Source of the DNA: an uncultured Bradymonadales bacterium
GTDB lineage: Bacteria; Myxococcota_A; Bradymonadia; Bradymonadales; Bradymonadaceae
Direction: 5' to 3'
DNA length: 64,000 nucleotides
Assembly (NCBI GenBank): GCA_964411125.1
Contig: CAYPJU010000014.1
Location: 5,566-69,565, forward strand
In this document: positions 1-64,000 of the stretch, in pieces
How positions within the stretch are numbered: the stretch's first letter is position 1
Layout: the number at the start of each line of letters is the position of its first letter
Notes under the pieces: model-generated
Told to the model about the DNA's origin: nothing
The model's database searches: none
Seen by the model: the letters and a program-made list of their open reading frames with translations, nothing else
Made by a program: the position numbers and the translations under genes

Positions 1-228
1 CGCGAGCTCTTGGACCGGATCGCGGACCCGACGTTGCAGCAGGTCGTGCTCACCCACCTGAGCGAGACGAACAACGACGTCGATCTGGCGCATCGAGAGG
101 TGACGCAGGGACTCGTCGGTTCCGACGTTTCCGTCGTCGTGGCGGTCCCCCGCCAGCCGACGCAGCTATTCGAACCGGAGGGGCGCGCCGTGTTCGACGG
201 CCCACCTCGCCAGCTCGCGCTCTTTTAG
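1..228 (+). CDS. MBL-fold metallo-hydrolase-like protein, C-terminal fragment (5' end outside window)
   Basis: Frame 1 is open from base 1 to the stop at 226-228. The tail ...LQQVVLTHLSETNNDVDLA... resembles the C-terminal THxS/H block of metallo-beta-lactamase-fold hydrolases. Eye-level similarity only. Confidence 0.4.
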   Translation, partial: RELLDRIADPTLQQVVLTHLSETNNDVDLAHREVTQGLVGSDVSVVVAVPRQPTQLFEPEGRAVFDGPPRQLALF

Positions 229-383
229 GATCTGGGGGATGGGTTCGCGGACCGAGCGTAGCGAGGTCGGTCGTCCGCGCCGGGACGGAGCCCGGCGTTC
301 CCTGCGTCGGTGGCGAAGAGGCTAGCGTTTCGGGGGGGCGATCCAGTAGTGTATCCGGCATCTCCTCCACCAAGAATGGTCTG

Positions 384-1388
384 ATGTACGGCGAGTTCGA
401 ACTGATCGAGAAGATCGCAGCAGTATTCGACACCCCCGAGGGTCTGACGCTCGGGATCGGGGACGATTGCGCGATCCTGGATCCGGGGCGGTTCGATCTG
501 GTGACGACGGATTCGCTGGTGGAGGGAGTTCACTTCGAGACGAAGTGGTCCTCGCCGGTGGACATCGGTTGGAAGTCGGTCGCGGTATGCATGAGCGACA
601 TCGCGGCGATGGGTGGTGGTCCTGGTGCGTTCTTTCTGAACCTGGCGCTCGGGCCGACGGTCGACGAACGGTTCGTGGACGGTCTGTTGGAGGGAATGCG
701 TGCGGCGTGCGACGAGCTGACGCCGGACAGCTTCGAGGTCGCGGCTGGGGGTGGAGACGTGACGGCGTCACCCGGTCCGACCATGATTTCGATCACGCTG
801 TTGGGAGAGGCATCGCCGGCGGGGCCGGTGATGCGATCCGGAGCGCTCCCGGGTGATCGCATCGCGCTGCTCGGGCCCGTGGGCTCGGCGGAGGCGGGGC
901 TTCGGTTGCTCCGCGGGGAGCTAGGGGCGAACCCGGACGAGTACCCGGCGCTGGTCGCGGCCCACCGTCGGCCGAGGCCGCGGGTCAAAGAAGGTGCCCT
1001 TCTCGGTCTGTACGGGGTTCCGTCGGCGATGATCGACGTCAGCGACGGAGTGGCGCAGGATCTCGGACACATCCTGCAGCGCAGCAACGTCGGGGCGTCG
1101 ATCGAGACGCACAACCTTCCGCGGGACGCCGAGCTGATCCGTCTGTCCGACAACCTGGGGATCGACACGACTCCGTGGATGCTCTCCGGTGGAGACGACT
1201 ACGAACTTCTCATGGTGGTCCCGCCGGCGCGGATGACGAAGCTTTGGGACCTCGCCCGCCGACACGACTGGGACGTGTACGACATCGGGGAGATCAGGGG
1301 GCGGGAAGAAGGTCTCCGGATCGTGGGGCCAGACGGTCAGGCGATGGATATGGACTGGAGTGGATATCGGCATTTCGGAGCGACATGA
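384..1388 (+). CDS. thiL: thiamine-monophosphate kinase
   Basis: 334-aa ORF. EFELIEKI...LGIGDDCAIL...VTTDSLVEGVHF at the N-terminus and LSGGDDYELL near the C-terminus are typical of the AIR-synthase-related ThiL family. Confidence 0.9.
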   Translation: MYGEFELIEKIAAVFDTPEGLTLGIGDDCAILDPGRFDLVTTDSLVEGVHFETKWSSPVDIGWKSVAVCMSDIAAMGGGPGAFFLNLALGPTVDERFVDGLLEGMRAACDELTPDSFEVAAGGGDVTASPGPTMISITLLGEASPAGPVMRSGALPGDRIALLGPVGSAEAGLRLLRGELGANPDEYPALVAAHRRPRPRVKEGALLGLYGVPSAMIDVSDGVAQDLGHILQRSNVGASIETHNLPRDAELIRLSDNLGIDTTPWMLSGGDDYELLMVVPPARMTKLWDLARRHDWDVYDIGEIRGREEGLRIVGPDGQAMDMDWSGYRHFGAT

Positions 1389-2203
1389 GCGATCCGGCGA
1401 ACGAGCATCAGTCGGCGTTGGCGCACCGTGAGGTCGTCGAACCGCTGTGGACCGCGCCGGTGTACGAGGCGTGCGGCATTACGGAACAGTCGATCGATCC
1501 CGGCGTGTCGGTCCTGGTGGCGGAGTCGCGTTGCGGCTACATCCCCGTGACTTGGGCGCCGACGCTGCCCGAGGACGTTCGAGTCATCGCCCTGGACCCG
1601 AGCCGAGCGATGCTCGACCAGGCTCGGCAGCGCATCGACGAAGAGCTGGCCCGCCGCGTTTTCTTCGTGCCGCAACGCTCCGACAATCTAACGTACGCGG
1701 ACGACGTCTTTCGAACCTCCCTCTGCCTCAACGGGCTGACGACGATGCGCCACGTTCGAGAGGCGACGAGCGAGCTCGCGCGGGTCACCCAGCAAGGGGG
1801 GAGCGTGATCGTCGCGACACCGCTTCGCGAGTGTTTTTCGGAGTTCTACGACATTTTCGACGAGGCGCTTCGTGCTCATCACCTGCACGACGTGCTGGGA
1901 CGCCTTCACCAACTACAGGGTTCGTTCATGACGCCGGGGCGGCTCGCGTCGGTCGCGGAGGATGCAGGACTTCACGACCCGCAGGTCCATGAGGTGTCGT
2001 GGGACGTGGAGTTCGAGTCGGGACAGCATCTCTTGATGAGCCCGCTGGTTCGCGAGACGTACTTCCCGCAATGGATCGGAGTCGTCCGGTCGTCCGACCG
2101 CGAACCGGTGCTTCGCTACATCGCGGATGCCATCGACATGTACTGGCACGACCGTCCGTTCGTCAGCCAGATGCGCGCCGGCGTCCTGCGAGGGATGGTC
2201 TGA
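1385..2203 (+). CDS. class I SAM-dependent methyltransferase-like protein
   Basis: The inferred ATG at 1385 overlaps the thiL stop (ATGA). 272 aa. VRVIALDPSRAMLDQARQR and ELARVTQQGGSVIVATP fit the post-I and later motifs of the Rossmann MTase fold. Motif I is degenerate (VLVAESRCGY). Confidence 0.6.
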   Translation: MSDPANEHQSALAHREVVEPLWTAPVYEACGITEQSIDPGVSVLVAESRCGYIPVTWAPTLPEDVRVIALDPSRAMLDQARQRIDEELARRVFFVPQRSDNLTYADDVFRTSLCLNGLTTMRHVREATSELARVTQQGGSVIVATPLRECFSEFYDIFDEALRAHHLHDVLGRLHQLQGSFMTPGRLASVAEDAGLHDPQVHEVSWDVEFESGQHLLMSPLVRETYFPQWIGVVRSSDREPVLRYIADAIDMYWHDRPFVSQMRAGVLRGMV

Positions 2204-2213
2204 CCGACCGCGG

Positions 2214-3422
2214 TCACTTCGCCAGCCGGACTCCCGAGAACTGCCACCGCGCGTCGGGGGGGAAGAAGTTCCGGTAGGTAGGCCGAATGTGGCTCAGCGA
2301 GGTCGCACAACTCCCCCCGCGCAACACGTACTGTCCACACATGAACTTCCCGTTGTACTCGCCGATTGCGCCCTCGGGGGCACGATACCCGGGATAGGGG
2401 CCGTAGTCGCTGCGGGTCCATTCCCACACGTCGCCGAAGAACTGGTCATGGTCTCCGGCGAACGGATGGAAGCGGAGTGAGTCGGCGAAATTCGCCTGTT
2501 CGGTTCCGGAGTCGGAGGACGCGACCTCCCACTCGAACTCGGTCGGCAACCGCGCGCCGGCCCAGGTCGCGTATGCTTCCGCTTCGAAGAAACTGATGTG
2601 GGTCACGGGCGCGCCGCGGTCGACGGGGCGAAAACCACCGAGCGTCATCTCGAACCACTGCCCGTCTCGTTCGGTCCAGTAGAGTGGCGCGTTCCAGCCG
2701 CGCTCCCGGACCGCGGCCCAGCCGGCGCTCAGCCAGAGGCGCACGTCCCGGTAGCCGCCGTCTTCGATGAAGTCGAGCCACTCCCCGGCCGTGACGAGGC
2801 GGTCCGCGATCTCGAACGCGCCGACGAACGTCTCGTGCCTCGGAAGCTCGTTGTCGTAGCAGAAGTCCTCGGAGGAGTGGCCGATCTGCCGCATTCCTCC
2901 CGCGTAGGTGCGCCAGCCGGGCGCGGGGACCGTCGTGGTGCTCGTCGGAGCGGCGGTCTCGGCGAAGACGGGATGGAGGGGATTCTGGGCGAAGACGTGT
3001 TTGATGTCGGTGAGTAGAAGCTCCTGGTGTTGCTGCTCGTGATGAATGCCGATCTCGAGCACGTCGGTGTCGAGCGCGTCGAAGTGTTCGTCGACCGCCT
3101 CGTCGACCATCGCGCGGTAGGCCATGACCTCGTCGGTGGTCGGTCGGCTGAGGACGCCTCGTCGCTCGCGGGGCCACTGATCCCCGACGGTCTGGTAATA
3201 AGAGTTGAAGAGGACGTCGTAGGCGGCCGGCGGATCCCAATCGGGGACACTTCCGGCGAGCACGAAGGTGTCGAAGAACCAGGTGGTGTGCGCGAGGTGC
3301 CACTTCGTCGGACTGACGTCGGGCATCGACTGGACGACGAAGTCCTCGGGTTCCAGCTCGTCGCAGAGCTGGCGCGTGAACCTTCGGACGTCGCGGAAGT
3401 GTTCGAGGAGCCCTGAATTCAT
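2214..3422 (-). CDS. egtB: EgtB-type sulfoxide synthase (DinB-like N-domain plus FGE-sulfatase-like C-domain)
   Basis: 402 aa. WHLAHTTWFFDTF and the iron-binding HHEQQHQEL (HX3HXE) lie in the N-domain. The C-terminal YVLRGGSCATS...RNFFPPDARWQFSGVRLA block is typical of the EgtB/FGE fold. Confidence 0.8.
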   Translation of the reverse strand: MNSGLLEHFRDVRRFTRQLCDELEPEDFVVQSMPDVSPTKWHLAHTTWFFDTFVLAGSVPDWDPPAAYDVLFNSYYQTVGDQWPRERRGVLSRPTTDEVMAYRAMVDEAVDEHFDALDTDVLEIGIHHEQQHQELLLTDIKHVFAQNPLHPVFAETAAPTSTTTVPAPGWRTYAGGMRQIGHSSEDFCYDNELPRHETFVGAFEIADRLVTAGEWLDFIEDGGYRDVRLWLSAGWAAVRERGWNAPLYWTERDGQWFEMTLGGFRPVDRGAPVTHISFFEAEAYATWAGARLPTEFEWEVASSDSGTEQANFADSLRFHPFAGDHDQFFGDVWEWTRSDYGPYPGYRAPEGAIGEYNGKFMCGQYVLRGGSCATSLSHIRPTYRNFFPPDARWQFSGVRLAK

Positions 3423-3432
3423 GGGAGTTACG

Positions 3433-4173
3433 CTATTCGAGCAAACGATAGAGGAAGAAGAGGAAGATTCCGCCCCATATCGTAAACACGAGCCAGACGA
3501 GCGCCCGTTTGAAGCGAGCGGCAGTGCGGGCGAAGTCGTCCACCCCTACCTGTGCGCGAGCCTGCGCCACGATGAGCCGGGCTTGAAAGCTGGACCCGAG
3601 CTCCTCGAGGTACTGCCTCCCCCCCGGTACGTCGGGATTCTCGAGGACGAAGAACCGTAGCTGACGGACGCCGTACTCGAGGAGTTCCTCGTCTCGGACG
3701 AACGAGGCGAATTTGGTGAGGTTTTCCTCGGTGGGGTCCTCGGACAGCGCGCGCCACAGGAGCGAGGCCTGGTCGTGGACGTCCTCCTTGCCGGGCGGGG
3801 GGGCGTCCCATGGAGCGAACCCTCGTTCGTAGCGCTCGCCTTCTTCGCGGGCGAGGCCGCAGCGCGGGCAGTAGTCCTCCTCGTCTCCGAGCTTGTGGGC
3901 ACATTTCGCGCAGCGCGGACCGGGGCCCGGCTCGGGGAAGAGCTTGTCGAGGGCGTCCTTTTTGAGCCAGGCGGACCCACCCTTGAGCCGAGTCTCGGGG
4001 GCCGGTACGTCGGCCAGAGCGTCCTGCTTCCGGGGCGCCGATTTCGGGGCCGCGGCAGGGGCACCGAGCGGGTTGTCGAAACCGCAGTTTTCGCAAACCA
4101 GCACGACGCCGGAGTCCCGGGTGAGGACCTCGGCTGGGCCGATGTGCTGGCAATTCGCGCAACGGATTTCCAT
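3433..4173 (-). CDS. double zinc-ribbon protein with a single C-terminal transmembrane helix (tail-anchored)
   Basis: 246 aa. Two CxxC...CxxC pairs are present (CANC...CENC and CAKC...CPRC). The extreme C-terminus LVWLVFTIWGGIFLFFLYRLLE is hydrophobic. The gene starts 3 nt after the M50 protease stop. Confidence 0.6.
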   Translation of the reverse strand: MEIRCANCQHIGPAEVLTRDSGVVLVCENCGFDNPLGAPAAAPKSAPRKQDALADVPAPETRLKGGSAWLKKDALDKLFPEPGPGPRCAKCAHKLGDEEDYCPRCGLAREEGERYERGFAPWDAPPPGKEDVHDQASLLWRALSEDPTEENLTKFASFVRDEELLEYGVRQLRFFVLENPDVPGGRQYLEELGSSFQARLIVAQARAQVGVDDFARTAARFKRALVWLVFTIWGGIFLFFLYRLLE

Positions 4174-4176
4174 CGT

Positions 4177-5094
4177 TCAAAAGCCCTTCGAGATCATGTC
4201 GAGCACCGACGCATCGTGAATCGGCGCGGCGCTGAACGTGGTCGCGAACATTCCGACGCTCGCCCACGCGAGCCAGGTATCGCGGCCCCGGACGGGGGGG
4301 CCTTCCACGATGTCGGGATGTCGAATACCAAGGATCCACACGAGGATGGCAAACATCAACCATCCAGCGAAAGCGAAGATACCGAGGAGCACGAGCGCCG
4401 CGAAGAGGATCGGCGCCACACGGTTGAAACGCTCGCCGAAGACCGTGTAGGCGATGTGTCCACCGTCGAGCTGCCCGAGGGGGAGGAGATTGAGCGCGGT
4501 GAGGAGACAGCCGGTCCATCCGGCCATCGCCATCGGATGGAGGTAAACATCGGAACCGGCGGGAATTTCGGGGTGGAAGATCGCCTCGCCGAGCATGATC
4601 AGGACTGAGTTTCCGAGAGTCATCGCCTGTTCCGGACCTTCGGGCAACGGCTGAACCTCCGAGATCGCCATGCCGACCATCAAGACCGGAATCGACACGA
4701 TCCAGCCGGCGAGAGGGCCCCAAGCGCCGATGTCGAGAAGTTGGCGGGCGCGCATCGGCTTCATCTCGAGCTTGATGAACGCGCCGAGGGTCCCGATGAA
4801 CGGGATCGTTCCGAGGGTCGGGATCGGCAGTCCGGGGATGAAGTACGGCGGCGAGACCTCCACGCCGTGCCGGCGCGCTTGCAGGTAGTGCCCCATCTCG
4901 TGGGCGAAGAGGATCACCATGACGCACACCGCGTAGCTCGCGGCGGCGAGCGCGTCGCTGGCCGAGGGAACGGCGGTGAGTCGTGCGACACCCTCGGTAC
5001 CGGTCATCGCGAGCCCGGCGGCGAACGTCGTGACGAGCGCCAGGAGGATGAGAGGCACGTGGGGCCACGCCCACTGTCGAAGCTCGTGATTCAC
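4177..5094 (-). CDS. site-2 protease family (peptidase M50) intramembrane metalloprotease
   Basis: 305 aa and polytopic. The HExxH motif sits in a TM segment (FAHEMGHYLQARRHG). The second motif NLLPLGQLDGGH is present. Its start overlaps the upstream gene stop by 4 nt. Confidence 0.85.
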   Translation of the reverse strand: MNHELRQWAWPHVPLILLALVTTFAAGLAMTGTEGVARLTAVPSASDALAAASYAVCVMVILFAHEMGHYLQARRHGVEVSPPYFIPGLPIPTLGTIPFIGTLGAFIKLEMKPMRARQLLDIGAWGPLAGWIVSIPVLMVGMAISEVQPLPEGPEQAMTLGNSVLIMLGEAIFHPEIPAGSDVYLHPMAMAGWTGCLLTALNLLPLGQLDGGHIAYTVFGERFNRVAPILFAALVLLGIFAFAGWLMFAILVWILGIRHPDIVEGPPVRGRDTWLAWASVGMFATTFSAAPIHDASVLDMISKGF

Positions 5095-6305
5095 AGTGGT
5101 ACGACGGACCCGTCGGTGTCGAACCGGTAAAGACCGAGGACACGGATCGGCTCACCAGAGGGGCCGAATCGCAGGGGCCCTGCGACGCCGGTCCACGGCT
5201 TGGTGGTCGGCAGGCTGCGTACGAGTGCCGCGCGAGGCTTCTCCCGTCCGATCGAACTCGCCCCGAGCTGGCTGACGAGCCAGACGATATCGAACGTTTC
5301 GGCCTCGATGTCGACGGGGCGGCGACCGGTCGCCGCTTCGAACGTCCGGGAGAACTCTTCCTGCCGCCCCCCGGCCGCATCGCCAGCGAACGTGTCGACG
5401 TAGAGCGCTCCGGCGGCCGCTCCGCCCCCCAGCTCCATCGTCTTGCCCTGCCAACCCGACAGGCCGAGGAGCTGCACGGCGACCCCCTCCCCTCCGTCGC
5501 CATTCTGAATGCCGACGACGGGAAGAAAGGGGAGGAGTCGGGCGACGCGGTAGTGGAAATCTGGGACGAAGAGGACCTCGAAATCGACCTTCGGCTTGCT
5601 GCCGAGCCGAGCGAAACCGCTGGCGTCGGTCTTCCATTTGCCGACCGTGCCTTTCTTCCCGAGGTAGACCTTCTTTCCCACGACGACGTCGAGGACCCCT
5701 TCGAAGTTGGTGGTGTCTTCGGGGTAGTTGGCGACGGCAGTCACGCGCCCTCCCCTGCTGGTGAAGCGCTCGGTGAAGGCAATCGCGGCGTCGGTCCCGT
5801 AGGTGATCTGTGGGTAAGCGACGGCCGCGGTCTTCACGTCGAGGTGGTCGATGGCGATGTCGGCCATCGCGGTCGCCTGTTCGGCCGGGCTGGTCCGCAC
5901 CCGGAAGACCCATCCTCCGGCGCGGTTGACGGACTCCGCGGCGGTGAGCGCAAAGAGAGGGATGCCGAAGCGCTGGGCGGTCGCGGCGGCGGCCTGAGAC
6001 TCACGAATCCCGAGCGGTCCGACGACGGCGACGACGGAGGGGTCCCGTGCGAGTTCGGTGACCGCTTTCACGGCGCCGGCAGGCTCGCCTCCGGTATCGT
6101 GCACCACGATTCGGGCGCCGGTGTCCTGTGCGGCCAGGCGGGCGCTCTCTACGATCTGCTTGCCGAGGGGAGCGTACTCGCCGGTCGTGGGAACCGCGAT
6201 TCCGACGGAAAAGCTCGCCGCCGGGGGTGGGGATTGCTGAGCGAGTGCAGACGGCCCCAGCATCAGGGCCGCGGTAGCGAGTGTCGCTGCGAGAAGTCGG
6301 GTCAA
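5091..6305 (-). CDS. periplasmic type-I solute-binding protein (Leu/Ile/Val-binding / LpoA-like family)
   Basis: Inferred TTG start at 6305 gives the signal peptide [24 protein letters not shown]. The mature part ([29 protein letters not shown]...VVGPLG) resembles the Peripla_BP_6 family. The upstream part of the 612-aa track ORF is a shadow of dnaJ. Confidence 0.7.
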
Positions 6306-7420
6306 TCGAAGAGCTCTTTCATCCGGGCGAAAAACCCCTTCGATTCGGGGTGTACCTCTTCGCCGGAGAGTTCGGCCAGCTCCTCGAGAAGCTCCTTCTG
6401 CCGGTCGGTGAGGTTCACCGGGGTTTCGACGACGAGGGTGACCAACTGATCGCCGGCGGTACCTCCACCGACGGACGGGAAGCCCTTCTTCTTGAGTCTC
6501 AAGACGCGGCCGGACTGGGTGCCGGCGGGGACGGTCATCTTGACCTTTCCTTCGAGTGTCGGGACGTCGATTTTCCCGCCCAACGCCGCGACGGTGAAGC
6601 TGATCGGGACGGTGCAGAGGAGATCGTCGCCATCGCGTTCGAAGAGGCTGTGCTCCTCCAATCGGATGACGATGTAGAGGTCGCCGCGGGGTGCTCCGGG
6701 GCTGCCCGGTGCGCCGCGCCCTTCCCAGCGAAGCTTCTGGTTCTCGCGGACCCCGGGAGGGATGTCGACCTCGAGGGTGGTCGAGCCCTGGACGAAACCG
6801 GACTGTTTGCAGGTCGGGCAGGGTTCGTCGATGTAGGTCCCGGTCGCTCCGCAGCGGGTGCAGGGTCGGGCCATGACGAAGAAGCCCTGCTGCTGCCGCA
6901 TCTGGCCGGTGCCACCGCAGAGGGTGCACGTGATGGGCTTGCTCCCGGGGGCCGCCCCGCTGCCGTCGCAGGTGTCGCAGGTGTCGAAGGTCGGTATTTC
7001 GACCTCCTTCTTGGCGCCGAGGGCAGCTTCCTCGAAGCTGATCTCGAGGTCCATGCGAAGGTCGGCGCCGCGGGATGCCCGTCGCCCGCCGCCGCGAGCC
7101 GCGCCGCCGCCAAACATCGACCCGAGGATGTCGAACAGATCCCCGAAGTCTCCCACGTTGACGCTTCCGGCCCCGCCGAACGGCGAGCCGGCGCCGCCGA
7201 AGCCCTTGGTCGTCCCGTAGCGGTCGTAGGCCGCCTTCTTCTGCGGGTCGCTCAACACCTCGTAGGCGCCGGCCACCCGCTTGAAGTTTTCTTCGGCGTC
7301 GGGGTCGTCGGGGTTGGCGTCGGGATGGTACTTGCGCGCCATCTTCCGATACGCGGACTTCACTTCGTCGGGCGACGCGTTACGGTCGACTCCGAGAATT
7401 TCATATAGGTCTTCGGTCAC
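6302..7420 (-). CDS. dnaJ: molecular chaperone DnaJ
   Basis: J-domain with YHPD, then a G/F-rich linker. Four CxxCxGxG repeats are present ([32 protein letters not shown]). Confidence 0.95.
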
Positions 7421-7447
7421 CAGAACAGGACCTCACGTAGATTCGAA

Positions 7448-9283
<1,836 letters not shown>

Positions 9284-9300
9284 CGTCTACTCTCTCGGTC

Positions 9301-10116
9301 TCAGTTCTGCTCTTCGGAATCGTCGCCCATCGCATCCGCCGTGGAGTTCTCGGCGGACTCGTCGGGAGTCGGCGCGGCCGTGTCCCCGGAGTCCTCTTCG
9401 GCTTCCGTGTCGGGCGGGGCGGGTTTGGCCGGTGCCGTGTTGCGAGCGACGACGACCATCGCCGGGCGGATGAGGCGGTCGTGCAGGTAGTAACCCTTCT
9501 GATACTCCTCGACCACCGTGCCAGTGGGGTACTCCTCGGACTCGACCTGCTGGATCGCTTCGTGTTTTTGTGGGTCGAACTCGGTCCCTTTCGATTCGAA
9601 GCCCTGCACTCCGTGCTTCTGCAGTGCGCCGACGAACTGACGCTGCACCATCTTGACGCCATCGATGACCGAGGATGCGTTCTCGGCCTTGTCTGCGTGC
9701 TCGAGGGCGCGCTCGAGGTTGTCGAGGACGGGCAGGAGTTCGAGGACGACGCGATCGATCCCGTACTTCCGGAGCTCTTCTTTCTCTCGCGAGGTGCGCT
9801 TACGGAAGTTCTCCAGGTCGGCGGCGGTGCGGAGGAGCCGGTTCTTCAGGTCGTCGCGCTCGGCGGAGACGGCCTCGAACTCGGCCGAGGAGGCTGCGGG
9901 AGGGGGCGAGGTCGGCGTCGCCGCGCGGCCTTCGACGGCCGACGTTTCGGCGGCGTCATCGGAGGTCGACGCGTCGGGCTCGAACTCCACCTCGCTCGCA
10001 TCGGAGTCGGGGTCGAGGAACAGATCGTCGATGGCGTCGGAGTCCGCAGGGGGCGTGCCACCTTCGGCCGCGCTCTCTTCGTTCTGCTTCTCTTCCGTTT
10101 CCCGATTGTCGGTCAC
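9301..10116 (-). CDS. grpE: nucleotide exchange factor GrpE (canonical copy, acidic N-terminal extension)
   Basis: 271 aa. RTAADLENFRKRTSREKEE...LLPVLDNLERAL...FDPQKHEA...RPAMVVV matches the GrpE pattern. It lies between hrcA and dnaK. Confidence 0.9.
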   Translation of the reverse strand: MTDNRETEEKQNEESAAEGGTPPADSDAIDDLFLDPDSDASEVEFEPDASTSDDAAETSAVEGRAATPTSPPPAASSAEFEAVSAERDDLKNRLLRTAADLENFRKRTSREKEELRKYGIDRVVLELLPVLDNLERALEHADKAENASSVIDGVKMVQRQFVGALQKHGVQGFESKGTEFDPQKHEAIQQVESEEYPTGTVVEEYQKGYYLHDRLIRPAMVVVARNTAPAKPAPPDTEAEEDSGDTAAPTPDESAENSTADAMGDDSEEQN

Positions 10117-10198
10117 CGCTCACCTCCATCCTAATGGGTTGCGCCACGGAGTCCGGCGCACGAGGAACAACTTCTGGCGGGGCTTCTCGGCCGGGCTT

Positions 10199-11224
10199 TC
10201 AGGCCCGGGATTCGAGTTCTCTACTTAGCACACGAGCGACATGGTCGACCAGTGGAATCACGCGCGCGTAGTCGAGGCGGAGCGGCCCGAGAACGCCCAC
10301 GACACCGGCCTGGTCGTCCCCTTTGTAGTACCCGCAGAGGACGAAGCTGAGGTCGTCGCCGAGCTCCCACCCGCTCTCCGGTCCAATCACGGTGACGGGG
10401 ACGCGCTCGGCACACACCTGGTCGAGAATCTCGATGACGCGTTCGCGCTCCTCGACTGCCTGCAGCAGGTCACGCAATCGCTGCATGTCTTCGGCCCACT
10501 CGACGAACTTGAAGGTACCGTCGACGTGGAGATCGGCGCGGTGCTCCCGCGCGACCTCATGGGCGACGGCGAGCGCCTGGGTCATGAACTTCTTGTACTG
10601 GGTGCGGCGATCCGTCAGCTCCTGTCGTACCCGGGTGCGCAGGGCGGGGAGCGTGGCTCCGCGTCCAATCTCGGCGAGGTAGTTCTGCATCGGCACCAGG
10701 TCGTGCGGATCGATGGGAATCTCGAAGGTGATGACCCGCTCGATCGTGGTGCCGTCGTCGTTGACGAAGATGGCGAGGACTCGCCGAACGTCGATGGAGA
10801 CGAGCCGAACGTCGACGATCTTGGTTCGGTTGGGATCGGGGCCGAGGACGAGCCCTGCCCCTTCCGAGAGCTGGCTGAGCACCGCAGAGGCCCAGCGGGC
10901 GACCGCCCGAACGTCGTCACCGTCTGGTTCGGCCAGCCCCTCGGGGAGTCGTGCCGCGGCGCTCTGGCGCCCGGCATCGGAGACGAGGACGTCGACGTAG
11001 GAGCGAAAACCGAGGGCCGTCGGTACCCGCCCAGCGGAGGTATGGGGCTGGGCGAGAAAGCCGTTCCGTTCGAGATCGGCCATCACGTTTCGGATCGTGG
11101 CCGAGCTCACCTTCACGCCCTCGCGTCGGGCGACGGCAGAGCTCGCCACGGGCTCGCCGTGGGTGATGAACTCGTCGATGACGAGGAACAGGATTTTTTT
11201 GTGTCGGTCGGATAGTTCGCTCAT
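10199..11224 (-). CDS. hrcA: heat-inducible transcriptional repressor HrcA
   Basis: ATG at 11224 (residue 141 of the 481-aa track ORF) is preceded by GGAGG. The N-terminal winged helix reads ILFLVIDEFITHGEPVASSAV...SSATIRNVMADLERNGFLAQPHTSAGRVPT. Confidence 0.85.
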   Translation of the reverse strand: MSELSDRHKKILFLVIDEFITHGEPVASSAVARREGVKVSSATIRNVMADLERNGFLAQPHTSAGRVPTALGFRSYVDVLVSDAGRQSAAARLPEGLAEPDGDDVRAVARWASAVLSQLSEGAGLVLGPDPNRTKIVDVRLVSIDVRRVLAIFVNDDGTTIERVITFEIPIDPHDLVPMQNYLAEIGRGATLPALRTRVRQELTDRRTQYKKFMTQALAVAHEVAREHRADLHVDGTFKFVEWAEDMQRLRDLLQAVEERERVIEILDQVCAERVPVTVIGPESGWELGDDLSFVLCGYYKGDDQAGVVGVLGPLRLDYARVIPLVDHVARVLSRELESRA

Positions 11225-11244
11225 GACGCCCTCCGGCGAGCGCA

Positions 11245-11273
11245 ATGTAATCAACCGCCATGGAAATTTCCAA
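11245..11273 (-). promoter_or_regulatory. candidate sigma70-type promoter for hrcA (TTGGAA-N17-TTACAT)
   Basis: Read on the minus strand: TTGGAA (11273-11268), a 17-nt spacer, TTACAT (11250-11245). This is about 20 nt upstream of the GGAGG-ATG of hrcA. Pattern match only. Confidence 0.3.
11261..11272. promoter_or_regulatory. perfect 12-bp AT-rich palindrome TGGAAATTTCCA in the hrcA divergent control region
   Basis: The sequence is self-complementary over 12/12 positions. It overlaps the candidate -35 of hrcA. It stands out against GC-rich surroundings. Confidence 0.4.
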
Positions 11274-11351
11274 GGACTTCGGTCGGCAAGGTTGCTGCGT
11301 TGGTGATCGCGGACCGGAATGATATGAGGGAGCGACGAAACACAGGAGCAG

Positions 11352-12998
11352 ATGACGATGAGCGAAGAATCGAAGAACGTTTCGGGGACGGTTTGGATTC
11401 TGGTCGACCAGTCTTCGCGGGAGGCGACATACGAGAGCGTGGCCGCCTTGCTGCGAGAGGAAGACGGGGTCGAAGCGCAGACGGTGACGATCAGCGAAGT
11501 TCTCGGTTCGGTCGCTCGCGGGGCGCTCTCCGGCGGTACCGAGCGGCTTCTGCGAGGTCTGCGAGTCGCGATGAAGGGGCGTGCGCAGGACGAAGACTTC
11601 CTCGGGGCGGTGAAACGGGCGCGCCCCGATCTGCTCGCGATCACGAACCCTCGTTGGGTTCGCGCGCTCGGTCTGCTCGAGTCGATCTCGGGTGTCCCGA
11701 CGCTGCAGGTCGGCGTGTTTCCCGGTTACGGTCACGACGAGGGCTGGGCGCGCAGCGAGCTTCACGGTTTCGTCGTCCCCCACGACTCGTTCGCGGATCG
11801 GCTCGCCCGCGAAGGGGTTGCGCGCAGCCGAATTCTGCGTGGTGGTCCGGCGATTGGCGCCGCGTATGCGCGGGAGATGGATCGTGCCGAGGAGCGTTCG
11901 GCGCTCGGTTTCTCGGGCGACGTGAAGGTAGTGTTGGTGCGGGCGGAGACGTTGGACACGACCCTGCTCGAGAAGCTCGTCTTTCAGGCGACGCTGGTGG
12001 ATCGTCCGACGCGGTTCGTGTTCCACCACAACGGCGACGGGGCGGTAGCGGCCACGCTGCGCAAGGCGGCGTCGCAGTATGGTCTGCCGGCCGCGATGTT
12101 CGGCCGCGTGGGTGACCTGGAGCGCTACGTCCTCGCCGCCGACGCCGTGCTGACTGCGCCGCAGGATCCGCTGGTACCGGAGATTCTCGCGCTCGACCGG
12201 CCGCTGATGTTGATCGGTGGAGCCGGCGAACATCGTAGCCAGATCGATTTCCTTGCCGACATGGGGGCAGTGCGCTGGGTAGAGGACGTGTTGCGGGTGG
12301 GAAGCGAGCTCGAGCGAGACCTCTCGGACGAACGGCTGGAGCAGCTCTCGGCGGCGGCCGCCGATCTTTCGAAGACGAACGGCACACGCCAGGTGGCCGA
12401 CGCGCTCCTCGAAGCGCTGCGGGAGCGAGAAGCGTGGCTCGCCGCACCGGCATCGCGTGACGAGCCGGCGCCGTCTCCGGAAGACGACGGTTCGGACGAA
12501 GGAGGGAGTGAAGAGTCGGGCGAGAGCAGCCCCTTCGAGACGATCGGCGGGGTGGAGGACCCGCAAGCGCCCCGGGACGATTCTCGTCCGATGGGGCGCC
12601 TCTCCAAGTCGGAGGCCAAGGACCAGCTCGCAGCGCTGATCCTGAGCGAGCGAGAGATCGAACGAAAGCTGGCGGACTGCGAGAAGCAACAGCAGCGTTG
12701 GCGCGACCGGCTGGAGATGGCGCGAGATTGGGAAGAAGAAGACCTCGCGAAGGAGGCGGAGTCGATCCTGCGGGGCTACCTCGACGAAGCGGAGGGCTTG
12801 CAGGCCGAACGCGCGTCGATCGCCCGTCAGAAGGAGAAGCTGAAGCAGGCCGCGGGGGCCCCTCCTTCGAGCGGCGGCTCGGACGCCGGTAGTGGTTCGG
12901 ACCACGGATCCGACGTGGAGAAGCGCTTTCGGAAGATGGAGATCGACAGCGATCTGGACGACCTGAAGGACCGAATCCGTCGAGAGCTCGGAGACTGA
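11352..12998 (+). CDS. fusion protein: degenerate MGDG-synthase/UgtP-like (GT-B) domain plus PspA/IM30-like C-terminal coiled coil
   Basis: 548 aa with AGGAG before the ATG. The N-terminal 400 aa parallel UgtP/MGDG synthase block order (PDLLAITNP..., GGPAIGAAY, VKVVLV, APQDPLVPEILALDRPLMLIGGAGEH) but lack the GxGH motif. The C-terminus QQQRWRDRLEMARDWEEEDLAKEAESIL...SDVEKRFRKMEIDSDLDDLKDRI mirrors PspA helices. Judged by eye. Confidence 0.5.
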   Translation: MTMSEESKNVSGTVWILVDQSSREATYESVAALLREEDGVEAQTVTISEVLGSVARGALSGGTERLLRGLRVAMKGRAQDEDFLGAVKRARPDLLAITNPRWVRALGLLESISGVPTLQVGVFPGYGHDEGWARSELHGFVVPHDSFADRLAREGVARSRILRGGPAIGAAYAREMDRAEERSALGFSGDVKVVLVRAETLDTTLLEKLVFQATLVDRPTRFVFHHNGDGAVAATLRKAASQYGLPAAMFGRVGDLERYVLAADAVLTAPQDPLVPEILALDRPLMLIGGAGEHRSQIDFLADMGAVRWVEDVLRVGSELERDLSDERLEQLSAAAADLSKTNGTRQVADALLEALREREAWLAAPASRDEPAPSPEDDGSDEGGSEESGESSPFETIGGVEDPQAPRDDSRPMGRLSKSEAKDQLAALILSEREIERKLADCEKQQQRWRDRLEMARDWEEEDLAKEAESILRGYLDEAEGLQAERASIARQKEKLKQAAGAPPSSGGSDAGSGSDHGSDVEKRFRKMEIDSDLDDLKDRIRRELGD

Positions 12999-13053
12999 AC
13001 TCGTTGGAATCGACCGAGACATCGCGGCGCCGCCTCCGCGATAGCCGCCGCCC

Positions 13054-14139
13054 GTGCGTGGCGAACTTCCGCCGTTCGTCGCGCGCGCGATGAAGCGCTT
13101 CGTCGGATATTTTCTGGCTGCGCTCGCGATCGGCGCGTTCTTTCTCTATCTCGCGGCGCGTGAGCTGCCGTGGGAGGCCGTGGGAGATTGGCTCGCGACC
13201 GAAGACCTCTGGCACGTGGCGGGATGGTCGTTGGCTTTCACGTCGCTGTACGCGACGACACACTTCGCCCGGGTGGTACGCTGGTACTTCCTGGTGCGTC
13301 CCCTCGACGCGAATCTGAAGCCCTCGGACGTTCACAAGGTGTGCGCGGTCGGGCTCACCGCGATCCTGCTACTGCCGCTTCGGCTGGGGGAATTCGTTCG
13401 CCCTTACCTGCTCTCGAAGCGCTCGAGCCTTTCGATGTCGTCGGTGCTGGGGACCGCGGTGGTGGAGCGGGTGGTGGACGGGCTTCTGGTGACGGGGCTC
13501 CTCTTCGTGACGCTTTCGACGCTCCCGGTCGGCGAGAACGCGGGCTTCGCGCGCGCCGCGGGGCTGGTCAGCGCGGCAGTGTTCGTGCCGGCGCTCGTGG
13601 TGACGCTGCTGGCCCTGTGGCGGCGCGAGCTCGCCGTGCGGCTCGTGCGGCGCCTGGCGGGGACGGTATCGGAGAGTCTCGCGGAGAAGCTGGCGGGGCT
13701 CCTCGACAGTTTCATCGTGGGATTTCGCGCCCTGGTGAGCGGTCGCTCGGTGGCGCCGTTTCTGGCGCTGACAGCCTTCTACTGGGGCCTCAACGTATTC
13801 GGGATGTGGATGCTCGCGCGCGGGTTCGGGCTGGAGCTATCGCTGTGGGAGATGGCCGCGGTGCTCTCGGTGTTGGTCATCGGAATCATGATCCCGGCTG
13901 GTCCTGCGGGCGCCGGAAACTTCGAGTACTTCGCGCTGCGGGGGCTCGGACTCTTCTTGTTGTTGGAGGGGACGCAGGGGGTCGCGGCGGGCGCGTTCGC
14001 CGCGCTGCTCCACATCCTGCAGTTTCTGGTGATTCTGGTCCCGGGGCTCGTGGTGATGGCGAGCGACGAGGAGTCTCGCCACCTCGTGCGTCTTTCGACG
14101 GAAGCGGACCAGGCGACCCACGAGGGGTCCGCTCCGTGA
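13054..14139 (+). CDS. flippase-like / lysylphosphatidylglycerol-synthase TM-region family membrane protein (UPF0104)
   Basis: 361 aa and polytopic. The N-terminus FVGYFLAALAIGAFFLYLAARELPWEAV...FARVVRWYFLVRPL is typical of this family. The start (GTG 13054 or ATG 13090) is uncertain. Confidence 0.7.
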   Translation: MRGELPPFVARAMKRFVGYFLAALAIGAFFLYLAARELPWEAVGDWLATEDLWHVAGWSLAFTSLYATTHFARVVRWYFLVRPLDANLKPSDVHKVCAVGLTAILLLPLRLGEFVRPYLLSKRSSLSMSSVLGTAVVERVVDGLLVTGLLFVTLSTLPVGENAGFARAAGLVSAAVFVPALVVTLLALWRRELAVRLVRRLAGTVSESLAEKLAGLLDSFIVGFRALVSGRSVAPFLALTAFYWGLNVFGMWMLARGFGLELSLWEMAAVLSVLVIGIMIPAGPAGAGNFEYFALRGLGLFLLLEGTQGVAAGAFAALLHILQFLVILVPGLVVMASDEESRHLVRLSTEADQATHEGSAP

Positions 14140-14209
14140 AGTGATCGAACAGTTCCTCAGACCGTGGCTCGGGCCAGCCACCCGAATCGAGGCGTCGACG
14201 GAAGCGGCG

Positions 14210-14239
14210 TTGACCCCACGGCGAAGACGGGTCTATCTT
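14210..14239 (+). promoter_or_regulatory. candidate sigma70-type promoter (TTGACC-N18-TATCTT) for the receiver gene
   Basis: TTGACC at 14210-14215 and TATCTT at 14234-14239. An AGAGGG Shine-Dalgarno sits 5 nt before ATG 14269. Pattern match only. Confidence 0.3.
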
Positions 14240-14268
14240 AACGCACGTACGCAACATTAGAGGGCTGG

Positions 14269-14643
14269 ATGGAAGTGACCCGCAAGGTGATGGTCTTGGA
14301 TGACAACATCCTCGACGTCATGAAAGCAGAAAAGTATCTGGTGTCGGGCGGTTACGAGGTTGTCACCCTGACTTCGCCGAACGGTGCGCTGTCGAAGATC
14401 GACTACGAGCGTCCCGAGATCCTCCTGCTCGATATCGACATGCCTCGTCTGAACGCGATGGACCTTCTCGAGACGCTTCGCTCCAACGAAGACTACGACG
14501 ACCTGGTGATCGTGCTCTACAGCGATCGAGAGGCGGAGAAGCTGCAGAAGATCTGCATCGAGAACGACATCAACGGGTACTTCTGCAAGTCGATGGACGT
14601 CACTCAGATCTCCGCGTTTCTGGATAACTTCTACGAGTTCTGA
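14269..14643 (+). CDS. stand-alone response-regulator receiver protein
   Basis: 124 aa. The acidic pocket (LDDN), phospho-acceptor (LLLDIDMP), Ser (VLYS) and Lys (FCKS) are all in canonical positions. Confidence 0.85.
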   Translation: MEVTRKVMVLDDNILDVMKAEKYLVSGGYEVVTLTSPNGALSKIDYERPEILLLDIDMPRLNAMDLLETLRSNEDYDDLVIVLYSDREAEKLQKICIENDINGYFCKSMDVTQISAFLDNFYEF

Positions 14644-14724
14644 TTCCGGAATTTCAGACGCGGGGAACCGCGCAACGAGTCCACAGGCGGCGTCGGCGCG
14701 AAATCCGTCGGAAGAGAAGCGCCG

Positions 14725-16392
14725 ATGACCGAACCGAACACCGACAACTCGCCCTGCATCTGGCTGGTGGACGACGAGTCCGACCTCGTGGACACGACGT
14801 GCCAGATTCTGAGCGATGCGGGCTACGAATGCCGGGGCTTTCTGGACCCTCGCGAAGCGCTGGCGGCGCTGGACGCGGGTGAGCAGCCGGACCTCTTCCT
14901 GATCGACCTGCGTATGCCGCACATGACGGGTTCGGAGATGATCCGGGATCTGCGAACGCGTGGTGAGCTCGCGACGACGCCGATCATCGTCCTGACGGCT
15001 CTGACGACGGAGAGCAGCACCCTCAACGCGTTCGAGGCTGGAGCCGACGACGTCGTGCGAAAGCCGCTCACGACGGCAGAACTGCTGGCGCGGGTTCGAG
15101 GGCAGCTCGCGCGGCAGTCGCGTCTGGAAGAGCTCCGGACGCAGAACCGCGACCTGAAGGTCGTGACGGACCTGGCGCACGTACTGAGCCAGGGGACGGA
15201 GCTCCCGGACATCCTGCGGACGCTGGTCGACGGGCTCCGGACGGCGCTGGCGATCGACGAGGCGGCGATCTATCTGCTGCACGAAGAGACCGGCGAGCTG
15301 CACCGCGCCCTCCCGTCGGACCCGTCCCGGTCCGAGGGTTCTCCGAACACGACCCTCGACCTGCGGCGGCTGCGTCAGACGGCAGACACCCTCGCGGCGC
15401 GGCGGACGGCTTTCCTGGACGAAGCGGAGACCCGGCAACTTCTGGAGGTCATCGGGGGAGCTCACCCCCGACGCCAGCAGATGTCCTCTGCGATCGTGCC
15501 GCTCTTGCATCGAGAGCAATTCGTCGGGGTGATCGTGACGGTCGCAGACCGCGAAAACCTGGGGGTGACGTCTCGCGAGCGCTTCCTCTTTTCGATCATT
15601 TCGAGCCTCGCGGCGGTGGCGGTTCATCGAGCCGAGCTCTTCCACCGGATCATCCAGGAGCATGCGGGGCTCGATGCGGCGAACCGTGAACTCGCGGAGA
15701 CTCGGGACTTCCTCGACAACGTGATCCAGTCGAGCCCCGACGCGATCGTGGCATCGAATCGACCCGGGAAGATCGTCGTGTACAACCGGGCGGCCGAGCG
15801 GATCCTGGGGTGGACACCCGAGGAGGCGATTGGACAGGACGTCCGACTGCTCTACCCGGATGGAGGAGCCGAAGGAATCTTCAAGAAGCTGCGGTCCCCC
15901 GAGCACGGTGGGAAGGGGCGGCTCGAGCGCAGCCGCGGGGTGGTGGTCAATCGACACGGGGAGGAGATTCCGGTGGAGATCTCGGCGTCACTTCTCTACT
16001 CGAACGATTCGATCTCCGCGGCGGTCGGGATCTTCACCGACCTGCGCGGGCGTCTGCGGATGGAGGAACGGTTGCAAGAGGCGACGGAAAACCTCGAAGA
16101 GACTCGTCGGCAGGCGGTGGCGGCGGAGCTCGCGGGAGCAGCAGCGCACGAGCTGAACCAACCTCTGACGAGCCTCCTGAGCTACGCGGAGTTGCTCACG
16201 GGCACGGTGGCAGCCGGCGGGAAGGAGGCGCGCGCGGTGGAAGCGATCAATCGGGACGCGACGCGGATGGTCGAGATCGTGAAAAAGATCGGCAAGATCA
16301 CGGATTACCGGACCAAGGAGTACGTGGGCGGGGCCCGCATCGTGGACCTCGGTGGCGACGACGACGACGAGGGGACGGCAGAGCAGTCATGA
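14725..16392 (+). CDS. hybrid sensor protein: receiver + GAF-like + PAS + DHp (HisKA) domain, without HATPase domain
   Basis: 555 aa. REC motifs are WLVDDES, FLIDLRMP, VLTA and VRKP. The PAS region reads FLDNVIQSSPDAIVASN...VYNRAAERILGW. The H-box AAHELNQPLTSLLSYAELL is intact. The ORF ends about 75 aa later with no N/G1/F/G2 boxes. Confidence 0.8.
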   Translation: MTEPNTDNSPCIWLVDDESDLVDTTCQILSDAGYECRGFLDPREALAALDAGEQPDLFLIDLRMPHMTGSEMIRDLRTRGELATTPIIVLTALTTESSTLNAFEAGADDVVRKPLTTAELLARVRGQLARQSRLEELRTQNRDLKVVTDLAHVLSQGTELPDILRTLVDGLRTALAIDEAAIYLLHEETGELHRALPSDPSRSEGSPNTTLDLRRLRQTADTLAARRTAFLDEAETRQLLEVIGGAHPRRQQMSSAIVPLLHREQFVGVIVTVADRENLGVTSRERFLFSIISSLAAVAVHRAELFHRIIQEHAGLDAANRELAETRDFLDNVIQSSPDAIVASNRPGKIVVYNRAAERILGWTPEEAIGQDVRLLYPDGGAEGIFKKLRSPEHGGKGRLERSRGVVVNRHGEEIPVEISASLLYSNDSISAAVGIFTDLRGRLRMEERLQEATENLEETRRQAVAAELAGAAAHELNQPLTSLLSYAELLTGTVAAGGKEARAVEAINRDATRMVEIVKKIGKITDYRTKEYVGGARIVDLGGDDDDEGTAEQS

Positions 16393-18188
16393 CCGACCTG
16401 GACTTCGCATCGATTTTCGAACAGTTGCCGGACGCTCTCGCCGTCTGCGACGACGAAGGGCGCCTCACGGCGATGAACGCACGCGCGCGCGAGCTGCTCG
16501 GTGCGAAAGCCGGGGATACGGTGCATCTCGACTTACGGGCGCGCGAGACGGTCCGACAGATTCGCCTGACGGACGCTGCCTCTCAGGAATTCTATCTCGC
16601 AGACGTCCAGGTGACCGGCGCACGCAGGGCGCGCGTCAGCGCATCGCTGCACCCCCTGGACGGCGGAGGCTATCGTGTGACGCTGAGCGGGGACGGCCCG
16701 AGCGGCACGTTGACCCCCAACCTGCGGATGATGGAAGCGCTGGTGAACGTGGGACGGCACCTCGAGTTGTTCCGCACGGCGGACAAGACGCTCGCGCTCT
16801 TCGAAGCTTGCTTCGCGGACATCTTCCCCGAGTACTCGTTCCGCATCGTGCTCGACGGCGAGGTTCTTCACGAGCATTCGGCGTGGGGTGGTGGGGCCAC
16901 GGGGCAACCCTTCGACGTGGATCCTCGCGGTCTGGTGCGCGTGGAGGAGCTCGCCTTCGACGGTGCGGCGGCGGGATGGCGAGCTCCGATGCACGGGCAC
17001 AGCGGCGTCCGAGGCTACCTGCAGGTCGAGCGACAGAGTACGGAGAAGTTTCGGGTTTCGGAGCGTCAGGCGTTCGAGACTTTCAATCAACAGCTCTCAC
17101 TCGCCCTCGGGCGAGTCACGGTCGATCGAGACGTCGCGGTGGGACCGATCATCGACCAGCTCGATGCGATCGTCGTGGTCTGCGATTCCCGGCGCCGCAT
17201 TCAGGTGGTGAACCGAACGTTCGAAACGCTTGCGGGCTCCCACGGGGTCGCGGGTCGCGACATCGTCGATTTCTTCGAAGCTTCGGGGGCGGCGAAGATC
17301 CGCACGACGGCCGCAGGGGTGATGGCGGGACAGGAGGCGGACGTCTTCGAAGCGGGGCTTCTTCACGCCGGCCGTTCGCCGGTCTCCCTACGGATCCAGA
17401 TTGCGGCGAACCGCTCCGGCGAATCGGACAAGGCGGCGGGGTTCATCCTGACGGGACAGCAGAGCGAGGTGAACCTGGTCGAGATCGAGGCGCGGATGAC
17501 GCGGGCGGAGCAGCTCCTCAACGTCGGGCAGCTCGCGAGCGGCGTGGCCCACGAGTTGAAGAATCCGCTGACGTCGATCCTGAACTACGCGGAGTATCTG
17601 TTGATGAAGTATCAGGATTCACTGTTCGAGGATCGGGACAGCGACCGCCTGCGTCGTATCATCGAGGGGGTGGAGCGGATCGACACCTTCGTGAACGACC
17701 TGGTGGTGCTCGCCCGGCCCTCGGAGACGGAGGTTTCGCAGACTGTCGACCTCCACGCGGTGGTGCGTGAATCGGGGCTGATCTGTGAGGTGGCGCTGCG
17801 GCAGAGCCAGACGCAGTTCCAGGTCGATCTGGCCGACCGTCCGCTCCGTGTGATGGGGAGTCCCCATCAGCTCAAGCAGGTCTTCGTCAACCTCATCACG
17901 AATGCCACGAAGGCGATGGAAGAGGAGCCGGGCACGATCAAAATTTCGACGTGGTCCGATGATGGTATGGTGTACGCCGAGGTAGCCGACGACGCTACGG
18001 GTATGTCCGCGGAGACGATGGGGCATATCTTCGAGCCGTTCTTCACGACACGTGCGGGTCGCGGCGGCTCGGGGGTCGGGCTCGCGCTCGTGAAGACGAT
18101 CATCGAGCGTCACGGAGGCTCGGTGTCGGTCGATTCGGAGCTCGGCATCGGCACCACGTTCACCATCGTCCTGCCGGAGGCAGAATAG
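16389..18188 (+). CDS. PAS-domain sensor histidine kinase (complete HisKA + HATPase_c)
   Basis: The inferred ATG at 16389 overlaps the upstream stop (ATGA). 599 aa. H-box AHELKNPLTS, N-box NLITNATKAM, G1 DDATGM, F FEPFFTT and G2 GGSGVGLALV are all present. Confidence 0.85.
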   Translation: MTDLDFASIFEQLPDALAVCDDEGRLTAMNARARELLGAKAGDTVHLDLRARETVRQIRLTDAASQEFYLADVQVTGARRARVSASLHPLDGGGYRVTLSGDGPSGTLTPNLRMMEALVNVGRHLELFRTADKTLALFEACFADIFPEYSFRIVLDGEVLHEHSAWGGGATGQPFDVDPRGLVRVEELAFDGAAAGWRAPMHGHSGVRGYLQVERQSTEKFRVSERQAFETFNQQLSLALGRVTVDRDVAVGPIIDQLDAIVVVCDSRRRIQVVNRTFETLAGSHGVAGRDIVDFFEASGAAKIRTTAAGVMAGQEADVFEAGLLHAGRSPVSLRIQIAANRSGESDKAAGFILTGQQSEVNLVEIEARMTRAEQLLNVGQLASGVAHELKNPLTSILNYAEYLLMKYQDSLFEDRDSDRLRRIIEGVERIDTFVNDLVVLARPSETEVSQTVDLHAVVRESGLICEVALRQSQTQFQVDLADRPLRVMGSPHQLKQVFVNLITNATKAMEEEPGTIKISTWSDDGMVYAEVADDATGMSAETMGHIFEPFFTTRAGRGGSGVGLALVKTIIERHGGSVSVDSELGIGTTFTIVLPEAE

Positions 18189-18190
18189 GT

Positions 18191-19153
18191 TTGGTCAACA
18201 GTCGCAATCGAATCTTCGGAGTGGGCTCGATGGCCGCGGCCCTGGGGGTGGGGTTGTTCCTGTTGGTGTCGCCTCCGGTGGAGCGCGAAGCGCACCTCTC
18301 CGTGGTCCGCGACGGGGAGCAGGCGAACATCGAGAGTTCGATGCGGCACCTCTGTTGGATCGAGTCGGGGGTGACGGGGCTCAACGAGCTGCTGCCAGGG
18401 CTCGACGTCGAACGTCGGCGCGAGATTTTGCAGACGGCCGATTCGTTGGGCTGTCTGTCGCAATTGGCACCATCGATCCAGGCGTCGTACTTCATCATCG
18501 AGGCGGACGGAACAGGTCACGTCGAGAAAGCGATGAGCTTCGAGGAAGCGGCGCTCGAGCCGGCGCTCGAAGCGATCGAGTACACCGATCCAGCCGTGGC
18601 GCGTCGTGGCGCGACGGTCCTCGCCGTGCTGGCGAGACGACTGACGCCGGACCAGCAACAGCGGACCGCGGCAGCGCTCGACAACCTGCCTCCGAGCAGC
18701 GAGCGGACGGAGCTCGCCCGGCGCCTTCGGCTCGTCCCCCCCGGGCCGGGGCCCGGCGCGGAAACCGAGACGACGATGGGGAAAGAAGAGGACGTTCGAG
18801 CAGAGCCGTTCGCGGGAGCGGGTGCGGGGTCGGACTTCGAGTCTTTCAAGCTCCGAGAGCCGACCCTGGAGATCGAGTCTGACGGTTTGCTGTTCGCCGC
18901 GCCGGCCGACCCGGACGCGGAGTCGGCCGACGAAAGGGAGGACGACGACGTCCACGAGGAAGAGCCGCGCGAGCCCGAGGAAGTGGTGTCGGACGGCGAC
19001 GACGAGCCCGACGACGCCCAGGGAACCCAAGATGAGTCAGCGGTAGCGCCCTCCCCTCCTCCCCGGTCAGGAAAGCCGAAGAGGGGCGTCGCGCCGGCGG
19101 AGGAGAGTTCGGATGCCGGCACATCGCCCGAGGACGGAGGCGACGATGGGTGA
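18191..19153 (+). CDS. hypothetical membrane-anchored protein with long acidic disordered tail
   Basis: 320 aa from TTG 18191 (alternative ATG 18230). It has an N-terminal hydrophobic segment AAALGVGLFLLV. The C-terminal 120 aa are rich in D/E/P. No family recognised. Confidence 0.5.
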   Translation: MVNSRNRIFGVGSMAAALGVGLFLLVSPPVEREAHLSVVRDGEQANIESSMRHLCWIESGVTGLNELLPGLDVERRREILQTADSLGCLSQLAPSIQASYFIIEADGTGHVEKAMSFEEAALEPALEAIEYTDPAVARRGATVLAVLARRLTPDQQQRTAAALDNLPPSSERTELARRLRLVPPGPGPGAETETTMGKEEDVRAEPFAGAGAGSDFESFKLREPTLEIESDGLLFAAPADPDAESADEREDDDVHEEEPREPEEVVSDGDDEPDDAQGTQDESAVAPSPPPRSGKPKRGVAPAEESSDAGTSPEDGGDDG

Positions 19154-19868
19154 TGCGGTGATCGCCAGCATCTTGATCTCGGCGACCTTCGTGGTCGTCG
19201 TGGGCCTTCATGCTTATCGGTGGCTGTCGTGGCGGAACCGGCAGTCGAAGTCTCCCTACGCGTTTCTGGTGGAGTCGTTCGCGTTCGATCGTTCGAGTGA
19301 GCGTAGAATCGCGGACACGCGCGTGACGCGCTACTCCGGCCGCTTTCGGGGAATGAGGGTCACGCTCGAACGAGGCGACTCCGATCACGACGAGTACCTT
19401 CGCATTCACATTCGGTTCGAAGACGACCTGGAATTCGGGGTCCGCATCTCTTCGGAGCACGAGGACGACCTGATGGTTCGGCTGAAGCGCATGCGAGAGA
19501 TGCAGATCGGCTCGCACCATTTCGACTCGGAGTTCCTTCTGCTTTCGAGAGACGAGGAGCGCATGAAGCAGCTCCTGGATCACGACACCCGGCGGATGCT
19601 GATGCAGACCCGCAAGTCCGTGAAGGGGATGCGGCTGGACGACATCGGGCTGCATCTTCACGTGGTGGGAGAGAAGAGTCGCGAAGCGCTCACGGAGATC
19701 CTCGATGGCGGTGTGCAGTTGTGCGACTACGTTGCGCGACGCGCCGAGGACGTCCTGGCGGCGGAGGCCGAGGCGCAGAAAGAACAAGAGGGACCGGTTC
19801 CAGCGTTCACTCCGGTCCCGGGGACGATGACGTCCATCTCCGGCGAACGAAAGGAATCGGCACCTTGA
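19146..19868 (+). CDS. hypothetical protein with N-terminal TM helix
   Basis: The inferred ATG at 19146 overlaps the upstream stop by 8 nt. 240 aa. The N-terminus is AVIASILISATFVVVVGL. No family recognised. Confidence 0.5.
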   Translation: MGDAVIASILISATFVVVVGLHAYRWLSWRNRQSKSPYAFLVESFAFDRSSERRIADTRVTRYSGRFRGMRVTLERGDSDHDEYLRIHIRFEDDLEFGVRISSEHEDDLMVRLKRMREMQIGSHHFDSEFLLLSRDEERMKQLLDHDTRRMLMQTRKSVKGMRLDDIGLHLHVVGEKSREALTEILDGGVQLCDYVARRAEDVLAAEAEAQKEQEGPVPAFTPVPGTMTSISGERKESAP

Positions 19869-20380
19869 GTTGGATACCCTGGATCATCACCGTGTTCACG
19901 GTCGGGATCTCGTCGATGCTCATCGCAGCGTATCGTCGCAAGGCGGCGCGGTTGCTCGTGGACGCCCGCGAGGAGCACGAGATGCAGGTCCGCCTGCTCG
20001 AGGACGAGAGCGACTCGAGGCTGAGGCGGTTGGAGCGTGAATCGGAGAGCACGAAGACGCTAGTCCGGGACGCACTGGTGGAGGACATTCTGCCGGTGTT
20101 CGATTCGCTCGACATGGCGGCTCGAAGTACGAAAGACCCGGACACTGAGCGCGGGATCTCGTTGGTGCAGGCGGAGCTCGTCGCTGCGCTTCGCAAGCAC
20201 GGCATCGCTCCGATCGAGCCGTCCGCCGGTGAGGCGTACGATCCGGCGCTGCACGAAGCGGCGGAAGTAGTGGAGGTCGCCGACTTCGAGCCGGGTAACA
20301 TCGCTCGTACGTACCGGATTGGGCTTCGGACCTCCGACCGTGTCATCCGCCCGGCGATCGTCGCCGTCGTCCAGAGCTGA
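19865..20380 (+). CDS. membrane-anchored GrpE-like protein (second GrpE paralogue)
   Basis: The inferred TTG at 19865 overlaps the upstream stop by 4 nt. 171 aa. TM helix IPWIITVFTVGISSMLIAAY, then a coiled coil. ILPVFDSLDMA...LRKHGIAPIEPSAGEAYDPALHEA...RPAIVAVV aligns by eye with the GrpE C-terminal half. Confidence 0.6.
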   Translation: MSWIPWIITVFTVGISSMLIAAYRRKAARLLVDAREEHEMQVRLLEDESDSRLRRLERESESTKTLVRDALVEDILPVFDSLDMAARSTKDPDTERGISLVQAELVAALRKHGIAPIEPSAGEAYDPALHEAAEVVEVADFEPGNIARTYRIGLRTSDRVIRPAIVAVVQS

Positions 20381-20409
20381 TCGAGGGCGGAGAGGTCGCC
20401 CGAGTTCTG

Positions 20410-20439
20410 TTGACAGGGGCCGCGAGTTGGGGGTATCAA
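20410..20439 (+). promoter_or_regulatory. candidate sigma70-type promoter for tRNA-Cys (TTGACA-N18-TATCAA)
   Basis: A consensus -35 TTGACA lies at 20410-20415 and TATCAA at 20434-20439. The tRNA 5' end is 11 nt downstream. Confidence 0.4.
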
Positions 20440-20450
20440 CGCCATCCTCT

Positions 20451-20521
20451 GGCGGCGTAGCCAAGTGGTAAGGCAAGGGCCTGCAAAGCCTTGATCACCG
20501 GTTCAAATCCGGTCGCCGCCT
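20451..20521 (+). tRNA. tRNA-Cys (anticodon GCA)
   Basis: Hand-folded cloverleaf. The 7-bp acceptor is GGCGGCG/CGCCGCC. The anticodon loop is CUGCAAA and the T-arm is ACCGG-TTCAAAT-CCGGT. The discriminator is U. CCA is not encoded. Confidence 0.95.
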
Positions 20522-20532
20522 CTCGAAAGACG

Positions 20533-20562
20533 AACCACCCTACCCGGGTGGTTTTTCTTTTT
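20533..20562 (+). terminator. rho-independent terminator after tRNA-Cys
   Basis: The 8-bp stem is AACCACCC/GGGTGGTT with loop TACCC, followed by TTTTTCTTTTT. The structure overlaps the last codons and stop of the convergent gene ending at 20540. Confidence 0.7.
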
Positions 20563-21742
20563 CGGGCTTCCGGAAGGCGCGTCGGATCACGGATTCGGCG
20601 GGCTTCCCGCGGGGGCTGAATCCATCGGGGCCCTCCTCGTCGGTGTTCGAATCGGTGAAAATCTTCCAGAGGAAGACGCCTCCGATCGCTGGCGTCGCGC
20701 GGAGCTCGTCGAGGAAGAGGCGATAGGCGCGGGTCTGCAGGGCGGGATCAGGGTCGGCTGCGTGCTTCTCGGGCCAGGCGTTCGGATGGCGCAGCGCGAG
20801 GGCGGCGGAACGATACCCGACCTCGGTGATCACCAGCGGTTTGTCGGCCCGGCGCGCGACGCCAGACCAGTGGTCGAGATGTTCGCGCAGCGAGGCGCGA
20901 ACTCGCGCGTCGGAGGCCTCGCTGCCATCCACGAGAGGTGGGTAGAACTGCACCCCGACGGAGTCGAGGGCGACCCACACCTTTTCGTCGACGGGCTCGT
21001 TCCAGTTGGCGCTGTAGGTGATGTGCCCGTCGTAGCGTCGGCGGACTCTGGCGGCGAGGGCAACGAGTCGTTCGGGCGCGTGCTGCACGGCGGTATGAAG
21101 CTCGAGCCCGATCACCAACGCATCGAGCTGTAGCCGCTGCGCGAGGTCGGCGTAGAAGAGGATCCATTCGTCGTGGCTGTCCCACCACCCGTCCCAGTCG
21201 AGCTCCCCTCGGTCGTTCTTCGGCTGGATCGCCCCGCGCCACTTTCCGCCTCGGATCCAGATGTGCGGCTTCAGCATGACCCGGAGTCCGCGTTCGCGCG
21301 CCTGCCGCGTGACGGCGACCAGGCGCTCGACCTTCTCGGAGCCTCGGGGCGCGTCGTCGGTGTGCTCGCCGCGCACGAAGTTCGCTTCCGTGTCGGGCAT
21401 GAACCCGAACGGCGTGATCGAAATCCAGTCGTAATTGTGATCGACGAGGTAGTCGAGCGCATCGGCGCTCGCGTCGGTGCCGTACCCTCGCTCTCCGTCG
21501 TCTTGCCAGTTGTGGGCGAAACAGGCACCGCGCCACACTTGGGCCGGGAGAGGACGGACGCCCGGTTCGGCGGGAGTCTGAAGGCGCGGCTGCGCGGGAA
21601 GCTCTCTGGGGGTCGCGGGGCGTTCACATCCCGCGACGAGGCTCACGAGCAGTCCGACGACGACCGAGACGGTCGCCCCTTGCGAGGCCCTCCGAGGCGG
21701 GCTAAAACCCGGGTCCCCTACGCGGTAGTTAGTCCGATGCAC
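20540..21742 (-). CDS. clan GH-A (TIM-barrel) glycoside hydrolase lipoprotein
   Basis: Only the C-terminal half of the 799-aa track ORF looks real. It has a lipobox (VVVGLLVSLVAGC). Candidate catalytic Glu residues lie in VIGLELH and PLVITEVGY. The start is uncertain: the only nearby canonical start is GTG 21742, which overlaps the divergent gene start. Confidence 0.6.
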   Translation of the reverse strand: MHRTNYRVGDPGFSPPRRASQGATVSVVVGLLVSLVAGCERPATPRELPAQPRLQTPAEPGVRPLPAQVWRGACFAHNWQDDGERGYGTDASADALDYLVDHNYDWISITPFGFMPDTEANFVRGEHTDDAPRGSEKVERLVAVTRQARERGLRVMLKPHIWIRGGKWRGAIQPKNDRGELDWDGWWDSHDEWILFYADLAQRLQLDALVIGLELHTAVQHAPERLVALAARVRRRYDGHITYSANWNEPVDEKVWVALDSVGVQFYPPLVDGSEASDARVRASLREHLDHWSGVARRADKPLVITEVGYRSAALALRHPNAWPEKHAADPDPALQTRAYRLFLDELRATPAIGGVFLWKIFTDSNTDEEGPDGFSPRGKPAESVIRRAFRKPEKEKPPG

Positions 21743-22915
21743 GATCCCGATTCCAGCTACGACGAGTATGGCTTCGACACCCGGGCGATTCACGCCGGGC
21801 AGTCTCCGGAGCCTCACACCGGCGCCATCATGACGCCGATTTTCCAAACTTCGACCTACGTCCAGCGAAGTCCGGGAGAGCATACCGGATTCGAGTACAG
21901 CAGGACGCAAAATCCTACGCGTCACGCGCTGGAGGATTGCATCGCGAGCCTCGAGAAGGGTCGTCACGGGATCGCGTTCGCCTCGGGATGTGCGGCGACG
22001 GCGACGATTCTTCACATGCTGCCGCCGGGCGCGCACGTCGTGAGCGGCGACGACATCTACGGGGGAACGTACCGGCTCTTCACGCGCGTGCTCGACGATC
22101 GCGACCTCGATTTCTCGTTCGTCGACACGACGGATCTCGACCTGTTCGAAGCGAGCCTTCGAGACGACACGAAGCTGGTGTGGCTCGAGACCCCGACCAA
22201 TCCGCTGCTCAAGATCAGCGACATCGCGCGACTCTGCGAGATCGCTCACGCGCGCGACATTCCGGTGGTGGTCGACAACACTTTCATGAGCCCCTACTTC
22301 CAGACGCCGCTCGAGCTCGGGGCGGACATCGTGGTGCACTCGATGACGAAGTTCATCAACGGGCATTCCGACGTCGTCGCCGGGATGGTGGTGACGAACG
22401 ACGACGCGACCGCCGAGAAGCTCCACTTCCTGCAGAATTCGATCGGAGCAGTGCCGGGGCCGATGGACTCGTGGCTGGTCTTGCGCGGAGTGAAGACGCT
22501 CGGCGTTCGAATGCGCCAACACGAAGCGAACGCGAAGCGAATCGCGGCCTACCTGAACGAACACGAAGCGGTCGAACGGGTGATCTATCCGGGGCTCGAG
22601 TCGCACCCTCAGCACGAGATCGCGAAGCGGCAGATGTCGGGTTTCGGCGGGATGATCACGTTCTTTCTTCGCGGCGGACTCGACGCAGCGCGCACGCTGT
22701 TGGAGTCGGTGGAGGTGTTCGCGCTCGCCGAATCGCTGGGTGGTGTGGAGAGCCTGATCGAGCACCCTGCCATCATGACGCACGCGTCGGTCCCCGCCGA
22801 CGTACGGGCCGAGCTCGGCATTTCGGACTCGATGGTTCGGCTCTCCGTCGGCATCGAGGACGGCGACGACCTCTTGAAGGACCTCGACCGGGCGTTCGGG
22901 AAGCTTCGCGGGTGA
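21737..22915 (+). CDS. Cys/Met-metabolism PLP-dependent enzyme (cystathionine gamma-synthase / beta- or gamma-lyase family)
   Basis: 392 aa from ATG 21737. Motifs are TRAIHAGQ, TPIFQTSTY and the PLP-lysine motif HSMTKFINGHSD. The C-terminal ESLGGVESLIEHPAIMTHAS block is present. Confidence 0.9.
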   Translation: MHDPDSSYDEYGFDTRAIHAGQSPEPHTGAIMTPIFQTSTYVQRSPGEHTGFEYSRTQNPTRHALEDCIASLEKGRHGIAFASGCAATATILHMLPPGAHVVSGDDIYGGTYRLFTRVLDDRDLDFSFVDTTDLDLFEASLRDDTKLVWLETPTNPLLKISDIARLCEIAHARDIPVVVDNTFMSPYFQTPLELGADIVVHSMTKFINGHSDVVAGMVVTNDDATAEKLHFLQNSIGAVPGPMDSWLVLRGVKTLGVRMRQHEANAKRIAAYLNEHEAVERVIYPGLESHPQHEIAKRQMSGFGGMITFFLRGGLDAARTLLESVEVFALAESLGGVESLIEHPAIMTHASVPADVRAELGISDSMVRLSVGIEDGDDLLKDLDRAFGKLRG

Positions 22916-23775
22916 AGCTGGGCGCTCACGAATCGGCATCGGGCGGACCCCATCGCGCCATCGAACGCGCCGTGGCAGACGGCTGTGAGGCGGTCCAGCT
23001 CTTCACCAAGAACAACAACCGTTGGAAGCAGCGAGCGTGGACCGACGCGGAGGTGGAGCTGTTCCGCGCCGCGTCGGCGGAGCATCCCGACCTCGGCCTC
23101 GTCGCTCATTCGGCGTACCTCATCAACCTCTGCTCGGCGACCGACGCCGTGTGCGAGAAGTCACGTGCCGCGTTGGCAGACGAGATGACGCGGTGCCAGC
23201 AGCTCGGGATCTCGTCGCTGGTCATGCATCCCGGAGCCCCGGGTGCGACGCGGAACGAGTGGGACGGTGTCAGCGAAGTGGCGGTAGCCATCGACGCGGT
23301 ATTCGACGAGTTCGGAGCGGACTTCCCGGACGTGAGGCTGCTGCTGGAGAACACGGCGGGTCAGGGGTCCAACCTCGGATGGAGGTACGAACATCTGCGC
23401 GACGTCCTGGCGCTACTGCGGTACGTCGATCGGGTCGGGGTCTGCTTCGATACGTGCCACGCTTTCGCGGCGGGTTACGATTTTCGGGATCAGGCGAGCT
23501 ACGACGCGCACTGGGAACACTTCGACGAGGTGGTGGGGGTAGCGTTGGTCGAGGCCTTCCACCTCAACGACTCGAAGCGCGAGCTCGGGTCTCGCGTCGA
23601 CCGGCACGAGCATCCGGGGGACGGCGAGATCGGGATCGAGGCGTTCCGCCTGCTGGTCAACGACGTGCGCTTCGCGGGCGTCCCTGCCCTCCTCGAGACG
23701 CCTCCGATGGACGAGGACGCCGACGGCGGCTACGCGGAGAACGTCGCGATCTTGAAAGCCCTCCGCGAGGGGTGA
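22912..23775 (+). CDS. nfo: deoxyribonuclease IV (endonuclease IV)
   Basis: The inferred GTG at 22912 overlaps the upstream stop (GTGA). 287 aa. HSAYLINL, LVMHPG, LLLENTAGQGS, CFDTCHAFAAGYD, FHLNDSK and DRHEHPGDGEIG are the AP-endonuclease 2 family motifs. Confidence 0.9.
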   Translation: MKLGAHESASGGPHRAIERAVADGCEAVQLFTKNNNRWKQRAWTDAEVELFRAASAEHPDLGLVAHSAYLINLCSATDAVCEKSRAALADEMTRCQQLGISSLVMHPGAPGATRNEWDGVSEVAVAIDAVFDEFGADFPDVRLLLENTAGQGSNLGWRYEHLRDVLALLRYVDRVGVCFDTCHAFAAGYDFRDQASYDAHWEHFDEVVGVALVEAFHLNDSKRELGSRVDRHEHPGDGEIGIEAFRLLVNDVRFAGVPALLETPPMDEDADGGYAENVAILKALREG

Positions 23776-23818
23776 GAGCGGGCTGGCCTCCCCACGTCGC
23801 CCACCCTATTGTGGGCCG

Positions 23819-25846
23819 ATGCAGCTCCCTTCCGTCGGCGAAACGTTCCAGGACCGATACGAAATCCGCTCGGTCCTCGGCCAGGGCGGCGCGGGCGTAG
23901 TGTACGGAGCGCGCGACCTGCGGTCCGGCCGCGACGTGGCTCTGAAGATCCTCGTGCCCCCGCCCGAGGGATACGACCGGACCACGGTGAGCAGGTTTCA
24001 CCGAGAGGTGAAGATCGTCGCGAACCTGCGAAGTCCTTCGACGGTCACGCTCTACGACTCGGGAGAGACGGTCGCTGGATTGCTCTTCATGGCGTGCGAA
24101 TACATCGTGGGGAGAGATCTCGAAGAGGTCATCTTCGGTGGTGAGCCTCTCTCGGAGGCCGTGGTGGGGCACGTACTGGTGCAACTGCTCGACGCGTTGC
24201 GCGAGGCCCATTCGTTGGGTCTGCTTCATCGAGACGTCAAGCCCGCGAACATTCGAATCTTTCAGCACCTCGACGATCGCTATCGGGCGAAGCTGCTCGA
24301 CTTCGGGATCGCCCGCTTCGAGAACCCTGACCATACGCAACTGACGATGGAGGGGGGGCTCGTCGGGACCCCGCCCTTCATGGCCCCCGAACAGATCCGG
24401 GGCCAGGCGCTGTCGCCCGCCACCGACCTCTACGCCCTCGGGTTGGTCGCCTACGAAATGCTGACGGGTCGGGCTGCGGTCGAAGGTGCGTCGCCATACG
24501 AGGTGTTCGAGCGACATCTTCGAGGGCGTCCGATAGCGCTACCAGCAGGGCTCCAGATCTCCGCGGGCCTGCGCGCGGTCGTGGACAAGATGGTCAGGCG
24601 CGACCCGGACGAGCGCTTTCAGAGCGCCGCCGAAGTCCTGGAAGCGTTGGGGAGGCTCGACCTCTCGCCGGAATCGATCCCAACGGGCGAGTCGGTTCGC
24701 GGGGACGAGCCTCCGACGTTGGACGAGGCCATCGGGCCCGCCGAGCCGCCGGGAACCCGCCGCGCAGCAGTTTTCCTGGCTTCGCTTCTGGGGCTCGCCG
24801 CAGTCTGCGGAGGGGGGGCGTTCGCATGGTTCGCGAGCTCAGACCGCGAGGTACCAGCATCGGCGCCGACTCCGGCTCCGGGCGCAACCGAGGTGCTCGG
24901 CGAGGGGACTGCGGACGAAGAGAGCGTGGAGGCGCTGAAGGTCGAATTCGCCGGGAAGCACGCGCGACGTGCTCTCCGGGCGGCGTTGCTGGAGGCGACG
25001 GCGGGGGCCGTCGGCGGCTGCGCATTGGCTCCTCCCCCCCAATCGGTGGGGGGAACGGTCACGGTGGACGGCGAAGTGCGGCGATATCTCGTGCGCACCC
25101 CGACGAACGGCGAGTCGCAGCGACCCCGCCCGGTCGTGCTGATGTTCCCGACTAACGCTACGCGCCAACCAGACCTGGGGGACTTCGCGCGGCACTCCGA
25201 GATCTACGGGGCCGCCGACCGGCACGGGTTCGTGGTCGTCAGTCTGTTGAGTCCGGCGGTCCCCATGACGCCCAACTGGACGAATCGCCCGATGGAAGTT
25301 CGCTACGTGCGGTCCGTCGTCGAAGCGATCGCGAAGACGCACTGCGTCGACGAGCAGCGCATCTACGCGCTCGGGCACGGGCTGGGCGCGGATTTCCTCG
25401 ACGTGGCGGGGTGTCGACTTCCGGTGGCCGCGATCGTGACGAACGCGGCGATCGGCGATCCGGTCCGGAGGAATTGCGAGGGAAGGCCGATGCCTCACAT
25501 GCACCTTCGGGGGCGAAACAACAGGCTTCATCCCCCTTCGGGGACCCCCGCCAACTGCGCCGGAGATACGACGCCGTCACTTGCAGCCTTCAACGCGCCG
25601 TGGCTGAAATTGAACGAGTGCGCCGAGACGTGGGAGACGATCGAGCTTCATCCGGCCGTCGACTGCCGTCGCGCGAAGGACTGCCGCGCGCCCTACGTGG
25701 TGTGCGAGCACCCCGACGGCTACGAGTGGCGCTCGACCCCGCTCGAAGAAGCATTCCGCCCGGAATGCCTGCGCCCTGCGATGAGTTTCGACGGCGCCGA
25801 GGTGGCGTGGCGATTTTTCGAGCAGCAGACGAAGTCGGACCGGTGA
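23819..25846 (+). CDS. Ser/Thr protein kinase with TM segment and extracytoplasmic degenerate esterase (PHB-depolymerase/LpqC-like) domain
   Basis: 675 aa. Kinase motifs are GQGGAGVVY, VALKIL, HRDVKPANI, DFGIAR and GTPPFMAPE. The hydrophobic segment is AAVFLASLLGLAAVCGGGAFAWF. The C-domain reads VDGEVRRYLVRTP...RIYALGHGLGADF, where the family normally has GLSNGG. Confidence 0.85.
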   Translation: MQLPSVGETFQDRYEIRSVLGQGGAGVVYGARDLRSGRDVALKILVPPPEGYDRTTVSRFHREVKIVANLRSPSTVTLYDSGETVAGLLFMACEYIVGRDLEEVIFGGEPLSEAVVGHVLVQLLDALREAHSLGLLHRDVKPANIRIFQHLDDRYRAKLLDFGIARFENPDHTQLTMEGGLVGTPPFMAPEQIRGQALSPATDLYALGLVAYEMLTGRAAVEGASPYEVFERHLRGRPIALPAGLQISAGLRAVVDKMVRRDPDERFQSAAEVLEALGRLDLSPESIPTGESVRGDEPPTLDEAIGPAEPPGTRRAAVFLASLLGLAAVCGGGAFAWFASSDREVPASAPTPAPGATEVLGEGTADEESVEALKVEFAGKHARRALRAALLEATAGAVGGCALAPPPQSVGGTVTVDGEVRRYLVRTPTNGESQRPRPVVLMFPTNATRQPDLGDFARHSEIYGAADRHGFVVVSLLSPAVPMTPNWTNRPMEVRYVRSVVEAIAKTHCVDEQRIYALGHGLGADFLDVAGCRLPVAAIVTNAAIGDPVRRNCEGRPMPHMHLRGRNNRLHPPSGTPANCAGDTTPSLAAFNAPWLKLNECAETWETIELHPAVDCRRAKDCRAPYVVCEHPDGYEWRSTPLEEAFRPECLRPAMSFDGAEVAWRFFEQQTKSDR

Positions 25847-25880
25847 GTCTTTTTGTCGGTCGGTGCGGGGCCCCGCGAAT

Positions 25881-28800
25881 CTAGTAGATGTCCCAGAAGA
25901 TGTTGGTCTCCCCCGCCCCGCGGGTCCCGGCCTCCACCTCGATGAGCCAGCGCCTGGAGAGCCGATACTCGATGTTGAGTTCGGCAGCGTTCTCGTTGGC
26001 GTCAGCGCCGACTTTCGCCTCGATACTGAAGAAGAACGGGCCAACGTATCGTCCGACCTCGAAGGTCGGGTCGGCGAATCCCTCGTCGCCGGCCTCGACG
26101 CGAACGTTGAAACCAGGGACGACCTGCGCGAGTTGGTCTTCGAGGAATGTCGCGGCGAGGCCACTCGCGGCGCCGGCAGCGATGTCGGACGCTCCGGACT
26201 GTCCGACCTCGGCCTCGTTCGGCGGTCGGTTGGTGAGGAGAGTGTAGATCACGTCCTCCTCGGGAAGCTCCGGGTCGGAGTAGAAACGAATCTGGGGGTC
26301 GTCGGTTCGCCCCGTGACGCGAACGATGGCGTGCGGCTCCCCGTCGGAGGCAGTGCCGAGAGCAGAAGCGACGTTCCGGTCGTAGCTGTAGCGGGCTTCG
26401 ATCTGCAGGAGCGGGTTGGGCGGGTTTGCGCCGGTGAAAGTCACGATTCCCTCCTCGATCACGAACCGGCGCCCGAACACCTCGGCCTCGCCCCGCACGG
26501 TGCGGATGTCTCCGCCGAGCAGCGCTCCGCTCGAGAGGAGTTCCACGTCGACCTCGCCTTTGATCTCGACCTCGGCGAAGGGATGGCGGATCCAACTGTT
26601 CGGCTCGATCTCGACGACCATCCGAGCGTACGGTCGCCGCGAAGCGGCCGCTGCGGCATCGTCGAAGGTGAAGAGGTCGCTCGACCGTCGCTTGTTCTTC
26701 ACGATGACGATGTCGGAGTCGAGGGAGGTGGGATGCAGGGTCGTCGAGCTGGTCTCCGGGATGACGACCTCCAGCTTGGAGACGAGAGCGCGCGCGTCGG
26801 CGGACGTTCCGGAGAGGTTACCGGTGGCGTCGACGTCCGCGCTGACGAACGCGGTGATGTCGGCGAAGCCCGCGATGCTGAGGCTTCGGAGCTGGGCGGC
26901 GAGGTCGATCTCGCCCGGCTCGAACCCGTTCATCCGAAGGGTTCCGTCCGCCTTTGCGTAGCCACGTTCGTCGCGCAGGTAGAGGGTCTTCACATCGACG
27001 AGCCCCTGCCTGTCGATGGCGAGGTCGACCTGAATGTCGCGGAAGAACCGCGAGAACCCGGTCAGAAACATCTCGCCGTTACGGACCTGGAGCGCACCGA
27101 CGACGACGGGTTGTTCGAAGGTGCCGGACAGCTCGAGGTCGACATCGAGCTCCCCGTCGACTTCCTGGACCCAGTCTTCGAGGATTTCCCGGGGGAGGAG
27201 CCCGCCGACGTTGACGTCGTTTCCGAGTAGGCGCCCAGATATCTCGCCGTCGAGGAAGGTCTCGACCGGCTCTTCGGACTGCATCCAGCGGGCGAGATCG
27301 AGCTGCACGGGGAGCGAGGCGACCGCTTCCAGGACGGCATCGGGTCCGTGGCAGATTCGGACGTCGGCGTTGGCGCGGTTGTCCGAAGCATCGATCTCGA
27401 TGGCGACGGTGCCGCGGGACTTGTCCTGAAACTCGAAGTCGTTGATCGAAACGCGACTGTCGATGACGGGTGCGGCCATTGTCCCGCCGGCCTCGAGGTA
27501 GCCCTGAATCTCGCCCCGGAGGTTCGCGAATCCGTAGTCGACGGCGCTGAACTTACGGAGCGGAAGCGGCATCAACTGCGCGGTGAAGTCGAGCGGAACG
27601 GCGGCGATGTCCGTGTTTCCGAAGATGATCGCGAACGGCGTGGGGAGTCGCCCTCGCGCCTCGAGGATCGGTGAAGCGTCCCACTCGAGAGTAACCGAGC
27701 GGACCTCGGCGAGTTCTCGCGACAGGGACGCGTCGAGGTCGAGGTAGATATCGCGGTATCGGTCCCAGCCGAAGTCGTCGAGCCCGAGGCGGATTTCGGC
27801 GTCGGGCTGGGAGACGGTGCCTTCGCCTTCGAGTTCGAGGTCGATGAACCCCTCGACGTCGGCGCGCTGCAAGGGGCCTACTCGCAAGTTTCGCAGGTCG
27901 AACTTCTCGGCACTCGCCGAGAACGAGACGGGCGCGTTCTCGAGCCGGCTGGCCCAATCGACGGTGGCTCCCTCGAGCATCTCCCGTATCCAGTCCGCGA
28001 TGGGAGCGCGAACGCGAGCTTTCGCTTCGAAGGGCTTCTCCTTCTGGAACGCGAGGGCGCCTCGGAAGAAAAGCCCGGAGTCGGCTCGAGCGCTGGGGAA
28101 GTAGCTGAGTTCGATGTTCGAGGTGGCCGGGCCGAAATCGTAGGGAGCGCCCTGCGCTTCGCCGCTGGCGGTGACGTCCTCGATGTCGACGACGGTTCGC
28201 AGGACGGGGGCGTCGACTTGACCGCGCAGCTCTGCGACGGCCTTCGCAGTACCTCCGAGGTCCATGTCCGCGAGGTCGGGGAGCGGGCGGCTGAGCGCCG
28301 AGATGGGGAACTCGGGTACGGTCAGCGTCGCGGAGAGGTTTCGACGGCGTAGGAACTCGACGTTGAAGGAGGCGTCGACGTCGACGGGAATCTCTGCGAC
28401 GGCGTTGAGAAGTTCGAGATCGTAGCCGGTGACGACCCCCTTCTGGAGGCGGAGGAGCTCCTGATCGTAGCTCCCCTGGAGCGCGATGGTGAAGGGCCCC
28501 CACTCCTGCCACATGACGTCGGAGAGCACGATGTCGAAAGTGCTGGTGGGATCGTCGTGGGTGCCGCCCAGGGCGACGGATCCGTCGGCGGTCGCGGAGA
28601 AGTCCTCCAACCCGGTGACTCCGAACTGCGACGCCAGCTCTCCGAGCTTCAGATTCTCGAGCTCGGCCTGCAAGTCTTGGTCGACCCCGGAGCGGTACGT
28701 ACCGTCGACCCGCACGCGCTGGGTGGTCCCGTCCGCGGCGGGCTTCGTGAGAGTGAGGTCGCGGAACTCGAAGACCCCTTCCTTCACGTCGGCGCGGAAC

Positions 28801-31166
28801 TCGCCGCCCATTTCCCAGCCATCGGCCTCGCCTGTGGTGAGCCGCAGATCGGTGATGGTGTAGTCGAGGAGATCGGGGGCGTATTGCCCGGTGACGGTGA
28901 GACCAATTTCCTGCGGAACGTCTTCCCGTTGGGTGCCCTGTGCGTCGATGACGAACTGGCGGTTGCCGACGAACTGGACGTCGGCGCTCAGAGTGGTGAA
29001 GTCGAATCCGCCGGCAGCGAGGTCGGTGGCGTCGGCCGAGACGGTGCCACGCAGGTCCTTGACGGGCCCCGCGATGTCGATCGTGGCGTCGAGGCGGCCC
29101 GCTTTCTGAGTCCCGGTGTCGGCCCCGCCAGCCGCGAGACTCCCTTTGACCGAGAGTGCGCGGACGGCGCCGGGCCAGGCGAGGGTCGGGCCCAGCGTAA
29201 CGTCGCCTCGAAGCTGCGCGGCGATCGAGCGGGAGGAGAGCGCGGAGGATTGGTAGCGGTCGGCGGAGACGTCGAGCTCCCACCGGAGGCGACCATCGCT
29301 GGGGGCGACCTTCACGCGAAGGTCACCGTCACCGATCTCGTTCCCGACGGCGTCGAGCCCGGCGACCTTCACGCGGGTGTCGGTGCGCAGGGCTCCGAGG
29401 ACCTGCCGCGCGTCGATCGACGAGCTTCCGATCCGGGTGGACCCCGTCGTCCGGACCTCGGCACTCGACAGGGAAGAGTCGGCGGCGCGGAACGAGTCGG
29501 CGTCGGCGTCGATGTCCCAGCTCACCTCGCGCGAGCCGCCCGCCGGGGTGACGGAGGCTTCGAGCTTGCCCGAGCTACCCCTCAGGTAGATGTCTTCCAT
29601 TTCGAATCGCGCGATCTCCCAGGTGGCGTCGGCCTGTAGCTTTCGAACGACGTCGAGCGGGTTCTCGGCGGCCAGATCGAGCTCGCCGTTCGCATCGAGC
29701 CGAACGTCGGCCCGCGAGTCGAGCTTGCGCCCCAGCACCTTTTGCGCGAAGCCCGCCATCGCGTCGGTCGACTTTGCGTGCAGATGCAGCCCGAAGAGTC
29801 CGTTTTCGGTGTAGTGCCCGCGGAGCGCCGCCGAGACGTAGGGGCTCGCGACGAGACCGCGGTCGACGTTCCAGGTTCCTTCGGCGGCGGTCGCGTCGAT
29901 GTAGGCGACCGAGAGGTGGTAGCCGGAAGCCCGCAGATCCCGGACGGCGACGTGGGCCTCGGCCTGCATCGTCTCGAGGTCGATGCCCGACCCGCGCAGC
30001 TCTGCCCAGACCGAGACTTCGTCGACGGGTTCGGCCGCGCCCAGCGCTCGCGCGGCTTCAAAGTCTCGCGCGGCGAGGGAGACGTCGTACCGCGTGGTCG
30101 GCCCGGGGTTGCTCCACGAGGAGATCGTCGCCGCCACGGCGAGGTCCCCCTTGCTCAGCTCGGGCTTGATCCTGACCCATCCCTTCAAGTCCTGCCTGTC
30201 CGCGGTCACGTGAGCGGCCGCCTGGAGCGCACCGCGGGGGTCGAGCTCGGGGAGCGCGCGTCGGGCAGCATCCTCGGAGATCTCGACGAGCCCGGCGTGA
30301 ACGGCGAATGCCGTCGCGTCCGTGGTGGACGCCCACCCCTGGAAATCGGCGACGGTCAGCCATTCGTGGAGCGCGAGAGCTGTGATGGAGCCAGACGTGC
30401 GCTGCTCCTCGACCGTGATGGTGACGCCGTTCGCGCTCAGGCCGCGGGTGCCGGTCACGTCGGAGACGGTCGCCATACCTTCGACCTTCTCGATCTGGAT
30501 GTACGTCGTGGAGTCCCGCTCGACGTGGATCTGAAGCGCGAGTTCGAGGTCGTGAATCGAGGCGCTGTGCGGGAGAGCGCGCGTAATCTCCTCGGGGGTC
30601 TTCACCTTTCCGGCGGCGTCGCGCAGTGCTTCGCGCGCATAGTCGGAGCCCAGGTCGTCGAGGGGCTCGTGGTGCGTGTCGGCCGAGATGTCACGCCACA
30701 GGATGCTGCCGTCGGAGGCGGTGATGTCGACGTCGACCGAGACGAGGGACGGTCCGCTACTCGGCTGCTCGCTGACGAACATTTCCGCGATGTTCAGGGA
30801 CCCCTCCTCCCCGCGCTCGAGGTAGGCGACGATACCGTCGGCGTGGATGTCGAGGCTGACGGTCCCGTGTAGCAGCGCCATTAGCGCGGGCTCGATCTCG
30901 ACCTGTCGGGCGGAGACGACGCGGTTTCCTTCCTCGTCGATGAGCGCGACCTCCCGCGCGGTCAGTTTCCCGAAGACGCTCCCTTCGAGCGACTCGACCC
31001 GCAGATCACCCTGGATCGTCTCCGAGACAAACCCCTCTCCCCATTCCACGACGCGCTCGAGGACCGGTGGAAGGTGGAGCGCGAAGAGGACGAGCAACAC
31101 CAGCAGCACGGGGATCCCGAGCGCGATGGCGAAGATCTTCGCGGCTTTGGAGAGGAAGGATTTCAT
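25881..31166 (-). CDS. tamB: translocation and assembly module protein TamB (AsmA-like, DUF490 C-terminus)
   Basis: 1761 aa. It has an N-terminal signal anchor (IFAIALGIPVLLVLLVLFAL) and a long beta-rich repetitive body. The C-terminus ...EYRLSRRWLIEVEAGTRGAGETNIFWDIY is typical of TamB. Confidence 0.85.
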   Translation of the reverse strand: MKSFLSKAAKIFAIALGIPVLLVLLVLFALHLPPVLERVVEWGEGFVSETIQGDLRVESLEGSVFGKLTAREVALIDEEGNRVVSARQVEIEPALMALLHGTVSLDIHADGIVAYLERGEEGSLNIAEMFVSEQPSSGPSLVSVDVDITASDGSILWRDISADTHHEPLDDLGSDYAREALRDAAGKVKTPEEITRALPHSASIHDLELALQIHVERDSTTYIQIEKVEGMATVSDVTGTRGLSANGVTITVEEQRTSGSITALALHEWLTVADFQGWASTTDATAFAVHAGLVEISEDAARRALPELDPRGALQAAAHVTADRQDLKGWVRIKPELSKGDLAVAATISSWSNPGPTTRYDVSLAARDFEAARALGAAEPVDEVSVWAELRGSGIDLETMQAEAHVAVRDLRASGYHLSVAYIDATAAEGTWNVDRGLVASPYVSAALRGHYTENGLFGLHLHAKSTDAMAGFAQKVLGRKLDSRADVRLDANGELDLAAENPLDVVRKLQADATWEIARFEMEDIYLRGSSGKLEASVTPAGGSREVSWDIDADADSFRAADSSLSSAEVRTTGSTRIGSSSIDARQVLGALRTDTRVKVAGLDAVGNEIGDGDLRVKVAPSDGRLRWELDVSADRYQSSALSSRSIAAQLRGDVTLGPTLAWPGAVRALSVKGSLAAGGADTGTQKAGRLDATIDIAGPVKDLRGTVSADATDLAAGGFDFTTLSADVQFVGNRQFVIDAQGTQREDVPQEIGLTVTGQYAPDLLDYTITDLRLTTGEADGWEMGGEFRADVKEGVFEFRDLTLTKPAADGTTQRVRVDGTYRSGVDQDLQAELENLKLGELASQFGVTGLEDFSATADGSVALGGTHDDPTSTFDIVLSDVMWQEWGPFTIALQGSYDQELLRLQKGVVTGYDLELLNAVAEIPVDVDASFNVEFLRRRNLSATLTVPEFPISALSRPLPDLADMDLGGTAKAVAELRGQVDAPVLRTVVDIEDVTASGEAQGAPYDFGPATSNIELSYFPSARADSGLFFRGALAFQKEKPFEAKARVRAPIADWIREMLEGATVDWASRLENAPVSFSASAEKFDLRNLRVGPLQRADVEGFIDLELEGEGTVSQPDAEIRLGLDDFGWDRYRDIYLDLDASLSRELAEVRSVTLEWDASPILEARGRLPTPFAIIFGNTDIAAVPLDFTAQLMPLPLRKFSAVDYGFANLRGEIQGYLEAGGTMAAPVIDSRVSINDFEFQDKSRGTVAIEIDASDNRANADVRICHGPDAVLEAVASLPVQLDLARWMQSEEPVETFLDGEISGRLLGNDVNVGGLLPREILEDWVQEVDGELDVDLELSGTFEQPVVVGALQVRNGEMFLTGFSRFFRDIQVDLAIDRQGLVDVKTLYLRDERGYAKADGTLRMNGFEPGEIDLAAQLRSLSIAGFADITAFVSADVDATGNLSGTSADARALVSKLEVVIPETSSTTLHPTSLDSDIVIVKNKRRSSDLFTFDDAAAAASRRPYARMVVEIEPNSWIRHPFAEVEIKGEVDVELLSSGALLGGDIRTVRGEAEVFGRRFVIEEGIVTFTGANPPNPLLQIEARYSYDRNVASALGTASDGEPHAIVRVTGRTDDPQIRFYSDPELPEEDVIYTLLTNRPPNEAEVGQSGASDIAAGAASGLAATFLEDQLAQVVPGFNVRVEAGDEGFADPTFEVGRYVGPFFFSIEAKVGADANENAAELNIEYRLSRRWLIEVEAGTRGAGETNIFWDIY

Positions 31167-31167
31167 C

Positions 31168-33417
31168 TCAGAGGGAGTGTCCGATGCCGATGATGATGTT
31201 CCAGCGGCTCAGCTTCTGTTGAATGTTGTCTTCGGCGATCGGCACGCGGGCATTGACCGGGCAGTTGAGGTTGTAGTCGACCTTGACGAGGCAGCGGCGG
31301 AAGCGTCCGTCTTCACGGATGTCGGTGAGGGTGTAGCCGAAGTCGAGCCGCACGGGCCCGATGGGCGTCACCCACCACGCGCCGACACCTGTGCCGTACA
31401 CCAACGTAGACACGAGACTCCCAGGTTCCTCGGGATCGGCCGGTCCCGGGACCAGCTCGGTTCCGAGGGGGCCCGGCAAGATGGTCGCTCCATCGAGGAA
31501 CGGTGCGAACCAGAGGTCTCCGACGTCGAGGAGTTTCTCGATGAGCCGGATGCGCAGCTCGACGGCCGACTCGAACTTGGTCAAGCCTCCGACCGGAATC
31601 GCCTCTCCCTCGAGGGAGTACATGGAGAGTTCCTGGCGGCCGAGGCTTCGCATCGAGTCGGCGCCACCGGAGTAGAGGCGCTGCGGCAACGGTGGCTGCT
31701 TGCCGCGCCCCATCGTGTAGATCGTGGCGAGGCGCGACCGCGCGGCCAGCACCATCGTCGCGGGCCACGGGATCGGAACGTACCCTTCCAGGGCTACCAA
31801 CGGAGCAAAGTAATCGAAGTTACCGCCGAACGGGTTCCCCGGAATCGCCCCGACGTACGAGGTCGCCTCCTGGAACTGGAGCTCGGCGATCCACCCCTTC
31901 GTGGGGTTGAGGAAATGGTTTCGCTGGTCCCAGGCGATGCGCTGTTGCAGGTACTCGAGGATGTATTCGGGCTGCAGCCTGAGGTCGGGGTCGAGCAGCG
32001 ACTGGTCGAGGTTCGAGAGCAGGTAGAGTGCGAAGTTGTAGGAGAACTCGGCGGTGAGGCGCCGGAAGAAGCGTCGTCGCACACCGATCGAGGCGGTCGG
32101 GCTGATGAGCGAGTAGCCGATCTCGACCTGACGTTGGAAGCGCAAGCGGGCCTCCAACTTGGTGAACCGCTCGATGAACTGGGGTTGGGTGAACCGCAGC
32201 TCGCTGTCCAAGATCACGCCGGAGTTCTGGGACCCCGAAGACGCCAGGAACGACGGGGCCCACGCGTAGCCGACCGTGTTGAAATGCTCCAGCTTGCGAA
32301 GCCCGCCGAGGAAATTGCGGCTTCCCCAGTCCGCGCGGCCGTGGATGTCCTGCCTCGTGACGTCTGCCGCGACGCCGGCGCCGACGCGCAGGTTCCAGAG
32401 CTTGGCCTCGTTGAGGCGAATCGTCACGGGGATCACGGGGTCGAGCGCGAGACGCTCCGATGCGTCTTCCTGTGCCTGCCCGATCAGGTCGGAGAGTCCG
32501 CCGGTCGGCTCCGGAGGCGGTGCTCCTGCCCCTTCGACATCGCCGTCGCCGGTCGGCTGCCGCCGCGAACCGTCGTCGATCTGCGGGTTGACTTTGACGG
32601 TGGCGAAGACCCCGAGATCGTAGATGCGTTCCTGGGTCTCCTGAAGCTTCGACGGGGAGTAGCGCTCTCCCTTCTCGAAGGTCACCGCCTCGCGCACCGA
32701 GTCACGTTCGATCGTCTCGAGCCCCTCCAGGGAGACCTCACCGAACTCGGCGAGTGGGCCCGGGTCGACATGGAAGATCACCGTCGCGGCGTTCTTCGAG
32801 GGCTCGATGATGGCCCTCCCCTCGACGCGGGCGTAGGCGTAGCCGTTGTCCTCGAGCTCGGCGCGAATCTTCTCTCGCGAATTCACGTACTCCTGCTCGG
32901 TGAAGACCTCGCCCTCGCTCAGCGACAGGGAAGTGAGGAAGGCGTATTCGGTCCGGTCGAGGACTTCGAGGCCGTTCACCTCCAGGTTCTTCACAGTGGT
33001 GGGGTCGCCCTCGTTGATGGCGATCTCGAGGGTGACGGTGCCGCGCTCGGGATGTTCGTTGACCCGGCTTCGGACGACGGCGGCCGAGAAGTAGCCTCGC
33101 GCCTGGTAGAACGTCTCGATTCGCCGGAGGTCTTTCTCCCACTCGACGTGGTTGAAGGTCTCTGCTTCGACGCCGATCCCGGGGATCCACCTCAGTCCGT
33201 CCGAGGAGCGAATGCTGACGACCTCGGTCTCGAGCCCCGCGCGCAGGTCTCCCTCGTCGACAGAGTCGACCCCGGTGATGGTGAACTCCTCGACCACGAG
33301 GTCGGTGGCGCCAGGGAGAGGGAAGTCCTCCACTCTCGACTTCTGGGCCCCGCCACAGGCGGAGGCGAGGAGAACCATCCAGCCGGCAAGCAGGATCCGT
33401 TCAACAGCAGCGTGCAT
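31168..33417 (-). CDS. Omp85/BamA-family outer-membrane protein with POTRA repeats and lipoprotein-type signal (TamA/TamL-like partner of TamB)
   Basis: 749 aa. Its stop lies 1 nt before the tamB start. The N-terminus is LLAGWMVLLASAC/GG. POTRA-like repeats are present (EEFTITGVDSVDEGDLR..., VKNLEVNGLEV...). The C-terminal beta-barrel ends in an aromatic-rich motif. Confidence 0.85.
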   Translation of the reverse strand: MHAAVERILLAGWMVLLASACGGAQKSRVEDFPLPGATDLVVEEFTITGVDSVDEGDLRAGLETEVVSIRSSDGLRWIPGIGVEAETFNHVEWEKDLRRIETFYQARGYFSAAVVRSRVNEHPERGTVTLEIAINEGDPTTVKNLEVNGLEVLDRTEYAFLTSLSLSEGEVFTEQEYVNSREKIRAELEDNGYAYARVEGRAIIEPSKNAATVIFHVDPGPLAEFGEVSLEGLETIERDSVREAVTFEKGERYSPSKLQETQERIYDLGVFATVKVNPQIDDGSRRQPTGDGDVEGAGAPPPEPTGGLSDLIGQAQEDASERLALDPVIPVTIRLNEAKLWNLRVGAGVAADVTRQDIHGRADWGSRNFLGGLRKLEHFNTVGYAWAPSFLASSGSQNSGVILDSELRFTQPQFIERFTKLEARLRFQRQVEIGYSLISPTASIGVRRRFFRRLTAEFSYNFALYLLSNLDQSLLDPDLRLQPEYILEYLQQRIAWDQRNHFLNPTKGWIAELQFQEATSYVGAIPGNPFGGNFDYFAPLVALEGYVPIPWPATMVLAARSRLATIYTMGRGKQPPLPQRLYSGGADSMRSLGRQELSMYSLEGEAIPVGGLTKFESAVELRIRLIEKLLDVGDLWFAPFLDGATILPGPLGTELVPGPADPEEPGSLVSTLVYGTGVGAWWVTPIGPVRLDFGYTLTDIREDGRFRRCLVKVDYNLNCPVNARVPIAEDNIQQKLSRWNIIIGIGHSL

Positions 33418-33581
33418 CGCCGGGCATAGTAATCACTTTCGTCGGAATGTCTCGTGGAGCGGCGTGGCCCGAGGATTTCGTACCGGGTCCGGACCGAACT
33501 CTCGGCGCCTTGTCGTGGCCGAAGGAGCTTCCCGCCCTGTTGGTGCCGCCGTCGTCAGGCGACGGAAGTGGGAGCCGCAGA

Positions 33582-33615
33582 CTGAACAAGTTGACAGCCC
33601 CGACATGCGTTCAGT
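33582..33615. promoter_or_regulatory. candidate LexA operator (outer inverted repeat CTGAAC ... GTTCAG)
   Basis: CTGAAC lies at 33582-33587 and GTTCAG at 33609-33614. Read as two adjacent 17-mers, CTGAACAAGTTGACAGC matches 13/17 positions of the Myxococcus-type box CTRHAMRYBYGTTCAGS (consensus quoted from memory). CCCGACATGCGTTCAGT matches 13/17. Confidence 0.35.
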
Positions 33616-33620
33616 AGTGT
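33591..33620 (+). promoter_or_regulatory. candidate sigma70-type lexA promoter (TTGACA-N18-TAGTGT)
   Basis: A consensus -35 lies at 33591-33596 and TAGTGT at 33615-33620. It is about 60 nt upstream of the lexA ATG and is embedded in the candidate operator. Confidence 0.35.
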
Positions 33621-33678
33621 GCGAGATGGCGACACATTGGGTCGGGCGAAACCGGCCGAGCCACCTCACGGAGACGAC

Positions 33679-34356
33679 ATGGAACGTCCGGAAAAGAAGC
33701 TCACCGCGCGACAGGCAGCGGTCCTCGACTTCATCACCGATCACATCTCGGACGAGGGTTTTCCCCCGACGATTCGCGAGATCGGCGACCACCTCGGGAT
33801 CAGCTCGACGAATGGTGTCAACGATCACCTCAAGGCGCTGGAACGAAAGGGTTACCTGCTGCGCGAGGACGCCAAGTCTCGTGCGATCCGCCCGATCTTC
33901 GACCCCGACGGCAACCCGATCGACAGCGTGCTGACCTCGGAGGAGCCGGAGGTGCTCGACGAGACCCACTCCATCCCCGTGCTCGGTCGGATCGCGGCAG
34001 GAGCGCCGATCAGCGCGATCGAAAACGTGGAAGAGAACGTGACGATCGGAGAGTCCCTCATCGGGCGTCCGTCGGACGTGTTCGGGCTGGTGGTGAAGGG
34101 AGAGTCGATGATCGAAGACGGGATCTTCGACGGCGACTACATCTTCGTGAAGAAACAGCAGGACGCGCGCGACGGAGAGGTGGTCGCGGCAATGGTCGAC
34201 GGCGAGGCCACGGTGAAGCGTCTCTTCCGTGAGAAAGGGGGGGTCGTCAGGCTACAGCCCGCCAACTCGGCGATGGAGCCCATCTTCGTCACCGCCGACC
34301 AGGCCCGCGACACCCAGATCCTCGGCAAGGTCATCGCTGTCTTTCGGCGCCTCTAG
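33679..34356 (+). CDS. lexA: SOS repressor LexA
   Basis: 225 aa from ATG 33679, with GGAGA upstream. The N-terminal wHTH is LTARQAAVLDFI...GFPPTIREIGDHLGISSTNGVNDHLKALERKGYL. The cleavage site is AAG in VLGRIAAGAP. The S24 peptidase motifs are VKGESM and EATVKRL. Confidence 0.9.
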   Translation: MERPEKKLTARQAAVLDFITDHISDEGFPPTIREIGDHLGISSTNGVNDHLKALERKGYLLREDAKSRAIRPIFDPDGNPIDSVLTSEEPEVLDETHSIPVLGRIAAGAPISAIENVEENVTIGESLIGRPSDVFGLVVKGESMIEDGIFDGDYIFVKKQQDARDGEVVAAMVDGEATVKRLFREKGGVVRLQPANSAMEPIFVTADQARDTQILGKVIAVFRRL

Positions 34357-34357
34357 C

Positions 34358-34396
34358 GGGCCTTCTCACGCCGTCAACGGCGAGTTACAAAGGCCC
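34358..34396 (+). other. nested stem-loop between lexA and mutL
   Basis: The outer 7-bp stem is GGGCCTT (34358-64) / AAGGCCC (34390-96). It encloses an inner 5-bp hairpin CGCCG-TCAA-CGGCG (34369-82). The right arm covers the purine-rich stretch just before the mutL GTG at 34399. Confidence 0.35.
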
Positions 34397-34398
34397 CC

Positions 34399-36330
34399 GT
34401 GAGCCAGACCGCCTACAGAAACGTCGCCGCCGAGAACGTCGCCGATGCGCCGCGACGCGTCGCCGTCCTTCCCCCCGAGCTCGCCAACCAGATCGCTGCC
34501 GGCGAGGTCGTCGAACGTCCCAGCTCCGTCGTCAAAGAGCTCGTCGAGAACAGTCTCGACGCCGGCGCCCGCAAGGTGCTCGTCACGATCGAGAACGGCG
34601 GGCGCGACCTCGTGCGCGTCGAAGACGACGGCTGCGGCATGCTCCGCGAAGACGCGCTGAGAGCGCTCGAGCGACACGCCACATCGAAGATTCAGACGGT
34701 TGACGACCTCTTCACGATCGGGACCCTCGGCTTTCGGGGCGAGGCCGTCCCCTCGATCGCGTCGGTTTCGTGGATGGAGATCAAGACGAAGCCGCGCGGC
34801 GAGCTGGAGGGCACCCGGATCGTCGTCGAGGGGGGGCTGACCAAGGAGATCGAGGCGACAGGCATTCCGGCGGGTACTTCGATCACCGTGAAGCGGCTCT
34901 TCTTCAACACCCCGGCCCGCCTCAAGTTTCTCAAGACGACGGCGACCGAGACCCGACACATCACCGAAGCGCTCGTCCGCCTCGGGTTGAGCCGGCCCGA
35001 CGTCCGGCTCCTGTTGCGCAAGGACGGGAAGGTTCGGCTCGACCTCGCCCCGGTCGACGACCTGAAGGATCGAATCCTCGAGATTCTGGGGAGGGACGTC
35101 TACGACGACCTCTACGCCACCTACGAATACCCGGCGGTCCACGGGATCACGTGCCGCGGCTACTTCTCGAAGCCCGGGCACAACCAGCGCAGCGCGACGA
35201 ACGTCTACACTTTCGTGAACGGTCGCTACGTCGTCGACAGGACCATCCGCGCCGCGATCAAGGGAGCCTACGGCACGATGCTCGAGAAAAACCGGCACCC
35301 GTCGGTCGTGCTCTTCATCGACGTCCCGTTCGACCTCATCGACATCAACGTTCATCCTTCGAAGACGGAAGTTCGTTTTCACGACACGAACTCGCTCTAC
35401 CGGGCTGTGTACCATGCAATCGCCGACCAGCTCGCCGAGGCGCCTTGGCTCGAGCAGGGGGGCGCTCGAAAGTATGCGTTGGGGCGACGTGCGCCCGCGA
35501 ACCCCGACGTCGAACGCATCGCGCCGGAGACGACCTCCTTCGAGCCTCTGAACGCCCGGTTCGACCGCTTCTCCCAGATGGATCGAGGTCGGCAGCGGCA
35601 TCATCCGAGCCCGTCTACGCTGGGGTGGATCGACGCGTCCGACCCGCAACAGCCCTTCGCGGCGCCGGGAGCCGGCCCGCTCGGGCTGCCTCCTCGGGTA
35701 CCGATGGCCGAGATTTCCGACGAACCCCCGGACGGCAGCGCCGCGCACTACTTTTCGAACCTTCGGTTCATCGGGCAGTACCGGCGGATGTACCTGCTCT
35801 GCGAGGACCGCGGCGGCCTGGTGATCATCGACCAACACGCGGCACACGAGCGCATTCGGTTCGAGCAGCTCAAAGCGGTGTTCGAGAGCGACCACAAGGA
35901 GACGCAGCCGATGCTCTTCCCCCAGCGGATCGAGCTCGATGTCATGCGCGCGGACACCCTTTCGGACCACCTCGACTTCTTCGAGCGGGCGGGGTTCGAG
36001 ATCGAACCGTTCGGCGGGACGACCTTCGCACTGAAGGCGGTCCCGGCTGTGCTTCAGTCTGCGAAGGCAGAAGCGCTGATCCGCGACGCGATCGACGACT
36101 ACGCCGACCTCGGACGCTCGACGCGAGTGGAAGAGGCGATGGAATCGATCCTCAGCCGGATGGCTTGCCACTCGTCGGTTCGCGGTCCCACGGATCTGAC
36201 CCGCGAGGAGTGCGAAGCGCTCCTCGTTCAGATGGACGAGATCGACTTCAAAGCCAACTGCCCGCACGGGCGCCCCGTCTACTACCGCATCCCGCTCGAG
36301 GAGCTGGAGATGAGCTTCGACCGGCGTTGA
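34399..36330 (+). CDS. mutL: DNA mismatch repair protein MutL
   Basis: 643 aa. ANQIAAGEVVERPSSVVKELVENSLDAG...VEDDGCGM is the GHKL ATPase signature of MutL. The C-terminus CPHGRP is present. Confidence 0.95.
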   Translation: MSQTAYRNVAAENVADAPRRVAVLPPELANQIAAGEVVERPSSVVKELVENSLDAGARKVLVTIENGGRDLVRVEDDGCGMLREDALRALERHATSKIQTVDDLFTIGTLGFRGEAVPSIASVSWMEIKTKPRGELEGTRIVVEGGLTKEIEATGIPAGTSITVKRLFFNTPARLKFLKTTATETRHITEALVRLGLSRPDVRLLLRKDGKVRLDLAPVDDLKDRILEILGRDVYDDLYATYEYPAVHGITCRGYFSKPGHNQRSATNVYTFVNGRYVVDRTIRAAIKGAYGTMLEKNRHPSVVLFIDVPFDLIDINVHPSKTEVRFHDTNSLYRAVYHAIADQLAEAPWLEQGGARKYALGRRAPANPDVERIAPETTSFEPLNARFDRFSQMDRGRQRHHPSPSTLGWIDASDPQQPFAAPGAGPLGLPPRVPMAEISDEPPDGSAAHYFSNLRFIGQYRRMYLLCEDRGGLVIIDQHAAHERIRFEQLKAVFESDHKETQPMLFPQRIELDVMRADTLSDHLDFFERAGFEIEPFGGTTFALKAVPAVLQSAKAEALIRDAIDDYADLGRSTRVEEAMESILSRMACHSSVRGPTDLTREECEALLVQMDEIDFKANCPHGRPVYYRIPLEELEMSFDRR

Positions 36331-36343
36331 ACCCTCGCTCGTC

Positions 36344-37216
36344 ATGAGGCAGTATCGGCGCCCCCGCGGTCGCCGTCGGAGTGCGCAGGTGAAGGCAAAG
36401 ATTTCAGGCTGGTGGTACGAGTTCCTCGGCGCGGTCGCGAACGTCGAGGCGGAGACCGCCGCCGAGCTTCGAGAGCGACCGACGGGGCTCGACTGGCGCC
36501 TCCTCTCGGTCGTCGCGCTCGGCTGCTTCTCGCTGAGCATCCTCGAGTACTACGGCGGGAGTTCCGACTACAAGATTCTGAAGCCGCTCGTCGGCCTCTG
36601 GCACGAAGAGCCGGCGAAGTGGCTCAAGGATGTATTCCGCCGCGGAGACCGCGCCGAGCTGTTCCGGCTCGCCTACTGGTCGATCTCGACCGTCATCTTC
36701 TACTTCCTGCTCCCCGCGGCGTTCGTGAAGTTCGTGCTCCGGGAGAAGCTCACCGATTACGGCCTTCGGGTGAAGGGGACGCTCAGTCACGCGTGGGTCT
36801 ACGTGCTGATGTACCTGGCGGTGATGCCGTTCGTGGTCGGGGTCGCGATGACGGAGTCGTTTCAGAAGACGTACCCGTTCTACGGCAACGCCCACGAGAG
36901 CCTCTTCGACTTCTTCTCGTGGGAAATCTTGTACGTGCTGCAGTTCTTCAGCCTCGAGTTCTTCTTCCGAGGTTTCCTGATCCATGGGACGCGGGCGCGC
37001 TTCGGGTTCTATTCGATCCTGCTGTCGGTGATTCCCTACTGCATGATCCATTTCGGGAAACCGCTCCCGGAGACCTTGGGCGCGGTGATCGCGGGGCTCG
37101 CGCTCGGGGCGATCTCGCTCTTCACCCGCAGCATCTGGCTCGGCGTAGCGATCCACGTTTCGGTCGCTGTCTCGATGGACATCTTGAGTCTCGGGTTTCA
37201 GGGAAAACTGTTTTGA
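36344..37216 (+). CDS. CPBP-family (CAAX/Abi-type) intramembrane glutamic endopeptidase
   Basis: 290 aa and polytopic. Motif 1 is in FFSLEFFFRGFLIHG. A later His motif is CMIHFGKP. A C-terminal HVSVAV segment is present. Confidence 0.75.
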   Translation: MRQYRRPRGRRRSAQVKAKISGWWYEFLGAVANVEAETAAELRERPTGLDWRLLSVVALGCFSLSILEYYGGSSDYKILKPLVGLWHEEPAKWLKDVFRRGDRAELFRLAYWSISTVIFYFLLPAAFVKFVLREKLTDYGLRVKGTLSHAWVYVLMYLAVMPFVVGVAMTESFQKTYPFYGNAHESLFDFFSWEILYVLQFFSLEFFFRGFLIHGTRARFGFYSILLSVIPYCMIHFGKPLPETLGAVIAGLALGAISLFTRSIWLGVAIHVSVAVSMDILSLGFQGKLF

Positions 37217-37234
37217 AGCCGCCCCTCCCCGTCC

Positions 37235-38203
37235 ATGAGTGAGTTGCCGCGGCTCGTCCTCGTCGTCGGCCCGACGGCGGTCGGGAAGTCAGGGCTCGCG
37301 TTGCGGCTCGCCCGCGACCTCAGCGCGGAGCTCTTGAACGTCGATAGCGTACAACTCTACCGCGGTCTGGACATCGGATCTGCGAAGCCGTCCGGCGACG
37401 AGCGCGAAGAGATTCGCCACCACCTGGTCGACGTGCTCGATCCGGCGGAGGAGAACAACGTCGCAGAATTCGAAGCGATGGCGACGGGAGTGATCCGCGA
37501 CGCCGCCGACCGTGGAGTTCCGCTAATCGCCGTAGGGGGTACCAACCTCTACGTACGGGTCCTCGTGCACGGCATCTTCGATGCTCCACCCCCAGATCCC
37601 GCGCTCCGGGCAGAGCACCAGCGACGCGCCGACGAGGCGGGGGTTCCCGCGCTGCACGCGGAGCTTGCGAAGGTGGACCCGGACCTCGCCGCTCGCGTTC
37701 ATCCCAACGACCTGGTGCGCGTGAGCCGTGGGCTGGAAGTGTGGGCGTCGACGGGACGCCGTCTCAGCGAACTGCAAGCGGAGCATGCGTTCTCGACGCC
37801 GAACGTCGAGGCGATGAAGATCGCGCTGAACCGTCCCCGCCCGGAGCTGTACGAACGGATCAACGCGAGAGTGGACGCCATGATGCAGCGAGGGCTTCTC
37901 CAGGAGTACCGAGAGCTTGCGGCGAAATCTCCGCCCGATTCAAAGGCGCTGGGAAGCCTCGGATACCGGCACATGGGGATGTTGGAGCGCGGCGAGGTGG
38001 ACGAAGAGGAGGCCGTGCGGCTGCTGAAACGCGACACCCGACGGTTCGCCAAGCAGCAAATCGGCTGGCTGCGGAGCGAACGCGACGTGCACTGGGCGAG
38101 GTCCCCCGTGCCGTACGAAGCGCTGAGGGAAGACGTCGCCGCTTTCTTCGAGGGTGGCGAACCGCGCTTCGAGTGGGTAGATCCAGACGCGTCGAAGTTG
38201 TGA
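37235..38203 (+). CDS. miaA: tRNA dimethylallyltransferase
   Basis: 322 aa. P-loop GPTAVGKSGLAL, then VDSVQLYRGLDIGSAKPS and HHLVD. Confidence 0.9.
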   Translation: MSELPRLVLVVGPTAVGKSGLALRLARDLSAELLNVDSVQLYRGLDIGSAKPSGDEREEIRHHLVDVLDPAEENNVAEFEAMATGVIRDAADRGVPLIAVGGTNLYVRVLVHGIFDAPPPDPALRAEHQRRADEAGVPALHAELAKVDPDLAARVHPNDLVRVSRGLEVWASTGRRLSELQAEHAFSTPNVEAMKIALNRPRPELYERINARVDAMMQRGLLQEYRELAAKSPPDSKALGSLGYRHMGMLERGEVDEEEAVRLLKRDTRRFAKQQIGWLRSERDVHWARSPVPYEALREDVAAFFEGGEPRFEWVDPDASKL

Positions 38204-38223
38204 TCCTCCAGGAGGACCGAGAG

Positions 38224-39315
38224 ATGTCCAGGCCCCTCGTCACCGAGAACATCGAAACCCTGAAGCCATACAAAGCGGGCAAGCCGATCGAGGAGCTCGA
38301 ACGAGAGCTCGGGATCAGCGGATCGATCAAGCTGGCGTCGAACGAGAACCCGCTCGGGCCGAGCCCGGCCGCGGTGGAAGCGATCGTCTCAGCAGCGTCG
38401 GGGGTCAATTTCTACCCTGATGCCGGGACCTTCCGACTGCGTCACGCGATCGCCGACCACGTCTCGATCGACCCCGACGAAATCATCGTCGGCAACGGGT
38501 CGAACGAGGTGCTCACCATTGCGGTGCGGACGTTCTGCGAACCGGGGAGCAACGCGGTCGTCTCGGACTACGGCTTCATCGCGTATCGTCTGATCCTTCA
38601 AGCGGCCGGGATCGAGACCCGCAGCATCCCGACGGACGACCGATTCGCCCAGGACCTCGACGCGATGGTCGCTGCCTGCGACGACGCGACGAGCATGCTC
38701 TTCCTCGCGAACCCGAACAATCCCACCGGCACTCATGTCGGTGCCGAAGAGCTCCGCGCCTTTCTGACCGCTGTGCCGGAACACGTCGTGGTCGTTCTCG
38801 ACGAAGCGTACGTGGAGTACGCCCGCGACACGGATTACGCCTCGGCGCTCGCGATGCGGGACGCTCGCGAGAACCTCCTCGTCTGCCGAACGTTCAGCAA
38901 GATCTATGGCCTGGCGGGCCTGAGGGTAGGGTTCGGGGTTGCGCCGCAGGAGCTGATCGACTTCATGAATCGGGTGCGTGAGCCCTTCAACTCGAGCCTC
39001 GTGGCTCAGGCTGCAGCGATCGCAGCGCTCGGGGATCGGGAGCACGTGCGGCGTTCGGTCGAACAGAACGAGGCGGGACGCGAAGTGCTGGAAGCGGGAC
39101 TTCGCGCGTTGGGATGGGATTTCGTCCCGTCGCAGACCAACTTTCTGCTCGTCCGCACCCCACGGCCCGGAGGGCAGATCTACGACGCACTGCTTCGGGA
39201 AGGGGTCATCGTCCGGCCCGTGGCAGGCTACGGCCTACCCGATTGGATCCGGGTCTCGATCGGCACGACCGAGCAGACGGAACGGTTCATCGCGGCCGCG
39301 AATCGCATCGCATGA
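38224..39315 (+). CDS. hisC: histidinol-phosphate aminotransferase
   Basis: 363 aa from ATG 38224. LKPYKAGKPIEELERELG...IKLASNENPLGPSP and the PLP-lysine context RTFSKIYGLAGLRVG are present. Confidence 0.9.
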   Translation: MSRPLVTENIETLKPYKAGKPIEELERELGISGSIKLASNENPLGPSPAAVEAIVSAASGVNFYPDAGTFRLRHAIADHVSIDPDEIIVGNGSNEVLTIAVRTFCEPGSNAVVSDYGFIAYRLILQAAGIETRSIPTDDRFAQDLDAMVAACDDATSMLFLANPNNPTGTHVGAEELRAFLTAVPEHVVVVLDEAYVEYARDTDYASALAMRDARENLLVCRTFSKIYGLAGLRVGFGVAPQELIDFMNRVREPFNSSLVAQAAAIAALGDREHVRRSVEQNEAGREVLEAGLRALGWDFVPSQTNFLLVRTPRPGGQIYDALLREGVIVRPVAGYGLPDWIRVSIGTTEQTERFIAAANRIA

Positions 39316-39372
39316 CGGTTGGGTGCAAAGGCGCGAAGTGCTAGTACGCGCTCGTACTTGGTTGGAGAGTTC

Positions 39373-40026
39373 ATGATCATCGCAATCGACGGTCCCGCTG
39401 GAGCGGGCAAATCGACCATCGCCTTCGAGGTGGCACGGCGGCTCGGGTTCCAGCTCGTGGACACGGGTGCGATCTACCGCACCGTCGCACACCGCGCCCG
39501 CACCGCGGGGCTCGACCTCGATGACGAACTCGCCGTCGCCGAGCTGGCGGGTGATCTGGACTTCCAGTTTCGGATCGAGGACGGCGAGAACGTCGTCTAC
39601 TGCGACGGAGAGCGTGTGGGCGACGAGATCCGCACGACCGAGAACAGCATGGCGGCGTCCGTGGTGTCCGCACACCCGGCGGTCCGTGAGGCGCTGCTGG
39701 AGCTTCAGCGCTCTCTCGGAAAGTCGCGACCTTCGGTGCTCGAGGGCCGCGACATCGGGACCGTCGTGTTTCCCGACGCGGACCTCAAGGTCTTCCTCAC
39801 CGCCTCCCCTGAGATTCGCGCGCAGCGGAGGGTCGATCAGATGGCGGAGCGCGGCGTCGAAGAGGACTACGACGCGATCCTGCTGGAGATCCGCGAACGC
39901 GACGAGCGCGACTCGAGCCGACCGATCGCTCCGCTCCGCCCCGCCGAAGATGCGCGCCAGATCGACTCGACCGCGCACACGATCGAAGAGGTCATCGAGA
40001 AGATTCTCGCGCTCGTCGATCGCTGA
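39373..40026 (+). CDS. cmk: (d)CMP kinase
   Basis: 217 aa from ATG 39373. IIAIDGPAGAGKSTIA...DTGAIYR...EGRDIGTVVFPDA are present. Confidence 0.9.
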   Translation: MIIAIDGPAGAGKSTIAFEVARRLGFQLVDTGAIYRTVAHRARTAGLDLDDELAVAELAGDLDFQFRIEDGENVVYCDGERVGDEIRTTENSMAASVVSAHPAVREALLELQRSLGKSRPSVLEGRDIGTVVFPDADLKVFLTASPEIRAQRRVDQMAERGVEEDYDAILLEIRERDERDSSRPIAPLRPAEDARQIDSTAHTIEEVIEKILALVDR

Positions 40027-40035
40027 GCGACCGCC

Positions 40036-40206
40036 TCACTCGGCTGCCTTACCCTTCTTCAGCTCGGCCGCTTTTTTCTCCGCCGCCTCCCGGGCCATCG
40101 GCCCGGCGACGAGCTCGTAGATCCCGAGGGTGACCTGCTCGCCATCGAGGACGACGACGTCGGTGGGGTCGTTCAGGTTGCGGTAGACGTAGTACTTGTT
40201 GGCCAT
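40036..40206 (-). CDS. small hypothetical protein (56 aa)
   Basis: ATG 40206 is preceded by a strong AAGGGAGAA Shine-Dalgarno. The product is MANKYYVYRNLNDPTDVVVLDGEQVTLGIYELVAGPMAREAAEKKAAELKKGKAAE. No family recognised. Its coding status rests on the RBS and non-shadow-like composition. Confidence 0.4.
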   Translation of the reverse strand: MANKYYVYRNLNDPTDVVVLDGEQVTLGIYELVAGPMAREAAEKKAAELKKGKAAE

Positions 40207-40306
40207 CGGTTCTCCCTTGGTGGTGAGTGGGGGAACGTCGGCGCGAGGCACCTGCATTCCAGCAGCGGTGTTCGACCCGAACGACAGCTCTGGGGCTCGC
40301 GCCCCG

Positions 40307-41584
40307 CTAGATGGGGGCGGAGGGGGTGAGGAAATGGCCGAGACGTCGCAGTTGGGTGACGTCGTGCACGTCCTCACCGAAGAGCGGGATCGTACGAAGC
40401 AGGCGCGGGTCGACCTTCTTCGCGAAGCCAGCAATCAGGTCTCTGTTGTGCGCCGCGATCGCTGACAGGCGGCGGTATTGCTCGTCGAGTTGCACCGCGA
40501 GCGTCTCAGCCTCGCCAGAATCGACGCCCTCCCCTTCCAGCGCCGCACGCAATGCGTCCTGGTCGACGGCGTCGAGATCCTCGACGGAGAAATTCGGGAT
40601 CACCCGGTTCAGGATGAAGGCCCCCGCCTTCTGGTCGAGCTCGGAGAGCTTTTCGTGAAAGAAAATCGCTTCCTTGATGCGCCGGGCGTCCGCGCTCGTC
40701 ACGACCATGAAGTGGGTGGCGGGATCGCGGAGGATGAAGTCGATCATCTCGCCCCGCGACCGCAGCGCCTCTTGCAGGAACTGCAGCGTATCGAAGAACT
40801 CGACGAGGTCGTCGATGAACGCTTGTCCGAAGATCTTGCCCATCAGCCCCATCACCACCGACCCGGCGGGATTGACGATGCGTCCGAAGAAACCTCCCGA
40901 CTGCTTGCTGGGGAGAAACCACTTGATGATTCGGTCGTCGAAAAACTGTCGGGCCCGGCTGGGGGTTTCGAGAAACTCGAGCGCGTTCTTGGTGGGGGGC
41001 GTATCGAGCACGACGAGGTCGAAGTATCCTCCGGTGTAGAGATCGTGGAGCTTGTCGAGCGCCATGTACTCCTGCATTCCGGCGAGCGCGGACGAAAGGA
41101 GTTTGTAGATGTTGTTCTGGTGGGATCGCTCCAGGGCGCCTTTGTCGGGTGCATAACGGCTGACGAGGTCGTCGAGCGTCTGCTGCTGATCGAGCATCAT
41201 CGCCCAGAGTTCTCCGCCTTCGGGGATCTCGACGTCGGGAACCCGGCTGGCGAGCTCGATCCGTTGCGGTTCGTTGGTGAGCTCGTCGAGCCCGAGGCTG
41301 TTCGCCAGACGTCGCGCAGGGTCGATCGTCAGGACGATCGCCTTTCGTCCGGCGAGGGCTCCTCGCAGGCCGAGCGCAGCCGAGGTGGTCGTCTTGCCGA
41401 CCCCTCCGGGGCCAGCGCAGACGATGAGGCGCCCCTCTTGGACGATTTTCAGGATGTGGTCGTTCGAACTCACAGGTCGGCTAACGTAACCCCCGCGTGC
41501 CCGAGGAACAACGTTCATCGGACGAATCAGTTCGTTCGGTTCCCGCAACGGAGAGAAGAGCCGTGGCGGTCTCCTCCGGGCCAC
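40307..41584 (-). CDS. ArsA/Get3-family P-loop ATPase (long subunit)
   Basis: The deviant Walker A is IVCAGPGGVGKTTTSAAL, followed by VLTIDPARRLANSLGL and VVLDTPPT. The start is either ATG 41584 or ATG 41518. Confidence 0.8.
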   Translation of the reverse strand: MARRRPPRLFSPLREPNELIRPMNVVPRARGGYVSRPVSSNDHILKIVQEGRLIVCAGPGGVGKTTTSAALGLRGALAGRKAIVLTIDPARRLANSLGLDELTNEPQRIELASRVPDVEIPEGGELWAMMLDQQQTLDDLVSRYAPDKGALERSHQNNIYKLLSSALAGMQEYMALDKLHDLYTGGYFDLVVLDTPPTKNALEFLETPSRARQFFDDRIIKWFLPSKQSGGFFGRIVNPAGSVVMGLMGKIFGQAFIDDLVEFFDTLQFLQEALRSRGEMIDFILRDPATHFMVVTSADARRIKEAIFFHEKLSELDQKAGAFILNRVIPNFSVEDLDAVDQDALRAALEGEGVDSGEAETLAVQLDEQYRRLSAIAAHNRDLIAGFAKKVDPRLLRTIPLFGEDVHDVTQLRRLGHFLTPSAPI

Positions 41585-41591
41585 CGTGAGT

Positions 41592-42599
41592 TCAGGAGGC
41601 GAGGTTGGCTTCGTCGTCGTCGTCGCCGTGGAGCAGCACGCGGGTCATCCTCTGGAGCAGGCGGCGGGCGTCGATTTCGTAGAAGACCGGCACCTCGACG
41701 ATCTCGACGTCCAGCTTGTCGGCGAGCACACCCAGGTAGTGGCGATCCCGTTCGGTCCAGTCGAGCGCCAGCGCGCTGCCGGCGATGAGGCGGCCGAGCC
41801 CGTCCATGTCGTCTTCGGCGAGGGCTTCGGCTGGCTCCGTCTCGCCGTGGACGCGGCGCCGGACGGCGCCGAAAGCGGCCCGCTGAGTAGGCTCGATCGG
41901 GCTGTCATGCACCATGTTTGCAATCACGAGGTCGAGCCCGCGGCCGAGCGTGTCTCGTATCGCTCCGGCCAGCTCCACCGTCTCGTTGACCGGCATCTCT
42001 TCGGGAAGACACACGGCGACGATCGCGGTCTCCTTCTGTTTCTGGATCTGCTGGTGGATCTCGACGGCGCGTTTGGCGATCGGGCCGCGCCCCCGCATCA
42101 TGTCGTGCAGAGTCTTGGGAACGTTGAGGAAGGTCACCGCATGCCCCGAGGCCGGCAGATCGACGATGACGTGGTCGTAGCCGCTCGTCTCCATCTCGTC
42201 GACGTAGAGTTGAATCTGGTCGAGCAGCACGAACTCGCTGACGGCCGGGGCGCTCTTGAAGAACGCTTCGGTGACGCGGTTCTGGGTGATGGCGCGGACG
42301 ATGCGTTCGCTCGGCAGAAACCGCGTGAGGGTCGAGACGAGACACTCCGCCGCGCTCAGGTTCACGACGTCGAGGCGCTCGCTCACGCGGTGCGGTGTCG
42401 TCGATGGCGGGGCGGTGACGCCGAGCATTTCGGTCATCGCCGAGAAGGTGTCGGTCTCGACGACGAGGGTGCGTCGCCCCTGCTCTGCGAACGCAGACGC
42501 GAGAGCGGCCGAAGCCGTGCTTTTGCCCACCCCGCCCTTTCCGGTGACGAAGACGAGGCGCTTTTTCAGGAGACGGTCCCACATCGGGTCTACTCGCAC
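41592..42599 (-). CDS. ArsA/Get3-family P-loop ATPase (short subunit)
   Basis: 335 aa. Walker A is VFVTGKGGVGKSTASAAL, followed by VIVDLPASGH. It ends 7 nt before the next ArsA-like ORF. Confidence 0.8.
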   Translation of the reverse strand: MRVDPMWDRLLKKRLVFVTGKGGVGKSTASAALASAFAEQGRRTLVVETDTFSAMTEMLGVTAPPSTTPHRVSERLDVVNLSAAECLVSTLTRFLPSERIVRAITQNRVTEAFFKSAPAVSEFVLLDQIQLYVDEMETSGYDHVIVDLPASGHAVTFLNVPKTLHDMMRGRGPIAKRAVEIHQQIQKQKETAIVAVCLPEEMPVNETVELAGAIRDTLGRGLDLVIANMVHDSPIEPTQRAAFGAVRRRVHGETEPAEALAEDDMDGLGRLIAGSALALDWTERDRHYLGVLADKLDVEIVEVPVFYEIDARRLLQRMTRVLLHGDDDDEANLAS

Positions 42600-42674
42600 T
42601 GATTACCCGCACGCGGCGGCTCTTCTGGCTATCGGTCGACGGCGTATTCGTCAATCCGCGCCGTCGCGGGGGGC

Positions 42675-42702
42675 AAAAAAAAGCCCGCCTCGGGGGCGGG
42701 CT
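42675..42702 (-). terminator. rho-independent terminator downstream of rpsA
   Basis: On the minus strand, a GC-rich 7-bp stem (GCCCGCC/GGCGGGC) is followed by T8, seen as A8 at 42675-42682 on the plus strand. It lies 20 nt after the rpsA stop. Confidence 0.75.
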
Positions 42703-42721
42703 TTTCGAGAGTCGGAGAAGA

Positions 42722-44446
42722 TCACTCTTCTTCGGATCCCGCTTCGCTGGCGAGGTCGCCGAGCTTGCCCTTGAGGAGGTCACCGAGCTGTGCGGTGGCT
42801 GCTCCCTCGTCGGTGTACTCGCGCAGATCTCCGCGCTCGGAGCGTCGGACGAACGACTTGATCGACAGGGCGATCTTGCGCTCTTTGGCGTCGACGCTGA
42901 TGACCTCGGCCTTGTGCTCCTCGCCGACCTTGACGACCTGCGAGGGGTCCTCGATGCGCTCGTTCGAGAGCTCCGAGATGTGAATGAGGCCTTCGACGCC
43001 CTCCTCGATTTCGGCGAATGCACCGAAGTCGGTGAGCTTCGTGATGACCACGTCCACCACCTTGCCCGGCGGATAGCGCTGGGGAATCGTCTCCCACGGA
43101 TCCGGCTCGAGCTGCTTGATACCGAGCGAGAAGCGCTCGTTCTCGACGTCGATGTTGAGGACCACCGCCTCGACCTCGTCTCCCTTCTGGAAGATCTCGG
43201 ACGGGTGCTTGATCTTCTGCGTCCACGAGATGTCGGAGATGTGGACGAGTCCGTCGATCCCGTCTTCGATGCCGATGAAGATACCGAAGTCGGTGATGTT
43301 GCGGATCTTGCCGAGGATTCGCGTACCGACGGGGTAGCGCTCTTCCAGCAGCGTCCAGGGGTTCGGGTCGATCTGCTTCATGCCGAGCGAGACTTTCTTC
43401 TGCTCGGTGTCGATGCTGAGGACCACGACTTCGATGACCTCGTTCTCGTCGACGACCTTGGACGGGTGCTTGATGCGCTTCGTCCAGGACATCTCGGAGA
43501 TGTGGATGAGGCCTTCGATCCCTTCCTCGAGCTCGACGAACGCACCGTAGTCGATGAGGCTGACCACTTTGCCGAGGACCTGAACGCCTTCGGGGTAGCG
43601 GTCTTCCGCGCCTTCCCACGGATCCGGGGAGAGCTGTTTGTAGCCGAGGCTGACGCGCTCCGTCTCCGGGTTGAACTTGAGGACCTTGACCTGAATCTCG
43701 TCACCGACGTCGAAGAGCTCGGACGGGTGCGAGACGCGGCCCCAGCTCATGTCGGTGATGTGCAGGAGGCCGTCGATGCCGCCGAGGTCGACGAACGCAC
43801 CGTAGTCGGTGATGTTCTTGACGATACCCTCGATGACCGCGCCTTCCTTGAGCTTCTCGAGGGTCTTGCCCTTGAGGTGCTCGCGCTCTTTCTCGAGCAG
43901 CGCACGCCGGCTGAGGACGATGTTGCCGCGCGAGATGTTGCACTTGATGATCTTGAACGCGAACTCTTCGCCGATGTAGCGGTCGAGGTTTCGGGTCGGG
44001 CGAAGCTCCACCTGGCTGCCGGGGAGGAATGCTTTGACCCCGATGTCGACCTGGAGGCCACCTTTGACGCGGTTCGTAATCACGCCGCGGACGAGCTCGT
44101 CGGCATCGTACTTTTTCTCGATCTCTTCCCACACGCGCATGCGGTCTGCTTTCTCTTTGGAGAGAATGCATCGCCCGGTGTCGTCTTCGCGGGTCTCGAC
44201 GAGCACGTCGACCGAGTCGCCTTCGTTGACGAGCAGCTTGCCCGAGTGGTCTTTGAACTCGTCGATCGAGACACGGCCTTCGGATTTGAAGCCGATGTCG
44301 ATCAAGACGTAGTCGTCCCGGATTTCGAGGACGCGACCGCTCGTGATTTCGTTCTCGCGGATCTGCGGTGTTTCGCCACCGTCGACCTCCGCGAGCATCG
44401 CCGCGAAGTCGTCTGTGGTGGGGAAGTTCGTGGTTTGGGTTGCCAT
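42722..44446 (-). CDS. rpsA: 30S ribosomal protein S1
   Basis: Six S1/OB repeats are visible (e.g. GRVLEIRDDYVLIDIG, GVITNRVKGGLQVDIG, GIVKNITDYGAFVDLG, GKVVSLIDYGAFVELE, GKIRNITDFGIFIGIE, VVITKLTDFGAFAEIE). The start is ATG 44446 (MATQTT...) or ATG 44467. Confidence 0.95.
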   Translation of the reverse strand: MATQTTNFPTTDDFAAMLAEVDGGETPQIRENEITSGRVLEIRDDYVLIDIGFKSEGRVSIDEFKDHSGKLLVNEGDSVDVLVETREDDTGRCILSKEKADRMRVWEEIEKKYDADELVRGVITNRVKGGLQVDIGVKAFLPGSQVELRPTRNLDRYIGEEFAFKIIKCNISRGNIVLSRRALLEKEREHLKGKTLEKLKEGAVIEGIVKNITDYGAFVDLGGIDGLLHITDMSWGRVSHPSELFDVGDEIQVKVLKFNPETERVSLGYKQLSPDPWEGAEDRYPEGVQVLGKVVSLIDYGAFVELEEGIEGLIHISEMSWTKRIKHPSKVVDENEVIEVVVLSIDTEQKKVSLGMKQIDPNPWTLLEERYPVGTRILGKIRNITDFGIFIGIEDGIDGLVHISDISWTQKIKHPSEIFQKGDEVEAVVLNIDVENERFSLGIKQLEPDPWETIPQRYPPGKVVDVVITKLTDFGAFAEIEEGVEGLIHISELSNERIEDPSQVVKVGEEHKAEVISVDAKERKIALSIKSFVRRSERGDLREYTDEGAATAQLGDLLKGKLGDLASEAGSEEE

Positions 44447-44645
44447 GTACGACCTTGTGTACTGCAAAGTGCTGAGGGTTACCGCCGCATCGTCACCTCG
44501 ACGATCGCGTCCAAACGGATACCGTTCGCTGTGGAGAGCCGCGAAAAACCGCCGCGTGGCGGGTACTTGCGCGCCGCTCGAGAATTCGCCCGCAGAATCA
44601 ACAACTTACAACATGAACGCATTTTCGCCTGCGAAGCGAGCGCGC

Positions 44646-44674
44646 AGACTAGCCGCCCCACCCCTCGGTGTCAA
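44646..44674 (-). promoter_or_regulatory. candidate sigma70-type rpsA promoter (TTGACA-N17-TAGTCT)
   Basis: On the minus strand, TTGACA lies at 44674-44669 and TAGTCT at 44651-44646. This implies a roughly 200-nt leader. Pattern match only. Confidence 0.3.
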
Positions 44675-44783
44675 TCGAACCCCCGAGCCGGTCGCGGACC
44701 GAACGAATGGCAAGAAGAAGTCTAACGGTCGTCGCCGACGGGATTCACTAGGGTGGATCTCACGACACGAGGAGGAGAGAGCG

Positions 44784-45524
44784 ATGGGCGAGTTTCTGAC
44801 TTTCAAGAGTGGCAGCGTCGAGCGGTCGCGCGCAATGCGGATCGAAGAGGACGGACGAGGCGAGATCGTATGGATGGGCGAGCACGGCGTGCCGATGGCC
44901 TCGCGTGAGTTTCGCCTCGACCCGGAGTACGCCTGCTTCTTGATCGCGCGGGCGCAACTGCTGGTAGACGAGGTACCGGAAGCGGCGCGTGGAGACGTCA
45001 CAGTAGGGTATGGAAACGGGGTCTGGGAGCCGACGCTCCGACAGCTCCAGAGCGGTTCGGCCTCGGCGGGACGCGAAACGGTGGCCGAGCTGCGTGAGGT
45101 GGCAGATCGCCACGACCCCAGAGGAGAAGTCGGGATGGTGGCCCGGCAATCCGAGGCGGGCGAGCGGGCGGCGGGACCCGATGCCAGCGCAATCGCCCTG
45201 TGGGCGGCTCTCTTCTTCGGCGTCCACGCTGGGGCAATCGTGGTCGCCGCGCTCGTCGGCGCCATTTTGATCGCGGTGAGCCCGCTCGCCGGTGCGATCG
45301 TCCTCTTCGGAGGGCTCTTCGTCGGATCGGTTGGGGCGTACTTCGGCGTGGGGCATGCCTATGGGGCACGCTATTCCACGGGCCATGGTGTGGCGCTGCC
45401 GGCGGTCCTCTCGATCTTCGTCCCGGCTCTGTTGATCGCCGCGTTCGGTGGCGGGTTCGCGATGGGTGGAACGGTGCTCCTGCCCGCCGCGGCTTGGGCG
45501 GGCGCACGCTTCGCCTGCAAGTAG
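44784..45524 (+). CDS. hypothetical membrane protein (soluble N-domain plus Gly/Ala-rich TM helices)
   Basis: 246 aa from ATG 44784, preceded by GGAGGAGAGAG. The C-terminal 110 aa form Gly-zipper-like hydrophobic segments (ALWAALFFGVHAGAIVVAALVGAILIAV...). Confidence 0.5.
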   Translation: MGEFLTFKSGSVERSRAMRIEEDGRGEIVWMGEHGVPMASREFRLDPEYACFLIARAQLLVDEVPEAARGDVTVGYGNGVWEPTLRQLQSGSASAGRETVAELREVADRHDPRGEVGMVARQSEAGERAAGPDASAIALWAALFFGVHAGAIVVAALVGAILIAVSPLAGAIVLFGGLFVGSVGAYFGVGHAYGARYSTGHGVALPAVLSIFVPALLIAAFGGGFAMGGTVLLPAAAWAGARFACK

Positions 45525-45551
45525 TTCCTTCCAACTCTTTTTTCCGAAACC

Positions 45552-45597
45552 ACCTCTCCTCTACTCCGTCTAAGGAACGACCATCGAGAGGAGAGGT
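45552..45597 (+). promoter_or_regulatory. 11-bp perfect stem-loop that pairs with the Shine-Dalgarno of the downstream SDR gene
   Basis: ACCTCTCCTCT (45552-45562) pairs with AGAGGAGAGGT (45587-45597), with a 24-nt loop. TTTT follows, and the TTG start lies at 45599. Confidence 0.5.
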
Positions 45598-45598
45598 T

Positions 45599-46300
45599 TT
45601 GACAGAGCAACCCATCGCAGTCGTCGTCGGGATCGGGCCGGGGAACGGCTCGTCGTTCGTCCGCAAGTTCGCCAGTGAGGGGTACTGCGTCGTCGCCCTC
45701 TCCCGAAGTGAGGAGTCACTCACCCTGGTCGACAGCGTCGAAGGCGCTCACGGCCACGTATGCGACGCAACGGACGCCGACGCGGTGCGGGAAGTGTTCG
45801 AACACATCGTGGCGGACCACGGTCTCCCGGACGTCGTCATCTACAATGCCGGTTCGGGCACGTGGGGCCCGCTCGACGAGGTCGAGCCGTCGGATTTGAC
45901 GGCGAGCTGGGAGGTGAACGCTCTCGGCCTGTTCCACGTCGCGAAGGCGGTGCTCCCCAAGATGCGAGAGCGCGGCTCGGGAGCGCTCGGCGTGACCGGA
46001 GCGACGGCATCGACGCGGGGCAAACCGTTCACGACTGCGTTCGCGCAGGCGAAGGCCGCGCAGCGAAGCCTGGCGCAGTCGTTCGCGCGCGAGTTCGGCC
46101 CGGCGGGGGTCCATGTCTTCCATTTCGTGATCGACGGAGTCATCGACCTGCCGCGGACGCGTGAGAGAATGCCGGACAAGCCGGACGACTTCTTTCTCGA
46201 CCCGGACGACATCGCCGAGAGCGTCTATCGGGCGGCGATCCAGCCGAGGTCGGCGTGGACGTTCGAGTTCGACCTTCGACCGCACGGGGAGAGTTGGTGA
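45599..46300 (+). CDS. short-chain dehydrogenase/reductase family protein (atypical active site)
   Basis: 233 aa from the inferred TTG at 45599. The Rossmann motif is VVVGIGPGNGSSFVRKFA and NAG is in YNAGSG. The expected YxxxK reads FAQAK (TTAFAQAKAAQRSL). Confidence 0.75.
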   Translation: MTEQPIAVVVGIGPGNGSSFVRKFASEGYCVVALSRSEESLTLVDSVEGAHGHVCDATDADAVREVFEHIVADHGLPDVVIYNAGSGTWGPLDEVEPSDLTASWEVNALGLFHVAKAVLPKMRERGSGALGVTGATASTRGKPFTTAFAQAKAAQRSLAQSFAREFGPAGVHVFHFVIDGVIDLPRTRERMPDKPDDFFLDPDDIAESVYRAAIQPRSAWTFEFDLRPHGESW

Positions 46301-46418
46301 GAGCGCCCCGAAGTAGGGACTCGCAGAGGTCGGAGTGGGTGCGGAACGCGGGCCGCCGGGTCTTGCGCGTGGGGCGGCACAATGATACGACTCGCGGGCC
46401 TCGCAGTCTGGTGCGAAC

Positions 46419-46796
46419 GTGGAAATTGCAGACTATTCAGCCCTCATCATCCTGACGACCATGGCGGTCGTCGTCGCTGCCGTCATTTCGGGACTCGCCG
46501 GACTCTTCGGCCCCGACAATCCGACGAAGCAGAAGTTGATGCCATACGAGTCGGGCTCCGACCCGTTGACGAACCCGAAAGAACAGCGGTTCAGCATCAA
46601 GTTCTACATGGTCGCGATCAGTTTCATCCTGTTCGACCTCGAGACGATCTTCGTCATCCCGTGGGCGATCTCGTGGAACCAGAGCGATGCGATGGGCTAC
46701 GGCGTGTACTCGTTGATGGTAATGCTCATCTTCGTGTCGATCTTGACGATCGGGCTCGTCTACGAATGGAAGCAAGGAGGTCTCGAATGGGACTAG
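46419..46796 (+). CDS. nuoA: NADH-quinone oxidoreductase subunit A
   Basis: 125 aa with three TM segments. YESGSDP...[27 protein letters not shown] is present. Confidence 0.9.
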
Positions 46797-47338
46797 AATA
46801 CAAGCTGGTGCCGGACAATGTCGCGATCACGACCCGCGTGTCGGACGTCGTGAACTGGGCCCGCAAGAACTCGCTGTTTCAGTACCCGTTCGTCACGGCT
46901 TGCTGCGGCATGGAGTACATGGCGACGGCGGCGGCGAGGTACGACCTCGCGCGTTTCGGCGCGGAGATTCCGCGCTTTTCGCCGCGTCAGGCGGACCTTC
47001 TCTGGGTCGTCGGCACGGTGAACCACAAGCTCGCGCCCTACCTTCGCCGGATCTACGAGCAGATGGCGGAGCCCAAGTGGGTGATCTCTTTCGGAGTGTG
47101 CGCTTCGACCGGGGGCTTCTACGACAATTACGCGACGGTTCAGGGGATCGATAAAATCATCCCGGTCGACGTCTACATTCCGGGCTGCCCGCCCCGTCCC
47201 GAACAGGTCCTCGACGGCCTCCTGAAGCTGCAGGAGAAGATCGAGAACGAGCCGTGGGACAAGTACGACTACGAGAAGAAGCGGGCCGAGCTCGCCGCTG
47301 CCGAGGACGGCAACCCGATCTTCACCAAGGTGCAGTAA
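46787..47338 (+). CDS. nuoB: NADH-quinone oxidoreductase subunit B
   Basis: 183 aa from ATG 46787, overlapping nuoA by 10 nt. The N2 cluster ligand context is [10 protein letters not shown]...FGVCASTGG...[10 protein letters not shown]. Confidence 0.9.
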
Positions 47339-47890
47339 GTGGCCAAAAAGCTGATCGATATCGTTCGAAAGAACTTCGAAGACCACGTCATCGACTCGCA
47401 CTCCCGGCTCGGGAACGACACGGTGATCATCGACCGCGAGGGTCTCACGGACATCGTCGAGTTCCTCCGCAACGACCCGGCAGCGAAGATCAACTTCCTG
47501 CGGGACATCACGGCGGTCGACTACCTGCATCGCGTGCCCCGGTTCGAGGTCGTCTACGTGCTCTACAGCATGGAGCTGAAGCATCAGCTCCTGATTCGCG
47601 TTCCGCTGCAGGAGAACGACCTCAAGATTCCGACGCTTTCGAAGGTCTTCAAGGTCGCCGGCTGGCTCGAGCGCGAAGTCTTCGACATGTACGGCGTCAT
47701 CTTCACGGACCATCCCGATCTCCGACGCGTGCTCCTCTACCCCGAGTTCGAGGGGCATCCGCTGCGAAAAGATTACGCCCAGCAGGCGTCGCAGCCTCGC
47801 ACCGAGCTCCTCGCCCGCGAGCGAGACTCCGTCGAAGAATTCAACGAATACGTGAAGAACCGCCCAGCGACCGGCTCACGGGAGTACTGA
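47339..47890 (+). CDS. nuoC: NADH-quinone oxidoreductase subunit C
   Basis: 183 aa. ITAVDY...FEVVYVLYS...AGWLEREVFDMYGVIFTDHPDLRR are present. Confidence 0.9.
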   Translation: MAKKLIDIVRKNFEDHVIDSHSRLGNDTVIIDREGLTDIVEFLRNDPAAKINFLRDITAVDYLHRVPRFEVVYVLYSMELKHQLLIRVPLQENDLKIPTLSKVFKVAGWLEREVFDMYGVIFTDHPDLRRVLLYPEFEGHPLRKDYAQQASQPRTELLARERDSVEEFNEYVKNRPATGSREY

Positions 47891-47894
47891 GACG

Positions 47895-49103
47895 ATGGCC
47901 GAAAATCTCAACATCGAACCGATCGAACAGGACATCCACGCCCAGCCGATGGTCCTGCAGATGGGGCCCTCGCATCCGGCGACGCACGGTACCGTGCGCT
48001 TCACGCTGACTCTCGACGGCGAGACCGTCGTCAAGTGTGACACGGAGGTGGGGTATCTGCATCGCGGGTTCGAGAAGGAGTGCGAGAACTCCACCTGGAC
48101 TCAGGTCTTCCCGTACACCGACCGGCTCAACTACCTGAGCCCCCTGCTCTGCAACTTCGGCCTCTGCCTGGCGGTCGAGAAGTTGCTCGAACTCGAAGTC
48201 CCCGCAAGGTGCAACTACGTCCGAACGATCATGGGCGAAGTGAGCCGACTCTCGGACCACTTCACCTGCGTGGGAGCCGGAGCGCTCGAACTCGGCGCGA
48301 TGACCGCGTTCCTCTACGCAATCGAGGCGCGCGAGCTGGTCTGGGACCTGATCGAAGACGTCACCGGAGCTCGCCTCACCGTCAGTTACGGCCGAATCGG
48401 CGGTGTGAAGGACGACCTCCCGCACGGTTTCGCCGACAGTTGGAAGTTCGTCCGCGGACGGATCCTGGAGCTCCACGAAGAGGTCGACAAGCTGTGCGCT
48501 CGTAACCGTATCTTCATGGACCGAATGATGGGCACGGGCGTCATCACGCCCGAGGCCGCCCTCACCTGGGGCTACACCGGACCGACCGCGCGCTCCGCCG
48601 GCATCCCTTACGACGTCCGAAAGGACCACCCCTACTTCGCGTACGGCGACATCGACTTCGACGTCCCCGTCGGCGCGAACGGCGACAACTACGACCGCTA
48701 CCTCATCCGGATGGAAGAGATCCTGCAGTCGATCCGCATCATCGATCAGTGCCTCGAGAAGATGCCGGGCGGACCCGTGAACTCGGATGACCCGCGCGTC
48801 GTGCTTCCCGAGAAGCAGAAAGTCTACAACACGATCGAGGCGATGATCGCCCACTTCAAGATCGTGTTCGAGGGGATCCAGGTCCCCCCCGGCGAAATCT
48901 ACAGCTACACCGAAGGCGCCAACGGCGAGTTCGGGTACTACATCGTCTCGAACGGGACCGGAAAGCCGTGGAAGATTCACGCGCGCACCCCGTCCTACGT
49001 AATGATGGGCGGCATCCACAAGATGTTCGAAGGCGGTCTGCTGGCCGACATCATCCCCACGTTCGACACCGTCAACATGATCGGTGGGGCGTGCGACCGC
49101 TGA
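47895..49103 (+). CDS. nuoD: NADH-quinone oxidoreductase subunit D
   Basis: 402 aa. MGPSHPATHGTVRF...EVGYLHRGFEKECE...ERYLIRMEE-like DRYLIRMEEI are present. The C-terminus is ...VNMIGGACDR. Confidence 0.92.
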   Translation: MAENLNIEPIEQDIHAQPMVLQMGPSHPATHGTVRFTLTLDGETVVKCDTEVGYLHRGFEKECENSTWTQVFPYTDRLNYLSPLLCNFGLCLAVEKLLELEVPARCNYVRTIMGEVSRLSDHFTCVGAGALELGAMTAFLYAIEARELVWDLIEDVTGARLTVSYGRIGGVKDDLPHGFADSWKFVRGRILELHEEVDKLCARNRIFMDRMMGTGVITPEAALTWGYTGPTARSAGIPYDVRKDHPYFAYGDIDFDVPVGANGDNYDRYLIRMEEILQSIRIIDQCLEKMPGGPVNSDDPRVVLPEKQKVYNTIEAMIAHFKIVFEGIQVPPGEIYSYTEGANGEFGYYIVSNGTGKPWKIHARTPSYVMMGGIHKMFEGGLLADIIPTFDTVNMIGGACDR

Positions 49104-49113
49104 CTGGCACCCC

Positions 49114-49863
49114 GTGAGCGGCTTTCTCGACAATTTCTCCCGCCAGGCCCGTGAGTACGCTCGGTTTCGACCGACGTACCCCGACGCGCTGTTCAACTGG
49201 GTCGCGGAACAATCCCCGGCGACGGACGCTCTCTGGGACTGCGCCACCGGCAACGGGCAGGCAGCCCTCTCCCACGCGGAACGGTTCGACCGCGTCTTCG
49301 CGACCGACGCGAGCGCGACGCAGATCGAACACGCGACGCCCCATCCGCGGATCGAGTACTCCGTGGCTCCCGCCGAAGAGTCGGGGCTGGAGCCTGGATC
49401 GGTCGACGCCGTCACGGTCGCGACCGCGATCCACTGGTTCGACCTCTCCGCGTTCGTCGAAGAGGTCCGTCGCGTGCTCCGACCTGGCGGACTCTTCGCC
49501 TTCTGGACGTATGCCGATGCGGAGCTCGACCCTGCCCTGCGAGACCTCGTCAGGGAGTTCAGCCGCGGACCGCTCGGCCCCTACTGGTCCGACCGCGTTC
49601 GGTCGCTGTGGAGCGCAGGCTATGGGGCGTACGCGATACCGATGGAAGAGATCGACGCTCCGATTTTCGAAGTCGAAGCGGCGTGGAACCCCGACCAACT
49701 GCTCGGATACCTTCGAACCTGGTCGGCGACGCAGGCGTTTGTCGAAGCTCAGGGAGAGGATCCCGTCTCTCGGATCGATGCGCACGTCCGAGCCACCTAC
49801 GGCTCGCGGGACACGGTCGACATCCGCTGGCCCCTTCAATTGAGAGCCTTTCGGGCCGACTGA
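49114..49863 (+). CDS. Tmt1/Crg1-like class I SAM-dependent methyltransferase (Methyltransf_11 type)
   Basis: 249 aa from the inferred GTG at 49114, 10 nt after the nuoD stop. The alternative GTG 49084 overlaps nuoD. REYARFRPTYP, DCATGNGQAA, AIHWFD, LRPGGLFAFW, GPYW and YLRTWSA line up by eye with yeast trans-aconitate methyltransferase Tmt1. Confidence 0.75.
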   Translation: MSGFLDNFSRQAREYARFRPTYPDALFNWVAEQSPATDALWDCATGNGQAALSHAERFDRVFATDASATQIEHATPHPRIEYSVAPAEESGLEPGSVDAVTVATAIHWFDLSAFVEEVRRVLRPGGLFAFWTYADAELDPALRDLVREFSRGPLGPYWSDRVRSLWSAGYGAYAIPMEEIDAPIFEVEAAWNPDQLLGYLRTWSATQAFVEAQGEDPVSRIDAHVRATYGSRDTVDIRWPLQLRAFRAD

Positions 49864-50002
49864 CCGCCCTGATGGCTTCGGTCCTGCCGACCAGTTCGGC
49901 CGGCGGTGTGGGTGAGTCTCCCACACGTGATGCAACTCCGAGCGTCGAGTGGTAGCCTGTGAGAAGCGGAGGGGGGCGCCGCACTCGCGCTCAGGGGACC
50001 TG

Positions 50003-53000
50003 ATGCCTCCACTCGCTCAAGCAGCTCGCTTTCTCACCGTCTTGATGGCGCTGTCGCTCATCGCGACACCGGCCGCCGGTTTCAAGCCCGAGAGCCACGT
50101 GAAGACCGTCAACGTGGCGCTGTATGACGCGATGGACGGAGGGATCTGTCTTCCGGGCCTGACCTCCGACCGTTCCTCGGCCCCGCCTCGTCAGATCTGG
50201 ATCGGTGAGAACGAGCTGCAACACTACGTCGTCGTCGATGGTCCCGACGGACCCGAGCGCCAGTTTCACAACTACCTCCTTCACTACGCGCCGTATCTGC
50301 GCGCCGGCTCGGTCGGTCCCGATGCGTTCCCCGATCCGCTGATCGGGCAGGCGTTCACGCACGACAACTACGCCGAGCCGCACGTCGGCCCCGACGACCC
50401 CCGCAACGTGCACCATCCCCCACGAGAGAGCGTCTTCGGAGAAGGTTTCTCCTTCAGCTCCGCGGACCTCGCGTCCCTGGTCGGGGAGGACGCCGCAGCC
50501 ACTCTCGAAAAGCTCGCCGCGACGTTTCTGGGCAAGCCGGCATGGCGGAGCGTCGACTGGGGTCACGAGGTGCTCTACATGGCGCGCGCTCACTACCAGG
50601 AGCAGATCGACTACTGGGAGGCGGAGGAGCCGCCCCGAGAACACCTGCGCGACGAATGGTTGGCGAACGCGGAGATTCGCGCCGCACGCGCCGAAGCGCT
50701 TCGCGAGGAGCAGCGCGCCGCGGTCGCGTTTGCGCTCGGGTACATGATGCACATGGCGGGCGACGGGCAGATCCACGGGCTGATCAACGAGATCGTCGGA
50801 CTACCCTGGGGTTACTTCGACACCCGCCGCAGCGAGAATCCGTACTACGGCCTTCTCGCGCCGATGGCGGAGGAGCTCCAGCACATGGCGATCGAGTCGT
50901 ACCTCGATCGCTCTTACTTTCCGGGATCGGAGCCCGCGGCTCAGCGGAAGCTCGTCGACGGCGGAGCCTGCGAGCCTTCGATGCCCGCGGAGGAGATCGT
51001 CCTCGCCTGCCTGGACGACTCGAAGCTGGTCGAACGCCCCGTGCCCTGTGAACGATGCAACCCCCTGCGCGGAGTCGACCCGCGCGGGCTGAGCGACCGA
51101 TGCGACCACTGCTTCGACGATTGCAACCCCTGGCGCGAGCTATGCCCCGCGACGCTCCCCGACCCCGACCCATCGTCGCCTTGCTCCGCGGCGGTGCTCT
51201 GTAAACCCCCCGTCACGGGGAGCAACGAGACATGCGAAGACGCGCCGGACGCGGCGACCTTCCGGGCATGCCGCGACGAGCGTACGCGCATCTGCACGGA
51301 TGCCCGAATGCAGTGCCTGTGCGACGAAGCCGTCGAGCGGCTCGCCGACCTCGGGATCATCGACGATCCCCTCGCGAAGTATCTGTGTCCGGCGACCGAG
51401 ACGGCCGACGATCTCCGCTTCTCCGGCCGATCGAAGCGGATCCAGGCGCAGTTGGTCGGGGCGCTCGCCGACATTCGCTCGGGCAACCCGGCGACCGGCA
51501 GCAACACCAACCTCACGGAGACGCTCGGCGAGTACGTCGCGAACGGGTGCAGCACGGCGCCGATGAACACCGAGCGCATCTACGACCTCACCGTCGGGGG
51601 GGACACGCCGGTGATGATCGACGTCCCCAACCTGCAGACCTCCGTCTCGTCGGGCGGCTCGGACATCGACCTCAACGGGAACGGCGAGCCCGACCTGGTG
51701 AACCAGTGCATCTGGCTCAATTGCCGGCTCTATCCGCACCTCTGCCCGTGGAACGCGCTCGATCGGGCACTCCCCGAGGCGGCCTACACCGACTTGATCA
51801 CTTGTGAAGACGGCGCGCCGCGGTTTCCGGGAGCGTCGGTATTCGGCGAGCTCGGCACAGAGGGCTGTGACGGCTTTCCGCCCGGTCCGACTTCGTTCCG
51901 GCCGGAGCTCGAGAAGGTTCGCAGCGGCGATCCCGACGCGGTCGAAGCGTTCATCAACTCGACGTATCTGGAGGTCCCCAAGAACTTCGTGAACCAGACC
52001 TTCTACCTGAACCGAATCTACACGGACCCCGGGAGCGATGCGGCGCCGGGGGCGCCGGGCAGCTACAGTCTCGGGGGATACGGAGTCAACGCGATCCATG
52101 CGATCGTCGACGCGCTCGAGTTGCTCAACCTCTACCTGAATGTGGCGATCGGTGATCCGTGGGGATTTCTCGAGGCACAGTTTCCCGACAGCGACGTCGT
52201 CCGCGTCCTCGGAGGCTGGGCGAACATCGTGGACCGGGCGGCGGGCTGGGCGGAGGACGTGGGTGACGCCCTCTACAACTCGCCGGTGTTGAACTACACG
52301 ATCCGCATCCCCTTCATCGGCGAGGTGACGATCGGCATCGGCCGGCTGTTGGCGCAGCCCTGGTATGCGACCGCCGCGATGATCCGCGCGCTGGGAGACC
52401 CACTGGGCGAGATGATTCGAACGGTCGCGGACAGCCTCGACGACGAGATCTCGCAACGGATGTCATTGCTGCACGACCATCTTCGGAGCAACTGGGTGGA
52501 GGCGACCACGTGTTCGGCGGAGACGATCACGAGCGGCGCGCACCGTCACTACTCCATTCGGAAGTACCAGGACTTCGCCGAGGAGGCGGTCGACATCCTG
52601 GCGCGAGGGGACGACACGTGCGAGCGCCCGTCGATGGTGGAGTTCGTCCTGACGGGGTCGGGGTTCGACTTCGTCGACGCGGTTCGGCTGTTCGACCAGT
52701 TCGATCGATTGATCGACTGGGCGGGGTGCGAGATCCAGAAGCTGGTGCTGGGCAATCTGATGGAGCGGATGATCGTCGAGCCCCTGCGCGAGCTGATGGA
52801 GCGGGCGAGCGAGAAGCTGTTCTGCGATCTGCTCGTCGGAGCGAACCAGACGCTGTTGACGCGGGCATCGCTCGACGCGTTGGTCGACCACTGCCCGGAG
52901 ATCCACCGTCTCCTCTGGCATCCGCAGGAGGGGCTGGGAGAACCGGCGTTTCAGACGATGCTGGAGGGGCTCGACTTCACGGTCGAGACGGTCGGGGGGA

Positions 53001-54550
53001 CGAGCTACAACATCAAGGACTTCGTGATTCGGATGCGGGTGGTGTCGACGGGGACGTGTTGGGACGGCCGCGTCGACTCGTTGGAGCTGTCGGAGAGGGA
53101 CCGGCTGCGCGCGGCGTTCTACGACGACTCGGTGATCACGACGCAATGCGCGGACAGTATCACGGAGTTCTCGTTCGACGGATTCCAGCCGCCCGAAGGG
53201 GTCGAGCCGGGGCGGGCGCCTGCGATCGTGGACTTCCTGGACCAGCAGACGGGGACGGCGAACTCGGCGCCGAGAACGGTCCGGGTCGTGGACGCGCTCG
53301 GAGAGTCGCTCGTCGAGGACGAACGTCGGCTCACGAGCTCGGCCCGTTTCGCGCCGGTCTACAACACGATTCAGCTCAACAAGCTGGCCCTCCTCGCGCC
53401 GGGCAATCGGGAGACGGAGTGCAACCCGACGCGCCTCTGCAGCTCGGCGCGCGCGTGCTCGCTGGAGCCGTGCCGGCCGTTCGGGGTCGGGAGTTCGACT
53501 CCGGGCGGGGTCCGAGAGATCATCGATTTCGCGAACGCGAACCCGAGGCTCGGTTCCGGCGCCTCCGGTCCTCGCGAGGCGACCGAGCTCTTCTGGGATG
53601 TTTCCCCGCTGGTGGGGCCCGAGGCGAACAGCGCGGCCTCCCCCGACGAAGAGCTCGAGCGGTTCTTCGACGAGCAATGGACCACGGCTGGCCCCGACCG
53701 TAGCATCCCGGGCGCGCGTCGTTGCTCGGACCTCCACTACAACGTGCTTTGCAACAGCATCTACTCGCTGGACGACCCCGACGACTACTGCCGGCAGGCG
53801 CGTGGTTGGGCGCAGGGGAGCGTCCCCGACGACGCGTGCGTGCTGCGGCACGACGATCACGACCCCTGCGTCTGGTTGGAAGACGTCGACGATCCACCGG
53901 CCCCCGAACCGACCTACTTCCCCGACCCGCGGGCGGACGAGCTGGTGTGCGACACGCACGTGAGCGAACGATGGGCCTGGGGCGACCATGCGCGAGACTA
54001 CACGCCTCATCAGCGGTCCTTCGCGGTGGACGTCGGTCGGCGTGCTCACGCGACGCCGTACAGCGACGAGGCGCTCTACGGCTACGCGCTCACGCGGTTT
54101 TCGCTCGCCAACAAGGACGCGCACGTGCCGCGGCTCTACACGAAGATCCTGGCCCCGTTCTACTGCCCGGAGGCGGGCCCGGCGCAGGCGGACGGCGATT
54201 GCGACGGTATCCCCGACGCGTGTGACAACTGCGTCGGCGCGTACAATCCGGCTCAGGTCCGGAGCGGAATCAGGGTCGAGGGTGACGCGTGCGCGGGCGA
54301 TCCCGGTCGGATCGACTCGCACTGCGTGCTCGATCCGGACGTCGTACCCGACGAGGAGGTCTGCCCGACCTGTGAAGATCTCGAGGATCGAGTGGCGCCC
54401 GACATCGAGTTCCCGGAGGTCGACGTCGAGGACCGAGGCTGTCGTTGTGGCGTCACGCCAGCCACTCCCCCGCTGTCGGGGCTCTTGTGGGCCCTGCTGC
54501 TGGTCGGGTTCCGGCTCGCGCGGCGGCGCCGATCTGAGGAAGCCCGCTGA
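50003..54550 (+). CDS. very large secreted Cys-rich protein: Zn-dependent phospholipase-C-like N-domain, TSP type-3 repeat, MYXO-CTERM-like tail
   Basis: 1515 aa from ATG 50003. The signal peptide is FLTVLMALSLIATPAAG/FKPESH. PLC-like metal-ligand blocks are ESHVKTVNVAL, YLRAGSVGPDAFPD, LGYMMHMAGDGQIHG and ELQHMAIESYLD. The TSP3 motif is DGDCDGIPDACDNCVGAYNPAQ. The tail is GCRCG...LSGLLWALLLVGFRLARRRR. Confidence 0.7.
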   Translation: MPPLAQAARFLTVLMALSLIATPAAGFKPESHVKTVNVALYDAMDGGICLPGLTSDRSSAPPRQIWIGENELQHYVVVDGPDGPERQFHNYLLHYAPYLRAGSVGPDAFPDPLIGQAFTHDNYAEPHVGPDDPRNVHHPPRESVFGEGFSFSSADLASLVGEDAAATLEKLAATFLGKPAWRSVDWGHEVLYMARAHYQEQIDYWEAEEPPREHLRDEWLANAEIRAARAEALREEQRAAVAFALGYMMHMAGDGQIHGLINEIVGLPWGYFDTRRSENPYYGLLAPMAEELQHMAIESYLDRSYFPGSEPAAQRKLVDGGACEPSMPAEEIVLACLDDSKLVERPVPCERCNPLRGVDPRGLSDRCDHCFDDCNPWRELCPATLPDPDPSSPCSAAVLCKPPVTGSNETCEDAPDAATFRACRDERTRICTDARMQCLCDEAVERLADLGIIDDPLAKYLCPATETADDLRFSGRSKRIQAQLVGALADIRSGNPATGSNTNLTETLGEYVANGCSTAPMNTERIYDLTVGGDTPVMIDVPNLQTSVSSGGSDIDLNGNGEPDLVNQCIWLNCRLYPHLCPWNALDRALPEAAYTDLITCEDGAPRFPGASVFGELGTEGCDGFPPGPTSFRPELEKVRSGDPDAVEAFINSTYLEVPKNFVNQTFYLNRIYTDPGSDAAPGAPGSYSLGGYGVNAIHAIVDALELLNLYLNVAIGDPWGFLEAQFPDSDVVRVLGGWANIVDRAAGWAEDVGDALYNSPVLNYTIRIPFIGEVTIGIGRLLAQPWYATAAMIRALGDPLGEMIRTVADSLDDEISQRMSLLHDHLRSNWVEATTCSAETITSGAHRHYSIRKYQDFAEEAVDILARGDDTCERPSMVEFVLTGSGFDFVDAVRLFDQFDRLIDWAGCEIQKLVLGNLMERMIVEPLRELMERASEKLFCDLLVGANQTLLTRASLDALVDHCPEIHRLLWHPQEGLGEPAFQTMLEGLDFTVETVGGTSYNIKDFVIRMRVVSTGTCWDGRVDSLELSERDRLRAAFYDDSVITTQCADSITEFSFDGFQPPEGVEPGRAPAIVDFLDQQTGTANSAPRTVRVVDALGESLVEDERRLTSSARFAPVYNTIQLNKLALLAPGNRETECNPTRLCSSARACSLEPCRPFGVGSSTPGGVREIIDFANANPRLGSGASGPREATELFWDVSPLVGPEANSAASPDEELERFFDEQWTTAGPDRSIPGARRCSDLHYNVLCNSIYSLDDPDDYCRQARGWAQGSVPDDACVLRHDDHDPCVWLEDVDDPPAPEPTYFPDPRADELVCDTHVSERWAWGDHARDYTPHQRSFAVDVGRRAHATPYSDEALYGYALTRFSLANKDAHVPRLYTKILAPFYCPEAGPAQADGDCDGIPDACDNCVGAYNPAQVRSGIRVEGDACAGDPGRIDSHCVLDPDVVPDEEVCPTCEDLEDRVAPDIEFPEVDVEDRGCRCGVTPATPPLSGLLWALLLVGFRLARRRRSEEAR

Positions 54551-54614
54551 CGCCTCCGTTGGTCCAGGCGCTCGGTCGATGTATACCGCTGGCTCACCCA
54601 CGAAGGAGGATACG

Positions 54615-54968
54615 ATGAGCGAACGTGAAGCCGCCCTGCAAGGGCTCCGGAAGGAACTACAGGAACAGCGCGCCGAGCTCGTGAGCCGTGTCGAGGCGAT
54701 CGCGGCCGACATTCGCCAGGAGAACCACGAGCGGAGCGACGACTGGGACGATCGCGCCGTGGAGAACGAGAACGACGAGGTCCTCGCGCAGCTCGACGAT
54801 GCCGGCCGTGAGCAGGTCGAGCAGATCGACGTGGCGCTGGCGCGGATGTCCGAAGGAACGTACGGCGTGTGCATCGACTGCGACGAGGAGATCCCGATGG
54901 CGCGCCTGCGCGCTCTCCCTTCGGCGCTCCGGTGCGTGCAGTGTGAGTCCGCTCACGAGAACGCCTGA
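54615..54968 (+). CDS. DksA/TraR-family C4 zinc-finger protein
   Basis: 117 aa with GAAGGAGGA before ATG 54615. The coiled coil carries a DxxDxA tip motif (DWDDRA). The zinc finger is CIDC-N17-CVQC. Confidence 0.75.
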   Translation: MSEREAALQGLRKELQEQRAELVSRVEAIAADIRQENHERSDDWDDRAVENENDEVLAQLDDAGREQVEQIDVALARMSEGTYGVCIDCDEEIPMARLRALPSALRCVQCESAHENA

Positions 54969-55053
54969 ACCATCCCGAGGCGCAGGGGTCGGCAATTCGA
55001 CCTGCTCCGTCGCGGTCCCTCGGCGGAGAAACGCGGCTTCCTGCCCCGAACGT

Positions 55054-55083
55054 TTGGAAATCGGGGATCGATTCCGCTATACC
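55054..55083 (+). promoter_or_regulatory. candidate sigma70-type promoter (TTGGAA-N18-TATACC)
   Basis: TTGGAA lies at 55054-55059 and TATACC at 55078-55083. This is about 30 nt upstream of ATG 55112. Pattern match only. Confidence 0.25.
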
Positions 55084-55111
55084 GTCGCCCATTGATACGA
55101 CCGCTATCTGG

Positions 55112-56788
55112 ATGTTCGCGATGAAGAATCGACTGTATCTGTGCGCCCTCGCGGCGATCGCCTGGGGCTGCGGCCCGTCCGAGCCCGCCGATGGTCCCGA
55201 CGAGGACCCGATCGTCATCATCGGGGAAGAGAACAACGGCGACACGACCCCCCAGCCAGACTCAGGTCCCGTGACGGCGCCCGATTTGGGTGGGGACGCG
55301 GACTCCGGTTCCGAACCCGACATGGGCAGCATGGTGGACATGGCGACGCCCGACGGCGGGGATCCGGTCGATCCGGACATGGGGGTGCCGCCCGACATGA
55401 ACATGGGGCCCGACCTCCCCTACGCGGTGCCGCCCGAGCGGTGGCAGCGACAGCCGTCCGTGACCCACGACGTCGACGCGGATCTCGACGCCGTACTCGA
55501 GTACAGCCGCCTGCAGGGTGCGTGCGACGACTGGAACGCCGGGATCCGTGACGACACGACGAAGTTGTTGTGCGGAAAATGGATGTTCTTCTACGAGACG
55601 TTCGACACGGCGGGGGTCCCACTGCCGATCCTCGAATTCGCGCAGCGCTGGTACACGTCCTACTACGGCGTCGGGTTCGACAAGTTCGGGTTCATTCCCG
55701 ATCCGAACAGCACCGAAGGGATGCCGATCGGGCTCGCCCCCACCACGGCGATGCTCGGGTCGGTAGAGACGCGGGCCTTCACGTGCGCGAGTTGTCACTT
55801 CGGGCAGATGCAGGACGGGCGATACGCGGTCGGTTACGGCAACATGAACCTCGATTACGGGCGGTTCCTCGCCGGGCTCGGAGCTCCGCTCGCGATGTCG
55901 CTGGACGAGAATTCGGCGAGCGTCCACCCCGACCTCCGCGCGGAGCTGCTGCCGCACGTCCAGGCCGCCAAACAGAATCCACTCTACCAGCTCTCCGCGG
56001 GGCAGACGGGGCTGGAGTTACTCGGCAGCGGCGCCGGACCGGGCAGTGGGCCGTCGATCGACGACCAGGAAAAGTTCATGGCGTCGAGGCGTGGCACGAT
56101 GGATTTCCTCACCGAACCGATCATCGACGACGGCGTCTGGACGATCAGCCGAATCCTGCCGCTGTGGAACCTTCCCGACGACACGCTTCGTGCGGCGGCC
56201 GGGATGCCGCACGAGATGCTGTCGTGGACGGGGGGCTCGATGAGCCTCGAGAAGTTCCTCCTCGGGTTCGCACGCCTCGGCCTCGCCCAGCAGGACATCG
56301 CCGAGGCGACGGAGCGCAACAAGCCGCTCGCTGCCTACATCCGTTCGCTGCAGGTCCCCGAGCGTCTGATCACGATCGACCAGGCGGCTGCGACCCGCGG
56401 CGCCCAGGCGTTCGTCGACGAGGGTTGCGCGGCGTGTCACTCGGGCCCGAGCGGCGAGAGCTCCGTCGCCTACTCGTACACGGAGCTCGGCGTCGACTCT
56501 GCGATGGACCAGATCTTCAATCCCGACGCGAACGACCAGCTCTGCTGTGGATTCCCCAACGACGACTACGAAGTGACGCACGGCATCAAAGCGCCGCGCA
56601 TCATGGGGGTGGAGAACCAGACGAAGTGGCTGCACAACGGGTCGGTCGATTCTCTGGAACAGCTCTTCTGTCTTCAGCCGCGGGTCGTCGACAACCGCGA
56701 GGCGATGGGGAGCGAGGGGCACGAGTACGGGTGCGACCTCGGTGAAGCGAAGCGTCGAGACCTCATCGAGTACTTGAGGACGCTATGA
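55112..56788 (+). CDS. di-haem cytochrome c peroxidase-family (MauG/MbnH/CCP-like) lipoprotein
   Basis: 558 aa. The lipobox-like signal is LCALAAIAWGC. A low-complexity D/P/M/G linker follows. Two CxxCH haem motifs are present (CASCH, CAACH). The distal block KAPRIMGVENQTKWLHNGSVDSLEQLF is typical of the CCP family. Confidence 0.7.
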   Translation: MFAMKNRLYLCALAAIAWGCGPSEPADGPDEDPIVIIGEENNGDTTPQPDSGPVTAPDLGGDADSGSEPDMGSMVDMATPDGGDPVDPDMGVPPDMNMGPDLPYAVPPERWQRQPSVTHDVDADLDAVLEYSRLQGACDDWNAGIRDDTTKLLCGKWMFFYETFDTAGVPLPILEFAQRWYTSYYGVGFDKFGFIPDPNSTEGMPIGLAPTTAMLGSVETRAFTCASCHFGQMQDGRYAVGYGNMNLDYGRFLAGLGAPLAMSLDENSASVHPDLRAELLPHVQAAKQNPLYQLSAGQTGLELLGSGAGPGSGPSIDDQEKFMASRRGTMDFLTEPIIDDGVWTISRILPLWNLPDDTLRAAAGMPHEMLSWTGGSMSLEKFLLGFARLGLAQQDIAEATERNKPLAAYIRSLQVPERLITIDQAAATRGAQAFVDEGCAACHSGPSGESSVAYSYTELGVDSAMDQIFNPDANDQLCCGFPNDDYEVTHGIKAPRIMGVENQTKWLHNGSVDSLEQLFCLQPRVVDNREAMGSEGHEYGCDLGEAKRRDLIEYLRTL

Positions 56789-57456
56789 GGATCGGCGCGC
56801 AGACGCTGGCAATCGCAACGCTGGTGAGCCTCGCGACGGTCGCGGGCGCGGAGGACGCCCGCTCGCCGGCCGCTGCGGTCGCTGCGGCGAGTGCGCCGTC
56901 GGACGGCTGGCGCAGCGTGCGCGAGGTGAAGTTCACCTGGAAGCACGTGCCGAGCGGTAGGGAACGCACCCATGAGTGGGACCGCGTTCGAGATACCGTG
57001 ACCGTCACGACCGACGGGGTGAGCCGAACGGTCTCGGCGTCGGGACGCGATCTCGAGACCCAGGAAGACATCGACGCGCACCGAGCGTTCGTGAACGATT
57101 CGTATTGGCTGCTCTTCGAGCAGTTCATCGCCACGGACCGCGGAGTCGCGGTGAGTGCCGGAGCGCCTTCGAAGGTGCCCGGGCTTCCGTCGGGCCCTAC
57201 CCTGGACACCGTCGTCGTGCAGTATCAGGGGGACGGCGGGTACACTCCTGGCGACCGCTACGTCCTCTATCTCGACCCGAAGTCGGGACGTCCAGCGTGG
57301 TGGGCGTATCATCCGGGCGGCCAGGCAGAGCCGAAGGTCGTGACGTCGCGGCAGGGATGGGGCTCGACGACGTCGACAGGCGTTGCCGTCCCGCTCGTGT
57401 TCAAACGACCGAATGACGAAACCTTCGTCGCGATCCGCCTCCACACGATGCGCTGA
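56785..57456 (+). CDS. secreted hypothetical protein, translationally coupled to the di-haem peroxidase
   Basis: 223 aa. The ATG overlaps the upstream stop (ATGA). The signal peptide is TLAIATLVSLATVAGAED. No family recognised with confidence. Confidence 0.5.
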   Translation: MRIGAQTLAIATLVSLATVAGAEDARSPAAAVAAASAPSDGWRSVREVKFTWKHVPSGRERTHEWDRVRDTVTVTTDGVSRTVSASGRDLETQEDIDAHRAFVNDSYWLLFEQFIATDRGVAVSAGAPSKVPGLPSGPTLDTVVVQYQGDGGYTPGDRYVLYLDPKSGRPAWWAYHPGGQAEPKVVTSRQGWGSTTSTGVAVPLVFKRPNDETFVAIRLHTMR

Positions 57457-57541
57457 GGTCGGGGGGCCACGGGCGCAGTAGACGGGACGACGCTCCTGGA
57501 CGGAGCGACGAGGAAGCCTCGGGGCGACGGCGCTAACGCGG

Positions 57542-57571
57542 TTGACGTCGGCCGGGCTTTGTCGGTACAAA
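57542..57571 (+). promoter_or_regulatory. candidate sigma70-type promoter for nuoGHI (TTGACG-N18-TACAAA)
   Basis: TTGACG lies at 57542-57547 and TACAAA at 57566-57571. This is about 50 nt upstream of ATG 57623. Pattern match only. Confidence 0.3.
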
Positions 57572-57622
57572 CCCGTGCCGTTCCGCGCGCGCGATGCGGA
57601 ATACCTCGAGGAGTACGTTCCG

Positions 57623-59185
57623 ATGCCCACAGTATCGATCAACGGCACGGAGATCGAAGTCGACAAAGGGACGACGATCCTGCGCGCAGCTGCGCAGGCA
57701 GGATACGACGTCCCGCACTTCTGCTATCACCCGGCCCTCTCGATCCCCGCCAACTGTCGCATGTGCCTCGTCGAAGTCGAGGGCATGCCGAAGCTTCAGC
57801 CCGGCTGCTACACGCAGGTCAACGACGGGATGACGATCCACACGAAGTCCGACCGGGTCGTCAAAGCGCAGAAAGCGGTGCTCGAATTCATCCTGCTCAA
57901 CCACCCGGTCGACTGCCCGATCTGCGATCAGGCGGGCGAGTGCAAGCTGCAGGACTACTACGTCGACTACGACGCGCAGGATTCGCGGCAGCGGACCGAG
58001 AAACAGAACAAGGTGAAGGCGTACCCGATCGGGCCCGAAGTGGTCTACGACGGGGAACGCTGCATCCTCTGCACGCGCTGCATTCGGTTCTGCAACGAGG
58101 TGACGGGGACCGAGGAGCTGACGATCGTCGAGCGCGGTGACCGCGCCGAGATTCGGACGTTCCCGGGGCGCGAGCTCGACAACGCCTACTCGATGTGCAC
58201 GGTCGACATCTGCCCGGTCGGTGCGCTCACCGCGCGGGATTTCCGGTTCAAATGCCGCGTCTGGCTGCTGACCTCGACGGACAGCATCTGCACGGGCTGC
58301 TCGAACGGCTGCAACATCCACCTCGACCATTTCCGCAACGAAGTGCAGCGGTACCGCCCGCGCTACAATCCGGAGGTCAACGACTACTGGATGTGCGACG
58401 CCGGTCGCCTCTCGTACAAGCGGATTCACGAGGCACGGATCACCGACCCGATGCTCAACGGCGCCGAGATCTCGTGGCACCGCATCAGCGAGAAGGTCGG
58501 CGACAAGGCGGCGCGTTTCATCAAGGAGGGGGGCCCAGAGCTCGCCTTCGTCGTCTCGCCACAGGCATCCTGCGAAGACCTCTACCTCGCCAAGCGCTTC
58601 GCCGAAGCGCTCGGCACGGACAAGCTCTACATGGGGGGACTACCCTCCGGCGACTCGGACGACTTCCTCATCCGGGCGGACAAGAACCCGAATCGCCGCG
58701 GCGTGGAGATCGTCTTCGGCGGCCTCGATGGCCTCGCCGATTTCGGATCGCTCGTCGACGACCTCGAAGCGGGCAAGATCAAGGGCCTCTGGATGATGGG
58801 CTCGGACACGCCGTGCGACGGCGAGACCCGTGAACGGTTCGTGAAAGCGCTGTCCAAAGTCGAGCTCTTCGTCCTGCAGTCCCCGCACGCGGACGAGCTG
58901 GCCGAGAAGGCTCACGTGGTGTTGCCGGCGTGCTCGCACGCCGAGAAGGCGGGGACGTTCGTGAACGAACACGGGATCGCCCAGCCGTTCTTCCAGGCCT
59001 TCCAGCCTCACGGAGCCTCGCTCCCCGACTGGCAGATCTTCATGAAGATGGCGAACGCGATCGGCAAGCCGATGACCTACACCTTCCTGAGCCAGATTCA
59101 GGACGAGATGTTTCCCGAGCCGGAGCCGGCTCCCGACCCCGGACCTAACCCGCCTCCCCCGGCAGGCGGAGGGAACGCAGAATGA
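57623..59185 (+). CDS. nuoG: NADH-quinone oxidoreductase subunit G, short form
   Basis: 520 aa from ATG 57623. The 2Fe-2S context is HFCYHPALSIPANCRMCLVEVEG. The clusters are HPVDCPICDQAGECKLQD, CILCTRCIRFC and CPVGAL. A CTGCSNGC cluster follows. The molybdopterin-like part is truncated relative to typical NuoG. Confidence 0.85.
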   Translation: MPTVSINGTEIEVDKGTTILRAAAQAGYDVPHFCYHPALSIPANCRMCLVEVEGMPKLQPGCYTQVNDGMTIHTKSDRVVKAQKAVLEFILLNHPVDCPICDQAGECKLQDYYVDYDAQDSRQRTEKQNKVKAYPIGPEVVYDGERCILCTRCIRFCNEVTGTEELTIVERGDRAEIRTFPGRELDNAYSMCTVDICPVGALTARDFRFKCRVWLLTSTDSICTGCSNGCNIHLDHFRNEVQRYRPRYNPEVNDYWMCDAGRLSYKRIHEARITDPMLNGAEISWHRISEKVGDKAARFIKEGGPELAFVVSPQASCEDLYLAKRFAEALGTDKLYMGGLPSGDSDDFLIRADKNPNRRGVEIVFGGLDGLADFGSLVDDLEAGKIKGLWMMGSDTPCDGETRERFVKALSKVELFVLQSPHADELAEKAHVVLPACSHAEKAGTFVNEHGIAQPFFQAFQPHGASLPDWQIFMKMANAIGKPMTYTFLSQIQDEMFPEPEPAPDPGPNPPPPAGGGNAE

Positions 59186-60366
59186 TCGACGCAATTCCAC
59201 CCGAGGTGCTCAAGGCGCTGATCGAGCTGGTCAAGATCACGCTCATCGTCTTCGTGTTCGTCATGGGGCTCGCGAGCCTGATGACGCTGCTCGGTGACCG
59301 CAAGCAGTCCGCTGCGATCCAGAACCGCGTCGGCCCGAACCGCGCGCGCCTGCCGTTCATCGACTCTCCGCTCATCGGCGTTCCGCACTTCATCGCGGAC
59401 GGCATCAAGATGATCTTGAAGGAGAACACGGTCCCGAACGGGGCGAATCGCCGGCTGCATCTCATCGCTCCAGCCCTCGTCTTCATGCCCGCCCTCCTCG
59501 GCTGGGCGGCCGTCCCCTTCATGGACACGTACTGTACGGGCGAGCTTCAGATGGGGCCCGGCTACCGCGAGGTCTGTGTCGGTGGAGAGTGGAAGTATTA
59601 CTTTCAGATCATGAACTTCAACGCCGGGCTGCTCTACGCGTTCGCGATCGCGTCGGTGTCGGTGTACGGCGCCGCCATCGCAGGCTGGGCGTCCAACAAC
59701 AACTTCAGCCTTCTGGGCGGCCTTCGCTCCTCGGCACAGATGATCTCGTACGAGGTCAGCATGGGGCTGAGCCTCGCCGGGATCATCATGATCTTCGGAA
59801 CGCTCGACCTCAACGAGATGGTCCGTCAGCAGGGCTACCTCCTCGGCGGCTGGCTGCCGATGTGGGGCATCGTCGTTCAGCCGCTCGCGTTCTTCATGTT
59901 CTTCCTCGCCGGGATGGCGGAAACCAAGCGCGCGCCGTTCGACTTGCCCGAGGGTGAGTCCGAGATCGTGGCCGGGTACATCACCGAGTATTCCTCGATG
60001 AAGTTCGGCTCGATGCAGCTCGGCGAATACGTCGCGACCGTCTTCATGGCCGCACTGATCGCGGTGCTCTTCCTTGGTGGATGGCAGGCCTCGTTCCCGT
60101 TCCTGTGGAACGCGAACGCGGAAGGTCTGACGTTCCTCCCCTGGCTGACCGACTTCACGATTCCGCTGCCGTACTGGCTGCTGATCCTGATGCGTGTAAT
60201 TTCGATGCTGACCAAGACCGTCATCCTGGTCTGGCTTCAGTTCATGATGCGTTGGACGCTTCCGCGATTCCGCTACGACCAGGTGATGGTGCTCGGCTGG
60301 AAGATTCTTCTTCCGCTGAGCCTCGCCAACCTCGTGGTGACGGCATTCATCGTAGCGATTATCTGA
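59182..60366 (+). CDS. nuoH: NADH-quinone oxidoreductase subunit H
   Basis: 394 aa and polytopic. [17 protein letters not shown]-like [38 protein letters not shown] and EYSSMKF are present. The start overlaps the nuoG stop (ATGA). Confidence 0.95.
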
Positions 60367-60373
60367 GGAACCG

Positions 60374-60904
60374 ATGGGCAAAGTAGAAGTCAAACCGGTC
60401 GAACGAAAAGACCGCACGTTCTGGGAGCGCACCTACGTCCCCGAGATCGCCAAGGGTCTCGCCGTGACGATGGGGCAGTTCTTCAAGAACCTTCGCCCGA
60501 ATCCGCGCAAGCGCGACACGTTCACGACCCAGTATCCCGAAGAGCAGCGGGTCTACTCGGAGCGCTACCGCGGTCTTCACCGTCTCATGCTGCGCGAGGA
60601 TGGCCAGGTGCGCTGCGTCGCGTGCATGTGCTGCTCGACGATCTGCCCGGCGCGCTGCATTCACATCGAGGCCGCCGAGCACGACGACCCGGACATCGAG
60701 AAGTACCCGTCGGTCTTCGTCATCGACGAGCTCCGCTGCATCGTCTGCGGCCTCTGCGTCGAAGCGTGTCCGTGTGATGCGATTCGAATGGACACCGGCA
60801 TTCATATCCCGGTGTTCGGCGAGCGCGGTGAGGCGTTCCTCGACCGCGACCTCCTGATGGAGCTCGGTACGCTCTCCGTCGCCAAGCAGGGCGGCGAACG
60901 CTAA
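60374..60904 (+). CDS. nuoI: NADH-quinone oxidoreductase subunit I
   Basis: 176 aa. Two 4Fe-4S ferredoxin motifs are present ([12 protein letters not shown] and [12 protein letters not shown]). Confidence 0.9.
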
Positions 60905-60924
60905 ACCCCTTCTTTCAAAGAATC

Positions 60925-61839
60925 ATGCGAAGAATCGAGGTCGGCCTCGCCGTGTTGCTGGTGGGTGCCGGGCTGCTGAGCCTCGCCCTGCAGCGGTGGG
61001 TATTCGTCGACCCGACCAATGAACGGGATTGGGCGGCAGCGGCCGAGTACGTGCTCCCCGAACTCGGGGATGACGATGTCTTTCGTATCGAGCCCTGGTG
61101 GCAAGAAGCGGCGCTCACTCACTTCACTTCGGCAGGCTCACAGGCCGAGCGAACCCGGACTCCTCTGGTCGAGGATCTATACCCCTACGACACGATCTGG
61201 ATCGTGGCCGAGAACTCTCGCCTCGACGAAGGGATAGCCGCGATCCCGAAAGAGCTCCGGGGGAGCGTGGGCGATACGAAGAGGTTCGGCTCGGTTTCGG
61301 TGGCGCCGGTCGAAGTCGTCGAAAATGTCGTGGAGTGGGAGATGCTCGAGAACCTGGACGAGGTCGAGGTCTCGCGGATCAAGGGGGATGCCGTCGAGAA
61401 GTGCGGCAACTGGAGTGTGTCTTCGCCCCGCTGGGACTGTGGGAGTCGCCAGCGCTGGCTCTACGTGGGCGAAGCGCTCCACGAAGTGGGTGACGAGCCA
61501 CGCCGAACCATCTGGGCGCATCCGCTCGATGGCGGCAGGACGCTTCGCCTCGAGACCGAGGTCCCGGGGGGCGACCTTCTGCGCGTGCGCGCGAGCTTCG
61601 ACCTGCGCGCGGCGAGGCTCCCGCGGACGGGTGAGGTGATGTTGAGGGTGTGGGTGGGGGACGAGCTCGTCGAGCAGCGGCTGATCGAGCACGACGACCA
61701 TAGCTACGCGCCCGTCGACGTGGACATCTCCGACCACCAGCCTCCTGTCCCGCTCCGGATCGAGATCGAGCTGCGAGGGAGCATCAAGGACCGCTTCTTC
61801 TTCGTGAACGCCTGGAGCTTCGCCGCAACGCCGAATTGA
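60925..61839 (+). CDS. hypothetical membrane-anchored protein in the position where nuoJ would be expected
   Basis: 304 aa. The N-terminal TM is VGLAVLLVGAGLLSLAL. No family recognised. It starts 20 nt after nuoI. Confidence 0.5.
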   Translation: MRRIEVGLAVLLVGAGLLSLALQRWVFVDPTNERDWAAAAEYVLPELGDDDVFRIEPWWQEAALTHFTSAGSQAERTRTPLVEDLYPYDTIWIVAENSRLDEGIAAIPKELRGSVGDTKRFGSVSVAPVEVVENVVEWEMLENLDEVEVSRIKGDAVEKCGNWSVSSPRWDCGSRQRWLYVGEALHEVGDEPRRTIWAHPLDGGRTLRLETEVPGGDLLRVRASFDLRAARLPRTGEVMLRVWVGDELVEQRLIEHDDHSYAPVDVDISDHQPPVPLRIEIELRGSIKDRFFFVNAWSFAATPN

Positions 61840-61847
61840 CCCGCCTG

Positions 61848-62429
61848 CTACAGCGCGAGGACGGGGTCGGGGAACAGTTCGGCATGGCCGGTTCCACCAT
61901 CGCGGTACGACGCGGTCCAGAACTCGGCGTCGTCGGTGTACGCGTCCCGGGCGAGCCGAAATCTCGCGACGTCCATCAACCGAACGATCACGGCGTACGG
62001 CACGTCGTCGGCGGCCTTGATCGTGACCGTGGTCTCGTGAGGGTGGGCTGCTTTCAGCGCCGCCAGCTCGTTGTACAACGCCCGCCAGTCGTGCGCCGCG
62101 GCGGCGGCCTCAGGGTCGTCTACCGCCGCTATCTCGCGGGCGCACACCGTCGGGCCCGGCTCCGGGCAGCCGGGCAACGGGCGCAGCACGCCCTCGCGCC
62201 CCGCGATGGTCAGCCCCGCCTCGTCCACCATCACCGTCAGCCCGAGCCCCTCGTCGGGCGGAGACTCGGACGAAGGCCCGGGCGCGAGCTTCGGCGTCGA
62301 GACGTTGACAACCCCCACCTTGAGAAACACGACGGAGAGCAGCAGAAGCGGGATCAGGATGACGACCATGTTCATGATCGGCGCGAGGTTGAGTTCCGTG
62401 TCGGTCTCTGGACGGTTTCTGCGTGGCAT
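61848..62429 (-). CDS. ExbD/TolR-family biopolymer transport protein (extended periplasmic domain)
   Basis: 193 aa from the ATG at residue 40 of the track ORF (coordinate derived from the track). ELNLAPIMNMVVILIPLLLLSVVFL is the family TM/N-terminal signature. The C-terminal VTIKAADDVPYAVIVRLMD is present. Confidence 0.6.
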   Translation of the reverse strand: MPRRNRPETDTELNLAPIMNMVVILIPLLLLSVVFLKVGVVNVSTPKLAPGPSSESPPDEGLGLTVMVDEAGLTIAGREGVLRPLPGCPEPGPTVCAREIAAVDDPEAAAAAHDWRALYNELAALKAAHPHETTVTIKAADDVPYAVIVRLMDVARFRLARDAYTDDAEFWTASYRDGGTGHAELFPDPVLAL

Positions 62430-62577
62430 CGAGCCTCCTGGGGTTTCACGTTCTCCTGTTCCGACAACGGCAGCGTCAGGAAGTTCCGGGAGCGGCAGCA
62501 GCGTGGTGGCGGCGTTTGGGTCTACGCACGCGGAGTTGTTGCGCACCCGGGGGTGCTGGATTAGCCTTCACCGCAGC

Positions 62578-64000
62578 ATGACGGACCAGCCCCGAAAACT
62601 TGGGAAGTACACTCTCCAGCGCCACATCGCGACGGGCGGCATGGCCAAGATCTGGCTCGCGGAGCAGGCGGGGCCCGGCGGGTTCAACAAGGAGCTCGTG
62701 ATCAAGCAAATCCTCCCGCACTTCGCGGACGACGCGCAGTTCACGACGATGTTCCTCGACGAGGCGCGGCTCGCCGCCCAACTTTCCCACCCGAAGATCG
62801 CCCAGATCTACGAGCTCGGCGAGATCGACGCACAGTACTTCATCGCGATGGAGTACATCCCGGGGATCGACCTCGACGTACTCCTGCAAAAGTCGAACGA
62901 CCGCGACGAGCCGATCCCGGTCACCATCGTGTGCAAAGTGATGATGGACGTCCTCGAGGCCCTCGACTACGCGCACGAGTTCACCGACAAGAACGGCCGC
63001 CCCTTCAACCTCGTGCACCGCGACGTGTCGCCCCAGAACGTCCTGATCTCGAACGACGGCATCGTGAAGCTGTGCGACTTCGGCGTTGCCAAAGCGGTCG
63101 CGAACCAGACGAAGACGCAGCCAGGGGCCGTGAAGGGGAAGTTCGCCTACATGGCGCCCGAGCAGATTCAGAACTCCCAGGCGATCGACCGCCGCGCGGA
63201 CATCTTCGCGGCTGGCATCATGTTCTACGAGCTGCTGACGGGCACGAAGCCGTACGGCGACGAGCTCGCCGCGGTGAACAACATCATCGCCGGAACCCAC
63301 GAAGACCCGCGGAGCATTCGGAGCGACGTCCCCGACGAGCTCGTCGCGATCATCGAGAAGGCGCTACAGAAGTCGCCCGATGCTCGCTACCCCGACGCGC
63401 ACTCGATGCTGCGGGACATCGAGTCTTTCCTGCGGGAAGGGGGCGCCTACGTCGGCGACCGCGAGTTGTCCCGATACGTTCGGACGATGCAGGGGTTGCC
63501 GGTCACCCGGCACAGTCAGCCGTCGGTCTCCGTCGAAGGGGAGATGGTCGACCCTCACGACGACACGGGTGAGCAGCCAGTGGCGAAGCGGTCCGAGACC
63601 GCGCAGGTCGCGGCTCCTGCGACCGCACCGAACGACGAGGTGGCCCCCGCGAAGAGCTTCGCGCCGCTCTACGCCGTCTTTGCCCTCGTCATCGTCGGCA
63701 TCGTCGCGGCGCTCGCCTTCATCGCGCTCACGGTGCTCGCACCGCCCGACGAACCCGTTGACGAGCCGAAGAAACAGGTCGAACAACCGGTGGCGCAGCA
63801 GAAACCGAAGGCCAACCCGTCGCTCCTCAAAGCGAGCGGCGGGCGACAGGTCTTCATCCGCACCAAGCCGACCTCGGAGATCTACATGGACGGACAGCTC
63901 GTGGGGGACACGCCGTTCCAGGCATTTCTGATCCCGGGGCAGACGTACCACCTGGAATTTCGCGGTGAGGGGCGGTCGAAGAAGAAGCAGATCGTCATCA
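62578..64000 (+). CDS. Ser/Thr protein kinase with TM segment and PEGA domain (3' end outside window)
   Basis: Frame 1 is open from ATG 62578 to the window end and is not in the ORF track because no stop is reached. My translation gives LVIKQIL, HRDVSPQNVL, DFGVAK and YMAPEQ. The TM is LYAVFALVIVGIVAALAFIALTVL. The PEGA-like segment is VFIRTKPTSEIYMDGQLVGDTPF. Confidence 0.85.
   Translation, partial: MTDQPRKLGKYTLQRHIATGGMAKIWLAEQAGPGGFNKELVIKQILPHFADDAQFTTMFLDEARLAAQLSHPKIAQIYELGEIDAQYFIAMEYIPGIDLDVLLQKSNDRDEPIPVTIVCKVMMDVLEALDYAHEFTDKNGRPFNLVHRDVSPQNVLISNDGIVKLCDFGVAKAVANQTKTQPGAVKGKFAYMAPEQIQNSQAIDRRADIFAAGIMFYELLTGTKPYGDELAAVNNIIAGTHEDPRSIRSDVPDELVAIIEKALQKSPDARYPDAHSMLRDIESFLREGGAYVGDRELSRYVRTMQGLPVTRHSQPSVSVEGEMVDPHDDTGEQPVAKRSETAQVAAPATAPNDEVAPAKSFAPLYAVFALVIVGIVAALAFIALTVLAPPDEPVDEPKKQVEQPVAQQKPKANPSLLKASGGRQVFIRTKPTSEIYMDGQLVGDTPFQAFLIPGQTYHLEFRGEGRSKKKQIVI

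Follow-up and report, generated by a model that had tools for sequence, protein, structure and literature searches.

A predicted membrane-anchored second GrpE encoded with two-component genes in a conserved Bradymonadales cluster

Gene content of the cluster and its surroundings

The window analysed here, a 64,000-nt stretch of DNA from an uncultured Bradymonadales bacterium, carries six plus-strand ORFs between 14269 and 20380, the last four junctions of which measure -4, +2, -8 and -4 nt, exactly as the original prediction had placed them. Four ORFs start with ATG (14269, 14725, 16389 and 19146) and two with TTG (18191 and 19865). A promoter-like site upstream of the receiver gene (TTGACC-18-TATCTT, 14210..14239, + strand) comes from a consensus scan only and is a hint; 3' of the operon such a scan gives a weak terminator-like hairpin at 20385..20401 (+), and a stronger one lies at 20532-20554, after tRNA-Cys.

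Pfam agrees with the domains first read from the sequence for the three two-component products, which would make up a soluble relay without DNA-binding output; a Pfam search of all cluster products found no DNA-binding regulator. P1 (14269..14643, +) is a stand-alone CheY-like receiver of 124 aa (PF00072 (REC), 52 bits) showing the acidic pocket DD, the phospho-acceptor Asp, Ser and Lys; its orthologues, 63-90% identical, adjoin the gene for the GrpE-like product (TM-GrpE) in lineages L099, L105, L102, L007/8 and L094. P2 (14725..16392, +; 555 aa) combines REC (83 bits), GAF (34 bits), PAS (55 bits) and DHp (HisKA, 37 bits) domains with an intact H-box, AAHELNQPL, while HATPase_c was not found in it by the Pfam search. 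Its orthologues in L099 and L104 are 64-65% identical, and the counterpart in Persicimonas caeni (L105) comprises the PAS-DHp part only, at 61% identity. P3 (16389..18188, +; 599 aa), which shares an ATGA overlap with P2, is a PAS-PAS-HisKA-HATPase_c histidine kinase (HATPase_c 92, HisKA 47 and PAS_8 48 bits) in which hydropathy analysis found no TM segment; orthologues 59-67% identical occur in L099, L096, L093 and L104.

The next two products are small and carry N-terminal hydrophobic segments. P4 (18191..19153, +; 320 aa) had been described as a TM protein with an acidic tail, and both the hydrophobic segment (aa 8-26) and the acidity (66 D+E vs 28 K+R) stand; its topology is less firm, the charge distribution weakly suggesting a signal anchor with the bulk of the protein outside. 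The protein continues with a conserved domain of ~190 aa, two Cys of which are conserved, and has a tail rich in Pro and acidic residues; neither Pfam nor NCBIfam gives a match. P5 (19146..19868, +; 240 aa), which overlaps P4 by 8 nt, has a TM helix at aa 4-22 with a basic flank behind it, followed by a DUF3137-like domain that is predicted to be cytoplasmic; the P5 of this cluster matches DUF3137 weakly, and 6 of 10 P5 family members match it below threshold (best E 3.2e-5).

Upstream of the receiver lies a conserved plus-strand pair (11352..14139) encoding a 548-aa protein without Pfam match (11352-12998) and an LPG_synthase_TM-family membrane protein (13054-14139; PF03706, 120 bits), and all long related loci keep both genes in synteny (45-64% identity). 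The housekeeping hrcA-grpE-dnaK-dnaJ operon (6302..11224, -; hrcA start at 11224 inferred), with Pfam matches to HrcA, GrpE (9301-10116, 188 bits), HSP70 (796 bits) and DnaJ, is divergent from the cluster.

A second GrpE with a predicted membrane anchor

The final gene (19865..20380, +), whose TTG start overlaps the P5 stop codon as TTGA, encodes the 171-aa TM-GrpE, which is a real GrpE and the second in the window. The NCBI record carries an identical 171-aa gene call and the architecture occurs in dozens of independent sequences, which places the ORFs beyond chance. Consistent with the original assignment, PF01025 matches with 91.4 bits (E 6.8e-26, cut-off 25.8), aa 36-170 (19970..20374, +) aligning to positions 28-165 of the 165-position profile and thereby spanning the stalk, four-helix bundle and beta-domain. 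The AlphaFold (AF2) model (pLDDT 96.8) contains helices at 4-88 and 92-111, has its strands within 115-169, and superposes onto GrpE structures bound to DnaK. Foldseek TM-scores against GrpEL1 and E. coli GrpE (1DKG) are 0.70-0.79, the best structural match being GrpEL1 9BLT (0.74-0.79), and phmmer against solved GrpE structures returns 4ANI (E 2e-16). TM-GrpE shares 33% identity with the window's canonical GrpE and stays under all NCBIfam GrpE equivalog cut-offs (its best score is 80.6 bits, vs 137); it also evolves much faster than the canonical GrpE encoded alongside it in each genome (33-49% vs 54-59% identity).

An N-terminal TM helix had been proposed for this product, and both hydropathy and homologues bear it out. 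The helix (aa 4-23, IPWIITVFTVGISSMLIAAY; 19874..19933, +; KD19 1.95) has a mean Kyte-Doolittle hydropathy of 1.95 over residues 4-22 and is followed by YRRKAAR, and it stands where ordinary GrpE has a disordered N-terminal tail. All 55 aligned homologues keep a hydrophobic N-terminal helix behind a stub of 1-3 residues, with a mean of 4.0 K/R within the 15 residues past it, and in every one of the 55, K/R are more numerous past the helix than ahead of it. In 11 loci the start codon, ATG, GTG or TTG, lies directly 5' of the helix. Because the helix is conserved in at least 55 homologues and the starts directly precede it, initiation at the internal Met, which would remove the anchor, is very unlikely. 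The positive-inside rule predicts an outside N-terminus and an inside C-terminus for the helix, the positive charges past it implying a GrpE domain that faces the cytoplasm; as the helix runs straight into the stalk, stalk, bundle and beta-domain would all be cytoplasmic.

Among the 150 nearest clusters at 50% identity, 63 have the helix-plus-GrpE architecture, and 54 of 55 aligned members fall within one NJ clade, inside which five 'non-TM' sequences have truncated or mis-called N-termini. Named members come from Persicimonas caeni, Lujinxingia litoralis and Bradymonadaceae MAGs, all annotated plain "GrpE". A literature search found no paper on a membrane-anchored bacterial GrpE, which agrees with the earlier view that a membrane-tethered Hsp70 exchange factor in a kinase operon is undescribed. 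TM-GrpE is thus a member of a conserved and so far undescribed Bradymonadales subfamily.

In published structures the beta-domain is the main DnaK contact of GrpE, and the stalk arginines touch both the nucleotide-binding and the substrate-binding domain of DnaK (PMC10803776, PMC4753570). Column counts (E. coli GrpE numbering; 55 TM-family members vs 178 canonical GrpE) reveal about the same conservation in both sets at DnaK-contacting positions of the beta-domain and stalk, namely R73 (42/55 vs 119/178), R75 (53/55 vs 175/178), D100 (55/55 vs 177/178), G122 (54/55 vs 176/178), F149 (54/55 vs 177/178), P151 (53/55 vs 173/178), E155 (52/55 vs 138/178), R186 (55/55 vs 177/178) and V192 (45/55 vs 173/178). 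A67, N71 and R104, strongly conserved in canonical GrpE, are lost in the TM family, and only 33/55 members retain R183. The AADLENFRKR-type segment, originally thought to be lacking, has instead diverged: LLEDESDSRLRRLERE aligns with canonical LLRTAADLENFRKRTSRE, the conserved Ala, Asn and Phe gone and the arginines retained.

Conservation of the neighbourhood

The gene order REC/kinase/TM/TM/GrpE recurs in relatives, at 37-57% identity. The full order LPG-synthase-like/REC/REC-GAF-PAS-DHp/kinase/P4/P5/GrpE is found in L099 (49% identity) and portions of it in four further lineages; L096 and L093 have kinase-P4-P5-GrpE with the same -8 and -4 overlaps, L104 has kinase-kinase-P5-GrpE, and L097/98 a P5-GrpE pair. 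P4 homologues hold the same position in L099, L096 and L093 and are absent from L104 and from type B loci. The latter, including that of the cultured Persicimonas caeni, have a receiver divergent from TM-GrpE and a convergent neighbour that is homologous to P5 (hhalign 99.4% probability, E 1.4e-21), and P. caeni has a single operon of PAS-DHp, kinase and, last, P5. The cluster is inverted and reshuffled among type A, type B and P. caeni with REC, P5 and TM-GrpE still adjacent, the kinases remain adjacent in six lineages, and the 4-nt NTGA P5/GrpE and 8-nt P4/P5 overlaps are kept despite 37-57% protein identity. That linkage persists through inversions argues for function and not only for shared descent.

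Membership in a sensor-kinase operon recurs, but the steadiest partners of TM-GrpE are P5 and the stand-alone receiver, not the kinases. P5 adjoins TM-GrpE in 9 of 10 lineages examined, including all Bradymonadales-type loci, and a stand-alone receiver adjoins it in most long contigs, whereas kinases are missing at the TM-GrpE locus in several lineages (L007, L094, L102). Neither P5 nor two-component genes were found near the distant TM-GrpE P0102 (L009). The proposal of a specialised paralogue beside the housekeeping operon holds, and its closeness to that operon is conserved too, a dnaK operon also lying near TM-GrpE in L007, L008, L094, L102 and L105. All informative loci are from Bradymonadales-like genomes, a single order, so the synteny may in part be simply inherited. 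Synteny extends as well to TamB/BamA, Cys/Met-PLP and AP-endonuclease genes, which have no obvious link.

Known relatives and proposed function

TM-GrpE shares with canonical GrpE (E. coli 1DKG; Mtb 8GB3; the grpE at 9301-10116, -) the Pfam family, the predicted fold of stalk helix, four-helix bundle and beta-domain, the F149, P151, E155, R186 and V192 signature and the stalk arginines. It differs in having an N-terminal TM helix and no disordered tail, in the loss of A..N..F of the ADxENFRKR motif and of R104, in its NCBIfam scores and faster evolution, and in its gene location in a two-component/P5 cluster rather than the hrcA-grpE-dnaK-dnaJ operon. Mitochondrial Mge1/GrpEL1, of the TIM23 import motor, is likewise a GrpE-family exchange factor for an Hsp70 at a membrane, but it is soluble and comes close to the membrane through Hsp70 binding Tim44, not by its own anchor. 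In concept, the closest analogue can be seen in Snl1 of the yeast ER membrane, in which an N-terminal TM anchor precedes a cytosolic Hsp70 nucleotide-exchange domain (PMC3962485), although Snl1 is eukaryotic, has a BAG fold not homologous to GrpE and lacks a link to two-component signalling. DjlA of proteobacteria is, as TM-GrpE would be, a DnaK co-chaperone with one N-terminal inner-membrane TM helix and a cytoplasmic functional domain, and has been linked to the Rcs phosphorelay and to how membrane complexes are controlled post-translationally (PMC11709261, PMC10754441); unlike TM-GrpE, it is a J-domain protein that stimulates ATP hydrolysis and no exchange factor, is unrelated in fold and cycle step, and is not in an operon with kinases. 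GrpS (Mxan_6672) of Myxococcus xanthus is a non-essential second GrpE thought to serve specialised DnaK proteins (PMC10313047). By description it resembles TM-GrpE as a second GrpE paralogue in a related group and is set apart by having no reported membrane anchor and by a gene that accompanies the Hsp70 gene sglK instead of kinases and P5.

Judging from sequence, we favour, with some reserve, the reading that TM-GrpE is a membrane-tethered DnaK exchange factor acting with P5 and the soluble phosphorelay. The neighbouring DnaK (7448-9283) is presumed to be its Hsp70 partner, though an Hsp70 paralogue elsewhere in the genome may serve instead. A TM-GrpE dimer would bind the nucleotide-binding domain of this housekeeping DnaK via the beta-domain and stalk arginine ladder and open it, releasing ADP. 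Known DnaK-GrpE complexes have the substrate-binding domain placed beside the stalk's N-terminal end; with TM-GrpE this domain would be kept against the membrane. The disordered tail of GrpE binds the DnaK substrate site (PMC12915176) and normally helps to expel substrate (PMC12915176, PMC10803776); as TM-GrpE lacks it, client may be released only upon ATP rebinding.

It is possible, though we think it unlikely, that the main role is signalling and not client folding. TM-GrpE, P5 and, where present, P4 would then serve the soluble kinases as an input module in the membrane; DnaK would normally be held at TM-GrpE/P5, and P2/P3/P1 would be switched when misfolded proteins of the membrane or envelope draw DnaK away or when membrane state alters the stalk. 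The kinases have no TM segment or periplasmic sensor of their own and yet are translationally coupled to three small membrane proteins, and P5 ends the kinase operon in P. caeni; the absence of a DNA-binding regulator from the cluster, the precedent of DjlA-Rcs, in which a membrane-anchored DnaK co-chaperone feeds a phosphorelay (PMC11709261), and the known behaviour of the GrpE stalk as a reversible thermosensor (PMC4753570) also fit. This proposal is compatible with a tethered exchange factor, but it has no direct DnaK-kinase link behind it, and TM-GrpE, P5 and REC occur without adjacent kinases in several lineages.

Improbable, too, is a purely inherited linkage, in which TM-GrpE, perhaps together with P5, would act as an exchange factor or DnaK sink at the membrane and the two-component, LPG-synthase-like and dnaK operon genes would adjoin it merely through genome kinship. 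The Bradymonadales-like origin of all informative loci, the kinase-free loci and the equally syntenic TamB/BamA, Cys/Met-PLP and AP-endonuclease genes would allow this reading, but the retained adjacency of REC, P5 and TM-GrpE despite reshuffling, that of the kinases in six lineages, and the P5/GrpE and P4/P5 overlaps conserved at such low protein identity speak against it. Least probable by our estimate, and hardly to be expected, is a neofunctionalised GrpE fold without Hsp70 action, which would use its beta-domain and coiled-coil dimer at the membrane to scaffold or bind P5, the receiver or another partner: fast evolution, scores under the equivalog cut-offs, the loss of A67, N71 and R104, the incomplete conservation of R183 and an ever-present canonical GrpE that makes exchange activity from this copy unnecessary are in its favour, but the DnaK-contacting positions are about as conserved as in canonical GrpE and the predicted fold superposes on DnaK-bound structures.

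For the favoured tethered exchange factor, gene linkage points to P5, co-anchored and translationally coupled, as the protein with which TM-GrpE would act, P5 probably being an adaptor, regulator or client, and to a functional tie with the PAS/GAF phosphorelay of the P3 kinase, P2 REC-DHp protein and P1 receiver. Control may run from the relay to the chaperone station, or conversely from DnaK occupancy into the relay. The ADP release driven by TM-GrpE would concentrate DnaK cycling on the cytoplasmic side of the inner membrane.

The TM-GrpE protein as a membrane-anchored GrpE

The last gene of the cluster (19865–20380, plus strand) encodes a 171-aa protein, hereafter TM-GrpE, that is a real GrpE by profile and fold. 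Its original assignment to this family is borne out by PF01025, whose curated cut-off of 25.8 bits is exceeded by a match of 91.4 bits (E 6.8e-26) that spans 28–165 of the 165 profile positions. In a phmmer search, six GrpE proteins of known structure were hit with E <1e-8, among them 4ANI at E 2e-16. An AlphaFold2 model of the monomer, built with a 55-sequence alignment of the family (pLDDT 96.8), comprises a single continuous helix spanning residues 4–88 that forms both the transmembrane (TM) helix and the stalk, a second helix at 92–111, and a beta-domain with strands between residues 115 and 169, and so contains the stalk helix, four-helix bundle helix and C-terminal beta-domain characteristic of the GrpE fold. 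Significant Foldseek matches to this model were GrpE proteins only, with TM-scores of 0.74/0.79 for human GrpEL1 (9BLT) and 0.70/0.78 for E. coli 1DKG. A chance coiled-coil match to GrpE is ruled out by the beta-domain alignment together with the fold.

TM-GrpE shares 33% identity across 142 residues with the canonical GrpE encoded in the window (9301–10116, minus strand) and is not a housekeeping GrpE equivalog, as it fails tests based on both score and N-terminal tail. Its scores fall below the cut-off in all 26 NCBIfam GrpE equivalog models (NF0107xx/PRK141xx), the best being 80.6 bits versus 137 for NF010738, indicating that it is not the housekeeping orthologue; the canonical GrpE of the window passes (172.6 versus 137). 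Housekeeping-type GrpE is soluble, and its disordered N-terminal tail engages the substrate site of DnaK. TM-GrpE does not conform to this description, as it begins three residues ahead of the TM helix and has no N-terminal tail, nor any IIM-like motif beyond the membrane segment. Canonical GrpEs of this group are unusually long, at 271 aa in the window and 306–348 aa in relatives (L007, L102, L105), and the Pfam domain spans only residues 74–224 of the window protein.

The N-terminal TM helix that had been read from the sequence also stands, with hydrophobic residues at 4–22 (KD 1.95) followed by YRRKAAR. Across 55 homologues, the stub preceding the helix averages 1.6 residues and is almost uncharged, while the 15 residues following it carry a mean of 4.0 K/R, and the K/R count is higher after the helix than before it in every member. 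From this charge distribution, the anchor is predicted to be N-out and C-in, which would place the GrpE domain on the cytoplasmic side. A signal peptide in place of an anchor was rejected, firstly due to the absence of a basic n-region and secondly because a basic cluster follows the helix in 55/55 members. Translation from an internal methionine, which would remove the anchor, is very unlikely because in each of eleven loci the TM-GrpE start codon (ATG, GTG or TTG) immediately precedes the helix, the start overlaps the stop codon of the preceding gene, P5, as NTGA in all six lineages of window-like layout (type A) checked, window included, and an identical 171-aa gene call is present at NCBI. 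The annotated start is thus supported.

Using E. coli GrpE numbering and regions of DnaK contact defined from published work (PMC10803776, PMC4753570), we compared the 55 TM members with 178 canonical GrpEs. Residues R75, D100, G122, F149, P151, E155, R186 and V192 are retained in 45–55 of the TM members. Beta-domain positions (F149 in 54/55, P151 in 53/55, E155 in 52/55, R186 in 55/55 and V192 in 45/55) are conserved to about the same degree as in the canonical proteins. Stalk arginines are likewise retained (R73 in 42/55, R75 in 53/55 and the R78-equivalent in 51/55); R183 is retained in just 33/55, and A67, N71 and R104 are lost. The AADLENFRKR-type segment, previously described as missing, is in fact diverged and not deleted: its Ala, Asn and Phe are gone and the arginine ladder (RLRRLERE) remains.

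Delineation of the TM-GrpE subfamily

A word-indexed homology search with the single protein recovered only the query and two ordinary GrpEs; exposing the family required HMMER run exhaustively over 1.84 billion representatives. A genome-contig search with the same protein found canonical GrpE loci of unrelated phyla only, and a metagenome-contig search with a three-sequence alignment was overrun by canonical GrpEs because the pattern G[ED][AP][FY]DP.LH is common to them; P5 was not found in those 80 loci. An exact look-up of the window protein in the contig index matched no record. The nearest relatives of the window protein are P0004 (57% identity) and P0005 (45%). An N-terminal TM segment, aligning from residue ~2, was found in 63 of the best 150 clusters. 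Traits of the subfamily are an N-terminal TM helix, a basic flank, an R..RL.RE stalk motif and a GrpE core, all of which the window protein displays. A neighbour-joining tree of the GrpE core placed 54 of the 55 TM sequences (alignment A1) on one side of a split, and in each of the five sequences on that side scored as 'non-TM' the N-terminus is truncated or mis-called. The clade was resolved by neighbour joining with corrected distances but not by UPGMA on raw identities.

Named members are Persicimonas caeni (WP_141200506.1) and Lujinxingia litoralis (WP_111728369.1), joined by Bradymonadaceae/Lujinxingiaceae MAGs and one marine 'Deltaproteobacteria' MAG, and the window itself is therefore likely to derive from a Bradymonadales-like organism. 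All named members are annotated only as 'nucleotide exchange factor GrpE', and full-text literature searches returned no description of a membrane-anchored bacterial GrpE; TM-GrpE is a conserved and previously unnoticed family. One TM sequence, P0102, falls outside the main clade, and its lineage (L009–L011; GCA_046766335.1 and related assemblies) is also the sole outlier in gene neighbourhood, with the receiver, P5, kinases and dnaK operon all absent nearby. Its neighbours are a 667-aa protein with a faint DUF3604 match and, on the other side, an NAD-dependent epimerase. P0102 may represent an independent or early-diverged membrane GrpE.

Gene cluster and conserved neighbourhood

The six plus-strand ORFs of the original prediction (14269–20380) were reproduced with their coordinates, as were the junctions of -4, +2, -8 and -4 nt, which are counted after a gap of 81 nt between the first two genes, P1 and P2. 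Start codons from P1 to TM-GrpE are ATG, ATG, ATG, TTG, ATG and TTG. According to Pfam, P1 (14269–14643) is a stand-alone receiver (REC, 52 bits), P2 (14725–16392) a REC-GAF-PAS-HisKA protein (REC 83 bits, HisKA 37 bits) in which no HATPase_c was found, and P3 (16389–18188) a PAS-PAS-HisKA-HATPase_c kinase (HisKA 47 bits, HATPase_c 92 bits). H-boxes and receiver Asp residues are readable in the translations of these genes, and the cluster possesses the hallmarks of a two-component phosphorelay, namely an H-box kinase with HATPase_c and a receiver with a phospho-acceptor Asp. No output domain, DNA-binding domains included, was identified by Pfam in the cluster. P4 (18191–19153) has a single N-terminal hydrophobic segment, an acidic tail and no Pfam match, and P5 (19146–19868) has a single N-terminal TM helix and a weak Pfam match to DUF3137 (E 0.014).

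Consensus scans placed a promoter-like site upstream of P1 (14210 region, plus strand) and a terminator-like hairpin directly after the cluster, with no such hairpins within it. The next element downstream is a tRNA-Cys (ARAGORN, Rfam), which is the only RNA element in or near the cluster in the Rfam scan. ARAGORN also called a 93-nt tRNA-Gln(CTG) at 5103–5195 (minus strand), where Rfam at gathering threshold detected no tRNA, and this call is likely to be spurious or to mark an atypical gene. The hrcA-grpE-dnaK-dnaJ operon occupies 6302–11224 and is encoded by the minus strand, so that it diverges from the cluster. No CIRCE site (the HrcA operator) was found at ≤3 mismatches anywhere in the window, and there is hence no evidence for HrcA control of the cluster.

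The claim of a distinct module gains from a neighbourhood conserved in relatives, both in type A loci and in type B loci, in which REC is divergent from, and a P5-like gene convergent with, TM-GrpE. A 54-kb farmland contig (L099) reproduces the entire window gene order (a 549-aa protein, LPG_synthase_TM, REC, REC-GAF-PAS-HisKA, kinase, P4, P5, GrpE, Cys/Met-PLP, AP-endonuclease, TamB and BamA) with identities to the window of 90% for REC, 65% for P2, 67% for P3, 43% for P4, 48% for P5 and 49% for GrpE. L096 and L093 encode kinase, P4, P5 and GrpE and preserve the window's -8 and -4 overlaps, L104 both kinase genes, P5 and GrpE without P4, and L097/98 P5 and GrpE. Type B loci (L007, L008, L094, L102) carry dnaJ-dnaK-grpE-(hrcA)-LPG_synthase_TM-~580 aa-REC on one strand, and their convergent 241–258-aa gene is a P5 homologue (hhalign of type A versus type B, 99.4% probability, E 1.4e-21). 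In the complete genome of P. caeni (L105), the P5-like gene, which encodes 257 aa and neighbours TM-GrpE, is the last of an operon that also encodes a PAS-DHp protein (61% identical to the corresponding part of P2) and a kinase (43% to P3). Matches to the P5 profile adjoin TM-GrpE in L007/8, L092/93, L094/95, L096, L097/98, L099–101, L102/103 and L104. REC, P5 and TM-GrpE remain together despite inversions, six lineages have the kinases alongside, and the dnaK operon is a constant neighbour.

Several further features of these loci were recorded. Convergent TM-GrpE and P5-like calls overlap at their 3' ends in L102 (10579–10606, 28 nt) and L105 (10573–10672, 100 nt), reflecting either true overlap or over-long calls of low-complexity tails. 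In the P0006 lineage (L097, 1200–3407), the genes after TM-GrpE encode a TerB-domain protein and a 592-aa protein lacking any Pfam match. At 25881–33417 (minus strand), genes for a TamB-like protein (1761 aa) and an Omp85/POTRA protein (749 aa) form a pair that keeps its synteny with the cluster in L007, L008, L094, L099, L104 and L105. Between hrcA and the receiver, every long related locus carries a pair corresponding to 11352–12998 (548 aa, no Pfam match) and 13054–14139 (an LPG_synthase_TM-family membrane protein), which may constitute a lipid or glycolipid module; faint matches of the 548-aa homologues to MGDG_synth and PspA were recorded. Elsewhere in the window, 49949–54550 encodes a 1533-aa protein whose sole recognisable domain is a zinc-dependent phospholipase C and which could be relevant to a predatory lifestyle.

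P5 is at most a distant DUF3137 relative, as the window protein scores 15.7 bits against a PF11335 gathering cut-off of 26.1 and 6/10 homologues match below threshold (best E 3.2e-5). Its structure model, built from a two-sequence alignment, is mediocre (pLDDT 64), and weak fold matches to DR_1245, TtfA and ExsC (E 0.05–0.6, TM-scores 0.3–0.4) only hint at a likeness to T3SS-chaperone/YbjN-like folds. A profile search of the PDB with P5 gave nothing meaningful, and a full-text literature search on DUF3137 nothing useful. In P5 proteins of type A, a long helix is followed by a strictly conserved motif at the C-terminus, PAFTP(V/L)PG; the conserved tail of type B homologues differs and reads LGPR.PEK.GHYEQ. 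Both may be short linear motifs that mediate interactions. Acidic tails may be distributed in a complementary manner between P4 and TM-GrpE, in a small sample (L099, L096, L093, L104, L007, L094, L102, L105) with P4 topology uncertain: where P4 with its long acidic tail is present, TM-GrpE ends 3–22 residues past the beta-domain, and where P4 is absent (L104, type B), TM-GrpE itself bears an acidic tail of ~30–65 residues.

Possible role at the membrane

In characterised systems GrpE contacts the nucleotide-binding domain of DnaK chiefly through its beta-domain, a stalk arginine ladder touches both the nucleotide-binding and substrate-binding domains, the disordered N-terminal tails transiently fill the substrate site and aid client expulsion, and the stalk acts as a reversible thermosensor (PMC4753570, PMC10803776, PMC12915176). 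We posit that TM-GrpE would act as a dimeric, membrane-tethered DnaK exchange factor. The arginine ladder lies ~30 helical residues from the bilayer, and such a protein would keep the DnaK substrate-binding domain near the membrane. It would operate without tail-assisted client release, the TM helix taking the place of the tail. P5 is most likely an adaptor, regulator or client of TM-GrpE, given its predicted co-anchoring in the same topology and its translational coupling, and the soluble PAS/GAF phosphorelay would be a regulator or read-out of this membrane DnaK station.

Functional analogues are DjlA, a membrane-anchored J-protein feeding the Rcs phosphorelay (PMC11709261, PMC10754441), the TM-anchored BAG exchange factor Snl1 of yeast (PMC3962485), M. 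xanthus GrpS, a second GrpE for which an anchor has not been reported (PMC10313047), and, at TIM23, the Mge1/mtHsp70 motor. A more ambitious reading, which we consider rather improbable, is that P4, P5 and TM-GrpE together constitute a 'chaperone-occupancy sensor' in the membrane, in which DnaK docked on the TM-anchored thermosensor stalk would report membrane or envelope proteostasis via the CheY-like receiver to the soluble, output-less phosphorelay. If true, an Hsp70 exchange factor would serve as a signalling receptor and not as a folding co-factor.

Bacterial GrpE is regarded as a soluble, single-copy housekeeping factor and, to our knowledge, the only precedents for localised Hsp70 nucleotide exchange are eukaryotic Snl1 and, in an indirect manner, the import motor of mitochondria. 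With a conserved paralogue anchored in the membrane, bacteria would be shown to be capable of localising this step of the Hsp70 cycle too. Lacking the substrate-displacing tail and genetically linked to a phosphorelay and an uncharacterised membrane protein, TM-GrpE amounts to a natural experiment on what the N-terminal tail of GrpE does, a question of current interest (PMC12915176, PMC10803776). The cultured P. caeni and L. litoralis carry the gene, making the idea directly testable. The DUF3137-like family gains a first functional context, and TM-GrpE offers a handle on the use of DnaK at the membrane of predatory Bradymonadales.
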